A DNA stretch of 64,000 nucleotides from Candidatus Aenigmatarchaeota archaeon. Its GTDB lineage: Archaea; Aenigmatarchaeota; Aenigmatarchaeia; JACPZZ01. Below are positions 1 to 64,000 of this stretch, one piece after another. The stretch covers positions 97,932 through 161,931 of the forward strand of contig JACQNZ010000008.1 of assembly GCA_016202815.1 (NCBI GenBank). Direction: 5' to 3'. The position numbers were made by a program, and so were the translations under genes. The number at the start of each line of letters is the position of its first letter. Within the stretch, counting starts at the first letter, position 1. The notes below the pieces were generated by a model, which did no database searches, had not been told where the DNA came from, and was given only the letters and a program-made list of their open reading frames with translations.

Positions 1-1333
1 TCCCTAGTTAATCCAAAAGACGAATGCATCGACGCGACGACGATGTCAAATTCTTTCAAAAACCTGTCTGGAATGTCAATTTTTCCGTCGGCTTCTATGT
101 TGGCCTCGACGCCTTTGAATATCCTCAATTTGCCGGAGCCGTTTAGCTTGTCGATCTCTTTCCATTGTTTTCTGAAATCCTGCTCATCGAGCGCACCCGC
201 AACTTTGAGGTTTCCGCCGTGGTCCGTGATGCAGATGTACTCGTAACCGAGTTTTTCCGCGGCTACGGACATGTCTTTCGCGGTATTCGCACCGTCGCTC
301 CACACCGTATGCATTTGCAGGTCGCCTTTGATGGAATCGTATGCTATTAGGCTGGGAAGTTTGTGCGATCTTGCGGCGTCAATCTCACCTGTATTCTCGC
401 GCAGCTCGGGTTCGATGTAATCCAGTCCGAGCCTGTCGTAGATTTCTTCCTCTGTTTTTCCGGCGACCAGCTCGCCGCCTTTCATCAGTCCGTACTCGCT
501 TAATTTGAGCCCTTTGAAAATGGCGATCTTCCGCATCGCAACATTATGGTCTTTCGAGCCTGTGAAATATTGCAGCGCAGCGCCGAAGGCACTGTCATCA
601 AGTACGCGAATATCCACCTGCACGCCGCCCTTCAGGCGCACCGACGCCCTGGTCGGCCCGCGTGCAATGATCTCGCCGACGCCGTCCATTTTTGTGAAAA
701 AATCTATGACTTTGTCGTGTTTCGATGACGTAACCAAAATATCTATGTCGCCTATCGTTTCCTTCATGCGCCGCAGCGAGCCTGCGAAAACCACCCTGTC
801 TACGAAATCAAGCCCTCGCAGCCTTTGCACGATTTCATCGGCGATTGGAAGCGCTTTTGCGAGAAGCATCCTGCTTTTCGCTTTTCTAGCAAACTCGATG
901 CCGTCCAGTATTTTTTTCTCGCTCTTCTCGCCAAACCCATTCAGCTTCGCAATCCGATTCGCTTTCGCAGCCTTTTCAAGGTCATCCAGATTTTTTATTT
1001 TCAATTTCCGGTAAAGCAGTCCAATGCGCTTCGGGCCAAGTCCGCTTACAGACATCAGCGAATCCAGGTCAACAGGCAGCGATTTCTTCAGCTTTTCGTA
1101 ATACGGCAACCGCCCCGTTTCAAGAAATTCTGAAATCTTTTCCTCTGTGGCCGCACCGACGCCCGGAATGCTCCGCAGTTTTCCTTCGCGCCAGATCCCG
1201 GTTATGTCACGCTGCAGCGTTTCAATGGACTGCGCAGCCTTGCGATAAGCGCGCGGTTTAAACTCGACGTCCTGCATCTCCAGTATGTCGGCTATCTCGT
1301 ACAGTATTTTGGCGACTTCGGAGTTTTTCATAC
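1..1333 (-). CDS. polX: DNA polymerase X family (Pol beta-like nucleotidyltransferase plus PHP domain); C-terminus runs off the window start
   Basis: Reverse-strand translation from ATG at 1333: MKNSEVAKILYEIADILEM... with HhH region, 'GSLRRMKETIGDIDILV' Pol-beta palm motif and 'HTVWSDG...ICITDHG' PHP motifs. Not in the ORF track because its stop lies outside the window. Confidence 0.7.
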
Positions 1334-1369
1334 AATTACTTTTTAATAGGAACTGAAAGAAAAAGGCGG

Positions 1370-1528
1370 TTATTTCGCAATGGCCAGCGCGGTTATTTTC
1401 GGGTCGCACGCATTGTGCGTTCTGCAGAAATTCTCGCACTCTTTCGCGGTTCCGGCATCAGCGTATTTGAACCCGCATTCGTCGCAGGCAAAAACAGTTT
1501 TATCCCCCCACACCTTTGTGGATACCAT
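1370..1528 (-). CDS. small zinc-ribbon protein (52 aa), CxxC...CxxxH..C
   Basis: Hand translation MVSTKVWGDKTVFACDECGFKYADAGTAKECENFCRTHNACDPKITALAIAK. Below the ORF-track size cutoff. Overlaps the unlikely 5' extension of the ZIP ORF. Confidence 0.3.
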   Translation of the reverse strand: MVSTKVWGDKTVFACDECGFKYADAGTAKECENFCRTHNACDPKITALAIAK

Positions 1529-1591
1529 ACATTCCTATTGGATGCCTTATTAAAAAACAACTTAAATAAAAGCAAAAACAAATCAAACCTG

Positions 1592-2326
1592 ATGCTGGAC
1601 GTCTTCGTCTACGGGCTCGCAAGCGTTTTAGTAGTGAGTCTGATATCACTGGTCGGGATCCTTGCGATCCCTGCAAAATCAAAGCACCTTATTTACCTGG
1701 TTAGTTTCTCGGCAGGCGCGCTGTTCGGCGATTCTTTCATACACCTGCTGCCGGAGACCATGGAGATGGGATTTGACGGAACGACGCCGATATACATACT
1801 GGCCGGAATTGTCACGATGTTCGTGGTTGAGAAGATCATAAACTGGCACCACTCGCACGACATGCACAACAAAAGCCAGCACGTAAAGCCTTTCGTGTTC
1901 ATGAACCTGATCGGCGACGGCGTGCACAATTTCATCGACGGCCTTGTGATAGGCAGCAGCTACCTGGCCAGCGTACCGTTGGGCGTGGCCACCACTCTGG
2001 CAGTGGTATTCCATGAAATACCGCAGGAAATCGGGGATTTTGGCGTGCTTTTGAGGGGCGGGGTCAACCGTGGAAAGGCGATAATGCTTAACTTTTTTTC
2101 GGCGCTGGCGGCTGTGGCGGGTTTCTTGGTTTCGATGGCAATCAGCAGCTATGTGGGAAATTTTGTTTCTATGATGGTGCCCTTCACAATAGGAAGCTTC
2201 GTTTATATCGCAGGATCGGATTTGATACCTGAACTTCACAAGGAAAAGAGCGATAAGTCCGCAATGCAGCTCTTGTCGTTTGTCGCAGGCATGGCAGCCA
2301 TGTACGCCCTGCTTTTAATCGAATGA
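1592..2326 (+). CDS. zupT: ZIP family divalent metal (zinc) transporter
   Basis: Multi-TM protein with 'HNFIDGLVIG' and 'HEIPQEIGDFGVL' ZIP signatures. Internal ATG at 1592 (MLDVFVYGL...) chosen over the 1415 start. Confidence 0.75.
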   Translation: MLDVFVYGLASVLVVSLISLVGILAIPAKSKHLIYLVSFSAGALFGDSFIHLLPETMEMGFDGTTPIYILAGIVTMFVVEKIINWHHSHDMHNKSQHVKPFVFMNLIGDGVHNFIDGLVIGSSYLASVPLGVATTLAVVFHEIPQEIGDFGVLLRGGVNRGKAIMLNFFSALAAVAGFLVSMAISSYVGNFVSMMVPFTIGSFVYIAGSDLIPELHKEKSDKSAMQLLSFVAGMAAMYALLLIE

Positions 2327-2710
2327 TCAGAAGTAAACCAGTGCCCATAAAAGGGCGACAGCCACGGCAAGCTTGAACAAAGCCACCTTCTGGAACCATT
2401 TGTCAGACTTCTTCAAAACCAGCTTGATCGCATCCCTGTGTATGTCATTGAACATCAGGAAGCTTCCTGCAAGCAGCCCGGCCCCGAAAACAGAGACCAA
2501 AAAGCTTTGCAATCCCGCCAGCTTCACTACAAGAAGCGCGGTTATCAGGCCTGACGCAAACATCACAAGGCTGATTGCATACGACCAATCCTTGTTGATT
2601 TTTGAAAATTCCTTAAGCCAGGCTTTTGCTTTCTTCGGCGAGAGCACGGTTAAGGACCTGGTAAGTATCACCAGCGCGAGTAAAAGAGCCGCAACAGCCT
2701 TTAAGACCAT
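2327..2710 (-). CDS. hypothetical membrane protein
   Basis: 127-aa ORF with 3-4 hydrophobic helices, tightly packed against zupT. Confidence 0.45.
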   Translation of the reverse strand: MVLKAVAALLLALVILTRSLTVLSPKKAKAWLKEFSKINKDWSYAISLVMFASGLITALLVVKLAGLQSFLVSVFGAGLLAGSFLMFNDIHRDAIKLVLKKSDKWFQKVALFKLAVAVALLWALVYF

Positions 2711-2736
2711 AATTAAAATTAGCAGGGGTAATATAT

Positions 2737-3744
2737 ATGTATTTTCTCAGAGCTTATGGGTGGATTATGCTGATTAAGGACAGGCTTTACGGCCCCTTCG
2801 ACATAGGCGAAGAGGTTTTGGTCGAGTTAATCGGCTCCGATCCGGTTCAGCGCCTGAAAAAAATCGCGCAATACGGCGTTCCGGACGAATATTACGTGTA
2901 CAGGAATTACAGCCGCTATGAGCATTCAGTCGGCGTCATGCTGCTGGTGCGCAAACTCGGCGCAAGCGTCGAAGAGCAGGCCGCCGGCCTGCTTCATGAC
3001 GTCTCGCACACGGCATTCTCGCACGTCGTCGACTGGCTGCTCGGAACAGGCGAAAACGAGGACCACCAGGACAAAATTCACCAGAAAATATTCATGGAAT
3101 CTGAGCTGCCCGGAATATTGGAGCGGCACGGATTCGACGCAAAACGCGTGTCTGATTACAAAAACTTCCGGCTCGTGGAGCAGCCAACGCCGAAGCTGTG
3201 CGCGGACAGGGTGGATTATGCGCTGCGGGAATTTCAGGATTGGGCCGCGCCTTCCGTTGTGGCGGAGTGCGTTAATTCGCTTGCGGCAAATGATGGAAGG
3301 ATGGTATTCTCGTCAAAACCTGTAGCCAGGAATTTTGCAGAGGCTTTTTTGAAATGCCAGATGGTCCACTGGGGAGGCGCGCAAGCCACCGTAAGGTACA
3401 CGTTATTGTCTTCGGCTTTGCGTATTGCGATAGAAAACAAAATCATAACGCTGGAAGACCTGTTGAAGGATGACAGTTTCGTAATAGGCAAATTAAAAAG
3501 CTGCAATAACATTGAAGTGCAGAAGTATCTGGGTATGTTGGCAGACAAGAACCTATTGGTGGTAGAAGATCCGCACAACCCGCAGTACGTCATGAAGAAG
3601 AAATTCCGCTACGTGGATCCGGATTATCTTGAAAACGGTGAAGTATTCACATTGGGCAAAACAGATTTGGCGTTTGGAAAGCTGGTCGAAGAAAACAGGA
3701 AAATAAATGACGCCGGTTTGCGGTTGAGCATCGGGCGCATGTGA
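2737..3744 (+). CDS. HD-domain metal-dependent phosphohydrolase
   Basis: 'HSVGVMLL...LLHDVSHTAFSH' H..HD motif. Confidence 0.6.
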   Translation: MYFLRAYGWIMLIKDRLYGPFDIGEEVLVELIGSDPVQRLKKIAQYGVPDEYYVYRNYSRYEHSVGVMLLVRKLGASVEEQAAGLLHDVSHTAFSHVVDWLLGTGENEDHQDKIHQKIFMESELPGILERHGFDAKRVSDYKNFRLVEQPTPKLCADRVDYALREFQDWAAPSVVAECVNSLAANDGRMVFSSKPVARNFAEAFLKCQMVHWGGAQATVRYTLLSSALRIAIENKIITLEDLLKDDSFVIGKLKSCNNIEVQKYLGMLADKNLLVVEDPHNPQYVMKKKFRYVDPDYLENGEVFTLGKTDLAFGKLVEENRKINDAGLRLSIGRM

Positions 3745-3745
3745 G

Positions 3746-4510
3746 GTGTGCAAATTGAAGAACAGGTTTTTGGCAGGGTCTTCAGGGTTCCGTTACAGGA
3801 TAAGGCGGATCATCGAGAGCGCAGACTTGGTTGTGGAAATTTTGGACGCGCGCGATCCTTTCGGAACCAAAAACACGGAAGTGGAAAAATTTGTAAGGAT
3901 GTCGCACAAGAGGCTTCTGACAGTGGTTAACAAAGCAGACCTTGTTGGCGGGGTTGATTATCCGGAGTCTTCAAAGACCTGCGTAATATCCTCCAAAAAC
4001 CGCAAAAGCGCGGCCATCCTGAAAGACTTTATCAAAGCGAACCTTCCTAAAACGCCGGCACGCGTTGCAATTGTCGGATACCCCAATGTCGGCAAATCAA
4101 CGATTATAAATTTGTTGAAAGGCCGGAAGTCCGCTTCCGTTGCCCCGATACCGGGGCACACCAGAGGCGTGCAATGGATACGCATCGACGAGGACATCCT
4201 GCTTCTCGACTCGCCCGGAATCGTACCGAGCTACGAAAGGGACGAAGTTTCGATAGCTTTGAAGGGCGCGATCGAGGCCGACCAGGTAAAAGATCCTGAA
4301 CACGTTGCGCATGAAATTTTGGAGGGAATCCTGCACGCCGGCCCTGCGAAGATAGAAAAAGCGTACGACATTAAAGTTTCCTCCCGTGACCCGCACGAAA
4401 TACTGCGGTTGATCGCGCTGCGCCGCGGCCGCATCCTTAAAGGCCGCGAGCCGGACACAAGGAGCGCGGCGAAAACTGTCATCCGCGACAGGTACAAGGG
4501 AAAAATCTGA
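3746..4510 (+). CDS. circularly permuted GTPase (YlqF/RbgA-like ribosome biogenesis GTPase)
   Basis: Motif order G4 'VVNKADLV', then G1 'GYPNVGKST', then G3 'LLDSPGIV'. Confidence 0.65.
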   Translation: MCKLKNRFLAGSSGFRYRIRRIIESADLVVEILDARDPFGTKNTEVEKFVRMSHKRLLTVVNKADLVGGVDYPESSKTCVISSKNRKSAAILKDFIKANLPKTPARVAIVGYPNVGKSTIINLLKGRKSASVAPIPGHTRGVQWIRIDEDILLLDSPGIVPSYERDEVSIALKGAIEADQVKDPEHVAHEILEGILHAGPAKIEKAYDIKVSSRDPHEILRLIALRRGRILKGREPDTRSAAKTVIRDRYKGKI

Positions 4511-4539
4511 ATTTAAGCCTTGTTCACAATTAGATCTTT

Positions 4540-6147
4540 ATGTGGGTTAATTTTTTTCTGTCCCTGGGTTTCGCCGGGTTCTACACGCTCTGGGCTTTCT
4601 TCGTCGGAGTTGTGGCATCGTTCGGAATTTTCGGGAGAAGTCCGGTCCGGAATTCGGTAATGTCGTGGATTTTCGGGATTTTTTTGGTTTCATTGTCGCC
4701 TATAGGCTCGGTTGTTTTGGCGGCCTTTATCAGGATGTTCATATTCGGTTTGTCAAAACTTACAAAGGCTGAGATTGAGCGCATATTCGTTTTCGAAGAC
4801 GCCAGAGGGGCCAGACCGCGCAGGTTTTTGTGGGTGCTTGCGCCGTTCGGCATTCTTTTCGTCATGTCCGCGGCCACGGCGGTTTTATCCCCGCCCATGG
4901 AAGTGGAATGGTACAAAATGGGCGGCGCCGGCATAGTGGAATTAACCAGCGAGCCCTCGTCAACTGTGTCGGAAATAGCCTGGGACGATGTCAAAGGCAT
5001 GCGATTGGTATCGCAGGAATACGCCCTGCAGATACCGAAAACGCTGATAACAGAGACCGGTTGGAAATTATCCGACAGCTGGGACGGCGTATATCCCATC
5101 AACGGGACGCTGTACTGGGTTTCAAGCTACGAACCTGCAACTTTGATAAACAGCGGCAACCCGTCGCCCGCTTACGTACTGATCAGCGGGGAAGACCCTT
5201 CAAACAGGAAAAAAATCTACGAAAGCATAGAATATTCCGGCGAGCGCGGCAAGATGCTGGACATATTGTACCAGTTGTGGAAAGGAAAGATCAGGGACAT
5301 CAACGTTGTAGCGTGGCTCAATTACCCGTTTTTCGAGTTCGGCGATCCGATACTGGCACACAACGAAAAAGGTCCCGTGTGGATAAAGCCGGCAAAAATG
5401 AATTTCCCTACAATGTTCCTGGTGAGATTTTACACGGACCAGGTTGGCGTAATGACTATCGAAAACGACGGCAAAGTCAGTTTTTATTCCACGGAACAGA
5501 TACGCGAAGGCGGCGCGCCTCCGTGGCTCGAAAAACAGGTACTGATAGACGAGGGTTACAGCGAGCTGCGCGTTTACAAATGGGCCAAATACAAATACTG
5601 GACCAACTTCTTAAATTATTACTTCCAGCACGAAAATGTTTTTGAAATAGCGCAGGATTTGTACTTCCAATACGACAAGCAGAACGAAAGAAATTATGCG
5701 GTGATACAACTGGAACCGGAAGGCCGCGAACGCAAATCCATAACGCATTTCATCGAGATAGAATCATCCGGGAAAAACTTCGGCAACATTACGATATATG
5801 ATTCCCGCAGGCTCGAGCTGATCGGGCCCGAACGTGCTCTCGACGACGTCCGCGGCGAGGTCAGCATTTACAAGAACTGGTACCCCCTGCAGCCATTGTT
5901 CAAGAAAATAAAAGACGGATATTTCTATGTTGTTCCGGTGTATTCCGGCGACTTCGAGGCAATGGTATTGCGCGGCGTCGCCGTTGTAGATGCGAAGCGC
6001 GAGCAGGTTAAATTGTTCAAGTGGGCCGAGGTTCCGGAAGAATTGCAGCAGCCAGAAACAGCACAAAACGATTCTTTGGAAGGCTGTTCAATAATATCCA
6101 CTCAAAAAATAGACAATAAATTAAGAATAACTATGGAGTGCCAATAA
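4540..6147 (+). CDS. membrane-anchored hypothetical protein with large extracytoplasmic domain
   Basis: N-terminal TM helices, 535 aa, no recognisable catalytic motif. Confidence 0.45.
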   Translation: MWVNFFLSLGFAGFYTLWAFFVGVVASFGIFGRSPVRNSVMSWIFGIFLVSLSPIGSVVLAAFIRMFIFGLSKLTKAEIERIFVFEDARGARPRRFLWVLAPFGILFVMSAATAVLSPPMEVEWYKMGGAGIVELTSEPSSTVSEIAWDDVKGMRLVSQEYALQIPKTLITETGWKLSDSWDGVYPINGTLYWVSSYEPATLINSGNPSPAYVLISGEDPSNRKKIYESIEYSGERGKMLDILYQLWKGKIRDINVVAWLNYPFFEFGDPILAHNEKGPVWIKPAKMNFPTMFLVRFYTDQVGVMTIENDGKVSFYSTEQIREGGAPPWLEKQVLIDEGYSELRVYKWAKYKYWTNFLNYYFQHENVFEIAQDLYFQYDKQNERNYAVIQLEPEGRERKSITHFIEIESSGKNFGNITIYDSRRLELIGPERALDDVRGEVSIYKNWYPLQPLFKKIKDGYFYVVPVYSGDFEAMVLRGVAVVDAKREQVKLFKWAEVPEELQQPETAQNDSLEGCSIISTQKIDNKLRITMECQ

Positions 6148-6150
6148 TTC

Positions 6151-6936
6151 CTACAGCGTAATATTCAACTTAACTAATTCGGAGTGAATCACGTTTCCAG
6201 TATTATCCACGGTTTTTTCAAAATTTTCTATACTTATTCCTTTTTGGTTTACTTGTTCAACTACGTCTAAAATACCCTTGAAAAACTGGGAGCTACCTTC
6301 TACAAACAATGTTCTTAAAAACCAGTGCATTTCACCTAGTGCAAGCGAAACGCAACTTCCACATTTTAAGGCTATGGTCTGAAATCCGGTCGCTCTGTAT
6401 ATAGTTCCTACAGCAGTGTATGTGAGTTTTCCAAATGCCGCCACCGATATTATGGCTATTTCACCGCCAAAAACAGCTGTTGACTTGTAAAATTCGTTAA
6501 CAGAGTTGGAATCGTTCTCGTTGACATTATTTGCGGCGGCAATGACTTTATTATAATTGTCCACAAGAGGCGCATATTCTGTAATTACCCTAGATATTTT
6601 TTCATACCCTTCTCTGGTTTTTGGTAATTCAGGTATTTTCGCGCCTGTTTGCTCTTCCAATATTTTTGATAATTTGTTCGCGTTTTCAGCAAATTCAAAA
6701 TATTTTTCAGAAGTATTCAAAGTGTTGTCATCGATTTGGGATAGTTTAGCTACTTGCTGTGGAAATTCCTTGTTTATCAGTTTTGTATAACTCGTAGGGA
6801 TATTATCAGAGGGTATTTTTGGTTTTGAATCACACCCAGATACTAAAACAACGGCGATGATCAAAAAAATGGATAAAAACTCACTAAATGGTTTCGTTGT
6901 CATTTCTACGAATACTGTCTCCACGAGTGCTTGCAC
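6151..6936 (-). CDS. putative lipoprotein / secreted hypothetical protein
   Basis: N-terminal hydrophobic segment ending in a '...LVSGC' lipobox-like motif. Confidence 0.4.
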   Translation of the reverse strand: MQALVETVFVEMTTKPFSEFLSIFLIIAVVLVSGCDSKPKIPSDNIPTSYTKLINKEFPQQVAKLSQIDDNTLNTSEKYFEFAENANKLSKILEEQTGAKIPELPKTREGYEKISRVITEYAPLVDNYNKVIAAANNVNENDSNSVNEFYKSTAVFGGEIAIISVAAFGKLTYTAVGTIYRATGFQTIALKCGSCVSLALGEMHWFLRTLFVEGSSQFFKGILDVVEQVNQKGISIENFEKTVDNTGNVIHSELVKLNITL

Positions 6937-7235
6937 TTCGGGTTAGTGCACCGGAAAAATAATGTCGGCGCCTCGTCCCCGCTTCTCGTCTGCTGAAGCC
7001 ACCAGAACGCTTCCGTGTGCGCGCACTTCGGGCACGTCACTACGGTTTTTGGCAGGCTGGAAAATTCCTTTTCAACAACAACAACCTCCGGCTCCTCGTG
7101 GCTTATGTGCTCCGAAATCTTGAATGATTTTTTCTGGAATTGTTTTTTCGTGCCGCAACCCCTGCACACTAGCAGGGCTTTGCCCGCCTTTTTCTGCGGC
7201 ATCATCATGCTCGAGCATTTCTGGCAAAATTCCAT
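6906..7235 (-). CDS. tfs: transcription factor S / RNA polymerase subunit M
   Basis: N- and C-terminal zinc ribbons 'CQKCSSMM...CRGCG' and 'CPKCAHTEAFWWLQQTRSGDEAPTLFFRCTNPKCKHSW' (TFIIS-type). Confidence 0.75.
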   Translation of the reverse strand: MEFCQKCSSMMMPQKKAGKALLVCRGCGTKKQFQKKSFKISEHISHEEPEVVVVEKEFSSLPKTVVTCPKCAHTEAFWWLQQTRSGDEAPTLFFRCTNPKCKHSWRQYS

Positions 7236-7250
7236 TTTATCTCCCCTTTA

Positions 7251-7300
7251 ATCAAGAATGATATTCAACTGGATTGTTTAAATACGATATCATTCTTGAT
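7251..7300. promoter_or_regulatory. perfect 14-bp inverted repeat ATCAAGAATGATAT-N22-ATATCATTCTTGAT in the tfs upstream region
   Basis: Read directly from the sequence. Lies 16 bp upstream of the tfs start codon and downstream of the signal peptidase stop. Confidence 0.4.
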
Positions 7301-7330
7301 TCCTTTTCGGTTATCAGCTATATATCTTAG

Positions 7331-7819
7331 TTATCTGTTGACGGCCGGCGAAAACGCCCTGCACACAGCGGGGACGCTGTCGCACACTGTTATTTTTATC
7401 AGGCCCGCGTAAGGTATTACCAAAACAGATTTTCCGACAATGTCCTTCGCGGATATCTGCTTTTCCCATTCATGCTGCACTCCCCGGTTGTTGTCGCCGA
7501 GCGTTTGGAACGTGCCGTCATCGTTTATCTTGTACACCCTGTGTATGACCGGCAGCGATTGGGATAACGTGTCAAAAACAATGACATCCCCTATTTTTAT
7601 ATCTTGCGGTTCGGCGTGCTTGACTATCACAAGGTCTCCCCTGTTAATGCTCGGTGACATGGATTCTGAAATGACGTCGATGACAGGCCTTTCCGTGCCT
7701 AACAAAAGAATCAATGCCTGGTAGATGAGAACCGCGATGAACACGCCCAATGCTGCGTAGGCGACTGTTTCCACAACATCGCGCAGGACGCTTCCGGGTT
7801 TTTTCTTAAGCCCTGCCAT
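7331..7819 (-). CDS. signal peptidase I (archaeal Sec11-type)
   Basis: N-terminal TM anchor and 'SESMSPSINRGDLVIV' (SxSMxP box B/C). Confidence 0.65.
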   Translation of the reverse strand: MAGLKKKPGSVLRDVVETVAYAALGVFIAVLIYQALILLLGTERPVIDVISESMSPSINRGDLVIVKHAEPQDIKIGDVIVFDTLSQSLPVIHRVYKINDDGTFQTLGDNNRGVQHEWEKQISAKDIVGKSVLVIPYAGLIKITVCDSVPAVCRAFSPAVNR

Positions 7820-8396
7820 AAGATTCGCCTTTCGCGACGCCGGACGCTATCAGGTGCGCAACACGCAGCGGCTCCGGTATTAGCGCCCTTGTAGAGGACA
7901 GTTTTATCACGTCTTCCGCGCCTTTCCTATTAATACCGCATGTCTGGTAATAAATACTTCTTCCGTTGATTTTCGTTTCGAGCGGTGCGCCGCATTTTTC
8001 TATCAGCGCCCATTTCTCGTCACCGTCTTTCAGGTTGGTGAGAGCGCGTTTTATTTTTGAAAAGTCCGGCATCTTCCTGCTTATTGCTATGACTGCCATG
8101 TTCGTCTCCTTGTGAAGGCGTTCAATGTCCACGACATTGAAGCCGCCCAGCGTTATGCCGTCGAGCATTATTATTCGCAATTGCTCCCTGTGCCGTGCAT
8201 TGTTTATGCTGGTAAAAATTTTTTTTGTAGCGTCGTTGCCGTCTACCCTTATTCTGGTGGAAAGCAGCCCGTCCATCCAGAACCCGCCGCGGAATATTGC
8301 CCCGAATATCGGGACTGTTTTATCACCCTTGAAAAAAGGGCCGTCATCCCAGCCGATTATCCTGACCTCTTTTTTGAGAAAGCGGAAGTGTGGCAT
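7806..8396 (-). CDS. DUF99/UPF0215 family protein
   Basis: N-terminus 'VRIIGWDDGPF' resembles the conserved start of UPF0215 proteins. Confidence 0.4.
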   Translation of the reverse strand: MPHFRFLKKEVRIIGWDDGPFFKGDKTVPIFGAIFRGGFWMDGLLSTRIRVDGNDATKKIFTSINNARHREQLRIIMLDGITLGGFNVVDIERLHKETNMAVIAISRKMPDFSKIKRALTNLKDGDEKWALIEKCGAPLETKINGRSIYYQTCGINRKGAEDVIKLSSTRALIPEPLRVAHLIASGVAKGESYGRA

Positions 8397-8425
8397 CCAA
8401 CTAGAAATAATTTTGTTGCGTTAAA

Positions 8426-8695
8426 TTACTTGCCTAGCGCCCGCTTGAACTCTGTTTGAAACTCTTTCGACTGGTCAATTATCTTTTGCGCAGCGCTGTC
8501 GAGCATTTTTATGGGGTTTTTGCCGTAAACTATTATCTTCGGCATCGAAAGGTACGGGTGTTCGCGCATGAACGCGGCCTGCTCTGCGCCAGACTCCCAC
8601 AGCTTCTTTCGCAGAAGGTTGGCCAAAGTCTCGCTCTCGCCTGCCAGTTCTATGTTCGCCTTTTTATCAGAATTTTCAATGACGTTGAGCTTCAT
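8426..8695 (-). CDS. rpoL: DNA-directed RNA polymerase subunit L
   Basis: 89 aa, resembles RpoL/Rpb11 family: 'NVIENSDKKANIELAGESETLANLLRKKL'. Confidence 0.7.
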   Translation of the reverse strand: MKLNVIENSDKKANIELAGESETLANLLRKKLWESGAEQAAFMREHPYLSMPKIIVYGKNPIKMLDSAAQKIIDQSKEFQTEFKRALGK

Positions 8696-8731
8696 GCGAA
8701 AACCTTTTAGCTGGAAGCATTCGGATAGACT

Positions 8732-8763
8732 GAAACATACCGATACACTATACGGTATGTTTC
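8732..8763. promoter_or_regulatory. palindrome GAAACATACCG-ATACACTATA-CGGTATGTTTC bracketing a TATA-like spacer, between divergent rpoL and ORF 8838
   Basis: Perfect 11-bp arms with outer phased half-sites GGAAGCAT (8713..8720) and ACGCTTC (8774..8780). Same family as the 46065, 46173 and 53854 copies. Confidence 0.45.
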
Positions 8764-8837
8764 CGGCAACCCACGCTTCAGTTCACATCGACTAATTTTA
8801 ACTGTCAGGCTTATAAAGCTTTCTTCAAAAGTTATTA

Positions 8838-9530
8838 GTGGTTTCTGGGATGGCGGGCAACGGTGAACGGGAAAAAGAAATACTCATTGCAGTAGCCTCT
8901 AAGCTGGTTTCGGCTGGCGCGCCAGCCGAACTTTTTGGCAGCGTCATGGATGCCGCGTCAGGAATAGTCAGGCCTGCGCAGGAGGAAACAAAGGCCGCGG
9001 ATGAGCAATGGCACCAGCCCGGAGATTACGGCATGTTTAGGACCAGTTTCCCCACCGCAATTGTAATGTTCGATGGGGCGGAAACCCATCTGACGGAAGC
9101 GGCTGGCGCGCTTAGAGAGTTGTACGCGGGCACGGTTCCGGATTTCTCCTCGGTTAAATCAATAGAAAGGAGCATTAAAAAACTGGAAGGAAGCCTCAAC
9201 GCCTGGCACAAAAAATACGGCGATGACCTAGTGATGCAGGACACAGGCTTAGGTTACGTTGGCGTTAGTACCGTGGGGGAGGCTTACCTTGCAAAGAGGT
9301 TCGGGCTCACAGTGGGCGAGGCTGTTGGAGCCATAAAAGCGTTGATGAATATGAAGTTCGTGGAACGCCGCGTTTACCTTACCAATGACGAACTTCCTCT
9401 TTGCAGGCTTTTCATCGTGGACTGCAGGCCGCAGATAGAAACGGACCCGCGGTTCAGCCTGGGATACAGGGTGTACAAACATCCAACCGGCGGCAACGGC
9501 GCTGCCAAAGGCGTTGCGAAGGCGGCGTAA
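8838..9530 (+). CDS. hypothetical protein
   Basis: 230-aa ORF with protein-like composition, no recognised motif. Confidence 0.4.
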   Translation: MVSGMAGNGEREKEILIAVASKLVSAGAPAELFGSVMDAASGIVRPAQEETKAADEQWHQPGDYGMFRTSFPTAIVMFDGAETHLTEAAGALRELYAGTVPDFSSVKSIERSIKKLEGSLNAWHKKYGDDLVMQDTGLGYVGVSTVGEAYLAKRFGLTVGEAVGAIKALMNMKFVERRVYLTNDELPLCRLFIVDCRPQIETDPRFSLGYRVYKHPTGGNGAAKGVAKAA

Positions 9531-10316
9531 CTAAGACCCGAACTTGACAAGATAGCCTGTTTTTCTGGCGCGCTTAAACGCGTAAAAGTACGCTGGCAGG
9601 GACAGCGCCAGGTATGAAACCGAAATTAGCAAACCTTGGGCCAACAGTCCGTTATCGATTGCGCTGCCGGAGGCCAGCGCCCTCGCGTTCTCAAACGTTG
9701 CTGTGTAAGGCATCAACGTCGTTATCGGTTGCAGCCAATCCGGGAAAACGGATACGGGATAGAACGGCGCAGACAACAGTATGAATATTTGCAGCATGGT
9801 CCAGGACAAAAACCCGTATTCCTTGCCAGCCGTTATTATGAACGCGGCTATGATGACGGACATGGCGATTGACGCTACCAGGGTTGATAAGAACAGCATC
9901 GCAGAGGCGGCGGGTTTTTCAAATATCACACGCAGATCAAACATGTACAAAGAAACGGAGAGCATAAGGGCAAGCAACGCAACAGAGATCGCCGTGGTCG
10001 AGATTATCCTTGCAAAAATATATTCAGATTCTTTTATCCCGGATATCAGAAGCTGCTTTATGCTTCCGGACCACGAGTCGTCCATGATCTGCATGTTAGT
10101 GTTGCTTTGCGCCACAGAAGCAAAGTTCCAGAATATATTTAACACGAGAACAATCAGGCCGGCTTCGGCGGCAAAAGATTTCATGTATGATGAGAACAAT
10201 CCCCACATCACCACGGTAGTGATAGGGAAATAGAACATCTCCATGACACGCCACTTTGCCCTGGAGAAAACCAGCATATCGTAATAGATCAGCGCAATAA
10301 CGCGGTTAATTTTCAT
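9531..10316 (-). CDS. ABC-2 type transporter permease
   Basis: Six predicted TM helices. Overlaps the upstream ATPase gene (ATGA). Confidence 0.6.
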   Translation of the reverse strand: MKINRVIALIYYDMLVFSRAKWRVMEMFYFPITTVVMWGLFSSYMKSFAAEAGLIVLVLNIFWNFASVAQSNTNMQIMDDSWSGSIKQLLISGIKESEYIFARIISTTAISVALLALMLSVSLYMFDLRVIFEKPAASAMLFLSTLVASIAMSVIIAAFIITAGKEYGFLSWTMLQIFILLSAPFYPVSVFPDWLQPITTLMPYTATFENARALASGSAIDNGLLAQGLLISVSYLALSLPAYFYAFKRARKTGYLVKFGS

Positions 10317-11044
10317 TCTCCAAGCCTCACCATTTTTAAAAAGTATTTCTCCAGGTCAACGCCCCGGACATCCCTTGTGTCCATTATCTCGCCCCTGTAA
10401 ATGAATGCGACCCTGTCTGCCAATTGCTGGACTTCGCGCATGTAATGGCTTGTTAAAAGCATGGGCGTGCCGAATTCTTTGTTGATGTTTTTTATTTCCT
10501 TCCTAAGTTTTATCGAAATGCTCGGATCTAACCCGAGCGTAGGCTCGTCCAGCAACAATATACTGGGTTTGTTCATCAGGGCTTTCGCAAACGACAACCG
10601 CATCCGCTCCCCGGTGGACAGGCCGTCCACGCGGCGTTTCAAAATTTTTTCCAGCCCGAAAAAATCCGCAAGTTCTGACGCTCTTCGCTCGCGTTCGCGC
10701 TTTTCCAGCCCGTGGACCATGCCGAAAAAGGTAAAAACGTCCTTTACGTTCAGCGCCCAGTGGAAGCGTGCGTCATTCGATACTAAACCGACTTTTTCGG
10801 TTATGTCCGGAAATTTTCCAACATCTTTGCCGAGCAGTTTTACATTCCCTTCGTCCGCTGTCAGCAAACCGATGATAATGTTGATCAGTGTTGTTTTGCC
10901 GGAGCCGTTCGGGCCCAGCAATCCGAATATCTCGTCCTTTTTGATGCCCAAAGAAACGTCCTTCAGCGCGTAAAACTCTTTTCCCGATACCTTGAATTTT
11001 TTCGAGACGTCAATGACTTCGATAGCGTTCATTCCAATCAGCAA
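10313..11044 (-). CDS. ABC transporter ATP-binding protein
   Basis: Walker A 'GPNGSGKTT', signature 'LSTGERMR', Walker B 'ILLLDEPT'. Confidence 0.8.
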   Translation of the reverse strand: MLIGMNAIEVIDVSKKFKVSGKEFYALKDVSLGIKKDEIFGLLGPNGSGKTTLINIIIGLLTADEGNVKLLGKDVGKFPDITEKVGLVSNDARFHWALNVKDVFTFFGMVHGLEKRERERRASELADFFGLEKILKRRVDGLSTGERMRLSFAKALMNKPSILLLDEPTLGLDPSISIKLRKEIKNINKEFGTPMLLTSHYMREVQQLADRVAFIYRGEIMDTRDVRGVDLEKYFLKMVRLGE

Positions 11045-11059
11045 GAATTGGTCTACGGA

Positions 11060-11962
11060 TTAAATAACTTTGTTTTCCAGCGCTTCGACATCCTGCGCGT
11101 TTATTACCGGCTTCCCGAACCGTTGCGTGTCGTCAGACATGCGCGGACAGGAGCAGTTGACGTAGCAATCGACATCAACGCCCATCAGCTTTTCTGGCGT
11201 AAACTCGTCCGCAATAAGTATGTACGCTTTTTTGCCGTTCTTTTTCAATATGTCGCGCGCCCGCCTGGCAACGCTTAAATAAAACTGCCCCTCTTTTGTG
11301 GACAGCAGCAAACCGAACTTGTTGGACATCTTCGCAATCGCGATGCGCGCGTATCGCTGGCGTTCTAGTTTCTCATGGTCGATGTCGTGGCGTTCAACCG
11401 AATTTCGCTCCAGGTCGAGTATGAAAAACGGTTTTTTAGTTTTCATCCCAGTTGGGTGGAATTTGCCTGTCCCGATATACAAAAAACAGTCAACTTCGCT
11501 TTCTATTACCTGCGCCGCCGTCACGTCACAGCCCAGTATCTGTCCTGCAGCGCTTGCGCCCCATTTTCCGTTCGCGGGTTCGCCTACGATTCCCTGCTTG
11601 CCGTTTTTCGCGAGAAATTCTTTTACCTCCGGTATCAAGGACAAAAAGTTAACGGTCGAAACAATGCCTATTTTTTGGTAGCCTTGCAGCATCCCGACGT
11701 TTTTTGTTAAGACCGGGATGGGATCAGCCGTGACCGGCAATATGACATACTCGACAGGTATGGAAGGCCGCACGCCGAAATCGTTGTGGCCGTAGTGAAC
11801 GAGCTTGTCGCAGCCCAACTGCTTTGCGTCTCTGTCGCGCAAATCGCACGCTCCGTAACAGGGCTCGACGGAAATAAACACTTCTTTATCATCTTGGCTG
11901 TCCGCGAACTCCGTCAGTTTTTTCTTGTAGCCTTCCGGCGCCTGTATCATCACTTTTTCCAT
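11060..11962 (-). CDS. dph2: 2-(3-amino-3-carboxypropyl)histidine synthase (diphthamide biosynthesis Dph2)
   Basis: 'IQAPEG...CYGACDLRDRDAKQLGCDKLVHYGH' matches the archaeal Dph2 radical-SAM-like core. Start placed at MEKVMIQ. Confidence 0.7.
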   Translation of the reverse strand: MEKVMIQAPEGYKKKLTEFADSQDDKEVFISVEPCYGACDLRDRDAKQLGCDKLVHYGHNDFGVRPSIPVEYVILPVTADPIPVLTKNVGMLQGYQKIGIVSTVNFLSLIPEVKEFLAKNGKQGIVGEPANGKWGASAAGQILGCDVTAAQVIESEVDCFLYIGTGKFHPTGMKTKKPFFILDLERNSVERHDIDHEKLERQRYARIAIAKMSNKFGLLLSTKEGQFYLSVARRARDILKKNGKKAYILIADEFTPEKLMGVDVDCYVNCSCPRMSDDTQRFGKPVINAQDVEALENKVI

Positions 11963-12035
11963 GCTTATCAGAAAAGAGAATTGAAGGTTGGTATTTAAAA
12001 ACGCATTAATAACGTTAACCCTATTTAGTAAATTC

Positions 12036-12851
12036 ATGTCTGATGAGATATCGAGGGCGGATTATGCAAGATCGCTGCTTGCGTCGGCGTACGACCCGGA
12101 TTCGATGGGAGCACAAACGCAGCTTGTTTGGTGCCTAGTAAACGGAGTTGCCCAGATTGGGTTAAGAAGCCATTTACAACGCGCTTTGCACGCGGGCGCA
12201 GATTCCGATCTTTTGACAAATGCTATCAAGTATGGCAGACAAATTTTTTCACCCGGTTATTTCACCCAAGTTAATAATAGGAAAAACCAGTGCGGATATG
12301 ATGCGCGAGAGTTGGGGCATCTCACTCTTCGAACATTGGCGACAGGGTCGCATTCCGCCCCGACCGGAAGCATGGGAATTTCAATGCATGAAGTCATGGA
12401 ATTGTTCGGTTCGCTCGCAGCGAAAGGTTATTTTTCTCGTTCACCATCGCGCCATGCAGTTGAAAAATATATGAAAGAAGGCATGCCGGCGTTTGAAAGA
12501 ACATTGCACGTGGAAAGAGTTGTCTTTGATAGAGAACGTTTGACAGGTGACACGGAACGGGTTATGCTAGGTGACGCAAGGAAAGAGTATGTATCATTTC
12601 ACGCAGGCAAGCTGTCTATTATGGCGCTGGTCACGGAGCTTGCTGATTCCACACTGGTAAAAGAAACTGGCAAAAGGGGACGCGATGATTGGTTCGACGG
12701 AATGAAACAGGACGCAAAATTAATGGGAGAATGGAAAAACCTTTTCTTCGAGGATCTGCCGGCACCCGACGCGCTTGTTTCATCCTCAAGAGCAGTTGCG
12801 GAAGAAGCACGGACATTTGTAGACCCACAGCGCCATCGCAGTGGCCCCTGA
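12036..12851 (+). CDS. hypothetical protein
   Basis: ORF with reasonable composition. Internal start MSDEIS chosen to leave promoter space for divergent dph2. Confidence 0.35.
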   Translation: MSDEISRADYARSLLASAYDPDSMGAQTQLVWCLVNGVAQIGLRSHLQRALHAGADSDLLTNAIKYGRQIFSPGYFTQVNNRKNQCGYDARELGHLTLRTLATGSHSAPTGSMGISMHEVMELFGSLAAKGYFSRSPSRHAVEKYMKEGMPAFERTLHVERVVFDRERLTGDTERVMLGDARKEYVSFHAGKLSIMALVTELADSTLVKETGKRGRDDWFDGMKQDAKLMGEWKNLFFEDLPAPDALVSSSRAVAEEARTFVDPQRHRSGP

Positions 12852-12889
12852 TTCACTTCTCAAAACCTGGGTACGCCCGTCCTTTTTAC

Positions 12890-13936
12890 CTACACACTTC
12901 TTGCGCCTTGGTTGCTTAACCTGGCCTCAATGAACTGCGGCTTGTAACCCAACGGCGCATAGGCCTGAAAAAATATTCTTTTCGCAAGTTCCGCCCTTCC
13001 CCTGTCCTCGCCCACGACCACAAGCATGTAAGGCCCTGCGCCGCTCATCCAGGCAGCCATATGCTTTCCGTCGAACTGCCTGTATAACCCGCCCAAGAAT
13101 TTTGGAGTTATTCCCCTGCCATAGAATCCGTTCTCCGCCCTGGCGCATTCTACAGGATCTTCAAATTCCGCCAGTTTTGCGGCTAAGCCTCTCAGGTTGC
13201 CGTCTTCCAGGCGCCAAATAATTCTTTTCCTTGTATCGCTTATACGCGCGTCCTTTTCGTACCTTTCCTTGACGTCTTCGGTAAGAATGCTCCTGCCCTG
13301 TGCCGTCGAGCCTTTTGTTACACCTTCGGGCTTGGCAAGCAATACGTACCATCCAGGAACGTTGTGTTTGACAAATTCATCGTGCGATTGCGGAACTAAA
13401 GGATTGTGGTATAAACTTCTTTTTTCAGCAAGCCCGCCCAATACAGCGGCGCTGACATTATCGTAATGCCTTGCGGTTTCTCCGGCAACAGCGGCTTCTA
13501 TCTGCTCTCCCGTCGATAGATCGAATCCTGGTATATATCTTTTTACCAATGCCAGGCCGGCTTTCATGCCCGCGGCCGCGCTTGCGCCGCTTGAACCCAT
13601 GCCCGCAGGATTTGGTATGTTTGTTTCAGTTACAAACTGCAATCCAAACTTATCCACGAGCTCGGGCATGCCCGCTCTTATGACACCTTGAACCGCAGCG
13701 CGCGACGCGCAATTTTCATCCCATTTGACTGGAACTTTCGGGTCTTTGGTTTCTTCCACAAACACGTCTCCGGGCCTGCCGGAAAGCCTCACCATCACGT
13801 TGTTTTGCAACGGTTGTTCCAGGCCTTCAAGAGCGACTGCAAGAAGGTCAAAACCAGCCTTAATGTTTGCGCTTGTCGCGTTTGCAACAGCTGTGCTAAA
13901 AAGTTCATCTTGCATGTTTGTTACAGGCGTAGCCAT
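12890..13936 (-). CDS. thrB: homoserine kinase (GHMP kinase family)
   Basis: 'NATSANIKAGFDLLAVAL' (ThrB N-terminal signature), 'PAGMGSSGASAAAG' (GHMP motif), 'ARHYDNVSAAVLGGL'. Confidence 0.6.
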   Translation of the reverse strand: MATPVTNMQDELFSTAVANATSANIKAGFDLLAVALEGLEQPLQNNVMVRLSGRPGDVFVEETKDPKVPVKWDENCASRAAVQGVIRAGMPELVDKFGLQFVTETNIPNPAGMGSSGASAAAGMKAGLALVKRYIPGFDLSTGEQIEAAVAGETARHYDNVSAAVLGGLAEKRSLYHNPLVPQSHDEFVKHNVPGWYVLLAKPEGVTKGSTAQGRSILTEDVKERYEKDARISDTRKRIIWRLEDGNLRGLAAKLAEFEDPVECARAENGFYGRGITPKFLGGLYRQFDGKHMAAWMSGAGPYMLVVVGEDRGRAELAKRIFFQAYAPLGYKPQFIEARLSNQGARSV

Positions 13937-14007
13937 GAAATTAGATTGACCGGAAAAGGATTTAAATGAAACTTGGATATTTTATTCCGGAAGTTTGAAT
14001 AATTATC

Positions 14008-14700
14008 ATGAATCATATTAAATCCGACCTCAACGAATTAGCAAACCCAGGGAAGGCGAAGTTTCTCGCGCGTTTTTTCAAAACCGGCAGGGGCGAATAC
14101 GGAGAGGGCGACCTTTTTCTGGGCATAAACGTGCCTATACAAAGGCGGATAGCTAAACGGCACCAATACGCCTCGTTTGATGATATAAAAGAATTGCTGT
14201 CCAGCCGTATCCATGAACACAGGCTAACGGCGCTGCTTATTCTGGTGGATAAGTACGAAAAATCGGATAAAGGAGGCAAAAAAATAATAACGGATTTTTA
14301 CCTGAGAAATATTGCGCACGTTAACAACTGGGACCTTGTTGATTTGTCTGCGGATAAAATCCTGGGGGATTACATCTGCGACAAGGACAGGAAAATTTTA
14401 TACTCCATGGCCAGGTCAAAAAACATATGGGAACGCAGGGTATCAATAATTTCAACTTTCAATTTTATCAAAAGGAACGATTTTCACGACGCGCTTAGCA
14501 TTTCTGAAATTCTTCTGGAAGACAAGCACGATCTTATACAAAAAGCGGTCGGCTGGATGCTGCGCGAAGTCGGCAAGCGCGACCAAAAAACGGAAGAAAA
14601 ATTCCTGAGGAAACATTACCGTAACATGCCGCGCACCATGCTAAGATATGCCATAGAAAGGTTTGATGAAAGCAAAAGGCGTTTTTACATGGGTAAGTAA
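14008..14700 (+). CDS. DNA alkylation repair enzyme (AlkD/AlkC-like HEAT-repeat glycosylase family)
   Basis: N-terminal 'LNELANPGKAKFLARFFKTGRGEYGEGDLFLGINVP' typical of the DNA_alkylation family. Confidence 0.55.
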   Translation: MNHIKSDLNELANPGKAKFLARFFKTGRGEYGEGDLFLGINVPIQRRIAKRHQYASFDDIKELLSSRIHEHRLTALLILVDKYEKSDKGGKKIITDFYLRNIAHVNNWDLVDLSADKILGDYICDKDRKILYSMARSKNIWERRVSIISTFNFIKRNDFHDALSISEILLEDKHDLIQKAVGWMLREVGKRDQKTEEKFLRKHYRNMPRTMLRYAIERFDESKRRFYMGK

Positions 14701-14743
14701 TCTGAAATATATTCCATACTAAAAGAATATGTTTCCGTCGGGT

Positions 14744-15529
14744 TCAGAACCGCGGTATGCTGACGCCCCTGATCATGCTCTTTAATTTTCCGACAACGTC
14801 CTCTTTTTCCAGGTTGACCGGGTCTTCGCCGGTTATCTCCTTGCCGAGCCTCAAAAATTGCTTTGATGCCTTGCATTGCGGGTTATACGTGACAACAGGC
14901 TGTTTGGCAGCAAGGCTTTTCAATATGTTGCGGTCGTAAGGTATCTGCGCCAGCACAGGCATTTCCGTGAGGTTTTCGATTTCCTTGACGCTTAATTCAT
15001 GCTGCACGTTTTCAATCATATTCAATACTATGCCGAGCTTGGTCTTGGATTTGTCTATCATTTCCTTGGTTCGTATCGTATCCATCACCGACGGCACGTA
15101 AGGCGTAGTGACGAACAGAAGTTCTTCGCTTACATCAAGCGTCATTTTAGCCTCCTTGCCCAGGCAGGGCGCGGAGTCCAGCAGTATTACGTCAACCTTG
15201 CCGAGGAGATGTTTAACGGCTTTTTTTAATTCCACGGCCTCGATGCCTTCGATGTCCTTTACAGCCAGTGACGCCGGTATGATTTTTAACCCTGTCTGGT
15301 GCGTGTAAACGGCGTTTTCAATCGGTATGTTGCCCTTCAAGACCTGGTTTAGCGTTATTGGGAGAAAGTGCATGCCCATGACCATGCTCAGGTGCGATGT
15401 CGTTATGTTGCAGTCTATGATGACAACGTCCTTTTTGAATTTTGTCACTAAATCGACTCCCAGATTCGTGACCGTTGTCGTTTTGCCAACACCGCCCTTC
15501 CCGGAAACAACGCCTATGATCCTTGTCAT
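14744..15529 (-). CDS. minD: MinD/ParA-type P-loop ATPase
   Basis: Deviant Walker A 'GKGGVGKTTT'. Confidence 0.75.
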   Translation of the reverse strand: MTRIIGVVSGKGGVGKTTTVTNLGVDLVTKFKKDVVIIDCNITTSHLSMVMGMHFLPITLNQVLKGNIPIENAVYTHQTGLKIIPASLAVKDIEGIEAVELKKAVKHLLGKVDVILLDSAPCLGKEAKMTLDVSEELLFVTTPYVPSVMDTIRTKEMIDKSKTKLGIVLNMIENVQHELSVKEIENLTEMPVLAQIPYDRNILKSLAAKQPVVTYNPQCKASKQFLRLGKEITGEDPVNLEKEDVVGKLKSMIRGVSIPRF

Positions 15530-16413
15530 CTTTTTCCCCTTTTTCGGCCGTCTTGTTTTTTGCCCGTTATCCTCAGGCCTTTCTCACCGACGCTCACGAC
15601 AACATCGTCGAGTTTCGTTAATTCCTCCGTAAGCTGTTTCTTGATGCGCGCGAAAAGCTCTTTCGATATCTGGTTGCTTTCCACGAGGTCGTTGACAGCC
15701 TCGAGCTTCCTCAGCACTTTTCTTCGTTTATTCATCAAATTTTCCCTTAACGTCGTCTCGTCGCGCTTTACGGCCCGGATTTCCTTGGAAATCTGCGCCT
15801 TCACGTTTTCAGGCACGTGGCCGGACACGAGGTTTTTCAGCTCCATCAATTCGGCCATCCTGTCGCCGACGTCGGTTGCGCTTAACGGGCTCTTGATGGA
15901 CATGACAGCCTCTTTCAGCTTGTTGCCCTGCTTCTTAACCTCGAAAGTTAGCGGTTCACGGCCGGAGCCTTTGTTCTTTACGAATTCTTCCAGTTTTTTC
16001 TTGTAGCTCTTTTGCTTCTTTTTAACCTCTTCCATTTCCTCTTCCATCTCGATCCTTTCGAATTCGTCGAGCATCTTTTTTTCTTCTTCGCTCAGGTCCT
16101 TGTTCGGCATTTTCGCGGATTTGGGAACGGTAATATAAAGGTCGGGTTCTATGGTGAAGATCAGGCGGCCGCTCGTCTCAGCGACACGCTGCAGCTTTAA
16201 CAGCATGCGGCGAAGCATAGTTACGTCTATTTTCCTCAGCCTTTTTGTGTTGATCAGGACTATTTGGTTCTGTTCGCGCACCGAGTTGTAGACAGCCTCC
16301 ATATCGCCGGATATTTTGGGAGCGACATACCTGATAAAAAGCCTTTTTTTGTCCCCAGCGAACAATTTTTCAGCCATCAGACCAGCTCTTTGCGCCGTAT
16401 TTATAATTATCAC
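15526..16413 (-). CDS. SepF-like (DUF552) domain protein with long Lys/Glu-rich coiled-coil C-terminal extension
   Basis: N-terminal ~90 aa ('RLFIRYVAPKISGDMEAVYNSVREQNQIVLINTKRLRKIDVTMLRRMLLKLQRVAETSGRLIFTIEPDLYITVP') resembles the SepF fold. Translationally coupled to minD. Confidence 0.4.
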   Translation of the reverse strand: MIIINTAQRAGLMAEKLFAGDKKRLFIRYVAPKISGDMEAVYNSVREQNQIVLINTKRLRKIDVTMLRRMLLKLQRVAETSGRLIFTIEPDLYITVPKSAKMPNKDLSEEEKKMLDEFERIEMEEEMEEVKKKQKSYKKKLEEFVKNKGSGREPLTFEVKKQGNKLKEAVMSIKSPLSATDVGDRMAELMELKNLVSGHVPENVKAQISKEIRAVKRDETTLRENLMNKRRKVLRKLEAVNDLVESNQISKELFARIKKQLTEELTKLDDVVVSVGEKGLRITGKKQDGRKRGKR

Positions 16414-16565
16414 GCTTTCCTTTATATCCGGCCGGAAAGTCCATGAAAGTGTGAATGGTCGGAAAACTTGTGGTTTTCCAGTTTAGCAAACCGGCGGGCT
16501 TGCTGAACGCCGCGTGCTCCGCAGCCTATTAATATAAGTGTTGCGGTCATATTATATCTGATCTT

Positions 16566-16898
16566 ATGAAGAGCAATATGGCCGTTGTAAAAGTCATCCG
16601 CGAGCTGAAGAAACTGAAGGTCCCGGCATGGGAGCGCGTTACCGAAGAGCTCAGCGGCTCCACGAGAAATGCCAGCGAAGTTAATCTTTCGTCTATAGAG
16701 CGCTATTCAGCGGGCGTTGTACTGGTTCCGGGCACGGTTCTCGGAACCGGCGAGTTGAGCAAACCTGTCACTGTCGCGGCTTTGAAGTTCTCAAAATCGG
16801 CGAAGGAAAAGATAACCAAGGCGGGCGGCAAGGCAATGACAATAACCGAGCTCGCAAAGGAAAACCCAAAATGTTCCAATGTGAAAATAATGGTGTAA
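16566..16898 (+). CDS. rpl18e: ribosomal protein L18e
   Basis: 110 aa, resembles archaeal L18e, heads the L18e-L13-S9 cluster. Confidence 0.7.
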   Translation: MKSNMAVVKVIRELKKLKVPAWERVTEELSGSTRNASEVNLSSIERYSAGVVLVPGTVLGTGELSKPVTVAALKFSKSAKEKITKAGGKAMTITELAKENPKCSNVKIMV

Positions 16899-16900
16899 TC

Positions 16901-17317
16901 ATGAAAGTTATTGATGCTACAGGAAAAGTGTGCGGCCGCTTGGCGTCCGTTGTGGCCAAGCTGCTGCTCAATGGGGAGGAAATTTCCATAATCAACGCCG
17001 AGAAGGCTGTCGTTTCCGGTTCTCCGGAATCCATAGCGCGGCTTTACAAAGTCCGCCTGGACCGCGGAGATAAGTACAAGGGTCCGTTTTTGTCGCGATT
17101 GCCGGACCGCATGCTGAAAAGAACGGTGCGTGGCATGCTGCCGTACAAAAAATCTTCCGGACGCAACGCCTTCCGCAAGCTACGCGTATTCGTGGGGGCG
17201 CCAAAGGACCTTGCCGGCACAGCAACGGAGATTAATGTAAAGGACGTTTCAAAAATTACCAGCGAACACATCACGCTTCAGGATTTGTCTCACAGGCTGG
17301 GAAGAAAGGTTGTTTGA
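16901..17317 (+). CDS. rpl13: ribosomal protein L13
   Basis: MKVIDATGKVCGRLASVVAKLLLNGEEISIINAEKAV... matches the L13 family. Confidence 0.8.
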   Translation: MKVIDATGKVCGRLASVVAKLLLNGEEISIINAEKAVVSGSPESIARLYKVRLDRGDKYKGPFLSRLPDRMLKRTVRGMLPYKKSSGRNAFRKLRVFVGAPKDLAGTATEINVKDVSKITSEHITLQDLSHRLGRKVV

Positions 17318-17771
17318 TAAGATGGCAAACGAAATCACGGCAAAGGAGCAAAAGCCCAAAAAAAAGATAAAAACTATACACTCGTTTGGGAAAAGAAAGG
17401 ACGCGGTGGCGCGCGCGGCCATGTACCCTGGCAAAGGCCTGATAACAGTCAATTCAATGCCTCTCAATTTATGGGGAACGGAATTTTCCAGGATGAGGGT
17501 GCAGGAGCCGGTAATGCTCACGCCAGAGCTGTCAAAGGATTTCGATTTTCGCGTTACGGTGAGGGGCGGAGGTTATTCCGGCCAGACGGAAGCCGTGCGT
17601 CAGGCCGTCGCCCGCTGCTTGGCCGAAGCGGGCAACAAGGAAACAAGGCAGCGCTTCGTCGATTACGACAGGAACTTGTTGGTCGTCGATCCCCGCAGGA
17701 ACGAAACGCACCATGCGGGAAGCGCATCGCGTCGTGGTTCTCGTCGCCACGAACAACGATCAAAACGATGA
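17310..17771 (+). CDS. rps9: ribosomal protein S9
   Basis: 'HSFGKRKDAVARAAMYPGKG...GGGYSGQTEAVRQAVAR...SRRHEQRSKR' S9 signature and basic C-terminus. Confidence 0.8.
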   Translation: MFDKMANEITAKEQKPKKKIKTIHSFGKRKDAVARAAMYPGKGLITVNSMPLNLWGTEFSRMRVQEPVMLTPELSKDFDFRVTVRGGGYSGQTEAVRQAVARCLAEAGNKETRQRFVDYDRNLLVVDPRRNETHHAGSASRRGSRRHEQRSKR

Positions 17772-17871
17772 TTTGAGCCAATCAGAGCGTGTTTAGAGCA
17801 CTTTTTATTTTGAATGAGTTTTTACATATCGGAACTCTGATTCCGAAAGTATCATATATCATTATTTTAGA

Positions 17872-18777
17872 ATGAGTTTCGTGGACGAATTACACGAAAT
17901 AATTAATGGAAGTTTATTGGGAGATGCTTGTGTTCAAGTAAAAAAAGATCGATACCATTATTTCAAATATACTGCAAAAGATAAGAATTTTCTGGAAAAC
18001 CTGAAGAAAATTTTGGAATGTTATGGAATAAGATGCTGGATAACTGTGGACAATCCGGGTGTGCATTCTTTAGGTTTTTACATAAACAAATGTCCGTACA
18101 AAGAGCTTATGGGTTTGCATGAGAACTGGTACAAGAAAGAAAACGGAAAAAATAGGAAAATATTACCCAAAGACTTAGAAATAACCCCGAAAACTTTATT
18201 CTATTGGTACATCGGCGACGGTTGTTTAGTACGAAGAAAAAACGACGACAACCGCGTACCGACGTTATGCCTGGCAACAAATTGCTTTTCCAAAAAAGAT
18301 GTTGAAACTCTGCTGGAAAAACTGAATAAATTAAATCTTAATTTCTATGCAACTGAATCCGCGAGCGGATTCAATAAAGGCGAAAAAGCTGGTTATGCTT
18401 TATACTCGAATGTAGCAGACGGCACGCCGTTAAGGTTTTTCCAAACAATCGGACTGAAATGCCCGGAAGAAATAGCTAATTGTACAACCGGAAGTAAAGG
18501 AATAGATCATAAAAAAAGATTCTTCCGCGACAAATGGCCTACGGAAGACGATTGGATTAAAATCCTGTCCAACGTGAAATTCGGAAAACTGTTGAGGGAA
18601 AGAAGGTTCCAAATGGGTTTGACCCAAAAACAGCTTGGCGGTCTGGTTTCAATGCGGCGTGAAAACATCCGTGATGTGGAACTGGAAAAAAGGAATTTCT
18701 GCACCAAGAATTTCAGGAAAGTGTTAAAGGCGACAAACATAACCACGACTGATCTGTTAGAACGCTTAGGAGAATAA
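17872..18777 (+). CDS. free-standing LAGLIDADG-type homing-endonuclease-like protein fused to a C-terminal XRE-type HTH
   Basis: Two LAGLIDADG-like motifs ('LLGDACVQV', 'YIGDGCLVR') and C-terminal 'GLTQKQLGGLVSMRRENIRDVE'. AT-rich gene. Confidence 0.5.
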   Translation: MSFVDELHEIINGSLLGDACVQVKKDRYHYFKYTAKDKNFLENLKKILECYGIRCWITVDNPGVHSLGFYINKCPYKELMGLHENWYKKENGKNRKILPKDLEITPKTLFYWYIGDGCLVRRKNDDNRVPTLCLATNCFSKKDVETLLEKLNKLNLNFYATESASGFNKGEKAGYALYSNVADGTPLRFFQTIGLKCPEEIANCTTGSKGIDHKKRFFRDKWPTEDDWIKILSNVKFGKLLRERRFQMGLTQKQLGGLVSMRRENIRDVELEKRNFCTKNFRKVLKATNITTTDLLERLGE

Positions 18778-18779
18778 CT

Positions 18780-19151
18780 ATGTGGAAAGGCGTTATAATC
18801 GGGGAAAGCCTTGAAAATAAAAGATTGTTAAGTTCTGTGGATATTGTCGGGACTAAAAAATCATTTTTAGAAGGTGAAAAAAACAAAGGCATATTTCACT
18901 TATACAAAATTTTGGTGGGCGACAGTGAAAAGCTGTCGTTTGTGGCAGCCGCGTCTAAAGCGATTAAACAGGGCTTTTACATACACATTTGCCATGGCGG
19001 TAGAATGGTGGTTATTTTCAAAGACAAAATCTTCGAGTTTTCAGAACAAGACAATGAAAAAATTGAAGCGGCTAAAATGTATGGAACATCAATCGGAATT
19101 CTAAAAGTCCAGATGGATTTTGAGTATCTTTTGCATAATCCATACGGTTAA
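18780..19151 (+). CDS. hypothetical protein (AT-rich, co-inserted with the LAGLIDADG-HTH gene)
   Basis: 123-aa ORF starting 3 bp after the upstream stop. Confidence 0.35.
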   Translation: MWKGVIIGESLENKRLLSSVDIVGTKKSFLEGEKNKGIFHLYKILVGDSEKLSFVAAASKAIKQGFYIHICHGGRMVVIFKDKIFEFSEQDNEKIEAAKMYGTSIGILKVQMDFEYLLHNPYG

Positions 19152-19158
19152 GAATCGC

Positions 19159-19875
19159 TTAGTTCTTGTTCTTCACTGCCAGCTGCCACTTTTTGTTCAG
19201 CGGAACCCACATGGCAGCGGCTGACGCTACGGCAAAATCAGGATCCATTGATCCGTACATTTCCTTGGCTAATTCTTGGGCGGTGCGGCCTTCAATACGG
19301 AGTTCTTTCACCGCGTCGCGGATATGCCTGAATTCCGGCGCTCGCGGCTCGTCGCTTTCGCCCGTGTACGTTGACAGTAAGCCTGCCACGCCTTTGAGCG
19401 GGTAATGGCCGGCGGCAAGAAACTCGGATTCCTCGTTTCCAGCGGTTATGATTCCAAGCGCGACATCGTTGCCTGGTATGCAGACCATTCCGGCTATCCT
19501 CGGAGTGTTGTATCTGTCTCCGACGCGTCCCTCATGGCCCCAGCGCCTGAGCCCCCTGCTTATCGCGCTTATTGCGGTATTGTTGGCGTCGTGCCTGCGC
19601 AAGTATCCATCGAATATGGAACCGGTCTGTTTTCCGTTGCTGACAACGCCTATCCCCTTTATCGCGCTGACCATTATCGCATCGTATACGAGCCTTTCCG
19701 CCTCGGTTTTTTGCTCCGGCGTCATCTCGCCATACGGCTCAATAGCCACACGAGTTCCATGAACGGCTGCGATTCTGGACCTGCTGGACGCTGATCGCCC
19801 GGACAGTCCGTATAGAAGAACAGGATTCCCGTCATGTGTGGCGCCGACGCCTACCAAACGGCCCAAATAAGCCAT
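19159..19875 (-). CDS. purO: IMP cyclohydrolase, archaeal type
   Basis: 'MAYLGRLVGVG...LYGLSGRSASSRSR', 'VSNGKQTGS', 'NTPRIAGMV' align with the PurO family. Confidence 0.6.
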   Translation of the reverse strand: MAYLGRLVGVGATHDGNPVLLYGLSGRSASSRSRIAAVHGTRVAIEPYGEMTPEQKTEAERLVYDAIMVSAIKGIGVVSNGKQTGSIFDGYLRRHDANNTAISAISRGLRRWGHEGRVGDRYNTPRIAGMVCIPGNDVALGIITAGNEESEFLAAGHYPLKGVAGLLSTYTGESDEPRAPEFRHIRDAVKELRIEGRTAQELAKEMYGSMDPDFAVASAAAMWVPLNKKWQLAVKNKN

Positions 19876-19988
19876 GTTAAAACTAAATCCGGGAACGATT
19901 TAAGCTTGGTTGGGATTGAAAAAAGTTTATAAGCCTGCCTGAAACAATGTGTATTTAAACTATCATAACAAACCATGTGTTGGCCATG

Positions 19989-20306
19989 CAAGTTGCAAGA
20001 ATAAAACTTTCAAGCACGGATCTCGCCCAACTGGACGTGATCTGTAAGGAAATAAAAATGATAGCCGAAAAAACCGGCGTATCGATAGCCGGCCCTATAC
20101 CTCTTCCTACGAAAAAACTCCGTGTCAGCGTATTAAAAACCCCGTGCGGCGACGGCACCGGACACGGAAACGCAACGTTTGACAAATGGGAAATGCGCGT
20201 TCATAAGAGAATCGTCGACGTAGGCGCCAACGAGCGCGCCCTGCGGCAAATAATGCGCGTGAACATACCTGAAAACGTGCAGATTGAGATAGAGTTGAGG
20301 GAGTAG
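19989..20306 (+). CDS. rps10: ribosomal protein S10
   Basis: '[50 protein letters not shown]...RVHKRIVDV'. Confidence 0.7.
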
Positions 20307-20312
20307 ACAACT

Positions 20313-20507
20313 ATGATGATCCCCATCCGGTGCATAACGTGTGGAAAGCCTGTTGGCCATCTGTGGGAAAAATACAACGAGCGCGTAAAAAACGGCGAAA
20401 AAATAGCCAAGGTTCTTGATGACCTGGGTATGGAACGTTATTGTTGTAGGGCCATGTTCATGTCCCACGTCGACACGATAAAGGACGTCGCAAGGTTCAA
20501 GCGTTAA
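20313..20507 (+). CDS. rpoN: DNA-directed RNA polymerase subunit N
   Basis: 'MMIPIRCITCGKPVGHLWEKY...RYCCRAM' RpoN/Rpb10 zinc-bundle motif. Confidence 0.8.
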   Translation: MMIPIRCITCGKPVGHLWEKYNERVKNGEKIAKVLDDLGMERYCCRAMFMSHVDTIKDVARFKR

Positions 20508-20805
20508 GGTCCTTTGCGTGCTTAAGCAGGATTTTTTTCGCAGCTTTAAGCTCGTCCAGGCCTTTTGTTGTCGCAACATAGTATTTCCTTTCAGGCCCGC
20601 CGCCTTTCCTGGAAAATGTTTTTTTGATATACCCGCCCGTTTCCAGCCTGTACAGCACGGAATAAACAGTTATCATGTTCGCATCCAGCGGCATCAATAG
20701 TTTGGTAATCTCGTACGCATACCTGGGCTTCCCCAGAACCTTGATTATGTACTGCCACAAATTGTCCACGGTAAGCGATTTTCGAAGCCTTTCCGAAGGT
20801 TGCAT
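20497..20805 (-). CDS. PadR-family transcriptional regulator
   Basis: 'PRYAYEITKLLMPL...VYSVLYRLETGGYI' winged-helix PadR signature. Confidence 0.6.
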   Translation of the reverse strand: MQPSERLRKSLTVDNLWQYIIKVLGKPRYAYEITKLLMPLDANMITVYSVLYRLETGGYIKKTFSRKGGGPERKYYVATTKGLDELKAAKKILLKHAKDLNA

Positions 20806-20858
20806 ACTATTATACCGCCATATAATAGTTAAATATCCGGGCTAACAAAATAATAGGC

Positions 20859-23366
20859 ATGGCAATCCGCATTGCAATAGCGGGCGTAGGCAACTGCGCA
20901 TCGTCGCTGGTGCAGGGCTTGTTTTATTACAAGAACGTGAAAACGAACGGCGAGACCATACCCGGTTTGATGCACAACGTGCTCGGCGGCTACAAAATAT
21001 CCGACATCGAGATTGTCGCCGCTTTCGATATAGATGAGAGGAAAGTCGGCAAGGACGTGTCCGAGGCGGTTTTCGCGCAGCCGAACTGCACGAAAATGTT
21101 TTCCGACATCCCGCATCTCGGGATAAAGGTGGAGAAAGGGCCTGTTCTGGACGGCGTCGCGGAGCACATGGAAGGCAGCGGAAGAAACGAGTTCGCCGTG
21201 GCGGAAGGCAGGGAGGCCGATGTTGCCGCAATCCTGAAAAAATCCAAGGCAGACGTGCTTATCAATTACATGCCCGTCGGTTCTGAGAAGGCGGCGAAGT
21301 TCTACGCGCAATGCGCTTTGGATGCGGGCTGCGCATTTGTCAACTGCATGCCGGTTTTCATATCGTCCGACAGGGAATGGGCCAACAAATTCCGTGAAAA
21401 AAATCTTCCAATAATCGGCGACGACGTGAAAAGCCAGCTCGGTGCAACGATCGTCAACCGCACGCTGGCGAAATTATTCGAGGATCGCGGAGTGAAAATC
21501 GACCGCATGTACCAGTTGAACGTTGGCGGCAACAGCGTAACAGGCGATCAGGAAATTATGCTTTCCATAGACGGAAAAATAAGGAATGTTAAGATTGGGG
21601 AATTCATAGACTCTTTTGTTGATGTTTATGGGGAAAAACGTGATGATGGAAAGGATATAGTGGTTTTGGACGGGTCGAAACAGCGTATCGAATGCTTTAC
21701 CGTCGATGATAATTACAATGTCACATTGTCAAACGTGGACGCCTTGATAAGGCATAAGATTTCCGAACCGGTCTATGAGATCGTCACAGAAGAAGGGAGG
21801 GGGATAAGGATAACTGGCGATCATAACGTGTTTGTCTTAAATGATAACGGCGATTTGAGCGAAATCCCAGTGAAACTTATAAAGGAGAATGAAACTTACA
21901 TAGCTGTTCCCCGGTCTATGGAGTGTGTTGCGCAGGAAGACCTTAAAAACATAGATCTAACCCCATTTTTGGGCAGTTTTTTTGTGAAAGAAGTCTCGGA
22001 CGGCTACATAAAAATCCACAATCAGGAATTGAAGATCCCGGTACAATTCCCTGTTACGGACGAACTTCTCCAAACCTTGGGGCTTTGGCTGGCAGACGGT
22101 AATTTCGACAGAAACGGAAACTCATCGAATATAGAACTGGCCTGTGGCGACGAGCCGGAATGCATGGGAGTAGTGACCGGTTTGGTGGGCGGCATGGGCA
22201 TAAACTACAATGTTAGAAAAGACGGCATTAGGGTAAGACTTCTGTCTAAAACGTTGTCCAAGATCTTTAGGTTGGCCTTGGGCCTCACTGGCAACTGTTA
22301 TACAAAACGCGTGCCAGAATGGGTATTCAATCTGTCGGACAGGCAAACCGCACTGGTATTGAGAGGTTATCTAAGCGGTGATGGCGGCGTAACTGGAAAG
22401 CAAATCAGGTGGACTTCTGTTTCAGAGAACCTTATCAGGGATCTACAAACGTTGTTGTTGCGCTTGGGGATAAACTCCACTATTTTCAAAGAAACGTACC
22501 GCAAAAATAGGAAGGGTGCGTATGACAGCCCATTGGGCTGCTGCTGGCACGGTTTAATGGGATCCAAGGAAGACGTGGGTCTGTTCATAAACAAAGTGGG
22601 CTTTTTACAAAAATTCAAAAACGAAGCTGCGGTAGAGGCTTACGATAAGATTAAGAAAAGCAACTGGAATAGGGTGCCAAATATTCCTCTATTCAAAAAA
22701 TGGAAAATAAAATCCACAACATGGTATAAAAACCCGGCCATCGTGGCTGGTATAGTCCTTCAACAACTGGGAAAAGTCAAAAACGATTTCGAAAAAGAGA
22801 AGATAAAGCAAATTTGCAGCGGCGACGTGCATTTTGTCAGGGTAAAAAATATTAAAAAAATGGAAGCTGGCGATATATACGTTTATGACCTGAGCACGAA
22901 GCCATTCGAGCGATTTATTTGTTCCAACATCCTCGTTCACAACACGGATTTCCGCAACATGCTAGATCGAAACAGGTTAAAAAGCAAAAAAATATCCAAG
23001 ACCGAAGCGGTTCAGTCGAACATACCTAAGCGCCTGGAGGACGACAACATCCACATCGGGCCCAGCGATTACGTGCCGTGGTTAAACGACAACAAGATCG
23101 CGTTCATCAGGATCGAAGGCCACAATTTCGGGAACATACCCGTTGAGCTTGAGTTGCGCTTGTCCGTCGAAGACTCGCCGAACTCGGCGGGCGTTGTTAT
23201 TGACGCAATAAGATGCTGTAAAATTGCTCTTGACCGGAAAGTAGCCGGGCCTTTGACAGCGGCATCGGCGTATTTTTGCAAGCATCCGGCCGAACAATTC
23301 TCAGACGAAGCTGCGCGGGCGATGCTGGAAGAATTCATAGAAACTAAGCAATTGGTCGCAGCGTGA
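20859..23366 (+). CDS. myo-inositol-1-phosphate synthase (archaeal type) interrupted by a 470-aa intein
   Basis: N-terminal NAD-binding 'IRIAIAGVGNCASSLVQG'. Extein junction 'LNVGGN' and 'TDFRNMLDRNRLKSKKISKTEAV'. Extein total about 365 aa. Confidence 0.8.
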   Translation: MAIRIAIAGVGNCASSLVQGLFYYKNVKTNGETIPGLMHNVLGGYKISDIEIVAAFDIDERKVGKDVSEAVFAQPNCTKMFSDIPHLGIKVEKGPVLDGVAEHMEGSGRNEFAVAEGREADVAAILKKSKADVLINYMPVGSEKAAKFYAQCALDAGCAFVNCMPVFISSDREWANKFREKNLPIIGDDVKSQLGATIVNRTLAKLFEDRGVKIDRMYQLNVGGNSVTGDQEIMLSIDGKIRNVKIGEFIDSFVDVYGEKRDDGKDIVVLDGSKQRIECFTVDDNYNVTLSNVDALIRHKISEPVYEIVTEEGRGIRITGDHNVFVLNDNGDLSEIPVKLIKENETYIAVPRSMECVAQEDLKNIDLTPFLGSFFVKEVSDGYIKIHNQELKIPVQFPVTDELLQTLGLWLADGNFDRNGNSSNIELACGDEPECMGVVTGLVGGMGINYNVRKDGIRVRLLSKTLSKIFRLALGLTGNCYTKRVPEWVFNLSDRQTALVLRGYLSGDGGVTGKQIRWTSVSENLIRDLQTLLLRLGINSTIFKETYRKNRKGAYDSPLGCCWHGLMGSKEDVGLFINKVGFLQKFKNEAAVEAYDKIKKSNWNRVPNIPLFKKWKIKSTTWYKNPAIVAGIVLQQLGKVKNDFEKEKIKQICSGDVHFVRVKNIKKMEAGDIYVYDLSTKPFERFICSNILVHNTDFRNMLDRNRLKSKKISKTEAVQSNIPKRLEDDNIHIGPSDYVPWLNDNKIAFIRIEGHNFGNIPVELELRLSVEDSPNSAGVVIDAIRCCKIALDRKVAGPLTAASAYFCKHPAEQFSDEAARAMLEEFIETKQLVAA
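21534..22943 (+). mobile_element. intein with LAGLIDADG homing-endonuclease domain inside the MIPS gene
   Basis: Block A 'SVTGDQEIMLSIDG' (Ser1), block B 'TGDHNVFV', LAGLIDADG motifs 'LGLWLADGNFD' and 'LRGYLSGDGGV', C-terminal 'ILVHN' followed by +1 Thr. Confidence 0.75.
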
Positions 23367-23820
23367 GTTTTTTTTCCATGTAAACCTCATCGCAGCCATT
23401 TCCATATTTGGGGCATGCTACGCAGTCTTTGTATATCTTCTGCTCTATTACAGGACCTTTCTTAAAACCGAACCTTGCGAAATAATCCGGTTTCCTGGTT
23501 AAAACGAAAACCGTGCTTAACCCCCTTTTCTCCGCTTCCTCCACCCCGGCGTCCACGATTTTCTTCCCCACGCCGTTGCTCTGGTGTGCCGCGTCCACGC
23601 AGACGCTGCGTATTTCCGCAAGTTTCGGCCCGTAAACGGCCAGCGAAGCCACGCCGACTATCCTGCCGCCGTCTTCTTCCACTACAAAATCCGCAAGATG
23701 TTTCGTTATCTCATTAACACCTCTTGGAAGGACCTCGCCTTCCGCTGCCCAATAATCTATCAGCGATTTGATGGCTGGGATGTCTTGTACAGAGGCTTGT
23801 CTGGGCATGTTTATCAGCAA
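23344..23820 (-). CDS. GNAT family N-acetyltransferase
   Basis: 'IVGVASLAV...EIRSVCVDAAHQSNGVGKKIV' acetyl-CoA binding motif. Confidence 0.6.
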   Translation of the reverse strand: MLINMPRQASVQDIPAIKSLIDYWAAEGEVLPRGVNEITKHLADFVVEEDGGRIVGVASLAVYGPKLAEIRSVCVDAAHQSNGVGKKIVDAGVEEAEKRGLSTVFVLTRKPDYFARFGFKKGPVIEQKIYKDCVACPKYGNGCDEVYMEKKLTLRPIA

Positions 23821-24203
23821 TTTTCATAAAGCGGCCCAAGCATGCCCGCGGATTTCAACGCGTGTCTTGCCGCATGCGCCAGTTTTTTTGCGCCCCTTTT
23901 GACAGCTGGAAAATCTTCCTGGCCTGACGTCGTTTCCACAAGAACGGTGTAACCGCCGACTTCTCTTGCCAGCGCAATGTCCAACGTATCGTCGTCCAGG
24001 AACGCGCCGGTATGCCATGCGCCCGTCCTACCCGCGGATTTGTTGGATTTGTCCATGAGACTTTCAGCGTAATGCGCTGCATTGCATGTGTCGCCCCACG
24101 CGTAAACGGGTTGTGCGGTCTGCGGGTCTATTATAGCAAGCGCCTTTACCCAGGGCTTTGTTCCCAGGGACTGGTCAATATATTTTGTGTCCATTTTTAT
24201 CAC
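23814..24203 (-). CDS. hypothetical protein
   Basis: 129-aa ORF overlapping the GNAT gene start by 7 bp. Confidence 0.35.
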   Translation of the reverse strand: MIKMDTKYIDQSLGTKPWVKALAIIDPQTAQPVYAWGDTCNAAHYAESLMDKSNKSAGRTGAWHTGAFLDDDTLDIALAREVGGYTVLVETTSGQEDFPAVKRGAKKLAHAARHALKSAGMLGPLYENC

Positions 24204-24257
24204 TCAACCCAATTGAAAACGCAGGCTTAAATATGTGCCTTCATAAATGTTACATTT

Positions 24258-24860
24258 ATGGATAAAAATGTTACAAACAGGACATTACACTCGCGTGTCC
24301 GCGCGTACATTGGAAGCCACCCGTTTGTGTCGAACGTAATCGCTGCGGGTATTGTGAACTATTCGGCCCTGGCGCGCAGGATACAAAAGGAGATTGGCGG
24401 CAACGTTGAAACTATCAAAGTCGCCCTGCTTCGTGAAGGCGCCAGCGCGGTTAAGTTCACAGGCTACGACGAGGAGAAGGTGCGCAGCCTGTTGAAAAAT
24501 TCCAGGATGAGCCTTCAGGACAACACGGCCGTTGTGATATCCGAGGATAAGCTTAACATCCCGCGGCTGATATCCATCGAGATAACCGCGAACAATATCT
24601 ATATAGTGGACCAGACGAAGCTCGAAGTTGGCGAAACGAAAAGAATCCGGATCGTTCGGGATCTTGTGGCGCTTGTGATAAACAGCCCGGAAAGGCTGGA
24701 AAAAACGCCCGGAGTCATCGCGTTCTTAGCACAGTATTTCGCCTCCCAGAACATAAACATACGCGAGCTTATTTCATGCTACACCGACACGGTTATAGTG
24801 TTGGACAGGAAGGACGCGTCGAAAGCGTTTGAACTTTTCAGGGATTTTGTAATTGCGTAA
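24258..24860 (+). CDS. hypothetical protein with C-terminal ACT-like domain
   Basis: C-terminal 'PGVIAFLAQYFASQNINIRELISCYTDTVIVLDRKDASKAFE' looks like an ACT fold. Confidence 0.4.
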   Translation: MDKNVTNRTLHSRVRAYIGSHPFVSNVIAAGIVNYSALARRIQKEIGGNVETIKVALLREGASAVKFTGYDEEKVRSLLKNSRMSLQDNTAVVISEDKLNIPRLISIEITANNIYIVDQTKLEVGETKRIRIVRDLVALVINSPERLEKTPGVIAFLAQYFASQNINIRELISCYTDTVIVLDRKDASKAFELFRDFVIA

Positions 24861-25697
24861 TCAAATCCCGGCCTGGGACACGATTTTTTCGAATGGAAAC
24901 CTTCCGAATTCAAGAGGATTCATTATGAAAACGCCCGAATTGTGGCTTTCCGGGTCGTCGTACCTGACGTTTCTCACGCCCACGTACCCGATTCTTCCGC
25001 TTTCAGTGCGCACCGGCTGCGCGCCGCCTCTCCAATGGAACCTGAAGCCGTAATCGTGCGGAACCATCCCTTCCGGTGAGGGGACAGCCGCTCTAAGGTA
25101 TCTGTCGACCGGAGTTTCTCCGTTTGTTTGCGTGAAATTGCGATAAGAGGGGAGCCTGCTGAACGCGATAAACCACTCCGTCCCTTCCTGTTTCGACGCA
25201 CGGAGCGCGGCAGACAGGGTTTCGTCAACAACACGATTTCCGCGATAGTTAGGATCGGTTATTATGGCCATGCCAAAAATCACCTTCCCGCCGGGATTAT
25301 GCAGCCCCTTTTCGGTGAAAGGCGTTCCGTTTCCTGTGGCTTCGTGCCAGTTAAGAGGCAGTCCGTATGTATTGCGCAGAGTTTCCCATCTTTCCTCCGG
25401 AGTTTGCCCGACTATCCTGTCGGTGCACTGCGTCATAATCTCCCGAAGCGCCTTCGGATCTGCCCACGATGGCCTGAAAACGGATACATATCCCACAACC
25501 CGCCCTTCGCCGGTCTTTGTAACAAAAATTCCGCCGTTGGCCTGCCTTGTGAGGAACTCTTTTTCATCCGCATCCGTTCCTCTTCCGGACGACCAGGCAA
25601 CACTGTCAATCGCGGCTATCGCGGCCACATCACCGGGTTCGGCCAGGTCAACAAACAATTCGGCGGCCATGTCCTTTGTCATGCGCTGTTCTGTCAT
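24861..25697 (-). CDS. hypothetical protein (possible acyltransferase-like fold)
   Basis: 278-aa ORF convergent with the previous gene. Confidence 0.35.
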   Translation of the reverse strand: MTEQRMTKDMAAELFVDLAEPGDVAAIAAIDSVAWSSGRGTDADEKEFLTRQANGGIFVTKTGEGRVVGYVSVFRPSWADPKALREIMTQCTDRIVGQTPEERWETLRNTYGLPLNWHEATGNGTPFTEKGLHNPGGKVIFGMAIITDPNYRGNRVVDETLSAALRASKQEGTEWFIAFSRLPSYRNFTQTNGETPVDRYLRAAVPSPEGMVPHDYGFRFHWRGGAQPVRTESGRIGYVGVRNVRYDDPESHNSGVFIMNPLEFGRFPFEKIVSQAGI

Positions 25698-25738
25698 TTT
25701 AAATTAATAATCAAATTTTACAGATAAAAATGGCCTGT

Positions 25739-26311
25739 TCAGGCCAAATGCCCCGATTTCAACCTTTTCGTTTCGATGTAACCCTCGTTGAACTCGTTTG
25801 GTTTTACTTTTAGCGGCATCCTTTCCACAGATATCCCGCCGCGTGACATCGCATCCATTTTTTTTGGGTTATTTGTCATCAGCACAATGCTGGAAATCTT
25901 CAATGCACTCAGGATTTCCACGGCCGCACCATAATCCCGCACATCTCCGTCGAACCCCAGGCACTCGTTTGCTTCTATGGTGTCCATTCCTTTGTCCTGC
26001 AAGGCGTACGCTTTTATCTTGTTCGACAAGCCTATGCCGCGGCCTTCCTGGTCAAGATATACCAATACTCCCCCGTGCTTGCCTATGAAAATCAAGGACT
26101 TTTCCAGCTGTTCGCCGCAGTCGCAGCGCAAAGAACGGAACGTGTCGCCGGTCAGGCATTTTGAATGTATCCTGACCGTGACTTTCTTGTTTTTAAATTC
26201 GCCTTTTGCGATTGCAATGTGTTCCTTGTTGTGCTCCTTGAACGCATAAATGGAGAATTTCCCGTATTTTGTCGGGAGCTTTGACTCGGATACTAATTCA
26301 ATTTCGGACAT
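25739..26311 (-). CDS. ribA: GTP cyclohydrolase II
   Basis: 'RIHSKCLTGDTFRSLRCDCGEQL' zinc-binding signature. Confidence 0.7.
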   Translation of the reverse strand: MSEIELVSESKLPTKYGKFSIYAFKEHNKEHIAIAKGEFKNKKVTVRIHSKCLTGDTFRSLRCDCGEQLEKSLIFIGKHGGVLVYLDQEGRGIGLSNKIKAYALQDKGMDTIEANECLGFDGDVRDYGAAVEILSALKISSIVLMTNNPKKMDAMSRGGISVERMPLKVKPNEFNEGYIETKRLKSGHLA

Positions 26312-26319
26312 ACGAATCG

Positions 26320-26730
26320 CTAAATATTTTCTATAACTTCGACAAGTTTTATCGCAGCCGTTAGTGCGCGTTCAGCGTATTCTTCGGCCCGTTTTTCGGC
26401 CTGTTCCCATGTAGCGCCCGGCCCTATTATCCCGAGCGTGACAGGCTTGCCAAACTCGGCGCTTAATGACGCGAGCGCGCCCGCAACGGCCTGTCCGATG
26501 ACCTCATCGTGCTTCGTGTCGCCTTTGATTATCGCGCCCAGGGTTATGACAGCATCAACGTCGTTCCGCATAAGTAATCTTTTCACAGCTATGGGCATGT
26601 CAAACGAGCCCGGGACCTTGACAGCTTTTACAATGTTAACCCCCAACTTCTCCGCCTCTTCGGCCGCGTGCCGCTCCATGACAGACGTTATCCCGCTGTT
26701 GAATTCGCCGGTCACTATTCCGATATTCAT
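26320..26730 (-). CDS. ribH: 6,7-dimethyl-8-ribityllumazine synthase
   Basis: 'IGIVTGEFN...VPGSFDMPIAVKRL...ITLGAIIKGDTKHDEVI'. Confidence 0.8.
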   Translation of the reverse strand: MNIGIVTGEFNSGITSVMERHAAEEAEKLGVNIVKAVKVPGSFDMPIAVKRLLMRNDVDAVITLGAIIKGDTKHDEVIGQAVAGALASLSAEFGKPVTLGIIGPGATWEQAEKRAEEYAERALTAAIKLVEVIENI

Positions 26731-27194
26731 TCGATCACCATAGGCCCTGCGTCTGCGCGGCCCTGCCTTTTTCCCATGCCGGCGTTTTTCGCCAATTCGC
26801 CAGGATTCGCTACGAGCAGGTACGCATTGAGCGCATGTTTCGTAACGCGATTGACGCAGATATCGTAAAGGTCTTTGTCGTTGTCCGCCTCGACCTCGTG
26901 CACGAAAACGCTGAGTATGTGTTTGTTCGTCATTAATTGGGCGCCCATAATCCCCGCGTTTGCCTCATGTGCGCACGTTTCGTCAAGCCTGTGCGGGCCG
27001 ACCATCGCAATGGCGAGGCAGGCGTCGCAACCGCCGTCCAAAAGTTTCTTGCACGCAACGGCCAGGTCCTTCATGCCCGGGACGGTAACGCGAACAATAT
27101 CGGCGTCGCTGTGCTTTTCCAGTTCGCGTATTGCCAAAGAGCCCATATCAACGCGCGCAAAAGTCGTATCAACGACGCCTATCTTGTAGTTCAC
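26727..27194 (-). CDS. ribC: riboflavin synthase, archaeal type
   Basis: 155 aa 'MNYKIGVVDTTFARVDMGSLAIREL' archaeal RibC family. Overlaps ribH (ATGA). Confidence 0.7.
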   Translation of the reverse strand: MNYKIGVVDTTFARVDMGSLAIRELEKHSDADIVRVTVPGMKDLAVACKKLLDGGCDACLAIAMVGPHRLDETCAHEANAGIMGAQLMTNKHILSVFVHEVEADNDKDLYDICVNRVTKHALNAYLLVANPGELAKNAGMGKRQGRADAGPMVIE

Positions 27195-27252
27195 AGAAAT
27201 CGTTATGATGCTACCAATAAATAGCTTGCTACCCAGAAATGGGTTGAAAACT

Positions 27253-27900
27253 TCAGGCGGTTTTTATGGTAACCGCGCTGCCGTCCCTGAGCCTCAGCGT
27301 TTTTCGCAGGAAATGCCGAGAAATTATTTCCATGACGTCAGCAGGATGGTGCGTTCGTTCTATCACAAGTATTGCGGCATCAACGCCGTTGACCGTGGCT
27401 TTGTAGCAGTTCGCCCCGCCGTATGTCCGCTTGTCGTCCTTGAACCCTTCTATTTGCACGGCCGGAATCTTGTCAAGTTCGGCCTTTGCGCTTATGTCGC
27501 GCTCCGTTTCCAGCTTTATGTTCAGCGTGCCCGGGTACGGGTCAAAGCCCAGCTTGCGCGCGAATTGTTTCCTGTATCCCGGCATGTGTATGTAATAGCC
27601 GCCTTCGCCCAGGCCTGAAAAAACTTTGCCTTGTATCGTGACTTTCTTCACGCCCTCAAAAACGGGCCGGAGGTTCCTGTAAACTGTTTTCAGTTCCGCG
27701 ACAGCTTTCTGCGTTAATCGTACGGATTGGCCGTGCCTGTCGATCCTGCGTTCTATTAACCCTTCAGATTCCAGTTCAATGAGCTTCCGCGAAGCCGTTT
27801 GCTGCGACATCCCGCATTCCGACGCGAGCTCTATCGTATTAGTTCGCACGAATTTTTCATGCGCCCCCTTTCTCGAAAGGATGTAGATAAGATTTTCCAT
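27253..27900 (-). CDS. ribK: CTP-dependent riboflavin kinase with N-terminal winged-HTH domain (RbkR-like)
   Basis: N-terminal HTH 'NTIELASECGMSQQTASRKLIELESEGLIERR' plus C-terminal archaeal riboflavin kinase core 'GKVFSGLGEGGYYIHMPGYRKQFARKLGFDPYPGTLNIKL'. Confidence 0.7.
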   Translation of the reverse strand: MENLIYILSRKGAHEKFVRTNTIELASECGMSQQTASRKLIELESEGLIERRIDRHGQSVRLTQKAVAELKTVYRNLRPVFEGVKKVTIQGKVFSGLGEGGYYIHMPGYRKQFARKLGFDPYPGTLNIKLETERDISAKAELDKIPAVQIEGFKDDKRTYGGANCYKATVNGVDAAILVIERTHHPADVMEIISRHFLRKTLRLRDGSAVTIKTA

Positions 27901-27961
27901 GACTAAAATTATCAGGACGCTTATTTTTAAGCGATCGATGACGATAATATATTAGAAATTA

Positions 27962-30900
27962 ATGAGGCACACAGGGCTGCGGCCGGAGATTATCATACTT
28001 GTTTTGTTACTTGTTCCTGGCTTTGCGAGCGCCTCGTACACTGCAAAGATAAGCCTGACACTGGAAAAGCCCGTATATTCCCCCAGCGAACAGGTCGTGC
28101 TTTTCGGCTCCGTCTACTTGTCCAACTTAACGGCCAACGACACGTCGTACCAGCCCGTTGCCAACGCAAGCGTAAACGTGACAATTTACGGCAATTCAAC
28201 AGGCATGGTGAAGAGGAATTACACAATCAACGCCAGCGCGCAGGGCGTTTTCAAATCCAACAGCTCGGACGCGCTGACAGAACAGCCTGTGACAGCGCCG
28301 GCGGAAACAGGATCTTATTACATTGAAGCGTCTTACAGCGACCCGGACAGCGTCAAGTGGCACAACAAGCTGCCTTTTGTGGTTCTTTCGCAGACCATAG
28401 ACGACATAACAATGCGGCCTTCAAAGTCAAAGTTTTACGCAGCAGAGCCTGTCACAGTGTTTCTCGAGGCTGTCAAGCGGAGCGGCGGCAGCAGGCTGCC
28501 CGTATCCAACGTTTCCCTGAACGGGACTTTGCGGTCAGAAAATTTGGCATTAATAAATCAGTTTAACTGCACTACCGGCAGCACAGGCGTGTGCTCGGTG
28601 GCGTTCAACGCCCCGTCTACCACAGGAAAATACGTTGTGGAGGCCAACAACTTTCTTGGCACAGGTTCTTTCTACGTGATACCGTTTAACATACAGGTCT
28701 ACATGAAAGACGGCCTCGGACAAAATTACAAGGAGGTGTTCCGCACAGGCGAGGACGCCTCTGTCGAAGTTCGCGTTGATTTGAACGGCTCTGTGCCCAG
28801 CTCCAGCTACACATTCAACGGGACCATAACAAACTCCGGCGGAAGCACGATCACAAACATAAGTTCGACATTGTTAGAGTCGAATAATTCATACACGAAC
28901 AAGTTCACCTTCGCCATAAGCAACCAGTTCACGACCGGTAATTACCTTGCCTCGGTCACAGTTTACGACAACGCCAGCCGCACGCGATCGGCAACGGCAT
29001 TTTTCCAGGTCAGGGACTGGACAATGACATTTAACAAAGCCTCGTCCAGCTCCGGCTTCGAATACGAATACGTGGCATTCCCGGGCAGGCGCCTGAATTT
29101 TGAGATATATCCGAAAGACAGGCAGAACGGCAGCATAATCACAGGCTTGAACGCTTCGCAGTTTAATATCACGCTCGCGAACATGCTCGGCTCGGCGCTG
29201 CAGGCGGGCAACGCCACATGGAACGCCACCTGCGGGGGCGGGTGCTACACGTTTAACCTGACCGCCCCGGCCACGGTCGGCGATTACATCGTGGCTGTTT
29301 CCTTAAACCACAGCAGCGACACGCAAAAAATAGAAAGAAAAATAATCGTGACCAGCTTGACATTGCCCGCAAGTTCAACAACGGAAACAGGCGCCCAGAA
29401 AGATTTGTTCGGCACAACAGAGCCTGTTTATCTGACACTGGCCGCAACCAATACGACGTCTTCCGTGAACCTGACAGACGCGTCTGTAATCAACATAAAA
29501 TCCGAGAACGGCACGGAGCTCAATTACACAAACACCACATGGTTCGGCATCAATGTCACGGACAGCGTGCTCCAGTGGGCGTGGAATTCCAGCGAGCAGA
29601 GGCTGAAAATTGACCCGCCAAAAGCAGGCGGTGCATACACTGTGAAGATCGGAGCCAATTCCAATTCTGTGATAGCGACCGGGCGATTTATAATAAATCC
29701 GTACGACGTCTGCGTTGCGGCTAAAACGGGCGCAGGCACAGTGGACTCTTCGACAAGTTTTTATGCCTGGCAGTACAAGACGACAGACACCGTTTATTTC
29801 GAATTAAAAGCGGCCCAGGCAAACAACCCAAGCGGCAGGGCAAACTCCACATCCGCTAAAAACGGCACCAACTTCGGCATGGGCTTCGCCTGTTCCGTGG
29901 ACACGACGCGCCAGCAGGTCGTAACAAACGCAACCATAACCGTTGACAAAGTATTCAGCGCGATATCCGGCGTTGCGAACAGCCTGAACTCCACTGAAAC
30001 CGTGTGCAAGGCCGACGACAGCCAGGGAACTTACACATGCACGCTGAAGCCCCTGAGCAAATGGGAGGGCGGCCGCAACGTGGTCGAGTTTAGCATAGTC
30101 GGCTCGGACAGGCAGACGTCTGACAAAGTCGTCGCAATATTCGAGTCGCGCAGTTTTTTCATCTACGGTTATCCGACAACATGGGCCAACAAGCCGCAGA
30201 GCAACATAACGTTCACGCTTAACCTGTACAATCCCGGCACCAGCTGGTGGAATAACTACGGTTCAGGCGGGCTGAGCGGGTCCGCAACCATACAAAAAGT
30301 CCAGTACATGGGCAAAAACGGGGAGTGGGTGTGGCCGCCAGTGGAATATCCGTACAACACGACAGGCGTGAACGCGTCTAATATAACATCCGGTACAGGC
30401 ACGTTCTCCCTGCAGCACACGCGGGCATCCAAAGGCTCGTGGGATGTCGGCTCCTATTCTGTCGTGGTCAAAGCTACGGACGCAGCATCAGGCGAATCGG
30501 ATTACGGTGAGGTGTGGTTCGAGATAAAAAGATGGGACGCGTACTCCACCCCTGTGGAAAAATCCGGAAGCTCGTTCAATTACAAGTATTCCGTAAACCC
30601 GCGGGAAAACGTTTCATTGTACGTCAGGCTGACAACGGCCGGAAATTACAACGATAACGGCGGTTCGAGCCTCGGCGGGAATGTGAGCGTGACGGTGAAA
30701 AGGCTTGAGCAATATCCGAAAGAGGTCAACTCGAGCTCTTACGGCGTTGTCGGCATAAACGTTAACCAGTCCAGCCCGTGGTATTACAACGCAAACGCGG
30801 ACACGTACGCCAATTACGTCATAACTTTGTACCCGGTCGGCGGCAGCTGGGAGAGCGGTTATTACAACGCTGTGCTGGACATCAACGGCACGGACACAGG

Positions 30901-33121
30901 CTGGGGATGGTTCAACGTGATATCTTTCTCTGTGCAAACCCAGCCGACAGACGAAAACGGCACCAACTACGTTTACAACATCAAAGGCAACAAGCCTGCA
31001 TATTTCAACGTGACAGCCTCGAAGAGCTGGAAAAATTCTTACACGCTGTCAGACTTTGTGAACGCGACATTATCGGACATGGTGATAAGGACGTGGCGCC
31101 AGAGCGGAAACAACTGGCAGCCCATTGAGTACAATTATCCGGAAGACATCAACATCACCGTTGTCAACAAAACCAACCTTGACATCAACGGCTCCGCGTT
31201 GTTGAATGTGACTTTGCTTTCCGGCAACTGGCCGTCAGGATGGTATTCCGGCGACGTGAAATTAAAAAGCGTTTCCGGTGAAAATGCGGGCGATTTCGCT
31301 ACCGGTTACATCTATTTCAACGTGCAGCCGTTCCGCGCCCAGGCGTCTGTAACGAGCTATGAAATAGATTACGACGCCAATGTCACGGCAAACCTGTACG
31401 CCTACGAGCCGGGCTGGAGCAGCAACACCGTTTTAGCAGGCAACTACTCGATTAAAAAAATAACAGAATCTCAATGGACCGGCACAGGCTACAATTACGT
31501 GACGTATACCAATTACACGCCGCACAATTTCACAGGCCAGACAGTACTCAACATATCGCCTTCCGGCGCAACAGCAAACAACAAGTGGAGCCTGTCAAAT
31601 TCCGGTTACCGTTACCTTACAATAACCGTGGAAGACAGCAACACGGGCGACACGCAGGACGCATGGCTGTCGTTCAGGGCAATGCCATTCCTGATATCCG
31701 TAGGAACTCCTTACAGCCAGAACTCCATAAGTTCGGCGCAAAACGTAACAATACCTGTCACGATCACAAGCTCCAGGAACAGTTCGGCAGCCTCGGGCAA
31801 CATATCGCGGATATCGGAATGGGTCTGGCCGTCGCAGACCTCGTACGGTTTCACAGTGGGGAACTGCTCGTCAACGACAAGCGGGTCGTGCAAGATCACA
31901 GGCACGCAAAACGTTACGCTGCACGTTCCCGCAGGCGGCTGGTCAGAGGGCTGGCATTACATGGATATGGAGTTCACGCCTCCGGACGACAAGTCGTCGA
32001 GAATATCGTCGGGCAGCACGTGGTTCCGCGTTTCACAGTCGTATACAGGGTCGTTCTCAAACTACGACGAAAACAACGTGTGGAAATATTACATAGGTTT
32101 CAGCGAAAACGTCAGTTTACGGGTGCAGGCCACAGACGCGAATTACGTGGGCCGCGAGGTCAACATAACAAAAGTCGAGTACGCCGAATCCGGATCAAGC
32201 TGCTGGAGCGATTATTGCAGGACATACGTTGATGCGAGCTGGCAGGTAGTGAACGCCAACCCGAACAAGCCCAATGAAACAAGCGCGGCAGGCTCTGTTG
32301 TAAGGATCATTGCCCCGTCAGGCGGCTGGCAGCGCGGCGACCACATTGTGCGCGTCAACGTGGTCGGCCCGTTAGGCTCAGCCACGCTGAAATCCGGCTA
32401 TTTCTGGGTCAAGGACACTTCGGGTCCCAACGTCACGATCGCAAGCCCGTTATTCAATGTAACGATAAACGTTTCGTCCTTCTTATTCAACGTAACAACA
32501 ACCGAAGATTCCACGTGTTCGTTTAACATTGTCAATTACGACAGTTACAATTCATGGTACTGCGGCGGCTCAAACGCATCAACGGTATACAACCCGCTTT
32601 ATTCGCACACGTGCAACACAACAACGTTCAAGGGATCTTCGTATTACAGCGTTTATGCGAGCAGGTGGTCCGACTCCAACTTCCAGACCGACGGCATAAG
32701 GCATTCGTTTAACTTTTCAACAGCCGGCATGCCGGCGCAGCATTACGGCGCATACCTGTGGTGCAGCGACGTGGACTGGAATAATATCTGGGCCGCAACG
32801 GTATTCGTGGTGAACACAAGCATAAGCGGGGTAAACGTGACGCTTACAAGCCCGGCGAACAATGGCCTGGCCACGTCATCGCCGGTAAATTTCGGTTACA
32901 GCTTTACAGGCCCGACATCCAGTTGCGACCTTTACACCAATTCGTCGGGCTGGATGGTAAACGCCAACCAGCAATCGCTGCTGGCAGGGGCGCGCAACAT
33001 CACGTTGCCGCTGACCAACGGCACATATATATGGAACATAAAATGCGCGCAAACGACCAATTCAAGCAATTTCGCGTGGGGCGCGTCCAACCGTACGTTG
33101 TACGTAAATATAACAAGCTGA
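27962..33121 (+). CDS. giant secreted surface (S-layer-like) glycoprotein, 1719 aa
   Basis: Signal peptide 'MRHTGLRPEIIILVLLLVPGFASASY', dozens of N-x-S/T sequons, no TM. TATA-like 'aatatatta' about 25 bp upstream. Confidence 0.6.
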   Translation: MRHTGLRPEIIILVLLLVPGFASASYTAKISLTLEKPVYSPSEQVVLFGSVYLSNLTANDTSYQPVANASVNVTIYGNSTGMVKRNYTINASAQGVFKSNSSDALTEQPVTAPAETGSYYIEASYSDPDSVKWHNKLPFVVLSQTIDDITMRPSKSKFYAAEPVTVFLEAVKRSGGSRLPVSNVSLNGTLRSENLALINQFNCTTGSTGVCSVAFNAPSTTGKYVVEANNFLGTGSFYVIPFNIQVYMKDGLGQNYKEVFRTGEDASVEVRVDLNGSVPSSSYTFNGTITNSGGSTITNISSTLLESNNSYTNKFTFAISNQFTTGNYLASVTVYDNASRTRSATAFFQVRDWTMTFNKASSSSGFEYEYVAFPGRRLNFEIYPKDRQNGSIITGLNASQFNITLANMLGSALQAGNATWNATCGGGCYTFNLTAPATVGDYIVAVSLNHSSDTQKIERKIIVTSLTLPASSTTETGAQKDLFGTTEPVYLTLAATNTTSSVNLTDASVINIKSENGTELNYTNTTWFGINVTDSVLQWAWNSSEQRLKIDPPKAGGAYTVKIGANSNSVIATGRFIINPYDVCVAAKTGAGTVDSSTSFYAWQYKTTDTVYFELKAAQANNPSGRANSTSAKNGTNFGMGFACSVDTTRQQVVTNATITVDKVFSAISGVANSLNSTETVCKADDSQGTYTCTLKPLSKWEGGRNVVEFSIVGSDRQTSDKVVAIFESRSFFIYGYPTTWANKPQSNITFTLNLYNPGTSWWNNYGSGGLSGSATIQKVQYMGKNGEWVWPPVEYPYNTTGVNASNITSGTGTFSLQHTRASKGSWDVGSYSVVVKATDAASGESDYGEVWFEIKRWDAYSTPVEKSGSSFNYKYSVNPRENVSLYVRLTTAGNYNDNGGSSLGGNVSVTVKRLEQYPKEVNSSSYGVVGINVNQSSPWYYNANADTYANYVITLYPVGGSWESGYYNAVLDINGTDTGWGWFNVISFSVQTQPTDENGTNYVYNIKGNKPAYFNVTASKSWKNSYTLSDFVNATLSDMVIRTWRQSGNNWQPIEYNYPEDINITVVNKTNLDINGSALLNVTLLSGNWPSGWYSGDVKLKSVSGENAGDFATGYIYFNVQPFRAQASVTSYEIDYDANVTANLYAYEPGWSSNTVLAGNYSIKKITESQWTGTGYNYVTYTNYTPHNFTGQTVLNISPSGATANNKWSLSNSGYRYLTITVEDSNTGDTQDAWLSFRAMPFLISVGTPYSQNSISSAQNVTIPVTITSSRNSSAASGNISRISEWVWPSQTSYGFTVGNCSSTTSGSCKITGTQNVTLHVPAGGWSEGWHYMDMEFTPPDDKSSRISSGSTWFRVSQSYTGSFSNYDENNVWKYYIGFSENVSLRVQATDANYVGREVNITKVEYAESGSSCWSDYCRTYVDASWQVVNANPNKPNETSAAGSVVRIIAPSGGWQRGDHIVRVNVVGPLGSATLKSGYFWVKDTSGPNVTIASPLFNVTINVSSFLFNVTTTEDSTCSFNIVNYDSYNSWYCGGSNASTVYNPLYSHTCNTTTFKGSSYYSVYASRWSDSNFQTDGIRHSFNFSTAGMPAQHYGAYLWCSDVDWNNIWAATVFVVNTSISGVNVTLTSPANNGLATSSPVNFGYSFTGPTSSCDLYTNSSGWMVNANQQSLLAGARNITLPLTNGTYIWNIKCAQTTNSSNFAWGASNRTLYVNITS

Positions 33122-33125
33122 TAGA

Positions 33126-34514
33126 ATGAACAAAAAAATCCTATTCGCAGTTTTAATTTTCTTAGTGTCAACGCCGTACGCGGGCGCCACGCTGCAAATA
33201 ACCGCGTTCACATGCGCGGGCCAGTCCGGAACAATAAACGTCCAGAACGGCGGCACGATGACATGCCAGGCAACCGTAAACAACCCTGACAATTCCGCGG
33301 CGTCTGTAAACGCCGTTTCGCTGCTGCCCAGGGGCAGCTGGACCGAGTCAAGCAGCTATTCAGCGTCCGGATTTTCCACGACAGTCAATTCCGGCGCATC
33401 AACAACAGCCACGTTTAACGATATACGCCCGACTAGTTCCGGATTGAACAACTTTGATTCCATACTGATAGATTCGGTCAGCGACACATTTGTCGCGGAC
33501 ACGACAATAAACTCCGTTGATTTCAAATCCTTGACAGTGTCGTCATCTTCTACGAGCGCAGCAACAAGTGCGACTGTCACGATTTTCGGCAACGTCCTGG
33601 TCGGCGGTAATCTGGACGTATCGCTCGCAATTTCGCTGTCCGACTGTTCTCTAAAGGCCGGCGAAACATCGTCAAAAAGCCTCGGTTCGTTGTCGCACAA
33701 TTCGGCCAGCTCCGCGTCATGGCAGGCCACAATGGGCTCGTCAACATGTTCGTACACAGTAACTGCAACAGGGACGAAAGGTTCCGTGAGCATCTCGACG
33801 TCAAAATCCGGCAGCGTTTCCAATTCAGACAGCGGTTCATCCGGCAGCAGTTCGTCGTCAACATCGAGCAGCAGTTCGTCAGGCGGCGGAGGCGGTGGCG
33901 GCTCGACGACAACGACCACGACAACGACGACCACAACAACGCTAGGCCGCAACGAGGCGACGGCATCCGGCGGCACTTTGCTCCCCCTGGTCTTCCGGTT
34001 CGGTGACGAAGAGGTCGCTTTCACAGAAATAACAGTCCGCACAGTTGACGAAGTCAGCAACGTGAAGATAAAAGCGTCGATTGCATCAAAACCTTCCGTC
34101 ACAGCCGTAAACGGATCAGGAAAAGTTTACAAGTACCTGAAAATAGAAAAGGAAAACATACAGGACAGCAGCATATCCGCCGTGACGCTCGTGTTTACAG
34201 TCGAAAATTCGTGGCTGTTGAACAACAGCGTTGACGACAGGCGCGTGATATTGAAACGTTTAGAAGACGGCCAATGGCGCGAGCTGCCAACAGAACTGAT
34301 AGACGCCAGCAGGCCCAATTTCGTGAAATGGGATATGCAAGTCCGTACTGGCTACGAGGCAAAGTCGCCCGGTTTGTCAATTTTCGCGATAGTCGGCTAT
34401 CAAAAGCCGGTGGAAACCAAAACGCCGCAGGACATCGTCGTGTCGTTGGTGTTGGTCATAGCGTTTATGGTGGTCGTCACATTGCAGTTTGTGCGCCATC
34501 ACCACAAGCTTTGA
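33126..34514 (+). CDS. surface protein with poly-Ser/Gly/Thr linker and C-terminal transmembrane anchor
   Basis: Signal peptide, 'SSSSTSSSSSSGGGGGGGSTTTTTTTTTTTT', C-terminal 'IVVSLVLVIAFMVVVTLQFVRHHHKL'. Starts 5 bp after the giant ORF. Confidence 0.55.
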   Translation: MNKKILFAVLIFLVSTPYAGATLQITAFTCAGQSGTINVQNGGTMTCQATVNNPDNSAASVNAVSLLPRGSWTESSSYSASGFSTTVNSGASTTATFNDIRPTSSGLNNFDSILIDSVSDTFVADTTINSVDFKSLTVSSSSTSAATSATVTIFGNVLVGGNLDVSLAISLSDCSLKAGETSSKSLGSLSHNSASSASWQATMGSSTCSYTVTATGTKGSVSISTSKSGSVSNSDSGSSGSSSSSTSSSSSSGGGGGGGSTTTTTTTTTTTTLGRNEATASGGTLLPLVFRFGDEEVAFTEITVRTVDEVSNVKIKASIASKPSVTAVNGSGKVYKYLKIEKENIQDSSISAVTLVFTVENSWLLNNSVDDRRVILKRLEDGQWRELPTELIDASRPNFVKWDMQVRTGYEAKSPGLSIFAIVGYQKPVETKTPQDIVVSLVLVIAFMVVVTLQFVRHHHKL

Positions 34515-34855
34515 GGGCTTTGCTCCCAAACAAGCCAAAATTGACGAGTTTAGGAGCAGTTGAAGCGTTTTAGTCCGCAGAGGATGTAATACTTGTCTTT
34601 ATTCTGGTTTTGGTTCTACCCAAGTAACAACTTTCTTGCATCTTCTACAGACTTTTTTATAATCTAGAATATGCGAAGCAGAACCTTGATCATTAAAGAA
34701 GGGTCTATCGAACTTATGCAGTCCTATCTTACATAACAAACTCATATCGAATCTCCTATTGTAAAATATTAAATAAAATTAATAAGTTTGCAAAAATAGC
34801 TTTGAAGCAAACTTTATAAGACAGCTAATGAAAAATAATAACAGGAGCAGGATAA

Positions 34856-35188
34856 ATGAAAGCCGAAAAATTGGGAGCATGGTCTTTCATAGCAGGCGCG
34901 GCCATAACCATCTTGGCTTCTCTGCTGTCGCTGGACACGCCGCTGATGATGACGCTTCTCGTTGTTTTGGGTCTGGTTGTGGGCTTCCTAAATGTCAAGG
35001 ACAAGCACACAACGCATTTCCTTGTCGCTGTGATCGCCTTGGCCGCAGCCGGAAACGCAAATGTGAATTTGATCCCGGTCGTGGGCACTCAGCTGCAAAA
35101 CATTCTCAGGAACATAGCAATCTTTGTCGCGCCCGCAGCCGTTATTGTTGCGCTGAAAGCTATTTACGAAATGGCATCCGGAAGATAA
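34856..35188 (+). CDS. small membrane protein (3 TM)
   Basis: 110-aa hydrophobic ORF after a 340-bp AT-rich spacer. Confidence 0.4.
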   Translation: MKAEKLGAWSFIAGAAITILASLLSLDTPLMMTLLVVLGLVVGFLNVKDKHTTHFLVAVIALAAAGNANVNLIPVVGTQLQNILRNIAIFVAPAAVIVALKAIYEMASGR

Positions 35189-35241
35189 AACAGAGGCTTT
35201 TTCATAATCAAGAGTAAGGACCGATTAATTTATATTTCCGG

Positions 35242-35871
35242 TCAAATCCGGTACCGTCCCGCATTGCGCGTTTTTGCCTCAAAGGTTCCAAGCAGCCCGA
35301 ATGTCCGGCCCCTTGCTTTTATTTGGTAATCGCAGTTACCGCAAAAGGTCATGCCCATTTTATCCAGAGCCACTTTATCACCCACGCCGCGCCCAACATA
35401 CATCAGGCAATCTTTTCCTGCCGCCGTACGCACAGGCCGTTCATGGTGTTCAAGTTCGAACGGAAACATGTGGCCGAATTCGTGCGCAGCCACCCTGCCT
35501 GCATAATGCAAAAAACGCCGCCTGTCAGCAGGATTCATATAATCCTCGGCCGTCGAAATGAGAGCTACGTTTTGTCCGCCCAGCCCCGGATTCGGCTCGC
35601 CGCCTTCATTCATCATCGGGTGGGGCATAACCAGCAAAACATACCTGTTAGGATTGGAGATAACGAAACGCTGCCTTATAGCATTTGCAACCCATCCGTA
35701 CAAACCATTTTCTCCAGGCGGAGGTTCGAATGTCACCTTTGCCACGGCAGGCTCTACGCCGTCGAATTCAAAAACGCCGTTAAACGGTTTTATCGCCTCT
35801 GTTGCAAGCTCTTCCAGCAGTCGCGCATCGTATTCGTGGTTGATCCTTACAACCGCGAGGGGTTTTTTCAT
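35242..35871 (-). CDS. amzA: archaemetzincin
   Basis: 'HEFGHMFPFELEHHER...C..M......CGNC' HExxHxxGxxH plus Cys4 signature. Confidence 0.65.
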   Translation of the reverse strand: MKKPLAVVRINHEYDARLLEELATEAIKPFNGVFEFDGVEPAVAKVTFEPPPGENGLYGWVANAIRQRFVISNPNRYVLLVMPHPMMNEGGEPNPGLGGQNVALISTAEDYMNPADRRRFLHYAGRVAAHEFGHMFPFELEHHERPVRTAAGKDCLMYVGRGVGDKVALDKMGMTFCGNCDYQIKARGRTFGLLGTFEAKTRNAGRYRI

Positions 35872-35915
35872 ACCAAATCAAGGAGGTGGAATAATTTAAG
35901 CTCGCGGCCGGGCAA

Positions 35916-37286
35916 ATGGTGGAATTATTATCTTCGAATTGTTCAATGTTTATTGTGTTCAAAGCGCGTCATTATTATTTGCCTGCCGCAATCGCAGTTT
36001 TCATTGTTTTGTCTTTTCTGTTTGCACCGCATTTTGACGCGAGCCAAAACAGTTCGGATAAAACAAACGCACCGGAAGAATTGGCCAAAAAAACATCGCA
36101 AACGGACAGCGATGTCATTCCCGTACACCCGGTTGCATGCAAGCCGTCGCTCGGATTTGACAATTACCGGACTGAGAAGTCATTTGCCATAAATCCCGAA
36201 AACCCGAATGAGATGTACGTAGCAGTCGAGTACAAGGGGTTGTACAAAAGCGCGGACGGCGGGAAGACGTGGAATTTTTCAGGAAACGGCCTGAAAGCAT
36301 GGCCCCGCGAAGATGATCCCGAGTTGCCGTGTTACGGGCTGCATTTTTACCTGCATTTTGATCCTGCAAACCCGGCCCGCATCCTGCTTCCGGGAGGCAG
36401 CGCACCCGGAAAAATATCGGAACTCAGGTTCCAGACAGGCGGTTTGCACGAAAGCACGGATGGCGGAAAGAGCTGGCACCAGTTATTCAACGGGGATATG
36501 AACGCGTATACAACCGAAACTGTCGTAGACCCGCGCAATCCTGAAATCATCTATGTTGGAACTGCAGCCCTGCCGCAAAGCAACACGGAAGCGGACCCGA
36601 ACGTGATTTTTGTAACAAAAGGGGTTGTTTACAAGACAGTTGACAGGGGCCGTACATGGAAAGAATTGGTTACAGGACTGATACCGCAGCTAAGAACGTC
36701 TGGCCTGTTCATGGATCCCGCCGATTCAAATCACCTGCTGCTGGCCACAATAGCGTTGCGCGTGGGCACGGACGCCGGCAAAAAAGTTTCACCGGAGCAG
36801 TGGGGCATCATGCAGACAAAAAACGGCGGAGACACATGGGCAAGGTTGGAATCCACTGCCGGCATCGCCGTCCGTTTCATTGATGTTTCTTCAACAAATT
36901 TCAGCCACATATTTATTTCCGGCGATTTGTCCGGGAGTGACAAGGCCATTTACTCCCTTGATGGCGGAGAAACATTCAATGACCTGCGAACCCAGGTAAA
37001 CTTTGCGAAGTACGATCCCCACGACCAGACCGGCATGCGGCTTTTAGGTTTTAGCGTTTATGCCCAGCCCGACGATATTTATGAAAGCCTCGACGGAGGA
37101 AAAACATGGAACGCCATAGGCAAACTGCCAAGTGAAGTGACAGACGACTATAGAGTTTCGAACATAGTTTGGGACCCCAAAGACAAGGGCGTGGTATATC
37201 TCAATGGCGACATGGGGCGCGTATGGAAATCCGCGGACAGGGGAAAGACCTGGGATCTTCTGCTGTCCGTCGAAAAGCTGGATTAG
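35916..37286 (+). CDS. BNR/Asp-box repeat protein (membrane anchored)
   Basis: At least 7 S-x-D-G-G-x-T-W repeats (SADGGKTW, STDGGKSW, TVDRGRTW, TKNGGDTW, SLDGGETF, SLDGGKTW, SADRGKTW). Confidence 0.6.
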   Translation: MVELLSSNCSMFIVFKARHYYLPAAIAVFIVLSFLFAPHFDASQNSSDKTNAPEELAKKTSQTDSDVIPVHPVACKPSLGFDNYRTEKSFAINPENPNEMYVAVEYKGLYKSADGGKTWNFSGNGLKAWPREDDPELPCYGLHFYLHFDPANPARILLPGGSAPGKISELRFQTGGLHESTDGGKSWHQLFNGDMNAYTTETVVDPRNPEIIYVGTAALPQSNTEADPNVIFVTKGVVYKTVDRGRTWKELVTGLIPQLRTSGLFMDPADSNHLLLATIALRVGTDAGKKVSPEQWGIMQTKNGGDTWARLESTAGIAVRFIDVSSTNFSHIFISGDLSGSDKAIYSLDGGETFNDLRTQVNFAKYDPHDQTGMRLLGFSVYAQPDDIYESLDGGKTWNAIGKLPSEVTDDYRVSNIVWDPKDKGVVYLNGDMGRVWKSADRGKTWDLLLSVEKLD

Positions 37287-37398
37287 CGATGTTATAATTC
37301 TATCTTTAAGCCGGTCATGTTTCCCTGTCCGCCTATGATATAAATAAGTTAATCGCAATTAACTGAAGTGATAAAATGAGCGGAGAGAAGCGTGGGGA

Positions 37399-37692
37399 AT
37401 GGAGGGGCGGCCTCCAATATCGGACGGCCGTTCCGGAATAAGGAAAGTTCTGCTTAGGGCACTCAATAAAAACCAGATCATACTTCTTAACAGCATAGCC
37501 AGGAATTCCACCAAAACCATAACGTCTATCTCAAACTCGCTGTCTTCTGAGCTAAACATACCCGTCTCCACCCTAAAACTGAACTGCAGGATATTGAAAC
37601 AACTGGACCTGATAGCGTTCGAAACAACGAAACCTGTTTCTCTTACGCAAACAGGGAAAATAGTTCTCAACATCATGGGTGAGGCCGTATGA
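37399..37692 (+). CDS. small winged-helix DNA-binding protein
   Basis: 97 aa, 4-bp overlap with the racemase gene. Confidence 0.35.
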   Translation: MEGRPPISDGRSGIRKVLLRALNKNQIILLNSIARNSTKTITSISNSLSSELNIPVSTLKLNCRILKQLDLIAFETTKPVSLTQTGKIVLNIMGEAV

Positions 37693-38381
37693 AAACTGTC
37701 GGCATTCTTGGAGGGTTTGGCCCGGAAACCACAGCCGAGTTTTACGTGTCCGTTGTTGCGAAAAACAGGCCGTTTAGTGGGTCGCACCCTGCCATATTGA
37801 TACACAACTCGCCCGTCCCGTTTGATTTGGAAGAAAACGCAGTGAAAAACGCAAAAAACCTGGAGAAATTCCTGCCAATCCTGCTTAACAGCCTGGAAAT
37901 CATAGAAGACAAATCAGACTTTGTCGTCCTGCCTTGCAACACGCTGCACATTTTCATCGACGACCTCAGGAAAGCTTCGAAAAAGCCTGTAATCAGCATC
38001 ATAGAAGAGGTAGCAGCAGAAGCCAAAGCGAAGAAATTAAAAAAAGTCGGCCTGCTGGCTACCAAAAAAACGCTCAGGGAAAAAATCTACGACACGGCGC
38101 TGGCGAAAAACGGCATAGAGGCCGTAACTCCGGATGAACACGAAATTAACAGGCTATCGCAGATAATACACCTGATACTGACGGGCGTGAAATCGGACGG
38201 GTTGAAAACTGAATTGTTGGTTATGATAGAAGGTTTGAAACGCCGGGGTGCGGAAGCCGTGATTCTTGGCTGCACGGATTTGCAGCTTTTGTTAAAGCAA
38301 GGCGATTCTTCGCTGCCATTGATAGACACTATGGATGTCCTGGCAAATTCTACAGTCAGGATCATGAATGGAGGTAATTGA
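37689..38381 (+). CDS. aspartate/glutamate racemase family protein
   Basis: 'VGILGGFGPETT', 'LPCNTLH', 'ILGCTDL' two-Cys racemase motifs. Confidence 0.7.
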   Translation: MKTVGILGGFGPETTAEFYVSVVAKNRPFSGSHPAILIHNSPVPFDLEENAVKNAKNLEKFLPILLNSLEIIEDKSDFVVLPCNTLHIFIDDLRKASKKPVISIIEEVAAEAKAKKLKKVGLLATKKTLREKIYDTALAKNGIEAVTPDEHEINRLSQIIHLILTGVKSDGLKTELLVMIEGLKRRGAEAVILGCTDLQLLLKQGDSSLPLIDTMDVLANSTVRIMNGGN

Positions 38382-39209
38382 ATGTCGAAGGATGATATGG
38401 AAGAATTGACCGGGGAGCCGTTGATGGAAGGCGTTTTAATCGGAAGTGGCCTGCAAAGCGCGACAGGCGACTATTTCGGCATCGGTTTGTCCAACCGCCA
38501 CGGCCTTACATCCGAACTGCCGTTTGATGTGATGGTGCTGGTCTTGGGGGCGGAGTTTGTGAGGCGCAGGCTGCAAATGGAAACCGTCACTACTCTAATC
38601 GCAGACGAGCACGCAAAAACAAACGGTTTTTCCAGGTCCGATATAGATGCGATAGCCAAAACAAGGAGGGAATTCCTGTCCCGTTCGCTGGACAGGCTGG
38701 GTTTCGAAAACTGGGACATATGCCTTGCGTCGGAAATTGCGCAGGACCCGTACCACAAGGAGCTCCTTTCCGTTCCCATCATGGCAAACAGCTACGAAAG
38801 GATGCAGCTGGCGGACATGGAACTGTTCCGGTCAAAGGGAAAGTCTGTAAAGATCGGCTGGAAACATGACGGCATGGAATTCGACGAGAGGCATTTCGAT
38901 GAAATGTATAAATCCTCGTTCGGAAACGGAACCACGTTCGTTTACACGCCGGCAGGCCGTTCTTTGGACGGAACGCCGCTGCCCCCGTATTTGCACGTTC
39001 CGAACAAACCAAGATTAATAATGTCAAAAACGGAAAATATCCACGAAAAAGTCGGTTTGATGCCGAAGCGCGTAAGAGCGCATTTCAACCGCGTCGCGGA
39101 TTTGTTTGAGAATTTGGTGTATGGACCAACCCAGAACAAGCAAAACGTCAACAGCACGGAATATTTAGAAAAACGGTTAAGGGAGATTTACAGCGTCGTC
39201 TTTGGGTAG
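38382..39209 (+). CDS. hypothetical protein (co-transcribed with racemase)
   Basis: Starts 1 bp after the racemase stop. No recognised motif. Confidence 0.4.
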   Translation: MSKDDMEELTGEPLMEGVLIGSGLQSATGDYFGIGLSNRHGLTSELPFDVMVLVLGAEFVRRRLQMETVTTLIADEHAKTNGFSRSDIDAIAKTRREFLSRSLDRLGFENWDICLASEIAQDPYHKELLSVPIMANSYERMQLADMELFRSKGKSVKIGWKHDGMEFDERHFDEMYKSSFGNGTTFVYTPAGRSLDGTPLPPYLHVPNKPRLIMSKTENIHEKVGLMPKRVRAHFNRVADLFENLVYGPTQNKQNVNSTEYLEKRLREIYSVVFG

Positions 39210-39279
39210 GGCATAAACATTTATGCAGCAAAATTGTGTTTACAGTCTCTCTATATCTATCCGCTTGCAATAATCATTT

Positions 39280-40191
39280 ATGGAAAAATCGGCTTTCACG
39301 CTGATTTCGGCGTTAGCGATATTCTCATTGTTAACCAGTTACACCGGGGCGTTGGAAACATGCCGGTCCGGCAATCTCACGACCTCTGTCCACAAGGATT
39401 ATCAAATGGCGTACCCCAACGAGGACTTCATACAGCTCGATGACAAAGACCTTCTCAAAGACCTTTCCCAGTTAAAGGGCTTGGCATGCCTGCAATACAT
39501 AGACATGACCGGGTGGGGCGTCAAAGGGGACGTCGTGAATTTAAACGCGCTGACTAACCTTGAAGTGCTCAGCCTGTACGAAAACCCGGAAGTTTACGGG
39601 AACATCTGCTCATTAAGCGGCGCAACAAAGTTAAGGAGCTTGAAATTCGCCTTCGATCCGGAAGTGTTCGGAGACATTTCATGCCTCAAGGACCTCAATC
39701 CGGAAACCTTTGCCGCGACCAATACGAAAATTTCCGGAGACCTCTCGGGTTTAAGCGGCATGACGAATTTGAAAGCGCTTTACATTTCCGGTACGGGCAT
39801 CACCGGCGACATCTCCGCTCTCAGCGGCTTAACGAATCTAGAAGAGCTGGGAATATCCGACGAGTATCCGGGAAACTCCCGCATCACAGGCGACTTGGCG
39901 TCGCTAGCTAATCTAACGAAGCTGAGGAAAGCCTCGCTGTATAAGATGAAAGCAACCAATTGCAGGCAGTTCACAGCAGCGCACCCGAATATCCAGGGAG
40001 GCTGCTCCGAGTCGAAGGATCCCGGCAAACCTATCGCAAAAGAACCGCCAGCCGAAACCACAACAACACGCGCAGTGGTTGTAAACAGGGAAATACAGCA
40101 ATCAGAGAACGCATCAGGCTACTACACAGTTGGGATCTTTGCAGCCGTCGTAATCGGCGCGGTTATTATGCGCAAAGGGCTGCGGAAATGA
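39280..40191 (+). CDS. leucine-rich-repeat surface protein with C-terminal TM anchor
   Basis: Repeated 'ISGDLSGLSGMTNLKAL / ITGDISALSGLTNLEEL' LRR units. Signal peptide. 'YYTVGIFAAVVIGAVIM' anchor. Confidence 0.55.
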   Translation: MEKSAFTLISALAIFSLLTSYTGALETCRSGNLTTSVHKDYQMAYPNEDFIQLDDKDLLKDLSQLKGLACLQYIDMTGWGVKGDVVNLNALTNLEVLSLYENPEVYGNICSLSGATKLRSLKFAFDPEVFGDISCLKDLNPETFAATNTKISGDLSGLSGMTNLKALYISGTGITGDISALSGLTNLEELGISDEYPGNSRITGDLASLANLTKLRKASLYKMKATNCRQFTAAHPNIQGGCSESKDPGKPIAKEPPAETTTTRAVVVNREIQQSENASGYYTVGIFAAVVIGAVIMRKGLRK

Positions 40192-40194
40192 TTT

Positions 40195-40225
40195 TTTCAG
40201 TGGGGAGACCGTGATTTGAACACGG
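40195..40225. repeat. 31-bp direct repeat = duplicated 3' end of tRNA-Pro (T-arm + acceptor + 6-nt trailer); att-like left boundary
   Basis: tttcagtggggagaccgtgatttgaacacgg versus tttcagtgggaggaccgtgatttgaacacgg at 42263..42293, 2 mismatches. No matching 5' tRNA half nearby. Confidence 0.5.
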
Positions 40226-40303
40226 ATTGCCGCCGGTTGGCCATACGGGATATTCAGGCCAGCCGTAGATGGTTATATAAACCTAAGTTAATACATATTA
40301 ACT

Positions 40304-40852
40304 ATGGTTTATACATCTAAACTAAGGTTAACATCGTTGCAGAAGGAAATAATGCACTTCTTTTTCGTGAACGCAGGCAAAGCGTTTAACGCGCGGGAGT
40401 TGGCTATGTCGGTTGGGGTCAGCCAGCCGGCAATTGCTAAAGCGATTCCGCTACTGGAAAGCAGGGATTTTATCAGTGTATCGAAGGACAAGAAATCCAG
40501 GAGGCTGTCAATCGAATTGAACAGGGAAAACCCTCTTGTCATTGGTTTGAAAAGGGCCGATAATATAGGGCAACTGTACGAGTCCGGTTTAACAGAATTT
40601 CTAAGGGGAAAATTCCCGGGTTGCGCCGTTATCGTATTTGGCAGCTTCGCCAAGGGCGAGGATACGCATAAATCGGATATCGATATAGCCGTTGTTGGAG
40701 TGAAAGGCAAAACTGTTGATCTTAACGGCTTCGAAAAGACATTCATGAAAGAAATAAGGATAAATTTCTACAAGTCATTTAAGGAGATAAACAGGGAATT
40801 GAAAGGCAATATCCTCGGGGGAATCCTTCTGTCAGGATGGGTCGAATTATGA
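40304..40852 (+). CDS. minimal nucleotidyltransferase (MNT-like) with N-terminal HTH
   Basis: 'VIVFGSFAKGEDTHKSDIDIAVV' GS..D.D nucleotidyltransferase motif. Confidence 0.6.
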   Translation: MVYTSKLRLTSLQKEIMHFFFVNAGKAFNARELAMSVGVSQPAIAKAIPLLESRDFISVSKDKKSRRLSIELNRENPLVIGLKRADNIGQLYESGLTEFLRGKFPGCAVIVFGSFAKGEDTHKSDIDIAVVGVKGKTVDLNGFEKTFMKEIRINFYKSFKEINRELKGNILGGILLSGWVEL

Positions 40853-40935
40853 AACCTCTTAAAACGTTTGAATGGTATTTGGTATACTAATCAACAATTA
40901 GTATGTTTATATATTAGTGCTAACTAACAGTTAGT

Positions 40936-42198
40936 ATGATAGTTAAGGAAACCCTTAGGCAGATAGTAACCCAACAGAAACATGAAAATGACCGTGTTGA
41001 AGAGACCGTGAAAAGGAACGTGTTGGACGAAATACTAAAATGGTTCAACGATAACAGGATAATAATTCTAACCGGACTGAGGAGGAGTGGAAAATCTACC
41101 CTCTTAAAACAGATAATGAGAGAAAAGAAGGGCTGGTGTTATGTCAACTTCGAAGATGAAAGGTTCATAGAATTTAGGTCGCAAGATTTTGAGCTATTGA
41201 ACGAGGTTCTTGTCGAAATCTATGGAAACTCGAACATATACTTCTTCGACGAAATACAGAATATTGACAAGTTCGAAACGTTCGTGAGAAGACTACAGGA
41301 TCAGGGAAAGAAGATCGTCATAACAGGCTCCAACGCATCCCTTTTGAGCAAAGAGCTCGGTACAAGACTCACGGGGAGGTACAAATCCTTCGAAGTATAC
41401 CCATTTTCCTTTTCTGAATACCTAATGTTTAGGAATATCTCTCCGTCTAAAGACTGGCCATATCTGACCGGAAAAAAAGTGATATTGTTAAAAGCATTTG
41501 AGAAATATATGATTGAAGGCGGTTTGCCGGAATATCTGAAAAATAAGGACAAGGAATACGTAAGAACCGTTTATGAGAACATTCTTTACCGCGACATTAT
41601 CGCAAGGTATTCGATAAAGATGCAGAAGGTTATTAAGGAACTGTTTAATATATTCGCAACAAACATATCTTCGCAGTTTACCTACAACTCATTGAAGAAA
41701 ACTCTGGGATTATCTAATTCTATAACAGTCAAAGAGTATGCCTCGTACCTAAGCAACTCTTACCTGTTTTTCGAGCTGCAAAGGTTCGATTTTTCCGTGA
41801 GAAGGCAGTTGAATTTTCCAAAAAAGATATATGTTGTGGATCCGGCATTCAGCCTGCTCGGCGGGTTCAATTTCTCCGCTAACAGGGGTCGTCTGTTGGA
41901 AAATTTGGTCTTTATAGAGTTGAAGAGGCGAAAAATGGAATCGTATTATTATTCGGATAAAAACGAGTGTGACTTTGTATTGAAGAGCGGTTCCAAAATT
42001 AACGCAGCGATTCAGGTATGCTACTCTTTGGATAAGGGCAACCGTGAAAGGGAGATTGGCGGGTTGGTTGGTGCAATGGAGAAATTCAAGCTAAGAAAAG
42101 GCGTCATATTGACGATGGAGCAGGAGGAAGAGATTCCGGTGAAAGGCGGAAAAATAAGGGTTGTGCCTGTTTTCAAGTGGCTATTGGGATTCGATTGA
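40936..42198 (+). CDS. AAA+ ATPase of the DUF4143/COG1373 family
   Basis: Walker A 'GLRRSGKSTLL', Walker B 'IYFFDEIQ'. C-terminal DUF4143-like region. Confidence 0.7.
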   Translation: MIVKETLRQIVTQQKHENDRVEETVKRNVLDEILKWFNDNRIIILTGLRRSGKSTLLKQIMREKKGWCYVNFEDERFIEFRSQDFELLNEVLVEIYGNSNIYFFDEIQNIDKFETFVRRLQDQGKKIVITGSNASLLSKELGTRLTGRYKSFEVYPFSFSEYLMFRNISPSKDWPYLTGKKVILLKAFEKYMIEGGLPEYLKNKDKEYVRTVYENILYRDIIARYSIKMQKVIKELFNIFATNISSQFTYNSLKKTLGLSNSITVKEYASYLSNSYLFFELQRFDFSVRRQLNFPKKIYVVDPAFSLLGGFNFSANRGRLLENLVFIELKRRKMESYYYSDKNECDFVLKSGSKINAAIQVCYSLDKGNREREIGGLVGAMEKFKLRKGVILTMEQEEEIPVKGGKIRVVPVFKWLLGFD

Positions 42199-42268
42199 AA
42201 ATCAAAGAGACTATACCCATTGCTCAAAGGGTGAGTTCCAACACCCGGCTGGCCCAATTTTGTTTCAG

Positions 42269-42393
42269 TGGGAGGACCGTGATTTGAACACGGGTTATAG
42301 CCAGTTTGTTTTGAGTGACTGACACATACTATAAGTATGTGTCTAGCTCAACACCCCAAGGCTATGTCTTAGACCAAGCTAGACCATCCTCCC
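42269..42393 (-). tRNA. tRNA-Pro (anticodon GGG) with a 50-nt intron at the canonical 37/38 position
   Basis: Hand-folded. Acceptor GGGAGGA/TCCTCCC, D-arm GTCT/AGAC, anticodon stem TAGCC/GGCTA, loop TTGGGG^T, T-arm CCGTG-TTCAAAT-CACGG, discriminator A, no encoded CCA. Intron carries a perfect hairpin GACACATACT-TATA-AGTATGTGTC. Confidence 0.7.
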
Positions 42394-42507
42394 GGCAAAC
42401 ATATTGGACACTTTTGACTTAAAAAGTGGTTTATACGGTTCTTATCGGAACACCATAGGGCAGTTATTATATAATCGATAATTGTCATTTAATTTTATAA
42501 TTTTTAC

Positions 42508-43341
42508 TTGGTGAATCGTTTGGACATATTTAACACAACTGCGAATCAAGCAAGAAAACTTTTACTAAGCCTTTTAATGACAGACGGTTCAGTATCGTAC
42601 ATCAAGAAAAGGAAACACTATCTGATCAGAATATACGGATATGATAAAAGTATACATGACCTGTTCACATTACTAGTCAAAAAAGGTTTTGGAATAGAAA
42701 AACCCACATGGTATTTCGCTTCTTATGGTAACACGGTAAATGCAACGTGTTATCAACGATGGGCTAAAACTGAAATAGTTAAAACACTTTTTCAATTGTC
42801 GCCTTCTTTCAGGAAGAAGCCCGATAAGAATGAGAGCGCCGAAGACTTTTTAGCATCTTCAAAACCTACGATAAAGTCGATAATGGGCTGTTCCAGACAA
42901 GTCAGGGAATTGTTTTTCAGAATAGCCATGAGTTGTGATGGTTACATAACACTTCTATACGGCAGGAAGCCCCGCCTAGGTATGGCTTGCGCCCATCCAC
43001 AATTAGTAAATGAATGGCTTGAGTTAGCAAGGTCGATAGGCTTGGAATTCAAAATAGAGAAGGATAGAGCCACTTGGAGCGGTATTCACGGCCTTGAAAC
43101 TGTATCCATGGATACTATAGTTAAATTCCACGAAATGGGAGGATTCTTCCCGGAAGACGTTGAAGTGTGTAGAAGCAAGAGATACAAAGGTTATAAAAAG
43201 AATGATATACTTCTAAAGGGTATAGAAATCCATAACAGCTGTATCAGCTCCCATCGTCCAGCCCGGTCAATCGAAAGAACTGATAGGACGTTGGCTTCTC
43301 AGGCCGAAGACACGGGTTCAAATCCCGTTGGGAGCATTTAA
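42508..43341 (+). pseudogene. degenerate LAGLIDADG-like ORF whose 3' end reads through tRNA-Glu
   Basis: Motifs 'LLLSLLMTDGSV' and 'FFRIAMSCDGYITL'. The last ~30 codons are the tRNA-Glu sequence, so the true C-terminus is probably lost. AT-rich. Confidence 0.35.
43247..43336 (+). tRNA. tRNA-Glu (anticodon CTC) with a ~15-nt insertion in the D-loop (possible non-canonical intron)
   Basis: Acceptor GCTCCCA/TGGGAGC, D-stem GTCC/GGAC enclosing a 26-nt loop, anticodon stem TTGGC/GCCGA, loop TTCTCAG, T-arm ACGGG-TTCAAAT-CCCGT, discriminator A. Confidence 0.65.
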
Positions 43342-43389
43342 TTTTTTCTAAAAAGCTCACCAGCGCAACGCATCGACTGGATTTAGCCT

Positions 43390-43531
43390 TGCAGCCGGAC
43401 GGGCCGGTTATGCTCACAAATTCTCCTTTGCGGATTTTTATATTCACGCCTTTCGGCACGGGCACGTCAAGCTTTCCAAGGCAGTACGTCTTGAATACGT
43501 TTTGAAGTTCAAGTATGGTTTTTTGCATTCC
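43390..43531 (-). pseudogene. 5' fragment of an ABC transporter ATPase gene (about the first 47 codons) truncated next to tRNA-Glu
   Basis: 'MQKTILELQNVFKTYCLGKLDVPVPKGVNIKIRKGEFVSITGPSGC' is a canonical ABC ATPase N-terminus. Similarity stops at the Walker A, after which the reading frame runs into the antisense of the tRNA. Confidence 0.45.
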
Positions 43532-43617
43532 CAACACGCGGCCGGTTAATACTATGATATTGTATTTACATAAAATACGGCGACAAACCGTGAAAAGGTT
43601 TAATCGTTGCTTACATA

Positions 43618-44127
43618 TCAAATCGGTTCAAACTTTGTATAGCCGGCTATTTCCCTGTCCAATTCTGCAAGTTCTTCGGATTTAGGAATGAAAGCCCCTG
43701 GATTTTTGGTTGCAATTGCCTTCATCTCCTGTAAAAAATATCTGTTGACAAGTGCGTCAACCAGAGGTTGTACTTCCTCAACTGTGGCTTCTCCGTTCAG
43801 GTAACCGACCGTTTTTTCCAGACGGATTTTTTTGGGACGCCTGAACTTTGTCTTAGCTTTGTAATTAAGGTTGTCACCTTTGCGCCGGATTTCGCTGTAC
43901 GGGTCTGAAATTTTTACATCCGCACTTACCCCGACAGTGACGTGGCATATTATTTCCATTCTACCGTCATGTCTGACAAAGCGTGCGCCCCCGTCAACAT
44001 AACCTATAGCAAGCGGCGCAAAGCCCAATTCAGGCTTTATATGAGGAGCACCAAGTCCATCGAGCCCCTCCCGTAAAGTTTCATATACTTTTTCTTTTTC
44101 CGCTCTTCCAAACCAAGGAAAACCCAT
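43618..44127 (-). CDS. hypothetical protein
   Basis: 169-aa ORF, no recognised motif. Confidence 0.4.
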   Translation of the reverse strand: MGFPWFGRAEKEKVYETLREGLDGLGAPHIKPELGFAPLAIGYVDGGARFVRHDGRMEIICHVTVGVSADVKISDPYSEIRRKGDNLNYKAKTKFRRPKKIRLEKTVGYLNGEATVEEVQPLVDALVNRYFLQEMKAIATKNPGAFIPKSEELAELDREIAGYTKFEPI

Positions 44128-44166
44128 TCCAATCTGGTATGAATTGCTACCGAAAACATAAATATC

Positions 44167-44790
44167 TTGTTTCGCGGCGACTTAATATTGACGTTTGATT
44201 ATCACATTAAAATGGTTGATGCGATCAAAAAACTCTTCGGCTACGAAAGCACGGATCCTTACGTATATCTGGTCTCTACAAAATCCGGAGATAAAATAAA
44301 CGGCCAGATTGCCGTCGACGTAATCGGCTTCACGTTCCTGGAAAAATGGCCGCGCGTTGCGATTTTCATAGGCAAGGACAAATTCACGCACGATTTGATA
44401 ATGGAAAGCGGCGTTTTCGCATTGAATCTGCTGTCAATAAAACAGATGGAACTGGTAAGAACGTTTGGAATGCGGTCAGGAAAGAATGTAAACAAATTTG
44501 AAAATGTCGGGCATTTCACTGCAAAAACCGGCAGCCCGATAATAAAAAATTGCGTCGGCTATGCGGATTTCAAAGTGATGGAAAAACTTGATTTGGGCGA
44601 CCACACCATGTTTTACGGGCTTGCGGTGGATAGCCGGTTGATGGCAGGCGAACTTCCTCTAAGAATTTCATACTTCAAAAAGAACGCGCCCAAGGAATGG
44701 CTGGCGGAGCTTGAAAAAACGACCAGGGAAAGCCGGAAAAAATCGGAAAAGTTTTTTGCGGAATATGCGGAAATAAAGGGGCTGGTGTGA
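44167..44790 (+). CDS. flavin reductase-like / FMN-binding split-barrel protein
   Basis: 'YLVSTKSGDKINGQIAVDVIGFTFLEKWPRVAIFIGKDKFTHDLIMESGVFALNLL' resembles the flavin_reduct domain. Confidence 0.5.
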   Translation: MFRGDLILTFDYHIKMVDAIKKLFGYESTDPYVYLVSTKSGDKINGQIAVDVIGFTFLEKWPRVAIFIGKDKFTHDLIMESGVFALNLLSIKQMELVRTFGMRSGKNVNKFENVGHFTAKTGSPIIKNCVGYADFKVMEKLDLGDHTMFYGLAVDSRLMAGELPLRISYFKKNAPKEWLAELEKTTRESRKKSEKFFAEYAEIKGLV

Positions 44791-44867
44791 GCGCGCCTTG
44801 CGGGAAAACAGCCGGCCTGCATCGTCGGCCGTGAAAAAAGTTTACAGGAAAAATACGCCCTGGAAAT

Positions 44868-45347
44868 TCACTGCCTGAACAGTTCGTCCATGCTCTCCTG
44901 CATCGTCGGCCCCTTTTTGGTCTGCGTTTCGTATGCCTGGGGCGGGAATTGGCGCTTCATTTCCTCAACTTCACCAAAAAGTTTTTTCAATTCACGGGCC
45001 CACAATGAAATATACTCCTTATGCACGGGTTTCATGTCAGCCGTCTTAACGTTTCCGTTTTCAAGTTCTTCTATGTCCCTCATCACCTGGGTAGGGTTTA
45101 CTTCGGTGTAATTCACGCCATACGTTTTCCCGAATTCGTATGATATCAAACTGACCGAAAGCTCAACCAGCAGCCGCATCGGCAGCGGTTTGAACCGTTC
45201 TTCCAATTTTAGCGCGCTTATTTCATCATCGCTCAAAAAAAGCTGGCTTTGCAGATAACTTCGTGTGAAGCTCATGCGCCCCTTATAGCCTTTTGACTCC
45301 CCGATCCTTGCGTTGTATGCGCTAAGGTTGGACCCGTTTTGCATCAT
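44868..45347 (-). CDS. hypothetical protein
   Basis: 159-aa ORF. Confidence 0.4.
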   Translation of the reverse strand: MMQNGSNLSAYNARIGESKGYKGRMSFTRSYLQSQLFLSDDEISALKLEERFKPLPMRLLVELSVSLISYEFGKTYGVNYTEVNPTQVMRDIEELENGNVKTADMKPVHKEYISLWARELKKLFGEVEEMKRQFPPQAYETQTKKGPTMQESMDELFRQ

Positions 45348-45714
45348 GAATCAGCTAGAGCGCCAACCTTTAAATCTTGATCAGGGGTTCATTTGGCCTT
45401 CGAATTGTATGCCGACAGCAATATCAAAACCACGAACGCCACTATGAACGATACTTCGGCGTCCCACACAGCCGACGCCAACACTATCAAAGACGCCGCA
45501 ATCGCTAGCGTTTCGTTTTTGTGCCCTCCTGGAAGCATGAACTGCGTTACTATCCGCGAAATAAAAGCTTCGTCGAATGGGGCTTGATTCGGAACCGCAC
45601 AGCCGGCAAAGATTTATAACCCAGAATCATATAATGAATAGCGAAAATTTCAGGCTTTGGAGCCCGAAAAGACGCGTTTTATAACAAGTCCAAAAATCGG
45701 GGGTGAATATTGGA

Positions 45715-45879
45715 ATGGCGTTGGTCGTTAGGAGCAAGGTAAAAGATGCAGCAAAGGGCATGAGATGCTCTGGTGATTTCTGTGATGCGCTCGACAAGGT
45801 TGTTGAAATGAAGGTGAAGAAGGCAGCTGAACGCGCAAAAGGCAATGGCCGCTCGACATTGAGGCCGGTTGATCTTTGA
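45715..45879 (+). CDS. DUF1931-like small histone-fold-type protein (54 aa)
   Basis: Hand translation MALVVRSKVKDAAKGMRCSGDFCDALDKVVEMKVKKAAERAKGNGRSTLRPVDL. TATA 'ttttataa' about 30 bp upstream (leaderless-type). Below ORF-track cutoff. Confidence 0.5.
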   Translation: MALVVRSKVKDAAKGMRCSGDFCDALDKVVEMKVKKAAERAKGNGRSTLRPVDL

Positions 45880-46005
45880 TTTATCGGATCTTTTTCTTTT
45901 TTTATTTTTTGCCCGGCCAAGGCTTTATAAATTGAAGTGTAAATAGGAAAGTTAGCAGGCTGAACTGATGGCAGTGGCACGCACCAGTTCCCAGTTAGTG
46001 AATTG

Positions 46006-46203
46006 AAACACATGCATCGGAAAATGAAGCATACCGGAAAGCTTGAAGCATATCGTATTAACTAGAAGCATGCCGATACAGTATACGGCATGCTTCAGTT
46101 GGAACGCGATATGCTTCAGTTAACGGCGGTATGCTTCCAGCTGTCAGGCATGCGTTTTAGTTGGCGGTAGACCGAAACATATGCATACACAAAGCATATG
46201 TTT
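46006..46203. promoter_or_regulatory. symmetric phased array of GAAGCAT/ATGCTTC heptamers around palindrome GAAGCATGCCG-N10-CGGCATGCTTC, plus second palindrome GAAACATATGC-N9-GCATATGTTTC placed at the tRNA-Leu TATA position
   Basis: Left-facing GAAGCAT at 46026, 46045, 46065 (degenerate GAAACAC at 46006). Right-facing ATGCTTC at 46090, 46111, 46131 (degenerate ATGCGTT at 46150). Spacings 19-21 bp, mirror-symmetric about 46080/81. Second palindrome 46173..46203 has its spacer 23-31 bp upstream of tRNA-Leu +1. Confidence 0.5.
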
Positions 46204-46214
46204 CAATCAGAAAC

Positions 46215-46348
46215 GCGGGGGTAGCAAAGCTCGGTTAAGGACTAAAAACAGTTGCCGTTTTGCATGCAACTGTTTCAGCCGACTACATGCGCAGGCTTGA
46301 GGGGTCTGTGGCTTAGTGCCTTCGTGAGTTCAAATCTCACCCCCCGCA
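46215..46348 (+). tRNA. tRNA-Leu (anticodon GAG) with a ~48-nt non-canonical intron in the D-arm region
   Basis: Acceptor GCGGGGG/CCCCCGC, anticodon stem CAGGC/GTCTG, loop TTGAGGG, long variable arm (GGC-TTAGT-GCC), T-arm GTGAG-TTCAAAT-CTCAC, discriminator A. 5' segment GCGGGGGTAGCAAAGCTCGGTTAAGG is separated from TGCG-CAGGC by an insert containing hairpin CAGTTGC...GCAACTG. Confidence 0.6.
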
Positions 46349-46379
46349 CTTATGTTCATACTGGTGAGATTATTTCTAT

Positions 46380-47223
46380 GGACTGGGAGTTATTGGCACT
46401 GGTCGCGGCCTTGTCCAGCGGGTCTGCGAGGCTGGTTCACAGGCACGTAATGAAAAAAGAAGGCCACGTTGCATATAGCTGGATTTTAAACTTGTTGGGT
46501 GTGGTATTTTTTCTTCCGTTATTAAGCAGAGGAATTAATATGCCGGCATCGCCGTATGCTTGGCTGCTGGCGCTGTTTGCGGGTCTTTTGTGGGCAATTG
46601 TATCATTGCTGGGATTGAAGTCTTACAGGTATACACAGGTATCGCTCAGGGATCCGTTAGCAAGGACAGACGTATTGTTTTTGCTGTTATTTTCTTCATT
46701 GATTCTTGCCGAATCAATAACAATTGAAAAATTGTCCGGGTTTTTTATTATTTTTTCAGGCCTGGTGGTTTTGACGTGGCATAACGGAAGGCTGTTTGGG
46801 AAACTGTCTGACAAAGGCGTGAAGCTCACCTTATTCACCGCGGTTTTGAACGGCTTCGTTGCCGTTGTAGACAAGATGGCGCTGGCCTATTTCGCGCCGG
46901 CATTCTATGGGTTCCTTATGTTTTTTATACCTTCTGTGTATCTGACCCCGCTGGCATTGAGGAATAGGATTGGGATAAAAAGCCTGGTTTCAAAAAAGGC
47001 CGGCTGGGTGGTTGCGGTGTCTGTGTTAATCGTTATATCTTACTATTCCCAGCTGTCAGCGTATTCGCTCACAGAAGTAAGCAATGTGTTTCCTGTATTG
47101 CAGCTGTCCAGCTTGGTCGCTGTCATCGGAGGCGCTATATTTCACAAGGAAAGGGATTTGGGTCTAAGATTGATTGGCGCGGTTTTGATGATACTGGGAA
47201 CGGTTATTATCGTGGCGTCTTAG
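46380..47223 (+). CDS. EamA/DMT superfamily transporter
   Basis: 10 predicted TM helices in two 5-TM halves. Start at MDWELL after the tRNA. Confidence 0.6.
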
Positions 47224-47270
47224 ATATTACAGGCGATCCAACTAAATACTTGTAATTTGTTATATTATCC

Positions 47271-47906
47271 ATGCAGCCAAAATTCGAAATGCACGCGCTG
47301 AAGATATTCGCTCTGTGCACGGCTGCGTTTGCAGTTCAAAAACTATACGCGCCTTTTACAGGTCTATTTGGCCTGGACTCTTCTTCGGTTTTGCAGCGGC
47401 CATGGACGCTAATAACGTACATGTTCCTTCACGCGAATTTGCAGCACCTGGTATCAAATATGTTCGCACTTTTATTGTTCGGCTTGATACTGGAAAAAGT
47501 AGCAGGCTCTAAAAACTTCCTTAAGGTATATTTCGCGTCAGGCATTGCAAGCGGTTTGGTTGGTGTGATGTTTTATGATTCTATTGTCGGGGCATCAGGC
47601 GCGATCTTCGGCGCAATGGCTTCGCTGGCCTTGCTGCGTCCGAGTTTAACAGTGTGGGTCGGTTATGTCCCGATGCCGATGGTCGTTGCGCTTTTCGTCT
47701 GGGCCGCCGCGGATTTTTTGGGCGTGTTCGTTCCCGATAGCGTAGCCCATATTGGCCACCTTGCAGGCATGCTATTCGGGGTCGCGTATACGTTTGCGTA
47801 TTTGCGCCAGTTCATGGAAAAACCGGAAAGGAGATACAGGATCCGCATAAGCGAGGAAACGATACGCGAATGGGAAAAGCGGTATATGCTGGCGCCGAAA
47901 GGATAA
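47271..47906 (+). CDS. rhomboid family intramembrane serine protease
   Basis: 'HANLQHLVSNM', 'GASGAIFG' (catalytic Ser), 'AHIGHLAG' (catalytic His). Confidence 0.7.
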   Translation: MQPKFEMHALKIFALCTAAFAVQKLYAPFTGLFGLDSSSVLQRPWTLITYMFLHANLQHLVSNMFALLLFGLILEKVAGSKNFLKVYFASGIASGLVGVMFYDSIVGASGAIFGAMASLALLRPSLTVWVGYVPMPMVVALFVWAAADFLGVFVPDSVAHIGHLAGMLFGVAYTFAYLRQFMEKPERRYRIRISEETIREWEKRYMLAPKG

Positions 47907-47930
47907 TTAACCACGCCGCGGAGTAATATT

Positions 47931-48533
47931 ATGGCGCGCGCACTAATAGCCAAGCTGCTGAGGTTCGGCGGCCGCAGGATGGGCGGCAAGGACGTTGACG
48001 TGGATCCGAAAAAGCTTGACGCTGAAGTGAAAAAGATAGACAAAATAGAGATGCGTCTGGAAAACGCCGCGGACAAGATGATCAAAAGCACTGAAGAGCT
48101 GGAAAACATCAAGCACGGCGTGCTCAAACGAAAGGACCATCTGGGGTGGATGGGCGGCCAATTAACTTTGTTGGCCATGCAGGACGTGGTAGGCGCAATA
48201 TTTGGCGCCGTGTTTTTCGTGATAACGCAGGAAATATGGGACCTGTCGGCACGGTTGGGAGCTCTAAACATCGCCGCCATAGCCATATTGTCATTCTTCA
48301 TGGGATTTTCTTTGGTTTACATGTCAAGGCGTAGGAAACTTGTCTCTATCAGGATATTCCACACCTCGTTTTTGCGCGCCATTGAAATTTACCTCATATC
48401 CTTCATAGTGTCGCTGAGCCTGATCACGGTGTTTAGCACCGCGCCGACTTTCGACCTGATGATAAAGCAGGCCGTTGTGATCTCATTCCCGGCTGTCATT
48501 ACCGCAGCCACGGCCGACCTGTTATTTTACTAA
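47931..48533 (+). CDS. hypothetical membrane protein
   Basis: Coiled N-terminus plus 4 TM helices. Confidence 0.4.
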   Translation: MARALIAKLLRFGGRRMGGKDVDVDPKKLDAEVKKIDKIEMRLENAADKMIKSTEELENIKHGVLKRKDHLGWMGGQLTLLAMQDVVGAIFGAVFFVITQEIWDLSARLGALNIAAIAILSFFMGFSLVYMSRRRKLVSIRIFHTSFLRAIEIYLISFIVSLSLITVFSTAPTFDLMIKQAVVISFPAVITAATADLLFY

Positions 48534-50152
48534 AAATTGGACGCGTATCTCGTTATCGCTTCTGCGACCCTTTCAATGCCGAGTATGCTCGCCAAATTCC
48601 CTATTTTCGGCCCGCGCTCTATGCCAAGTATCGAAACATAGAGCATTTTGAAAAATCTGGCTGCGTCAAGGCCGTTTCTTTTTACAATATCGAAAGCCAG
48701 CGCCTGTATCTCATCTGCAGGCATGCCGGCCTTCAGTGAGCGCGCGAATTCCAGCATGCCGGCCTTCTCATCTTCGCCCGCCTCTATGGGAACGGCTTTT
48801 ATCTCGTCTTTCATTACAGCGAGCCAGTTTGCCGCGTATTCGAGCCGCTCCTTTAATTCGTTTTCATACCCTTCCTTTGCGTGGCCTGTTTGCTCCAGGA
48901 TATCGGAAACAACCTTCAACCGCTCCTCGTTTTTGATCGGGAGAACTTTTGTAAGGTTGACCAGGGTGTCGTAATTTATCCTGAATGACGGCTTCGTAGG
49001 CGTGTTCATAAAATTTACGAATTGGTAAAGCCTTTTTAGCTGGGTTGTTTCTTTTTCGTTGGTTAGTTTCTTTTCGTCAAAGAATATCCTGTCCAAATCG
49101 TCGACTTCGTTCATGTATTTTGGTATGTCCTGCGGAGATAATTCGCGCGTTCCTGTGGCGCGTTTGAACATCAGCAGCGAAATCGATTTTTTCGACCCGT
49201 ACCTCAACCAGTCCTGCGCAGTAAACACGTTTCCGACGGACTTGGATATTTTTTTCCCGCCCGTTTCCAAAAACAGCTCGTAGAAAAGGTGCAGCGGCGG
49301 GTCAAAATCCAGTATCTCCCTGCACACCCTGTCATTTATGTTTACGGAATCGCGTATGTCCTTGCCCGCGGCCTCGAATGAAATTTTCAGCGAAGCCCAG
49401 CGCGCAGCGAACTCGACTTTCCACGCAAGCTTGCCGTCGGCTTTCGCAAACGACGCCTCGCCTTTGTGCCCGCACCCCTGGACTATGACGGCGTTGCCAG
49501 TGGCCTGGTTCTTTCCCTTGAACTCCTGGTCGCAGGCGTAAGCGACTTTTCGTTCTTTGGAAAAAACGTCAGTGACGCGTGTTGTGTAGATCCTTCCGCA
49601 TTTTTCGCACACGGGATAATAGGGATAAACGTCCAGGAATTTTTCCTGCCCGACCATTTCCTTGATTATGATGCCGATTTTTTTGTAGTTTAGAAGCAGC
49701 TTTTCTATAGCGTCGTCCAAAACGCCGCTCCGGTAAACTTCTGTGGCTGATTTGAACGTGTATTCGACGCCCGTTCGTTCCATCGCATCGATCAATATCG
49801 AGCTCATGTGCTCGCCGTACGACCCGTGGCAGCGGAACGGGTCCGGTATCTCAGTCACAGGCGAGCCTATGTATTTTTCCAGCGAGCTGTCAAATCCCGA
49901 CGGGACCTTTCGTAAACCGTCACGGTCGTCCGAATAAGCGATTAATTCGGATTTGATCCCAAGGTCTTCCAGGGCCAGCTTAACAGCGTACTGCCGCAGC
50001 ACATCGCCGAAGCTTCCTATGTGCGGTATTCCGCTCGCGCCCAGCCCGGATTCCACGCGGAACACATTGATGCCGCGCCGTAGCGTCTCTTCGCGGTTTA
50101 CAACCTGCGCCGCGAACTGGTCTGCCCAGAACATGGATTTTTCTTTGATCAA
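48530..50152 (-). CDS. lysK: lysyl-tRNA synthetase, class I
   Basis: 'GIPHIGSFGDV' (HIGH-type), 'YSDDRDGLRKVP', 'KISKSVGN' (KMSKS-type). 540 aa typical of archaeal LysK. Confidence 0.75.
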   Translation of the reverse strand: MIKEKSMFWADQFAAQVVNREETLRRGINVFRVESGLGASGIPHIGSFGDVLRQYAVKLALEDLGIKSELIAYSDDRDGLRKVPSGFDSSLEKYIGSPVTEIPDPFRCHGSYGEHMSSILIDAMERTGVEYTFKSATEVYRSGVLDDAIEKLLLNYKKIGIIIKEMVGQEKFLDVYPYYPVCEKCGRIYTTRVTDVFSKERKVAYACDQEFKGKNQATGNAVIVQGCGHKGEASFAKADGKLAWKVEFAARWASLKISFEAAGKDIRDSVNINDRVCREILDFDPPLHLFYELFLETGGKKISKSVGNVFTAQDWLRYGSKKSISLLMFKRATGTRELSPQDIPKYMNEVDDLDRIFFDEKKLTNEKETTQLKRLYQFVNFMNTPTKPSFRINYDTLVNLTKVLPIKNEERLKVVSDILEQTGHAKEGYENELKERLEYAANWLAVMKDEIKAVPIEAGEDEKAGMLEFARSLKAGMPADEIQALAFDIVKRNGLDAARFFKMLYVSILGIERGPKIGNLASILGIERVAEAITRYASNF

Positions 50153-51387
50153 TGAAGCACCGGTCCAATGTAATGAAAGTGTCTGCGCTATTTAAATTAA
50201 ATTGTCCCACAGTAATAGTTATGGCTGACATACTCACGCTTTCCGCGGTCGCTTTCTTTGTGGTTGTCGCGATTATCGTATACGTTGACAGGAAAAATGT
50301 CGAATTCAAGCCCTTCATGGTAATGAGAAGGACGAAAAGGGGAATCAAAATCATAGACTCGGTCGCAAAGTCAGCGCCCCGTTTCTGGAATTTCATCGGC
50401 TTGTTGTCGATACCGACTGCGGCAATGTTCATGGTCGCGGGCGTTGTCATGATGCTGTACATATCGGGGACGATAATCTCCGGCGAGCAGAAGGGGCCTG
50501 CAATGTCACTGATACTGCCGTCATTGTCTTCTCAGCAGCAAACGGGTTTGGGCGGGTTTGTGTTTTTCCTTCCGTTGTGGTTTTGGCTGGTGATGGTCAC
50601 GGTCCTCCTGGTCCCGCACGAAGTGTTTCATGGAATACTGTCAAGGACGGTCAAAGTGCCGCTGAAATCGGTCGGATTAATGATGCTCCTGATATTTCCA
50701 GGCGCCTTTGTGGAGCCTGACGAAAACAAATTAAAAAGGGCGCGCCGGATAGACAGGCTTAAAGTATTTGCGTCAGGCGCATTTGCCAACATACTCACCG
50801 CAGTTCTCTTGTTCGCTTTGCTGACGCAGGTGTTTCAGCCCGCTGTTGTTGCTGAGGTCGGCGTGAAAATTTACGGCGTGGACGGAAATTCGCCGGCGGC
50901 CGCATCCGGCCTGGCGCCGAATATGACAATAACAGGGATGAACGGCCTGAAGCTGGATAAGAATTCCAGGAATCCGGTAGGCGATATAATGGCGGCAAAC
51001 AATCTAAAACCCGGCGACAGCATAACGGTAAGCGCTGACGAAGATGTTTTTCGTTTAACGCTGTCGCAACATCCGCAAAACGCGTCGCGGCCGTTTATGG
51101 GAATAACCACAACAGGCCCTGTGATAACAAAGACAAATTATCTGGGTGTTGATTCGGCTTTGGCCGTGTTCAGTTATACATCGCTGATAATTTACTTCGC
51201 TCTTGTGATTGCGCTCGTCAACCTTCTTCCGTGGAAGCCGTTTGACGGCGGTTTGTTCTTCGAAACATTAATGGAATACGTTTCAAAAAAACACGCGCTG
51301 AAAATTGCCAACGCAGCCACAATGTTCATCCTGGCTGTTTTCCTTTTCAACTTTTTCGGCCCGGTCGTGATAAAGCTTCTTGCATGA
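50152..51387 (+). CDS. site-2 protease (M50 family) with PDZ domain
   Basis: 'HEVFHGI' HExxH in a TM helix, later 'NLLPWKPFDGG' LDG-type motif. Confidence 0.65.
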   Translation: MKHRSNVMKVSALFKLNCPTVIVMADILTLSAVAFFVVVAIIVYVDRKNVEFKPFMVMRRTKRGIKIIDSVAKSAPRFWNFIGLLSIPTAAMFMVAGVVMMLYISGTIISGEQKGPAMSLILPSLSSQQQTGLGGFVFFLPLWFWLVMVTVLLVPHEVFHGILSRTVKVPLKSVGLMMLLIFPGAFVEPDENKLKRARRIDRLKVFASGAFANILTAVLLFALLTQVFQPAVVAEVGVKIYGVDGNSPAAASGLAPNMTITGMNGLKLDKNSRNPVGDIMAANNLKPGDSITVSADEDVFRLTLSQHPQNASRPFMGITTTGPVITKTNYLGVDSALAVFSYTSLIIYFALVIALVNLLPWKPFDGGLFFETLMEYVSKKHALKIANAATMFILAVFLFNFFGPVVIKLLA

Positions 51388-51412
51388 TAGTTTTTTGCGC
51401 CAGCCCGGCCGT

Positions 51413-52378
51413 TCAGTATCCGCGTCTTTTGTCCACCACGTTGGTCATAGGCTCTTTGTTCAGGTAATGCCGGAGGTTTTCACAGAATATTTTGGTGGCC
51501 CTGTCTATGTAATGCGGCGTTGCCCCGGAAACGTGGGGTGTCACAATAACGTTTGGCATTGAATAGAAGGGGCTTGACACGGGCAAAGGCTCCTGTTCAA
51601 AGACGTCCAGCCCCGCACCCTTTAAACTGCCGGATGTCAGCTGTCCTATCAGGGCGTCTTCGTCCACGATGCCTCCGCGGCCTATGTTTATTATCACAGC
51701 CCCTCTTTTCATTTTCGACAGCCTGTTTGCGTCAAACATGTGGCGTGTTTCTTTTGTATACGGAAGGCAGATGATCACATAATCGGCGATAGGCAGCGCC
51801 GAATCGGCATCATTTATGGAATAAAGTTTGTCGATAAGCTCCGGCTTCTCGGTTTTTTCCCTTTTGATTCCAATAACCTTTACCTCAAACGCCTTCAAAA
51901 TCTTCGATATGCGTAGCCCTATTTCACCCAAACCATAAACTGCGGCAGTTTTGCCGCGCAACTCCGACATTTGTCCGAATTCAAACCTGTGCCATTCCTT
52001 TTTACTCTGGTAATCACGCGACAAGTGTAAGTTCCTTTCAAATGAAAGGATCATGCCGAGCACGTGTTCTGCTATCGGTATCGCGTGTATGCCTGACGAG
52101 TTGGTCAGGATTATGCCGGAATTTACCAGGCCGGGAACCATAAACCTGTCAACACCTGCTGACATGGTGTGGATCCACCCGAGCTTTGGTGCTGCTTTGT
52201 CCGAGAAATTCGCAGGAAAGTCTGCGGGGAATGTGAGGAGCACATCGGCGCTTTTCAGTGCGTCGGTAAACCGGTTTTCATCCTTCGGAAACGCCAACTC
52301 TGCATCTTCTGCGATGGACATGATTTCATCTAAATGTTTTTTATCCAATCTAACTTGCGGAGATACTGTAATATTCAA
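51413..52378 (-). CDS. D-isomer-specific 2-hydroxyacid dehydrogenase (glyoxylate/hydroxypyruvate reductase / PGDH-like)
   Basis: NAD fold 'GKTAAVYGLGEIGLRISKIL', catalytic 'NIGRGGIVDEDAL' and 'TPHVSG'. Confidence 0.75.
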   Translation of the reverse strand: MNITVSPQVRLDKKHLDEIMSIAEDAELAFPKDENRFTDALKSADVLLTFPADFPANFSDKAAPKLGWIHTMSAGVDRFMVPGLVNSGIILTNSSGIHAIPIAEHVLGMILSFERNLHLSRDYQSKKEWHRFEFGQMSELRGKTAAVYGLGEIGLRISKILKAFEVKVIGIKREKTEKPELIDKLYSINDADSALPIADYVIICLPYTKETRHMFDANRLSKMKRGAVIINIGRGGIVDEDALIGQLTSGSLKGAGLDVFEQEPLPVSSPFYSMPNVIVTPHVSGATPHYIDRATKIFCENLRHYLNKEPMTNVVDKRRGY

Positions 52379-52390
52379 ACCGGATCACTT

Positions 52391-53593
52391 TCAGAAATTT
52401 TTCGTGGCCGTTAATTTGAATGGCCTTCTCCCGTAAGAGTGTCGGTAATTGTTTCGAAACGCCAGCGAAGTCACAAAAGGCGAGATTATGTTCACGAACA
52501 GGAACACCAATACCATGGTGGAATAAAGCGACAGGTCTATGGCGCCGGACGCGAGCCCTATGCTCAGGATTATCAGCGACATCTCGGATATCGAAACCAT
52601 GCCTGCGCCTATCCTGTAAGCCTCGCCGGTGGAATGCCCGACAACCATTAATGGGATAACGTAAGACAGCATCTTTAGCACTATTGCGAAGGCAACCAGC
52701 GGGATTACGAACGACAGATGGCTGGCCGTAGCCGGCACATTCACGCTCAGGCCGATGGACGCGAAGAATATGGGTATGAAGAACGATTCGCCCACATCCT
52801 TCACTTTTTTGGAAATGGTTCCTGCCTGCGACGTCTTGCTAAGCAAAAGGCCTGCAAGAAACACGCCCAAAAAGCTTTCGATGCCGAGCTTTTCGGTAAA
52901 GCTGGCCATAGTGAACGCCAGCACAAGCGTAAGCCCCAGCAGCGCATCCTCAAGCCCGTACTTCTGCACGGCATTGATCATCAGCGTTATGAATCTTACA
53001 CCGGTCCGGCTCATCACCACGAAAAAGCCGACTATGATGAAAATCAGCTTGGCCATTGCCTCCACGCCGATAAAGGAGTTGCTGAGGAAATTCGCGACAG
53101 CGGCTATGCTAAGTATCGCCACAACGTCGTTGACGACCTGGAAGCCTATGATCGTTTCGCCTTCCTTGCTGTTTAACTCGCCCAAGTTCGCCAGCGTGCG
53201 GGACGCGATTACGAGGCTCGATTGCATCAGCGCAAGCGCAACGACGGCTATGACGTAAATGTTCCAGCCCAAAAACGAACCTGCAACGTATGTTACCGCA
53301 ATAACGGCAGCGGCCATGACGAGCTCTATCGCAGAATAAAGCTCAACCTTATGTTCTATTTTCTGCCATTCTATGGACAGGGTAGTGAGAAGGACTAAGA
53401 ACATAAGGCCCAACTGGCCTACGGACTCCACAATCGGCGACGGCTTGACAAGGTTTAACATTGACGAGCCCAGTATGACGCCGGCCAGAAGCTCGCCCGC
53501 GAGGCTCGGCTGGCGCAGCTTGTAGAAGAGTATTCCGCCCATCTTTGCCCCGAACAGCAGGAGCGCAAGGTCGAATATTTCCAGATTTGCCAT
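52391..53593 (-). CDS. monovalent cation:proton antiporter (CPA family)
   Basis: 400 aa, about 11 TM helices, Na+/H+ exchanger-like composition. Confidence 0.65.
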   Translation of the reverse strand: MANLEIFDLALLLFGAKMGGILFYKLRQPSLAGELLAGVILGSSMLNLVKPSPIVESVGQLGLMFLVLLTTLSIEWQKIEHKVELYSAIELVMAAAVIAVTYVAGSFLGWNIYVIAVVALALMQSSLVIASRTLANLGELNSKEGETIIGFQVVNDVVAILSIAAVANFLSNSFIGVEAMAKLIFIIVGFFVVMSRTGVRFITLMINAVQKYGLEDALLGLTLVLAFTMASFTEKLGIESFLGVFLAGLLLSKTSQAGTISKKVKDVGESFFIPIFFASIGLSVNVPATASHLSFVIPLVAFAIVLKMLSYVIPLMVVGHSTGEAYRIGAGMVSISEMSLIILSIGLASGAIDLSLYSTMVLVFLFVNIISPFVTSLAFRNNYRHSYGRRPFKLTATKNF

Positions 53594-53768
53594 TTAATCG
53601 CCTAATAATACCCAAAAATGCCGCGCATCCGCAACACTAAAGAGCCTTCCGTGCCGCCTTTACGTGTTAATGGGCTTTGCAGCCTTCGGTGTTCGCTAAA
53701 AACGGCACTATAACATTATGATTAATTTTTTACAAATAAAAAGGAAAGGGTTGTGAAGAGACGGATTT

Positions 53769-53843
53769 AGGGCCCGGCGGGATTTGAACCCGCACATGAA
53801 GGTCCGAAGCCTTCCGCGCTGATCCTGGTTACGCCACGGGCCC
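53769..53843 (-). tRNA. tRNA-Arg (anticodon TCG)
   Basis: Acceptor GGGCCCG/CGGGCCC, D-arm GCGT-AACCAGGATCA-GCGC, anticodon stem GAAGG/CCTTC, loop CTTCGGA, T-arm GCGGG-TTCAAAT-CCCGC, discriminator T, no CCA. Confidence 0.75.
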
Positions 53844-53853
53844 GTTTTAGTTG

Positions 53854-53885
53854 GAACCATGCCGTATATTCTACCGGTATGGTTC
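53854..53885. promoter_or_regulatory. palindrome GAACCATGCCG-TATATTCTAC-CGGTATGGTTC whose spacer is the TATA box of tRNA-Arg (about -30..-21) and which faces the divergent deaminase gene
   Basis: Read directly. Flanked by TTTTAGTTGG (53844..53854), a motif also present at 46154..46164 (and TTTTAGCTGG at 8706..8715). Confidence 0.5.
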
Positions 53886-53953
53886 AGTTTACGATGCACC
53901 TGTTTCAGTCTACCACTAACTTAGTTATTAACTTAACCCTTTATGGTTTTTAT

Positions 53954-54379
53954 ATGGACGAAAAATTCATGAAAATCGCCATAGCAGAGGCGAAAAAATC
54001 TTCGGAAAGGGGAAGGTGCGGGGCGGTAATAACCAGGGACGGCATTGTCATTTCAACCGCTCATAATACCCAAAGGTCTTCTAACGACGCTTCCGCACAC
54101 GCCGAAATAAATGCCATAAGGTTGGCTGGTCAGAAGCTAGGCAACAAATATTTGGAAGGCTGTACAATTTACTGCACATGCGAGCCTTGCACAATGTGCC
54201 TTTCTGCAATTGTTTTTGCCAAGATAGGCAGGATAGTTTACGGTTTATCTTTTTCGGATATGTTTCCTGATGGAATGTTTTATGAAAAGGACATGGAATT
54301 GTTTTTGTCGAAAGCGGCTCATAAAATTGAAGTTGTGAAAAATTTCATGAAAAAGGAATGCGCCGGATTAATTCACTGA
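53954..54379 (+). CDS. CMP/dCMP-type zinc deaminase (TadA/guanine deaminase-like)
   Basis: 'HAEINAI' and 'CTCEPCTMC' zinc-binding motifs. Start at MDEKFMKIA. Confidence 0.65.
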   Translation: MDEKFMKIAIAEAKKSSERGRCGAVITRDGIVISTAHNTQRSSNDASAHAEINAIRLAGQKLGNKYLEGCTIYCTCEPCTMCLSAIVFAKIGRIVYGLSFSDMFPDGMFYEKDMELFLSKAAHKIEVVKNFMKKECAGLIH

Positions 54380-54402
54380 GTTTTTTAATTTTTCCGGGAC
54401 GA

Positions 54403-56457
54403 TCACAGATCAACCGTGTCGATAATTCGCCCGGACAGGTCAACCATTGCGGATACAAACCTGCTTTTAATTTGGTGTTTTTCTTTTAGTTCACGGATCC
54501 TGTTATGCGTAGCCTGCGCTGTTTTTAGTATCACATCTTCGTATGCGCTCATGACCTCCGAAGGATCGATTCCGTACATTGATACGACCTGTCTGAACAT
54601 CGCTCTTTCTCTCTCATGGATATTCAATATATCCAGGTTGGCGGACATCGATCTGGTAAACAGCCTGAACAGCGTGACATCGTTTGGAATTTGTTTGTCG
54701 ATAACCTTCAACTCTTCTATGGGCTCTGCACACGCACGCCCAAGGTCGGAGAATATCATGGATAACGTTTTATACTTCTCGCCCGCGGAGCGGTGCATTT
54801 CTGTGAACTGTGCCGGTGAAAATCCTGTTACAGCTTCCATCTCAGACGCATCTACGCGCCTCATTCCAGTTGTAATCTCCCTGGCAAATGTCCTTTCTGT
54901 GCCAAAAAGTTTTTTTAACAGGGCGGAACCGAAATAAGCTTCTTTCAGCATGCCCGCTGCCGGGTGGTTGTCTGGTAAGTCTGAATTCAGTGCCCGCACA
55001 AAATTGCGCCTGAAATTGCGGTCGGCTTTGGCATTTCCGACCAGCCGCATCCATTGAACCCAAGTGTCGATTAGTTTCGAGTGGGAGTATCCGAATGCCG
55101 GGGAAAGGTATCTCATGTCATCGGTTTGTATGCACGCCATGGACGAATTGTCATTTGTTCTCGTGTGCTTGAAAGAGGTATTTACATTCCTTGGCAGCAT
55201 CCGGATTCGCCCGCCCAGATCTTCCTGGATGCCTGATATGTACAACGGAACAGCAGCTTTGTAAATTTCGCCTAACAGTTCGTATGACCTGAGCAAACTG
55301 GTTCTCAGACTGGCGGACCTTCTGGAAGGAGCTTGCATTATGCCCGCCGAGGCGTAAGTTCTCTTCGCACGTTCTTCGTTGGTTGTGGTTAAAACCCTTA
55401 TAGGCAACCCATGCACAGGCTTTCCAGTTTCTTCGCCGCGTTCCGCCATTTCCACGAGATCAAAGCCGTAAAAACGCGACCCGACGACTTTGTTTTCTAA
55501 AAGCGGTTCTAACTTTTCCAACAAACGGGCCTTCCATTCCGGCATTTCATCGTGCACTCTTCCCTTTTTTGTTTTTGCCTTCTTTGCGGCAGGTTTATCA
55601 TCGCCAACCTCTCTCATTATTCCGCGCATGTCACGCACGGCGCTCCTGTGCGCATCGACTATTTCGAAATAAGGGCTTCCCCTCCTTGCGTAATCGTCGC
55701 CCATCGTTTTTCGTTCCGTGTCAGCTATGTCCGATGCCCGAACAGCCAGATCGTCCGCGCCTAACGCTCTGGCCATCGCAACAACGTCTTCTGCCAGATC
55801 CGCTGTCGAAACATCTTTTATTTGTTCTGACTTGCGCGAGTTGTGAGTCGGATGTATAGTTTCTCCGCTTAGCCATTTGTAGACCGGTTTAAGTCCTGTA
55901 TATCTCCACGCGCCCGCCTCGGCGGATTTTTCGCGTATGTAAGAAGCCACACCTTTGACCGTATCTTGTGAAAAATCAAGTCTCCATTTGCCCGCATCTT
56001 CGGGCGATATTTCCACCGGCCTGTTTGCCATGTGCTTCTTGAATACATATCCGGGCAGGTTGGCCAGTTCTTCAGGTTTAAACAAATCCGGTCTTTGTGC
56101 GGCAACTGCGGTGTAAAGGTCGGCTCTTAAGCGCGTTGTTTCGTATGTAGTTTTGTCATCGAGAAAACCCTGCTCAACGAAGAACGCGCTTCTGTGTTGC
56201 TGGTAACCGGGATTCTCGCTTTTTAACAGGGATAGTATGTAGGCGGAACTGACCTGCTCCTTTGCTACACCGGCTCCTTCAAGGAATATCGTATCCCTGT
56301 TTGGTTGAAGTTCCGTGATGTATGCGTTCCTTCTTTCGCCGTCCCTTTCGACGAGCAACGTCGTGACTAAGCCCGTGTCCGGGTCGATCAACGGCATCGT
56401 GGTAGAGCCCCACTGGTGTGTTAACCTGTAAACATTAGGCCTGTTTTGCGTTGTCAT
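54403..56457 (-). CDS. large uncharacterised protein (684 aa)
   Basis: Long ORF with balanced composition, no P-loop and no recognisable catalytic signature. Immediately upstream of gatB on the same strand. Confidence 0.5.
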   Translation of the reverse strand: MTTQNRPNVYRLTHQWGSTTMPLIDPDTGLVTTLLVERDGERRNAYITELQPNRDTIFLEGAGVAKEQVSSAYILSLLKSENPGYQQHRSAFFVEQGFLDDKTTYETTRLRADLYTAVAAQRPDLFKPEELANLPGYVFKKHMANRPVEISPEDAGKWRLDFSQDTVKGVASYIREKSAEAGAWRYTGLKPVYKWLSGETIHPTHNSRKSEQIKDVSTADLAEDVVAMARALGADDLAVRASDIADTERKTMGDDYARRGSPYFEIVDAHRSAVRDMRGIMREVGDDKPAAKKAKTKKGRVHDEMPEWKARLLEKLEPLLENKVVGSRFYGFDLVEMAERGEETGKPVHGLPIRVLTTTNEERAKRTYASAGIMQAPSRRSASLRTSLLRSYELLGEIYKAAVPLYISGIQEDLGGRIRMLPRNVNTSFKHTRTNDNSSMACIQTDDMRYLSPAFGYSHSKLIDTWVQWMRLVGNAKADRNFRRNFVRALNSDLPDNHPAAGMLKEAYFGSALLKKLFGTERTFAREITTGMRRVDASEMEAVTGFSPAQFTEMHRSAGEKYKTLSMIFSDLGRACAEPIEELKVIDKQIPNDVTLFRLFTRSMSANLDILNIHERERAMFRQVVSMYGIDPSEVMSAYEDVILKTAQATHNRIRELKEKHQIKSRFVSAMVDLSGRIIDTVDL

Positions 56458-56478
56458 GAACTCAAGAGAACAAAGCAG

Positions 56479-57843
56479 CTATTTAAGTTCGGCGCCCCTT
56501 TTAAGGGCTTTTCGTATTGTTTCCGGATCCGCCGACCCTTTCGTTATTTTCATGACCTGCCCTACAAGATACTCGAAAGCTTCTTTCCTGCCTGTCTTGT
56601 AGTCGTTGACAGCCTTTTCGTTTTTGTCCAGTATTTCCTTTACTATTGTGTTCAAGTCGCCGAATTCCAAAAGCCCCAGGTTTTCGATTATTTTTGCCGG
56701 TTCTTCAGGGCGCAAAACCATCTCGCGCAGCGTCAATTCTGCCGCGCGCTCCGTTATTTTCTGCCTTTCAACAAGTTTCAGCAGCGAAGCGAGCTGCTTC
56801 TCGGTGATCTTGGAATCGCGCAGCGTCATGCTGTTGTAATTCAGGGTCTTTTTTAATTGTCCTACAAACCAGTTCGACGCAATGACAGGGTCAACGGTTT
56901 TTGCCACGTTCTCAAAAACATCGGCCGTGTAAGGGTCCGAAACCATATTTTCCGCGTTTTGCCCGGACAATTGATACTGCTTGACGAATCTTTTCGCCTT
57001 TGATTGAGGCAATTCCGGCAATGTTTCTTTGGTCTTTTCGGCCAGCTCTTTTTTTATCAGCAATGGGGGTATGTCCGGATCCGGCATGTGACGGTAATCT
57101 TCTTCCGTTTCCTTTTTTCGCGACGGCGACGTCAAAATCATCTTTTCGTCAAAATGTCGCGTCTCACGATCAACAATTAAACCGCGCCTTAGCAAATCCT
57201 CCTGCCTTGTTATTTCAAACGCTAACGCCTTCTCTACATTGCGGAACGAATTGATGTTTTTAATCTCGACTTTGCTCCCGTTGTTTAATGAAATATTCGC
57301 GTCTATTCTCATCGTCCCTTCCTCTTTTTTAGTAACGTCCAGGTAGGCTAACACCGAAGCTAACTTTTCCAGCCATTCTCTCGCATGCTGCGGCGAGTCG
57401 AACACAGGCTCTGTCGTTATCTCGATCAGCGGTGTTCCGGAACGGTTTAAGTCAACGAATCCTTCGCGAAGGAAAAATCTTCCGGGATCCTCTTCCAGGT
57501 GGACTTCATGTATCTGGACATTGTTTAATTCGCCTTCGGTGCCTATCGGTTCCGATGTGCGCTGGTAACCGCTCGGCAAATCCGGATAGATGTAATGCTT
57601 CCTGCGTATTTGCACGGGTCTATTGGTGACTATTTTGCAGTTCAAGGCCATTGCAATCTTTATCACAGCGTTGACGGCTTTTTCATTTACCCCAAAAGGC
57701 TTCGAGCCCGGCTGTCCTGTGCACACGGGGCATATCGATTTGTTCGGTTCCGCCTCGCGATAGTCTGTCGGGCATGCACAAAACAATTTCGATTTCGTAT
57801 CAAGCTGCTCGTGTATTTCCAGGCCAATTTTGACGCCTTTCAT
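56479..57843 (-). CDS. gatB: Asp/Glu-tRNA amidotransferase subunit B
   Basis: 'KIGLEIHEQLDTKSKLFCACPTDY' GatB/E N-terminal signature. C-terminal YqeY-like tail. Confidence 0.8.
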   Translation of the reverse strand: MKGVKIGLEIHEQLDTKSKLFCACPTDYREAEPNKSICPVCTGQPGSKPFGVNEKAVNAVIKIAMALNCKIVTNRPVQIRRKHYIYPDLPSGYQRTSEPIGTEGELNNVQIHEVHLEEDPGRFFLREGFVDLNRSGTPLIEITTEPVFDSPQHAREWLEKLASVLAYLDVTKKEEGTMRIDANISLNNGSKVEIKNINSFRNVEKALAFEITRQEDLLRRGLIVDRETRHFDEKMILTSPSRKKETEEDYRHMPDPDIPPLLIKKELAEKTKETLPELPQSKAKRFVKQYQLSGQNAENMVSDPYTADVFENVAKTVDPVIASNWFVGQLKKTLNYNSMTLRDSKITEKQLASLLKLVERQKITERAAELTLREMVLRPEEPAKIIENLGLLEFGDLNTIVKEILDKNEKAVNDYKTGRKEAFEYLVGQVMKITKGSADPETIRKALKRGAELK

Positions 57844-59189
57844 TTTGACGCCCTCTCGTAAGCAGCGGCAGCGAAAAGGATTTTTCCGTCGCTGCCTGTG
57901 TCGGCGTGCAGCTGCATCCCGACCGGCATCCCTTTTACTTCCAGCGGTACCGAAGCGGCTGGCAGTCCTGACAAATTGGCTGAAACGGTCAGTATGTCTG
58001 ACAAATACATCTCAACCGGATCTTTGATTTTATCTCCAAGCTTGAACGCTGTGAAAGGCATCGTAGGCCCGGCCAACAGGTCGCATTTTTTGAGGGCAGC
58101 CCGCATTTCATGCCTGATCGACTCGCGCGCCTTTAACGCCGTCGAATACCACTTTCCGCGGAATTCTTTCATGGTTATGTAAGTTCCCAGCAGGATCCTG
58201 CGCTTAACCTCTTCGCCCAGCGAACTGCGGCTTTCTGCGACGGTATCGTTTAAATCTTTCCCTTCTTTGCGGAAGCCGTACTTCAAACCGTCGAATTTCT
58301 GCATTGCCGAAGAAAACTCTGCAAACATGTTCAGGTAATAGGCAGGAACGGCTATCGGGGTTTTCGGGACAGAAACGTCGACGATCTTTGCGCCTTCGCT
58401 TTTTAAAATTTCCACCCCGTCTCGCACGTTTTTTTCAACGTTGTGGTCGCAGCCGTCGAAAAACTCCCCGACAACGCCGATTTTTATTCCTGTTATTTTC
58501 TGTTTGGCAAATTTTGTGTAGTCTTCTTTTGTCTTTATAGCCGTGTTATCCATTCCGTCGCTTCCATTGATCACAGACAGTACCAGCGCCGCATCGGAAA
58601 CGGTTTTCGTTATCGGGCCGATCTGGTCCAGGCTCATCGCCATATCAACCAACCCGTATCGGGACACGGTCCCGTAAGTTGGTTTAAAACCTAACACGCC
58701 GCAGAACGAAGACGGGCAACGAATCGAACCGCCCGTATCCGAGCCTAATGAAACGTCGCACAAGCCTGCTGCGACAACCGCGGCCGAACCGGACGACGAG
58801 CCGCCGGGCACGCGCTTCTCGTCCGACGGATTTAGTGTCGCGCCGAAATAACTCGTTTCGCCGGACGCGCCGCACGCAAATTCGTCCATGTTCGTTTTTC
58901 CTATTATCAGGCCGTCTTCCGCGATTATGCGTTTAACAACGGTCGCGTCGTACGGGGAAACGTAGTTTTCAAGCATCTTCGACGCGCACGTTAACCGCAT
59001 GCCGGAAACGGCTATGTTGTCCTTTATCGCGAGCACGTAACCGGCCAGCCTGCCGGCCGCGTTAGTGTCAATTTTGCGCTGTATTTTTTCCGCGTCTTTC
59101 TCGGCGTTTTTGTTTATTGATATGAACGCGTTTAATTTGCTTTTCGGGATTTTTTCCAAATAGCGGCTAACCTTTTCGTTCAGCTTCAT
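57840..59189 (-). CDS. gatA: Asp/Glu-tRNA amidotransferase subunit A (amidase)
   Basis: Amidase signature 'GGSSSGSAAVVAAGL' and 'GSDTGGSIRCPSSFCGV'. Confidence 0.8.
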   Translation of the reverse strand: MKLNEKVSRYLEKIPKSKLNAFISINKNAEKDAEKIQRKIDTNAAGRLAGYVLAIKDNIAVSGMRLTCASKMLENYVSPYDATVVKRIIAEDGLIIGKTNMDEFACGASGETSYFGATLNPSDEKRVPGGSSSGSAAVVAAGLCDVSLGSDTGGSIRCPSSFCGVLGFKPTYGTVSRYGLVDMAMSLDQIGPITKTVSDAALVLSVINGSDGMDNTAIKTKEDYTKFAKQKITGIKIGVVGEFFDGCDHNVEKNVRDGVEILKSEGAKIVDVSVPKTPIAVPAYYLNMFAEFSSAMQKFDGLKYGFRKEGKDLNDTVAESRSSLGEEVKRRILLGTYITMKEFRGKWYSTALKARESIRHEMRAALKKCDLLAGPTMPFTAFKLGDKIKDPVEMYLSDILTVSANLSGLPAASVPLEVKGMPVGMQLHADTGSDGKILFAAAAYERASK

Positions 59190-59458
59190 TTGGACCCCTT
59201 CGGCACTTTGTACAGGTTATTTTCTTTATTTGGCGCATTGTCCATGATTTTTTCCGCGACAGCGTTATCCAGTTGCGTCCCGTCTTTTCGCAAAATAGCG
59301 GCCTTTTCTTCGGCGTCGCCTTCGCCGAATTTTTCCTTGTGCAGCTTCGAAAACTGCTCAAGTATGCCGTCGAAGTCCTTTGAGAAATCGGATATTTCTT
59401 CGTCGGTCAGGTTTAGCCTCGCCACTTCGGCAACCTTCTTGATGGTGGGTTTGTCCAT
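59186..59458 (-). CDS. gatC: Asp/Glu-tRNA amidotransferase subunit C
   Basis: 90 aa, overlaps gatA start. 'VAEVARLNLTDEE' GatC-like. Confidence 0.7.
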   Translation of the reverse strand: MDKPTIKKVAEVARLNLTDEEISDFSKDFDGILEQFSKLHKEKFGEGDAEEKAAILRKDGTQLDNAVAEKIMDNAPNKENNLYKVPKGSK

Positions 59459-59587
59459 GGAATCAATAGAATATTTCTTGGGTGGAAGTTAAATAGAATC
59501 GGGTTAGTTTGCTCTGTACAGCCCCTGTAAAAAGCGCGTCCGGGGTAGTTGCGCAACCGTGTAGGAAAAGCAAAACAGTTCAGAATC

Positions 59588-60346
59588 TCAGCACTTCTTC
59601 AATTGCCCGGGCCTCGGCTCGTAGCATGTCCCTTCCTCGAGCAAATCGCTGACAGCCTTGTCAAAAGTTTTTTCGTCAGCGCCCGCCTTTGACAACAGCT
59701 CCGCGTATGTGACGCCGTCGCCTTTGTCCAGTTCGGTTATGATATTTAATACGGCCTTTTTTGCTTCCTCTTTCAGGTCTTTTTTCTCTTCAGCCGCTGC
59801 CGGGGCGGAAAGATGTTCGAGCAGCGATTCCGCGTCCTCCTGGTTCATCTCGCCTTTGACAACGTCCATCACTTTTCCCGGCTCATTGTTTTTAATGGCA
59901 GCCGAAATTATTTCATTTTTGCGCTTCCATCCCATGTACTGCTTGATTAATTCCAGCCGCCTCAGGGACTCAAAATTGGGGTCTGTTATTTTTATCACAA
60001 TCTCAGGGGCGATGTAAATTTCATCGTTGTACATGCGCACTTTGCCTATTACATCCGCGGAATCGCCCAAATTGACGTTGTCGAAGAATTTCGTCGAGCC
60101 GAACGACTTGGCCCGCATTGTCTCCGTGCCGTCGTCAAGCGTTACAGACGCGAAATTTTTGTCCTCTGAAACGAACTTGCTGACGACCGTTGCCATGATC
60201 CGCGCGCGCGATACTTTCATCCCGAACGGGGTTAATATGTATCCCGGTGTCATCCCTTCCGCGGGCTTGTACCTTCCGTTGACTACGTCAGTTATCCTGG
60301 CCTTTTTCGCAGTCATCCTTTTTTTCGTTTCCGTCATCGCTGTCAT
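59588..60346 (-). CDS. OB-fold nucleic-acid-binding protein with C-terminal winged-helix-like domain (RPA2-like), adjacent to MCM
   Basis: Central OB-like segment 'ARIMATVVSKFVSEDKNFASVTLDDGTETMRAKSF', acidic linker, C-terminal WH-like 'VTYAELLSKAGADEKTFDKAVSDLLEEG'. SD-like GGGAG 10-14 nt upstream. Confidence 0.45.
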   Translation of the reverse strand: MTAMTETKKRMTAKKARITDVVNGRYKPAEGMTPGYILTPFGMKVSRARIMATVVSKFVSEDKNFASVTLDDGTETMRAKSFGSTKFFDNVNLGDSADVIGKVRMYNDEIYIAPEIVIKITDPNFESLRRLELIKQYMGWKRKNEIISAAIKNNEPGKVMDVVKGEMNQEDAESLLEHLSAPAAAEEKKDLKEEAKKAVLNIITELDKGDGVTYAELLSKAGADEKTFDKAVSDLLEEGTCYEPRPGQLKKC

Positions 60347-60404
60347 TTATTTTCTTCTCCCTTAAGGACATAGGAAATCGACATTTCCTGTGCACGATGC
60401 AAGT

Positions 60405-60488
60405 CGTTGTCTTCTTGATTAAACTTCTTTCTAAGAAGTTTAAAAGCGTTGTCTTCTTGATTAAACTTCTTTCTAAGAAGTTTAAAAG
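60405..60488. repeat. 2 x 42-bp perfect tandem repeat, each unit containing palindrome AAACTTCTT-TCT-AAGAAGTTT
   Basis: cgttgtcttcttgattaaacttctttctaagaagtttaaaag twice, between the MCM stop and the OB-fold gene start. Adjacent inverted repeat GGAAATCGACATTTCC at 60371..60386. Confidence 0.6.
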
Positions 60489-60495
60489 AAGAGGC

Positions 60496-62565
60496 TTATA
60501 CTTTTTGTAGATGTTTGTATTTCGGCTCCATCAGCTGTCCTTCGCGCTTGAGGCGTTCAATAACTTCCATGGCGTCTGTTTCATTTATACCTTCATTTCC
60601 AGCCGCGGCCAGGACATCTTCAACGGGTATGATCTTGCCTACCTCCTTCGTTAAGGCGTCTACGATGTCTAAGATCATCAGTATCTTGTTACGTTGGCTG
60701 GACGAAGTGCCGCTTTCTATTTTGTCTATGTCGATAAGGCCCGTGTCCTTGTCCAGGCCAAGCTGCTGCAGTGATGTTTGTAAAAGTTTGATTGCGCGGT
60801 GCGCATCATCCTCTGTGACAACAGGAGACAGCCGTATCTTCGCCGAAGCTTCGGTCAGCCTTATCAGCGCTTCGTATTGCCTCGGCGTTATCGATATCGG
60901 CCCGCGCTGCACGTATTTGGACCGCGTGTCGATGTAGAATTTCTTGATTATCTCGCCCACGTCCAGGGTCATCTTTGGGAAGCAGTTCTTTCTTGCATAC
61001 GCTATGTATTTGCGCAAAAACATCGGGTCTAATATCGGTTCTGCCGGGGCGTAATTGTCTTCCACCCTGCTCCTCATTATATGTTCTGCCATCTTGGCGT
61101 CCTTCTCCTTGTCCGGAACGTCGAACAGCGCGAATTTCAGGTCGAAACGAGATAAAAGCGTTTCCGGAACCGTTACCTGGTCCGCAATGCCTTTCATGAA
61201 ATCAAACCTTCCGAACTTCGGGTTGGCCGCGGCCAGTATCGCGGTTTGTGCGGGCAGCGTCGCAATGATCGATGCTTTCGCCACAGATACAGATTGTTGC
61301 TCCATCGCTTCGTGGAGCGCAACCTGGTCGTTCTCGTGCATCTTTTCAAACTCGTCTATGCTGCACAACCCTTTGTTTGAGAGGACGATCGCGCCCGCTT
61401 CCAAAACCCAGCCGCCTGAAAATTGTTCGTCCTTCATCACGCTTGCCGTTAGGCCAACCGCGCTCGCCCCCTTGCCCGAAACATATTTTCCGCGGTTCGC
61501 GATCCTTGAAACAAGCTTCAGCAGCTGGCTTTTGCCTGTGCTCGGCTCTCCGATAAGGAGTATGTGTATGTCGCCGCGCACCCTTGTGCTGTCTTTCATT
61601 GTGTGCGGGACGCCGCTGAATAGCTGGTACGCGATCGCTTCCTTGATTTCGCGCAGGCCGTACGTCGACGTTGCAACGGAATCGACGATCTTTTCATAGA
61701 TGTTCGGGTCCTTCGAAAGCTCGATTATTTTTTGTTCGTCTTCGGGCGTTATTTTCAAATCCGACGCTTCGATTTCCGTTGTTTCAACATGATTCGCTGC
61801 CAGCAGTATGTCTAACTGTACAGACCGTTTTCCTTTTTGTGTGACTTTCGTAACTTCTTTCAGCACGCCGGTTATTCTCAGCCTGTTTCCGGCGTCCGTT
61901 TTCGGCCTCATCGCAGGCGACGTCAAATCATCGCGCAAATAGACGTTTAACTGCGAGGGCTTCTCGCCCTCTGTCATTTCAAACGGTTCTTCGATCTGTA
62001 TCCAGCGCGTGTCCACAAGTTTCTTGTCAAACAGCTCGAAGCGTCCCTTGTACCCGCAGTCGCAGCTGACAGGCTTCTTCATCGTCCTTTCGTTCTGCTC
62101 GAGGAAAATCCTTGTGCTGCATTGCGGGCACGTCCAGATAGTAGTCGCAATCTCGGGGAGAATTTCGGAAGACCGTCGCACCGTGCCTTCAACTGAAACG
62201 AACTGCCCGATGTGTTGCGACCGCAGATGGCGTATTGATATGCAAGCGAACTCCGGTAAATTGCGGAAGCGGAACTTGATTTCGACCGTGTCCGGGAGAT
62301 CGATTTCTTTCACGGCATTTTCAAAAATTTTCAGCGTGTCTTCCGGCTGGTACAATAATTTTTCAGACAACGGCGTGTCAAACTCGTCAAGGACTTTGAA
62401 GTCCATTTCCAGAAAAGGCTTGCCGTCGCGCACAGCCTCTAGCAGGCCCTGGTAGTATTTCTCCCTGAGAAAGTTGACGAATTTCTTGACAATTTCTTCC
62501 TTTTCCATCAGATCACCCTGATTGCGTATCACCCCGGTTATTTTCGAATCAGGGTGATTTGCCAA
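60496..62565 (-). CDS. mcm: minichromosome maintenance (MCM) replicative helicase
   Basis: Zn finger 'CPQCSTR...CDCGYKG', Walker A 'GEPSTGKSQLL', Walker B 'LCSIDEFEKM', arginine finger 'SRFDL'. 689 aa, no intein. Confidence 0.85.
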   Translation of the reverse strand: MANHPDSKITGVIRNQGDLMEKEEIVKKFVNFLREKYYQGLLEAVRDGKPFLEMDFKVLDEFDTPLSEKLLYQPEDTLKIFENAVKEIDLPDTVEIKFRFRNLPEFACISIRHLRSQHIGQFVSVEGTVRRSSEILPEIATTIWTCPQCSTRIFLEQNERTMKKPVSCDCGYKGRFELFDKKLVDTRWIQIEEPFEMTEGEKPSQLNVYLRDDLTSPAMRPKTDAGNRLRITGVLKEVTKVTQKGKRSVQLDILLAANHVETTEIEASDLKITPEDEQKIIELSKDPNIYEKIVDSVATSTYGLREIKEAIAYQLFSGVPHTMKDSTRVRGDIHILLIGEPSTGKSQLLKLVSRIANRGKYVSGKGASAVGLTASVMKDEQFSGGWVLEAGAIVLSNKGLCSIDEFEKMHENDQVALHEAMEQQSVSVAKASIIATLPAQTAILAAANPKFGRFDFMKGIADQVTVPETLLSRFDLKFALFDVPDKEKDAKMAEHIMRSRVEDNYAPAEPILDPMFLRKYIAYARKNCFPKMTLDVGEIIKKFYIDTRSKYVQRGPISITPRQYEALIRLTEASAKIRLSPVVTEDDAHRAIKLLQTSLQQLGLDKDTGLIDIDKIESGTSSSQRNKILMILDIVDALTKEVGKIIPVEDVLAAAGNEGINETDAMEVIERLKREGQLMEPKYKHLQKV

Positions 62566-62730
62566 ACATCTTTTAAAAACTATATCACAACTACGGCTGC
62601 TGTATATATACCGTGATGGTGGGTAACCCTCCTTTGTTTCGATTGATCCAATGGAAAGATGACAAAAAGAGCTTATTAGACGTTCGGAACCGGCTTTCCG
62701 ATAAAAATTAAGATCTGATGGAATTGGGAT

Positions 62731-63279
62731 TTACTTTATTGCCTTGATCGATTTTAACTTCTCGTGCAGTTTCTTGACAGCCTTGTTGACATCGCTTATT
62801 GTGCGGCCGCCTGTGCAGACTATCTTGCCCGACCCGAACAGAAGGAAAGCGACGCGCGGGTCGCTCATCCTGTAGACCAGTCCAGGAAACTGCTCCGGTT
62901 CGTATTCTGCGTTTTCCAGCGAGAACGCGATGTCGTCAAGGTTCAACTCGTCGTGTATCTTAGCCGACGCGACTATATTTTCGACCTGCGTCGTGTAACC
63001 CGGCGGAACCTTGATAGAGGCGGAACGTATCATTTCGACAACCTTTGCTATGGCTTTTTGGGCAAGTTCCGGCGAACGCGCCCCTGTGCATACGATCTTT
63101 CCGGAGCTGAAAATCAGGGCCGCGGCCTTCGGGTCTTTTAAACGGTAGACTAAACCAGGGAACTGCTCGGGCTCGTATTCCGTCCCCTCCAAAAAACCCA
63201 CGATCTTGTCAAGCGGTATCTTCGCGTTTAACGTCGCAGAAGCGACTACATTCTCGATCTTGATGTCAAAATTAGCCAT
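62731..63279 (-). CDS. tbp: TATA-box binding protein
   Basis: Two direct repeats 'IENVVASATLNAKIPLDKIV...EPEQFPGLVYRLKDP' and 'VENIVASAKIHDELNLDDIA...EPEQFPGLVYRMSDP'. Confidence 0.85.
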   Translation of the reverse strand: MANFDIKIENVVASATLNAKIPLDKIVGFLEGTEYEPEQFPGLVYRLKDPKAAALIFSSGKIVCTGARSPELAQKAIAKVVEMIRSASIKVPPGYTTQVENIVASAKIHDELNLDDIAFSLENAEYEPEQFPGLVYRMSDPRVAFLLFGSGKIVCTGGRTISDVNKAVKKLHEKLKSIKAIK

Positions 63280-63377
63280 TTTTGGATCGCTAAATGATAT
63301 TCAAAAAACGATTATAAATACCTTACGCAAAGCATAAAAATTGTCTTTATAAGGAAAAATTAATCATTGAAGAGTGG

Positions 63378-63521
63378 TTAATCTTCCGTCTCTTCCACTT
63401 CTTCGGCAGGCTCTGGAGCGTCTTCTACAACGCCAGCGCACGCGCGGCAGACTATGCGGCCCTTGCTGACTGCGTCTTCGCCCGGCTCGATTTCAGCGCT
63501 GCACATTTCACAAAACACCAT
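63378..63521 (-). CDS. small zinc-ribbon protein (47 aa) with acidic tail
   Basis: Hand translation MVFCEMCSAEIEPGEDAVSKGRIVCRACAGVVEDAPEPAEEVEETED. Confidence 0.3.
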   Translation of the reverse strand: MVFCEMCSAEIEPGEDAVSKGRIVCRACAGVVEDAPEPAEEVEETED

Positions 63522-63563
63522 AATTATAACCTACTTTTTTTTCGGCAGTTATGTTTAAATTCT

Positions 63564-63983
63564 TTATTGTCGGACTCCCTGGACAAAGCCTTTTCGCAAA
63601 AGGTAGGCGTCATAATCTGCCCTGTGCGGCGAGATAGTTCTCCATGGAAAACAACTATAATCGTCCCTGATAGCCCAGAAGTCCGGAGCCTTCCTGTGGA
63701 ATGTTTTTTCGCCCGTTTCCATGAAATTCAGCACAGCTGTCATTACCCGGCCGCAACCTTGTTCTTCAATGTATGACCGCCCGACATTTGCCGTGCGCCC
63801 GCTGTCAAAGACATCGTCTACTAAAAGAACGCTCCGATTTCCACGGACTTTGGATGACATCCGGCCCACCAAAATAGGAGGACTGTAACCGAAACTTCGT
63901 TTTATCTCAATGAAATCTACAGGCATACCGAGCGCATCCGCCATTTCCAGGGCTGGTAACGCACCGTCATTTAATATTCCCAC
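63564..63983 (-). CDS. phosphoribosyltransferase (purine/pyrimidine PRTase family), N-terminus possibly beyond window
   Basis: PRPP-binding motif 'VLLVDDVFDSGRT'. Confidence 0.55.
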   Translation of the reverse strand: MGILNDGALPALEMADALGMPVDFIEIKRSFGYSPPILVGRMSSKVRGNRSVLLVDDVFDSGRTANVGRSYIEEQGCGRVMTAVLNFMETGEKTFHRKAPDFWAIRDDYSCFPWRTISPHRADYDAYLLRKGFVQGVRQ

Positions 63984-64000
63984 AACGAGATCTGGGCGAA

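Follow-up and report, generated by a model that had tools for sequence, protein, structure and literature searches.

The best sequence match in the PDB to the intein studied here, which interrupts a gene for MIPS (myo-inositol-1-phosphate synthase), is PI-TkoII (also PI-PkoII, the Pol-2 intein of T. kodakarensis; 2CW7; E 1.6e-18). PI-TkoII is also the second-best structural match to the modelled MIPS intein (TM 0.71), with an identity of only ~18% over the structural alignment. Both elements start with Ser1, carry an 'ALIRH' NX motif followed by the block B TxxH ~20 residues on, and harbour a two-motif LAGLIDADG endonuclease inside the Hint domain, but PI-TkoII resides in a family B DNA polymerase and is 537 aa long, instead of 470 aa. 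The top structural match is TliVMA (7QSS, described with PhoVMA, 7QST, in PMC8966425; E 5.5e-26, TM 0.70/0.75). TliVMA and PhoVMA exhibit the same combination of Hint, LAGLIDADG and accessory regions, but they differ in their host (V-type ATPase subunit A), in their low identity to the MIPS intein (~18%) and in being Cys1 (thioester) inteins, as the crystallised constructs are C1A mutants. Finally, the Mja and Mvu TFIIB mini-inteins (5O9J, 5O9I) are of the Ser1 oxyester type and resemble the MIPS intein in the Hint-N region (E ~1e-14), but they are devoid of an endonuclease domain and are hosted by a transcription factor.

Both the TFIIB mini-inteins and PI-TkoII are characterised Ser1/Ser+1(Thr+1) inteins (PMC10189870), and InBase contains 58 inteins combining Ser1 with Ser+1 or Thr+1, distributed among 16 alleles (Pasch et al. 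2023, PMC10189870). The Ser1/Thr+1 chemistry that a first-pass annotation of this DNA considered uncommon is thus indeed a minority type, but one that is already well known. Similarly, metabolic hosts, also thought to be uncommon, are seldom encountered but on record: the top 15 intein hosts of archaea include UDP-glucose dehydrogenase (PMC4760082, Table 2), and NCBIfam has a model for an intein-containing tetraether lipid synthase. The UDP-glucose/GDP-mannose dehydrogenase inteins of Euryarchaeota likewise lie in an NAD-dependent enzyme of sugar metabolism, although enzyme and site are unrelated to those of the MIPS intein.

Anatomy of the intein and its host gene

In the window (the whole 64-kb stretch of DNA analysed), positions 20859..23366 of the forward strand form a single uninterrupted ORF of 835 aa. 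The first-pass annotation described here a 470-aa, 1410-nt in-frame insert splitting the LNVGGN | TDFRNML segment of MIPS, and every sequence detail it reported (block A, block B, both LAGLIDADG motifs, the terminal HN and the following Thr+1) is found where it had placed it, the flanks reading QLNVGGN | TDFRNML. The features are as follows.

20859..21533, + strand: MIPS/Ino1 N-extein, aa 1-225, ending in ...MYQLN221-V-G-G224-N225, the first half of Block D
21534..22943, + strand: intein, 470 aa, 53.0 kDa, precursor residues 226-695, exactly 1410 nt and in frame
21534..21575, + strand: block A SVTGDQEIMLSIDG, with Ser1 (AGC, 21534..21536) as N-terminal nucleophile, from sequence and homologue conservation
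21750..21755, + strand: NX motif Arg73-His74 ('ALIRHK'), R73 and H74 being invariant in 8 aligned MIPS inteins
21810..21836, + strand: block B ITGDHNVFV (N3), with TxxH (Thr94-Gly-Asp-His97) at 21813..21824; T94, D96 and H97 invariant
22077..22103, + strand: first LAGLIDADG motif LGLWLADGN, catalytic Asp188; D188 invariant in the 8 aligned inteins
22359..22391, + strand: second LAGLIDADG motif LRGYLSGDGGV, catalytic Asp283; D283 invariant
22878..22943, + strand: blocks F and G YVYDLSTKPFERFICSNILVHN, with His469-Asn470 at 22938..22943; Y451, D452 and C463-N470 invariant
22944..23366, + strand: MIPS C-extein, aa 696-835 plus stop, opening with Thr+1 (ACG, 22944..22946) and Asp+2, which complete Block D

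The host protein matches Pfam Inos-1-P_synth (PF01658; E 4e-31) and TIGR03450 (E 5e-145), the latter as two stretches separated by the intein, a split that leaves the match under the whole-protein cut-off. Reconstitution of the exteins, which had been suggested as a check, yields a seamless junction: the spliced 365-aa product aligns with M. tuberculosis Ino1 (1GR0; E 9e-132) with no gap at QLNVGGN|TDF. The catalytic S-K-x-x-x-K (LKSKKISKT) is located 14-19 residues downstream within the C-extein. Block D residues were mapped by Table 3 of PMC5614600, with which both the host Block D (N221, G224, N225, D+2) and Block C (LKSKKISKT) agree. The insertion point is the catalytic Block D (N-x-x-G-N | x-D), between the equivalents of yeast MIPS Asn354 and Asn355; a literature search for yeast MIPS Asp356 gave no match. 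From these alignments, the host MIPS is of the M. tuberculosis Ino1 type (TIGR03450), not of the Archaeoglobus type.

The insert itself consists of a Hint splicing domain that is interrupted by a LAGLIDADG homing endonuclease domain together with a helical region. Searches against Hint and LAGLIDADG models, the other check suggested, support this architecture: the intein matches Pfam Intein_splicing (PF14890; E 2e-23, 83 bits for a cut-off of 35.8), NCBIfam intein_Nterm (above cut-off), TIGR01445 (39.7 vs a cut-off of 24.5) and Pfam LAGLIDADG_3 (PF14528; E 9e-20, above the curated cut-off, spanning intein aa 272-356). Its fold also agrees with solved inteins, as the best Foldseek matches of the AF2 model (pLDDT 90.4, pTM 0.91) are 7QSS (TliVMA), 2CW7 (PI-TkoII) and 1DQ3 (PI-PfuI), with E values of 5e-26 to 2e-24, and the endonuclease part matches PI-PfuI, PI-SceI and I-DmoI. 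'ALIRHK', which lies upstream of block B and in which His is preceded by Arg/Lys, is by alignment the NX motif, a signature of Ser1 oxyester inteins; 'ALIRH' aligns with the same letters in PI-TkoII and with the InBase Ser1 intein alignment of PMC10189870. The 8 aligned MIPS inteins and 33 complete metagenome copies all have Ser1 (precursor Ser226), and the C-terminus, ...CSNILVHN, stops at 22943 and is followed by Thr696 (+1).

All class 1 residues (Ser1, TxxH, His-Asn, Thr+1) are thus present, and they are invariant across homologues, where only the +1 position varies. We estimate at about 93% the probability that the insert is a class 1 intein of canonical type, harbouring a two-motif LAGLIDADG homing endonuclease and inserted in Block D of the Ino1-type MIPS of an Aenigmatarchaeota-like (DPANN) archaeon. 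A class 3 intein was ruled out by Ser1, by the lack of a Trp in block B (ITGDHNVF) and by the lack of a Cys in block F (YVYDLSTKPFERF), and a non-splicing Hint/BIL domain was dismissed in view of the intact ORF, the pattern of residues and the independent recurrence of the element in many contigs. No further intein was found in the window among the large ORFs scanned, including a 1719-aa ORF, MCM and LysRS.

From these residues, the following splicing and homing pathway can be proposed. Translation would give a 93-kDa precursor, in which Ser226 (Ser1) would carry out an N-to-O acyl shift at Asn225-Ser226, aided by Thr94 and His97 of block B and by His74 of the NX motif. Attack of Thr696 (+1) on the oxyester would yield a branched intermediate, and cyclisation of Asn695, helped by His694, would release the 53-kDa intein. 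A final O-to-N shift would create a native Asn-Thr bond, and the resulting enzyme (365 aa, 40 kDa) would regain its N-x-x-G-N-T-D active-site motif. In alleles that lack the intein, the endonuclease is predicted to cut within the uninterrupted ...GGCGGCAAC^ACGGATTTC..., and repair templated by the intein-bearing copy would then spread the element (homing). We infer both protein splicing and DNA cleavage from conserved sequence features.

Intein-free alleles and family distribution

Three loci without intein (L004, L005, and L006) share the gene order S10-RpoN-PadR-MIPS-GNAT-DUF7523 with the window and show an exact, clean 1410-nt gap at the insertion point. DNA alignment with the empty alleles L006 and L004 points to a putative homing site made of two halves.

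21510..21533, + strand: putative homing site, left half
22944..22967, + strand: putative homing site, right half; joined to the left half it reads ...GTTGGCGGCAAC^ACGGATTTCCGCAAC..., which is uninterrupted in intein-free alleles

The extent of the recognition site is that suggested by these alignments, and the empty site of L006 carries …TACCAGTTGAACGTGGGCGGCAACACGGATTTCCGCAATATG…. In intein-free relatives, the +1 position is already occupied natively by Thr, Ser or Cys. Splicing would leave no scar, as the host enzyme has a Thr of its own at +1.

Besides about 45 metagenome contigs, 14 protein clusters contain homologous inteins; the MAGs from which these originate include Aenigmatarchaeota, Altiarchaeales, and Hadesarchaea. 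All copies with a readable flank are located at the identical MIPS site, with the codon boundary unchanged, and Ser1 is the first residue of every copy; the residue after HN is Thr in all of them except L016, where it is Ser. The NX-motif histidine is common to the whole family (about 45 copies). Complete copies number 33 and range from 465 to 488 aa. No relative was detected in the viral contigs scanned. The nearest relatives outside MIPS are inteins of archaeal type II/IV secretion ATPases from metagenomes (KlbA/FlaI-like, PF00437; 29-35% identity), one of which (P0016, the one N-terminal junction read) starts with SVTGD like the MIPS intein, but host and insertion site differ. Because identity falls from at least 38% among MIPS copies to at most 35% with secretion ATPase inteins, the MIPS intein can be considered as its own allele.

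The insertion point had been put forward as a candidate new one. We found no paper describing it, although it is not confined to this contig, given the copies listed above, and some of the corresponding records are machine-annotated as 'myo-inositol-1-phosphate synthase/intein/homing endonuclease'. A literature search pairing intein with inositol-1-phosphate or inositol-3-phosphate synthase returned nothing relevant, Novikova et al. 2016 do not mention inositol in their main text, and no entry for inositol, MIPS or Ino1 appears among the InBase Ser1 inteins that Pasch et al. 2023 list in their supplement. The site is therefore new to the literature as far as we found, while the element itself is of an ordinary selfish kind.

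Mobility, inheritance and alternative explanations

The closest relatives of the host MIPS (80-86% identity) carry no intein, while identity to the nearest allele with one is 80.5%. Presence or absence of the intein is polymorphic between alleles whose proteins share as much as 96.7% identity. Judged from this pattern, the MIPS intein looks mobile. One pair of alleles, L011 (with intein) and L086 (without), provides a further indication: at 92% overall nucleotide identity, the two show 82% identity within 90 nt of the junction vs 94% (binomial p ~9e-6), and the differences near the junction are almost all synonymous. Differences do not cluster at the junction in control pairs of two intein-free alleles. 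Such a junction-centred tract is co-conversion-like, but it is suggestive only, because it is significant in L011/L086 alone; it is not significant for the window vs L006, the window vs L004, L018/L088, or L023/L089.

The intein may alternatively splice while its endonuclease is inactive, in which case it would be inherited vertically and be retained because an imprecise deletion would destroy the active-site motif. The window allele, which lacks a conversion tract, is consistent with this explanation, and so is the correlation between pairwise intein and extein identities (r = 0.79), from which it follows that vertical descent accompanied by losses, and not frequent homing, could explain much of the history. 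Moreover, the P0011 homologue, the only one not to keep Asp188, reads LANG instead of LADG and has a 36-residue deletion; decay thus does occur in the MIPS intein family. However, both catalytic Asp residues are intact in the window and in nearly all of the ~45 homologues, and none of the 33 complete copies is a mini-intein derivative. Comparison of the window intein with that of L001 (pN 0.13, pS 0.81) indicates purifying selection on both Hint and endonuclease parts, the endonuclease core being as constrained as the Hint domain. Together with the polymorphism among highly similar alleles and the tract in one such pair, these observations make an inactive endonuclease unlikely, without being far-fetched. 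Base composition has little bearing on the matter. The intein has a GC content of 0.43 vs 0.54 and 0.51 in the exteins, but this difference is not decisive as proof of foreign import, as the L001 intein (0.37) is equally offset from its own exteins (0.50 and 0.46). The lower GC content may be a family property rather than a sign of recent import.

It is very improbable that the insert is a non-splicing domain, or that the gene is a pseudogene encoding a dead enzyme. Class 1 splicing is deduced from residues, and the L002 allele has a frameshift inside the intein, but this frameshift sits in an A9 run, a homopolymer typical of assembly errors. In the window, the 835-codon ORF is intact and contains all the class 1 splicing residues that homologues keep invariant, and the exteins are under strong constraint (C-extein pN 0.07 vs L001; 86% identity to intein-free enzymes). 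Finally, an assembly chimera or artefact joining the intein of another gene into MIPS can practically be dismissed: the window is probably part of an assembly of the metagenome type, and the exact precursor has no record elsewhere in the assembly collection, but the identical architecture recurs independently in more than 45 contigs, which come from many samples and without exception place the insert at that codon boundary; the reading frame is kept across both junctions, and intein identity tracks extein identity.

Significance of the MIPS intein

A class 1 intein in MIPS alters no concept. With the 'MIPS-a' allele, the inteins known from metabolic enzymes, a short list, gain a well-supported insertion site. 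Inteins usually occupy the catalytic motif that is most conserved in their host, and this site obeys the rule.

A more ambitious interpretation, to which we give little credence, would regard the MIPS intein as an actively homing, cysteine-independent Ser1/Thr+1 lineage, one that currently circulates among several uncultivated archaeal phyla and occupies the active site of an enzyme for a lipid headgroup/osmolyte. Its slow oxyester splicing might also make inositol-phosphate synthesis conditional on temperature, pH or substrate. The intein would further offer a new natural scaffold which, if this were true, would serve protein engineers seeking cysteine-less inteins.

With its ~45 copies, all starting with Ser1 and nearly all followed by Thr+1, the MIPS intein family illustrates the rarer oxyester chemistry with a clean case from nature. 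This family may be of interest for cysteine-independent intein searches, as well as for intein movement among DPANN and other uncultivated archaea.

An intein in the inositol-phosphate synthase gene

One unbroken reading frame, 835 codons long (20859..23366, + strand), encodes MIPS (myo-inositol-1-phosphate synthase) interrupted by an in-frame insert (1410 nt or 470 aa; precursor residues 226-695, nt 21534..22943). The insert begins with SVTGDQEIMLSIDG and ends with CSNILVHN, followed by Thr. The first-pass annotation had proposed a Ser-initiated LAGLIDADG intein here, and the motifs that it quoted are all present, at the following coordinates (read from the sequence):

21810..21836, + strand, block B, ITGDHNVFV
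22077..22103, + strand, first LAGLIDADG motif, LGLWLADGN
22359..22391, + strand, second LAGLIDADG motif, LRGYLSGDGGV

Profile searches agree with this proposal at levels far beyond chance. Intein_splicing (E 2e-23), LAGLIDADG_3 (E 9e-20) and Inos-1-P_synth (E 4e-31) of Pfam each exceed their curated cut-off, as does TIGR01445 (intein N-terminal splicing region) of NCBIfam, while the insert divides the match to TIGR03450 (inositol-3-phosphate synthase, E 5e-145) in two. Eight full-length MIPS inteins, when aligned, show no variation at any class 1 catalytic position (S1, T94, H97, D452, H469 and N470), nor at D188 and D283, which belong to the two LAGLIDADG motifs. A class 3 intein can be rejected, as Ser1 is present, block B lacks Trp and block F lacks Cys. 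The window intein is not cysteine-free overall (nine Cys; C54, C210, C428 and C463 are invariant in the family).

The strongest support for a seamless junction comes from natural empty sites. Joining 20859..21533 to 22944..23363 yields a 365-aa protein that aligns contiguously with residues 3-357 of M. tuberculosis Ino1 (PDB 1GR0, E 9e-132), without any gap at the junction, where QLNVGGN|TDFRNML lies opposite QLNVGGNMDFLNML. In a collection of 5.8 billion proteins, the closest MIPS proteins are intein-free (80-86% identity, 361-368 aa, several named Aenigmatarchaeota). Two of these share the gene order of the window (S10 - RpoN - PadR(-) - MIPS - GNAT(-) - DUF7523), and DNA alignment of these syntenic loci shows one clean 1410-nt gap, their uninterrupted GGCGGCAAC-ACGGATTTCCGC being identical to both window flanks. 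Overall, the insert is a real and complete intein of standard kind, and probably a functional one.

Ser1/Ser+1 or Thr+1 inteins number 58 in InBase, from 16 alleles, and share a specific 'NX' motif, a His that follows Arg or Lys and lies upstream of block B, which was critical to splicing in the three inteins tested (Pasch et al. 2023, PMC10189870). R73-H74, within 'ALIRHK' of the window intein, is invariant in the eight-intein alignment about 20 residues ahead of TGDH, and the same 'ALIRH' is found in PI-TkoII and in the Pol-2 rows of the supplementary alignment of PMC10189870. Because of this match, the window intein reads as a typical member of its type; the chemistry, which the first-pass annotation called uncommon, is indeed that of a minority, but of one already known.

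An AlphaFold2 model of the intein (19 sequences; pLDDT 90.4, pTM 0.91) best matches solved homing-endonuclease-associated inteins, namely TliVMA (7QSS; E 5.5e-26, TM 0.70/0.75), PI-TkoII (2CW7), PI-PfuI (1DQ3) and PI-SceI, with I-DmoI matching the endonuclease core. In a sequence comparison, PI-PkoII/TkoII (E 1.6e-18) is the closest solved relative; next come the Mja and Mvu TFIIB mini-inteins and a cysteine-less PolB1 split intein. The first two are documented Ser1 inteins; in the PolB1 construct, position 1 is mutated (S1A).

Distribution and novelty of the MIPS intein

An intein-only protein search returned 14 clusters (38-67% identity), all with the MIPS Pfam domain and, where termini are readable, starting with SV[TS]G and ending with VHN|TDF. 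They come from MAGs labelled Aenigmatarchaeota, Altiarchaeales, Hadesarchaea or plain 'archaeon', and the automatic annotation of some JGI entries reads 'myo-inositol-1-phosphate synthase/intein/homing endonuclease'. Scanning species-representative genomes added an allele from an Aenigmatarchaeota groundwater MAG (L001, 79% identity). In metagenomes, intein-only alignment recovered about 46 loci with identities of at least 44%, all of them in MIPS at GGN|[T/S]DF where flanks are readable. The 33 complete copies (465-488 aa) have S1 and HN, with T+1 in all but one (L016, S+1); no mini-intein was seen among the 46 or so loci, and both LAGLIDADG Asp are kept wherever the motif is readable. In a representative library clustered at 50% identity, the family is reduced to a single entry (62% identity), and the next matches fall to 29-35% in other hosts, several being type II/IV secretion (KlbA-like) ATPases, which makes the MIPS intein a distinct allele, rare but recurrent. 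Viral contigs yielded no relative.

Two proteins from Logan assemblies (P0015 and P0017, 755-758 aa) carry inteins about 27-30% identical to that of the window, also SVTGD...HN|T, in a host without Pfam match outside the intein. A 495-aa MIPS homologue (P0030, JGI) was rejected as intein-bearing, its extra segment being an internal stretch of about 130 residues duplicated in tandem (...VAAHMADY...RLFADRGVA repeated), which may be an assembly artefact or real.

Our literature search found no paper pairing inteins with MIPS, which Novikova et al. 2016 name as intein host neither in their main text nor in their top-15 tables, and which is likewise absent from the PMC10189870 alignment of InBase Ser1 inteins. 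The insertion site, proposed by the first-pass annotation as a candidate new one, appears undescribed in the literature, but public data already contain it with machine annotation. A metabolic host is uncommon (COG categories L and F make up about 75-83% of intein hosts; PMC4760082) but documented, UDP-glucose dehydrogenase (PMC4760082) being one example, and an NCBIfam model exists for intein-containing tetraether lipid synthase.

Other features of the window and of MIPS neighbourhoods are as follows:

17872..18777, + strand, free-standing ORF (301 aa) that carries a LAGLIDADG_2 endonuclease-family domain (E 1e-17) and, at its C-terminus, a weak HTH
27962..33121, + strand, ORF of 1719 aa whose only matches, around residues 245-358, are weak (MG2 and Wzt_C-like)
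40936..42198, AAA_14/DUF4143 ATPase
43247..43336, tRNA-Ser(AGA), 90 nt, called by ARAGORN
60496..62565, - strand, MCM replicative helicase, 688 aa, without intein
L086 (an intein-free locus) 3653..4276, CDP-alcohol phosphatidyltransferase downstream of MIPS

Among archaeal intein hosts, MCM is the most frequent; apart from MIPS, the other large ORFs scanned in the window gave no intein match. The LAGLIDADG_2 ORF, located where the GC content of the window is lowest (about 0.38), has a 298-aa syntenic counterpart in an intein-free locus (L004), so it may be a domesticated, non-mobile protein. The ATPase lies inside a low-GC block (about 39900..43400; 0.39-0.44 vs 0.485 for the window) ended by the tRNA, which Rfam does not report at its gathering score. 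The block may represent an integrated element beside a doubtful tRNA. The 1719-aa ORF may encode a large surface protein.

Evidence on mobility and decay

In favour of mobility, intein-bearing alleles are often nearer to an intein-free than to an intein-bearing neighbour: 86% vs 80.5% for the window allele, 96.7% vs 87.2% for L011, with the same pattern in L001, P0139, L018 and L023. Incongruent pairs also occur, with exteins at 68% and inteins at 46% identity in P0003/P0011, and inteins at 56% and exteins at 50% in P0005/P0011. L011 and L086 form the closest intein-bearing/intein-free pair (92% nt identity). Their differences are concentrated within 90 nt of the insertion site, where identity is 82%, against 94% elsewhere (32 of about 90 differences; binomial p about 9e-6). 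Nearly all of these are synonymous, despite this being the most conserved part of the protein, and four intein-free control pairs show no such clustering. This tract is what co-conversion from homing, or recombinational intein loss, would look like. Other observations count against mobility or are neutral. The tract signal is absent from the more diverged pairs, that of the window included. Intein and extein identities are correlated overall (r = 0.79). The lower GC of the intein (0.43 vs 0.54 and 0.51 in the exteins; GC3 0.51 vs 0.71 and 0.63) is mirrored in L001, so that recent import is not required.

Purifying selection acts throughout the intein (pN 0.13, pS 0.81, window vs L001), which again speaks for mobility. 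We put the odds that the endonuclease is still active between roughly even and likely. Decay does occur in the family, as an 808-aa NCBI MAG protein (P0011) has a degenerating endonuclease (LANG for LADG in the first motif, SVDG in the second, about 36 residues deleted). Another MIPS intein (L002, MAG JBDRIL010000012) has a frameshift in an A9 homopolymer of the N-terminal Hint region (about 2480..2520), either an assembly error or real MIPS inactivation.

Insertion site and host enzyme

In other Aenigmatarchaeota-like lineages, the CDP-alcohol phosphatidyltransferase gene follows MIPS directly (L086, L087) or one gene further (L089), a neighbourhood that fits a role in inositol-phospholipid synthesis; in the window, this place is taken by a convergent GNAT acetyltransferase, whose overlap with the 3' end of MIPS spans 23 nt (23344..23366).

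The intein interrupts catalytic Block D (ixsyNhlGNnDg; PMC5614600, Table 3), whose equivalents are N229/G232/N233/D235 in Mt, N255/G258/D261 in Af and N350/G353/N354/D356 in Sc, AfMIPS Asn255 being cited there among residues whose importance mutagenesis showed. The window reads N221-V-G-G224-N225, then the intein, then T-D, which places the intein between the equivalents of Mt N233/M234 (Sc N354/N355), one residue ahead of the conserved Asp; alignment to AfMIPS agrees. The Block C lysines (S-K-x-x-x-K) lie 14-19 residues into the C-extein. As a 53 kDa foreign protein would split the active site of the unspliced precursor, the enzyme presumably needs splicing to be active. Close relatives that lack the intein have Thr, Ser or Cys at the +1 position; at the equivalent position, M. 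tuberculosis has Met, eukaryotes have Asn and A. fulgidus has Tyr (PMC5614600). The nucleophile used by the intein is thus native to this MIPS clade, which may explain why the intein is confined to it.

Follow-up and report, generated by a model that had tools for sequence, protein, structure and literature searches.

A composite gene cassette between a complete tRNA-Pro gene and a free-standing tRNA-Pro 3' half in an Aenigmarchaeote

In the stretch of DNA analysed here, a 64-kb window on a contig of Candidatus Aenigmatarchaeota archaeon, a tRNA-Pro(GGG) gene and a partial copy of its 3' end enclose about 2 kb of sequence with two genes, one for a nucleotidyltransferase (NTase) and one for an ATPase. 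The first-pass annotation had read the two copies as the attL/attR footprint of an integration into the tRNA 3' end, and the two genes as a possible defence or addiction module. The question raised by this locus is whether the repeat was made by the arrival of the genes or was already there before them, and what the second copy is.

Sequence comparison within the window confirmed a 31-nt repeat derived from the tRNA-Pro 3' end with two mismatches (29/31 identical; Table 1), which covers the final 25 nt of tRNA-Pro(GGG) and 6 nt of its trailer. The mismatches are adjacent and both fall in the acceptor 3' strand (TCTCCCC versus TCCTCCC), and the 17-nt T-arm CCGTGTTCAAATCACGG is matched exactly at just two sites in the window, which are the two repeat copies. 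A repeat search detected a looser similarity over 47 nt at 83% (40192-40238 versus 42260-42306), extending into the 3' strand of the anticodon stem and the last bases of the intron. ARAGORN and Rfam run on the raw window miss intron-bearing tRNAs, tRNA-Pro(GGG) among them because of its 50-nt intron, and a tRNA-Glu was miscalled as Ser; the tRNA calls given here are based on manual structure and spliced sequences. The acceptor stem of tRNA-Pro(GGG) is GGGAGGA/TCCTCCC, its precursor folds with z = -4.6, and the spliced form is a cloverleaf that ARAGORN identifies as tRNA-Pro(ggg). The second copy indeed lacks a 5' tRNA half, which was found neither within 400 nt nor anywhere in the 64-kb window.

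Table 1 Features of the locus, in window coordinates
Feature	Position	Strand	Content
Left repeat copy, overlapping the orphan unit	40195..40225	-	last part of tRNA-Pro and copy of the trailer
Orphan tRNA-Pro 3' half (type 2)	40201..40235	-	C GGCGG CAAT CCGTG TTCAAAT CACGG TCTCCCC A; tRNA positions 38-73
Junction sequence, 37 nt	40236..40272		no homologue in relatives
HTH-nucleotidyltransferase unit	40273..40881	+	TATA-like box 40273-40281; palindrome AGTTAAT-N4-ATTAACT 40286-40303; ORF 40304..40852
Partner-gene 5' remnant	40849..40890	+	MKPLKTFEWYLVY, then stop; 4-nt overlap with the NTase stop codon
DUF4143 AAA ATPase unit	40883..42198	+	conserved promoter/operator of ~55 nt; ORF 40936..42198
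Partner-gene 3' remnant	42202..42234	+	SKRLYPLLKG, then stop; directly after the ATPase stop codon
tRNA-Pro trailer	42255..42268	-	CTGAAACAAAATTG; counterpart of the 12-13-nt spacer in relatives
Right repeat copy	42263..42293	-	tRNA-Pro T-arm, acceptor 3' strand and discriminator, then 6 nt of trailer
tRNA-Pro(GGG) (type 1)	42393..42269	-	exon 1 42393..42354; intron 42353..42304; exon 2 42303..42269

The left copy belongs to a larger unit that runs from the 3' strand of the anticodon stem through the T-arm and the acceptor 3' strand to the discriminator, that is, a free-standing tRNA half with a perfect T-arm, an acceptor strand and discriminator A and with no contiguous other half. Its acceptor and anticodon-stem strands are its own and differ from those of the adjacent tRNA-Pro(GGG). 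We aligned the window copy with the orphan units of three related genomes (L001, L002 and L083) and with the tRNA-Pro(CGG) genes of two metagenome contigs (L081 and L082). The T-arm and acceptor strand of the orphan are identical to those of these contiguous, intron-bearing tRNA-Pro(CGG) genes, and a mature tRNA containing the unit would be expected to end in ...GGUAGUAAUCCGUGUUCAAAUCACGGUUUCCCCA. The leader sequence 5' of the unit reads ...GUAUGGCCAACC in the window, CUUCAAACAAUC in L002 and CUCCAGAACGAAU in L083. In L001 (contig CAYZCD010000011.1), an intron-like 15 nt and TGGGG precede the unit at the contig end; this version is possibly contiguous, and the contig end cuts it before the anticodon (GGG or UGG) and the 5' exon.

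The orphan unit is identical at 35/35 positions among L001, L002 and L083, whereas the trailers there are 21-36% identical (Fisher test, unit versus trailers, p = 3e-6 to 7e-5). The 18 type-2-specific positions are likewise all identical in the three genomes at the orthologous site, where the adjacent bases are randomised. Third-codon positions of the racemase gene are 45-54% identical among all four genomes, so that synonymous sites are saturated between the three genomes with identical orphan units (a third-position difference of ~50%). Because the unit is unchanged across such distances, it is probably under purifying selection and thus functional. The second copy is therefore a distinct unit, identical in three diverged genomes, and not a decaying duplicate of the tRNA 3' end. 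The window copy is 30/35 identical to the relatives' unit and all five differences are transitions, which may reflect relaxed constraint; compared with its flanks it is only weakly more conserved (13/18 versus 4-8/14), which counts against the explanation favoured below.

The first-pass annotation had suggested that an empty site be sought in relatives, and such a site was found, but with both repeat units in place of an intact tRNA-Pro alone. L002 has tRNA-Pro(GGG), the spacer CTTCAAACAATC and the orphan unit TGGTAGTAATCCGTGTTCAAATCACGGTTTCCCCA with no cargo between them; L083 has the same arrangement with the spacer CTCCAGAACGAAT, again with no cargo, and in L084 and L085 both T-arms are present as in L083. 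In these sites tRNA-Pro and orphan are 12-13 nt apart, whereas in the window ~2 kb sit between the tRNA-Pro spacer and the orphan unit. The 2 kb are thus an insertion relative to the relatives, as first proposed; the unoccupied sites (L002, L083/L084/L085) hold two copies and not the single att copy expected of an integration into the tRNA. Because both units stand this close without cargo in related Aenigmarchaeota, the repeat predates the cassette; the 31-nt repeats are neither a product of this insertion nor its attL and attR. That the event was an insertion here and not a deletion elsewhere is argued by parsimony over four roughly equidistant genomes, together with the composite nature of the insert.

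This composite nature becomes apparent from the two genes. The first is an HTH-minimal nucleotidyltransferase, as annotated. Its ORF matches Pfam NTP_transf_2 (34.4 bits versus a cut-off of 21), Polbeta and MarR, its N-terminus is a MarR-like winged HTH (wHTH) and it carries the catalytic motif FGSFAKGEDTHKSDIDIAV (minimal nucleotidyltransferase, GSx(10)DxD-like). Homology of the NTase unit to L096, L097 and L098 begins at the TATA box and ends at about codon 11 of a partner gene. In most contexts (L096, L097, L099 and 7/8 P0162 contigs), this partner is an ORF of 144-149 aa that overlaps the NTase gene by 4 nt. The partner protein has no Pfam, PADLOC (HEPN included) or PDB sequence match, and may be HEPN-like, judging solely from an RNxxxY-type motif read in it. 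An intact partner gene is absent from the window, where its first ~11 and last ~10 codons survive. The 5' remnant, in which codons 1-11 remain (40849..40881), matches MKPLKTFDEYLKDG and MKPLKTFSEYLKEG, with which the 144-aa partners of L096 and L099 begin. The 3' remnant gave a tblastn match to partner residues 135-143, and its DNA, stop codon included, aligns to the final stretch of the partner genes in L096, L098 and L099.

The second gene encodes a COG1373/DUF4143 AAA ATPase, again in agreement with the first reading, with Pfam AAA_14 and DUF4143. At E <= 1e-80 it has more than 5,800 homologues, and identity is about 70% from one archaeal phylum to another. Its promoter/operator holds the palindrome ATACTAAT-N5-ATTAGTAT. 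Homology of the ATPase unit with L083, L090 and L092 starts at TATACTAATC and ends at the stop codon, and the proteins are 87%, 92% and 82% identical, respectively. In relatives the ATPase is a solo gene with its own promoter at other loci, and no HTH-NTase gene was seen beside the orthologous ATPases (82-92% identity) in L083, L090 and L092. A profile search of both proteins against PADLOC, proposed in the first pass, did return matches, PDC-M05A for the NTase (3e-13) and a full-length match to PDC-S01 for the ATPase (PDLC04787; 1.6e-114 over residues 23-417), both of them candidate families. To our knowledge, a defence role of the PDC-S01 / AAA_14-DUF4143 ATPase, a candidate system, has been tested nowhere, and we found nothing specific in the literature on DUF4143 in defence.

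The ATPase unit occupies the interior of the partner gene, the remnants of which flank it at both sides. The co-occurrence of NTase and ATPase, suggested as a check, was seen in none of the five other genomes L083, L090, L092, L096 and L098 and in none of eight P0162 contexts. The cassette is thus pieced together from two gene units that move independently of each other, and the ATPase unit has replaced all but the first ~11 and last ~10 codons of the NTase's partner gene. Since partner remnants flank the ATPase and the ATPase is solo elsewhere, the pairing is to be read as an accident in which one gene landed inside the other, and not as a two-gene system; the supposed module of NTase and DUF4143 ATPase does not survive this comparison, in which the partner ORF is the usual neighbour of the NTase.

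As had been noted, no integrase was found: profile searches of 18 ORFs between 33.1 and 52.4 kb of the window returned no integrase or transposase domain, and neither terminal repeats nor a convincing target duplication were found at the cassette. A GC-rich hairpin lies at the left junction (GGTTGGCC, 40235-40242, and GGCCAGCC, 40257-40264). The sequence GGCCAGCCG (40257-40265) is the inverted 9-mer of 42246-42254, a match of marginal significance for which we estimate a chance of ~0.05 for the two junction windows. This 9-nt inverted repeat as a TIR, and a 9/10 direct repeat CCGG(T/C)TGGCC (40233-40242 / 42245-42254) as a TSD, were both considered and rejected as evidence, the estimated chance being about 0.05-0.1; GCTGGCC also occurs in the 3' UTR of the partner gene in L098, which was a further reason for the rejection.

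The mobility of the cargo genes, assumed in the first pass, is evident from the same NTase operon and the ATPase gene standing at other loci of related genomes. In L098, L083 and L096 these genes form cassette arrays, and each repeat between the cassettes closes with the 3' terminus of tRNA-Glu (ACTTCGTTTTATCTGCC(N)GTTGGGAGCA). These repeats are ~90% conserved between these genomes with a degenerate T-arm, no integrase is in view near the arrays, and viral contigs scanned for the repeat gave 0 matches. The arrays suggest a cassette-accretion system in DPANN genomes, with small defence/TA cassettes between tRNA-Glu-derived repeats.

The explanation that we favour, with a probability of about 0.62, is a prior tandem of tRNA-Pro(GGG) and an orphan half, followed by a composite insertion, with the orphan being probably functional. 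In this Aenigmarchaeota lineage, a free-standing tRNA-Pro 3' half follows tRNA-Pro(GGG) at one conserved locus; in the window genome a cassette of the NTase operon and the ATPase unit has entered between both tRNA units, after the spacer, and this would have severed the orphan half from the tRNA-Pro promoter. As to function, the reading that we prefer, although we put it at somewhat below even odds, is that the orphan supplies the 3' part of a tRNA-Pro that is split and trans-spliced; it would be co-transcribed with tRNA-Pro(GGG) in the relatives, and its 5' half would lie elsewhere in the genome.

We looked for the 5' half in the window and at all 107 loci, by matching GGGGAGA...CCGCC patterns in which G.U pairs were tolerated, by D-arm motifs and by scanning for T-arm/acceptor sequences, and recovered nothing beyond the trivial reverse complement; none was found in the 64-kb window, within 400 nt of the orphan or in 20 kb of L083, which speaks against the split-tRNA proposal. 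The first-pass annotation had named a second tRNA with a distant 5' half as a finding that would overturn its att reading: a distinct tRNA-like half is present, and its 5' half was not found in the window. The 5' exon of the neighbouring tRNA-Pro(GGG) was tried as a partner and rejected, the chimera not being a cloverleaf (z about 0). Also against a split tRNA, the ~90% conservation of the tRNA-Glu-derived repeats means that high conservation of a tRNA-derived repeat can arise from mobile elements.

The rival that survives best, although we consider it less likely, is that the orphan is a non-functional relic, either of an old partial tandem duplication or of the attR of an element lost long ago from tRNA-Pro. 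It would be kept similar by gene conversion from a full-length tRNA-Pro paralogue with an identical 3' exon, or because mobile elements repeatedly recombine there, and the cassette would have hit a recombination hot spot. Archaeal genomes often carry pieces of tRNA next to tRNA genes as scars of integration or rearrangement (Chan et al. 2011, PMC3218864; Sugahara et al. 2012, PMC3293823), both sides of the orphan unit vary between genomes, and the tRNA-Glu-derived repeats attest conservation at the level of elements in this lineage. The spacer also resembles the 3' end of the intron, a likeness that a duplication of intron end, 3' exon and trailer would leave behind, and the missing 5' half fits a relic as well. 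However, a relic is difficult to reconcile with the 18/18 type-2-specific positions kept identical amid randomised neighbours. Where the orphan and the adjacent tRNA differ, gene conversion by that tRNA could not preserve the orphan's bases. The orphan T-arm is perfect whereas that of the tRNA-Glu repeats is degenerate, and the tRNA-Pro T-arm/acceptor sequence was found in 0 of the viral contigs scanned. No further tRNA-Pro-derived copies bounding the variable region downstream of the orphan were found.

The first reading, an integrase-less element of NTase and ATPase integrated as one module in the tRNA-Pro 3' end, with attL in the tRNA and attR at 40195..40225, is improbable. It accounts well for an intact tRNA that is followed, beyond the cargo, by part of its own 3' end on the same strand, for the extent of that copy, which covers the downstream half as archaeal att sites usually do, and for the 6-nt trailer CTGAAA common to both window copies; the relatives' arrays, with the same genes bounded by tRNA-Glu-3'-end repeats and no integrase in view, point the same way. 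But precise excision would leave one copy, whereas L002 and L083 have both, with 12-13-nt spacers free of NTase or ATPase remnants. The second copy, moreover, differs in its acceptor and anticodon-stem strands, a state conserved in other genomes, and the cargo consists of two units of separate origin that meet at a gutted gene and are adjacent in 0/5 other genomes.

We regard as more improbable still that the orphan is an alternative cis 3' exon of tRNA-Pro(GGG), the 5' exon being spliced to either one to give two isodecoders. Ahead of the second unit, the spacer looks like the end of the intron (AAACAAAC versus AAACAATC/AACGAAT), the L083 5' acceptor strand GGGGGGA pairs with both 3' strands using G.U pairs, and ARAGORN accepts the chimeric molecules as tRNA-Pro; in the window, where the cassette separates the units, the strand has A4 and pairs with type 1 only, as this idea would have it. 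Nevertheless, folding the chimeras gives no cloverleaf (z = -0.5 and -0.1), their anticodon stem would have an A28xA42 or A28xG42 mismatch and wobble pairs, and the acceptor compatibility depends on one position in one genome. We know of no precedent for alternative cis tRNA exons in archaea. Finally, an assembly artefact, in which the cassette was mis-joined between the two 31-nt repeats of this metagenome-assembled genome, is hardly credible: short-read Logan contigs of the same population (L087 and L088) do end near the repeat, but L087, an independent assembly, runs from the LRR gene through the orphan into the NTase promoter, as far as 40303, and the right junction (ATPase to tRNA-Pro), which comes from the source assembly alone, is biologically coherent, with its partner-gene remnant and spacer-like trailer.

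Known systems resemble parts of this locus. Integration into archaeal tRNA genes leaves att repeats of the downstream half (Reiter 1989 and She 2002, as cited in PMC3218864), and here too a tRNA and an orphan downstream half lie in the same orientation around foreign genes without an integrase, while relatives have textbook-like tRNA-Glu arrays with the same cargo genes. Different from such scars, both copies are present in unoccupied sites, the orphan has a sequence of its own that is conserved and without signs of decay, and the cargo joins two units, one of which has replaced a gene of the other from within. For tRNA-Thr(GGU) of Caldiarchaeum subterraneum, a route from intron-containing to split tRNA via a mobile element was proposed (Sugahara et al. 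2012, PMC3293823), and there, as here, ~1.8-2 kb of inserted DNA lie between a tRNA gene and a tRNA fragment. The fragment in C. subterraneum is, however, a 5' fragment and the insert encodes a recombinase that occurs six times in the genome (PMC3293823), whereas in our case a 3' half is present, with conservation from genome to genome, and no recombinase is encoded in the inserted DNA.

Split tRNA genes are described from Nanoarchaeum equitans, Caldivirga maquilingensis and Desulfurococcales, and the species listed with them are all hyperthermophiles (Chan et al. 2011, PMC3218864). Like their 3' halves, the orphan starts at the canonical intron position 37/38 with T-arm, acceptor and discriminator intact, a possibly contiguous intron-bearing version occurs in L001, and the host is a DPANN archaeon. 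Unlike them, neither a 5' half nor a complementary leader/trailer was found in the sequence searched, the host is a groundwater Aenigmarchaeote and the 3' half abuts a complete tRNA-Pro gene. A literature search found nothing specific on split tRNAs in Aenigmarchaeota.

Both cargo genes belong to already catalogued candidate families. The NTase resembles MNT-HEPN type VII / PDC-M05 in its minimal NTase motif, its PDC-M05A and weak NCBIfam MntA matches (31.4 versus a cut-off of 60 bits for MntA, which sets it apart as well) and the small overlapping ORF that follows in most other contexts; it differs in its N-terminal MarR-like wHTH and in a partner that has no Pfam or PADLOC HEPN match and is destroyed in the window. 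The ATPase, with its full-length match and solo gene with own promoter, is like PDC-S01 / COG1373 and shows no feature that distinguishes it from the AAA_14 + DUF4143 family.

The observation of most lasting value is the conserved free-standing tRNA-Pro 3' half beside a complete tRNA-Pro in several Aenigmarchaeota. If it does belong to a split tRNA, split tRNAs would extend beyond hyperthermophiles into a mesophilic groundwater DPANN lineage, and the contiguous (L001-like), adjacent and cassette-separated states could be compared to see how tRNA genes become split. The window would then be a natural 'experiment', in which a defence-gene insertion uncoupled the half from its promoter and drift has begun. 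The tRNA-Glu-repeat cassette arrays of the relatives merit a separate study.

The 31-nt repeat in which the first-pass annotation saw attL/attR sites of a site-specific integration at tRNA-Pro(GGG) is genuine: 40195..40225 matches the T-arm, acceptor 3' strand, discriminator and 6 nt of trailer of the tRNA at 29 of 31 positions, and the window holds exactly two instances of the 17-nt T-arm. At lower identity the match runs on to 47 nt, reaching the 3' strand of the anticodon stem and the final bases of the intron, so that the second copy has the complete layout of a tRNA 3' exon (the orphan unit). As had been claimed, no 5' half accompanies it, either within 400 nt or elsewhere in the 64-kb window. 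In the raw window, the tRNA-Pro(GGG) was missed by both ARAGORN and Rfam; the spliced sequence forms a cloverleaf and is called tRNA-Pro(ggg) by ARAGORN, and the precursor folds with z = -4.6 relative to shuffles. Its 50-nt intron corresponds to the 15-nt intron of the related contigs L002 and L083 plus a ~35-nt hairpin insertion (GCTAGACACATACTTATAGTATGTGTCAGT). In metagenome contig L081, tRNA-Pro(CGG) is closely preceded by a near-identical hairpin (3853-3879), and the hairpin may be mobile, as a small palindromic element.

Judged by its flanking racemase, the window belongs to Candidatus Aenigmatarchaeota, which are DPANN archaea known from groundwater MAGs. The window and the related contigs L001, L002 and L083 are roughly equidistant (racemase 75-78% identical in protein and 45-54% at third codon positions). 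On the minus strand of L002, tRNA-Pro(GGG) is followed by CTTCAAACAATC and then TGGTAGTAATCCGTGTTCAAATCACGGTTTCCCCA; L083, a 605-kb contig, has the same arrangement with the spacer CTCCAGAACGAAT, and both T-arms are also present in two Logan contigs of its organism (L084 and L085). Because both repeats lie 12-13 nt apart without cargo in these relatives, a single site-specific integration cannot have made them, and precise excision would leave only one copy, whereas L002 and L083 have two. The unoccupied site thus holds both units and not the tRNA alone, and, as had been noted, no integrase domain was found in the 18 ORFs scanned between 33.1 and 52.4 kb; on both counts the locus does not behave as the footprint of an integrative element. 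The trailer of the window tRNA-Pro (CTGAAACAAAATTG) still resembles the spacer of the relatives, which indicates that the 2 kb was inserted after the spacer, in front of the orphan unit. The left junction of the insert is reproduced in an independent short-read contig, L087. Both L087 and L088 (Logan contigs of the source population, four sequencing runs) stop at or just past the orphan unit, consistent with the 31-nt repeat breaking k-mer assemblies, which bears on MAG contiguity at this locus.

Features of the tRNA-Pro locus in the window and copies of the tRNA-Glu-derived repeat in related contigs
Feature	Sequence	Position	Strand	Basis or remark
tRNA-Pro(GGG), 50-nt intron after position 37	window	42393..42269	minus	spliced fold; ARAGORN on spliced form
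Hairpin inside tRNA-Pro intron	window	42318..42347	minus	comparison with L002/L083 intron
Orphan unit, C GGCGG CAAT CCGTG TTCAAAT CACGG TCTCCCC A	window	40235..40201	minus	full tRNA 3' exon layout
Partner C-terminal remnant, SKRLYPLLKG-stop	window	42202..42234		directly after ATPase stop; matches TKRIYPLLRK-stop, including stop
~45-nt repeat, three copies	L098	~2700-2755, ~7835-7881, ~9005-9052
~45-nt repeat	L083	17440-17487; partial copy 19578-19591
~45-nt repeat	L096	7770-7812

The 35-nt orphan unit is identical in L001, L002 and L083, whereas identity drops to 21-36% over the 14 nt after it; comparing the 18 positions outside the T-arm with this flank gives Fisher p = 3e-6 to 7e-5. The window copy, the only one separated from tRNA-Pro, agrees at 30 of 35 positions, and its five differences are all transitions. 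Gene conversion from the adjacent tRNA could account for the shared T-arm but not for the positions that differ from that tRNA, namely the acceptor strand (TCTCCCC versus TCCTCCC) and the anticodon-stem strand (GGCGG versus GGCTA). From this conservation we infer that the orphan unit has a host-level function, and its most natural role may be the 3' half of a split tRNA-Pro. Both the free-standing state of the half and its conservation agree with that reading, on which a 5' half would lie elsewhere in the genome. The possibility that the neighbouring 5' exon and the orphan unit form one tRNA was rejected, because the minimum-free-energy folds were not cloverleaves and z was about 0, though ARAGORN tolerates the chimera. 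Two metagenome contigs (L081 and L082) carry tRNA-Pro(CGG) genes that are contiguous, contain an intron and have a T-arm and acceptor strand identical to those of the orphan unit, and the orphan-unit trailer of L001 (TGGACTTCAATATAAAT) also matches that of the L082 gene. In L001 the unit is preceded by intron-like TTTGAAAAAACAATT and TGGGG up to the contig end, and this version may be a contiguous gene.

If the orphan unit is half of a split tRNA, such tRNAs would extend to a mesophilic DPANN archaeon; those of Nanoarchaeum, Caldivirga and Desulfurococcales, otherwise a close parallel, are all from hyperthermophiles (PMC3218864). The closest published parallels also include archaeal tRNA-linked integration scars and, as a separate case, the tRNA-Thr locus of Caldiarchaeum, in which a mobile insert of 1.8 kb has a tRNA fragment on one side and a tRNA gene on the other, an arrangement proposed as a route to split tRNAs (PMC3293823).

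Domain matches bore out the two predicted ORFs of the insert, a nucleotidyltransferase (NTase; MarR-like HTH and NTP_transf_2) and a DUF4143 ATPase (AAA_14 and DUF4143). The closest NTase loci are in L096 and L098 (91% and 85% protein identity), and homology to them begins at a TATA-like box at 40273 and ends ~30 nt into the next gene. A 144-149-aa partner ORF, overlapping the NTase stop by 4 nt, comes next in the genomes of the closest homologues and in 7 of 8 contexts of a homologue with 77% identity; the partner, which gave no profile hit, is split in two in L098's own assembly and displaced in one short contig. The window keeps only its start (MKPLKTFEWYLVY and a stop, versus MKPLKTFDEYLKDG...) and a C-terminal remnant. 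Homology of the ATPase unit starts at 40883 (TATACTAATCAAC...), ~55 nt upstream of the ATG, and ends exactly at the stop codon at 42198. Since partner remnants lie on either side, the ATPase unit took the place of the middle of the partner gene, and its position next to the NTase is secondary. Consistently, ATPase homologues in L083, L090 and L092 (87%, 92% and 82% identity) lie at unrelated loci with no adjoining HTH-NTase gene, and the proposed two-gene module is not upheld. In PADLOC the ATPase falls under candidate PDC-S01 (1.6e-114); the NTase falls under PDC-M05A (3e-13) and, against MntA, scores below the cut-off. The cargo is thus unremarkable, a pair of catalogued candidate defence/TA genes of which one has landed in the operon of the other.

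The ATPase (40936..42198) has >5,800 homologues at E <= 1e-80, which share ~70% identity across Aenigmarchaeota, Woesearchaeota, Nanoarchaeota and Thermoplasmata. Compared within one pair of genomes, it is 87% identical versus 77% for the housekeeping racemase, suggesting frequent horizontal transfer. The NTase start is immediately preceded by the palindrome AGTTAAT-N4-ATTAACT (40286..40303), which recurs upstream of a small ORF before the racemase (37347..37364), and one in the ATPase promoter (40884..40904, ATACTAAT-N5-ATTAGTAT) is conserved in four genomes; all of these are likely operator sites.

Integration of these genes at a tRNA 3' end, not sustained at tRNA-Pro in the window, found partial support at tRNA-Glu in the relatives. 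A ~45-nt repeat, ATTCATATCGGCTAACTTTAACTTCGTTTTATCTGCC(T)GTTGGGAGCA, aligns with the downstream half of tRNA-Glu, ending in its last 12 nt (CCGTTGGGAGCA), with a degenerate T-arm. In L098 three copies divide a group of a 337-aa gene, a DUF4143 ATPase, two small ORFs and an NTase-HEPN pair from the 182-aa NTase with its partner; in L083 the genuine tRNA-Glu is followed by the 337-aa gene and ATPase and then the repeat, and in L096 the repeat lies upstream of the NTase operon. The repeats thus part tandemly arrayed small defence/TA cassettes, among them the NTase operon and DUF4143 ATPase that also occur in the window. Such a layout is classic for serial integration at a tRNA 3' end, and the 16-20 kb covered showed no integrase. 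What interest remains lies in these arrays and in the conserved orphan half. L096 also holds a plasmid-like stretch upstream of the NTase cassette (1-7700; Prim-Pol/Zn-ribbon primase and a TIR_2-domain gene), and L098 a FokI-cleavage-domain gene and two further NTase-HEPN-like pairs; both regions resemble defence islands.

No copy of the tRNA-Glu-derived repeat is present in the window, and at the tRNA-Pro insertion neither a terminal repeat nor a target duplication was convincing; the short GC-rich 9-10-mers of its junctions are within chance. The neighbours encode class I LysRS, a rhomboid protease, an M50 protease, the Asp/Glu racemase and a flavin reductase. A LAGLIDADG_3 homing-endonuclease-like ORF (42508..43341, plus) fills the gap between tRNA-Pro and tRNA-Glu and is absent from the matching gap of L083 (~235 nt); its frame crosses the entire tRNA-Glu gene before reaching its stop codon (43339-43341). 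This tRNA-Glu(CUC) (43247..43336, plus) has a ~15-nt D-loop insertion and is miscalled tRNA-Ser(aga) by ARAGORN, whereas that of L083 has instead a long intron at the anticodon loop, so that intron positions vary between close relatives. A tRNA-Leu(GAG)-like gene (46215..46348, plus) with a ~45-nt D-loop intron is called by no tool. Related nested palindromes (GAAGCATATG.../GAAACATATGC...GCATATGTTTC, flanked by CTAG/CAG-like ends) occur in the window (46170-46210) and in L083 (14500-14700); they cluster in spacers adjoining tRNA-Pro, tRNA-Glu and tRNA-Leu genes and could be processing signals or MITE-like repeats.
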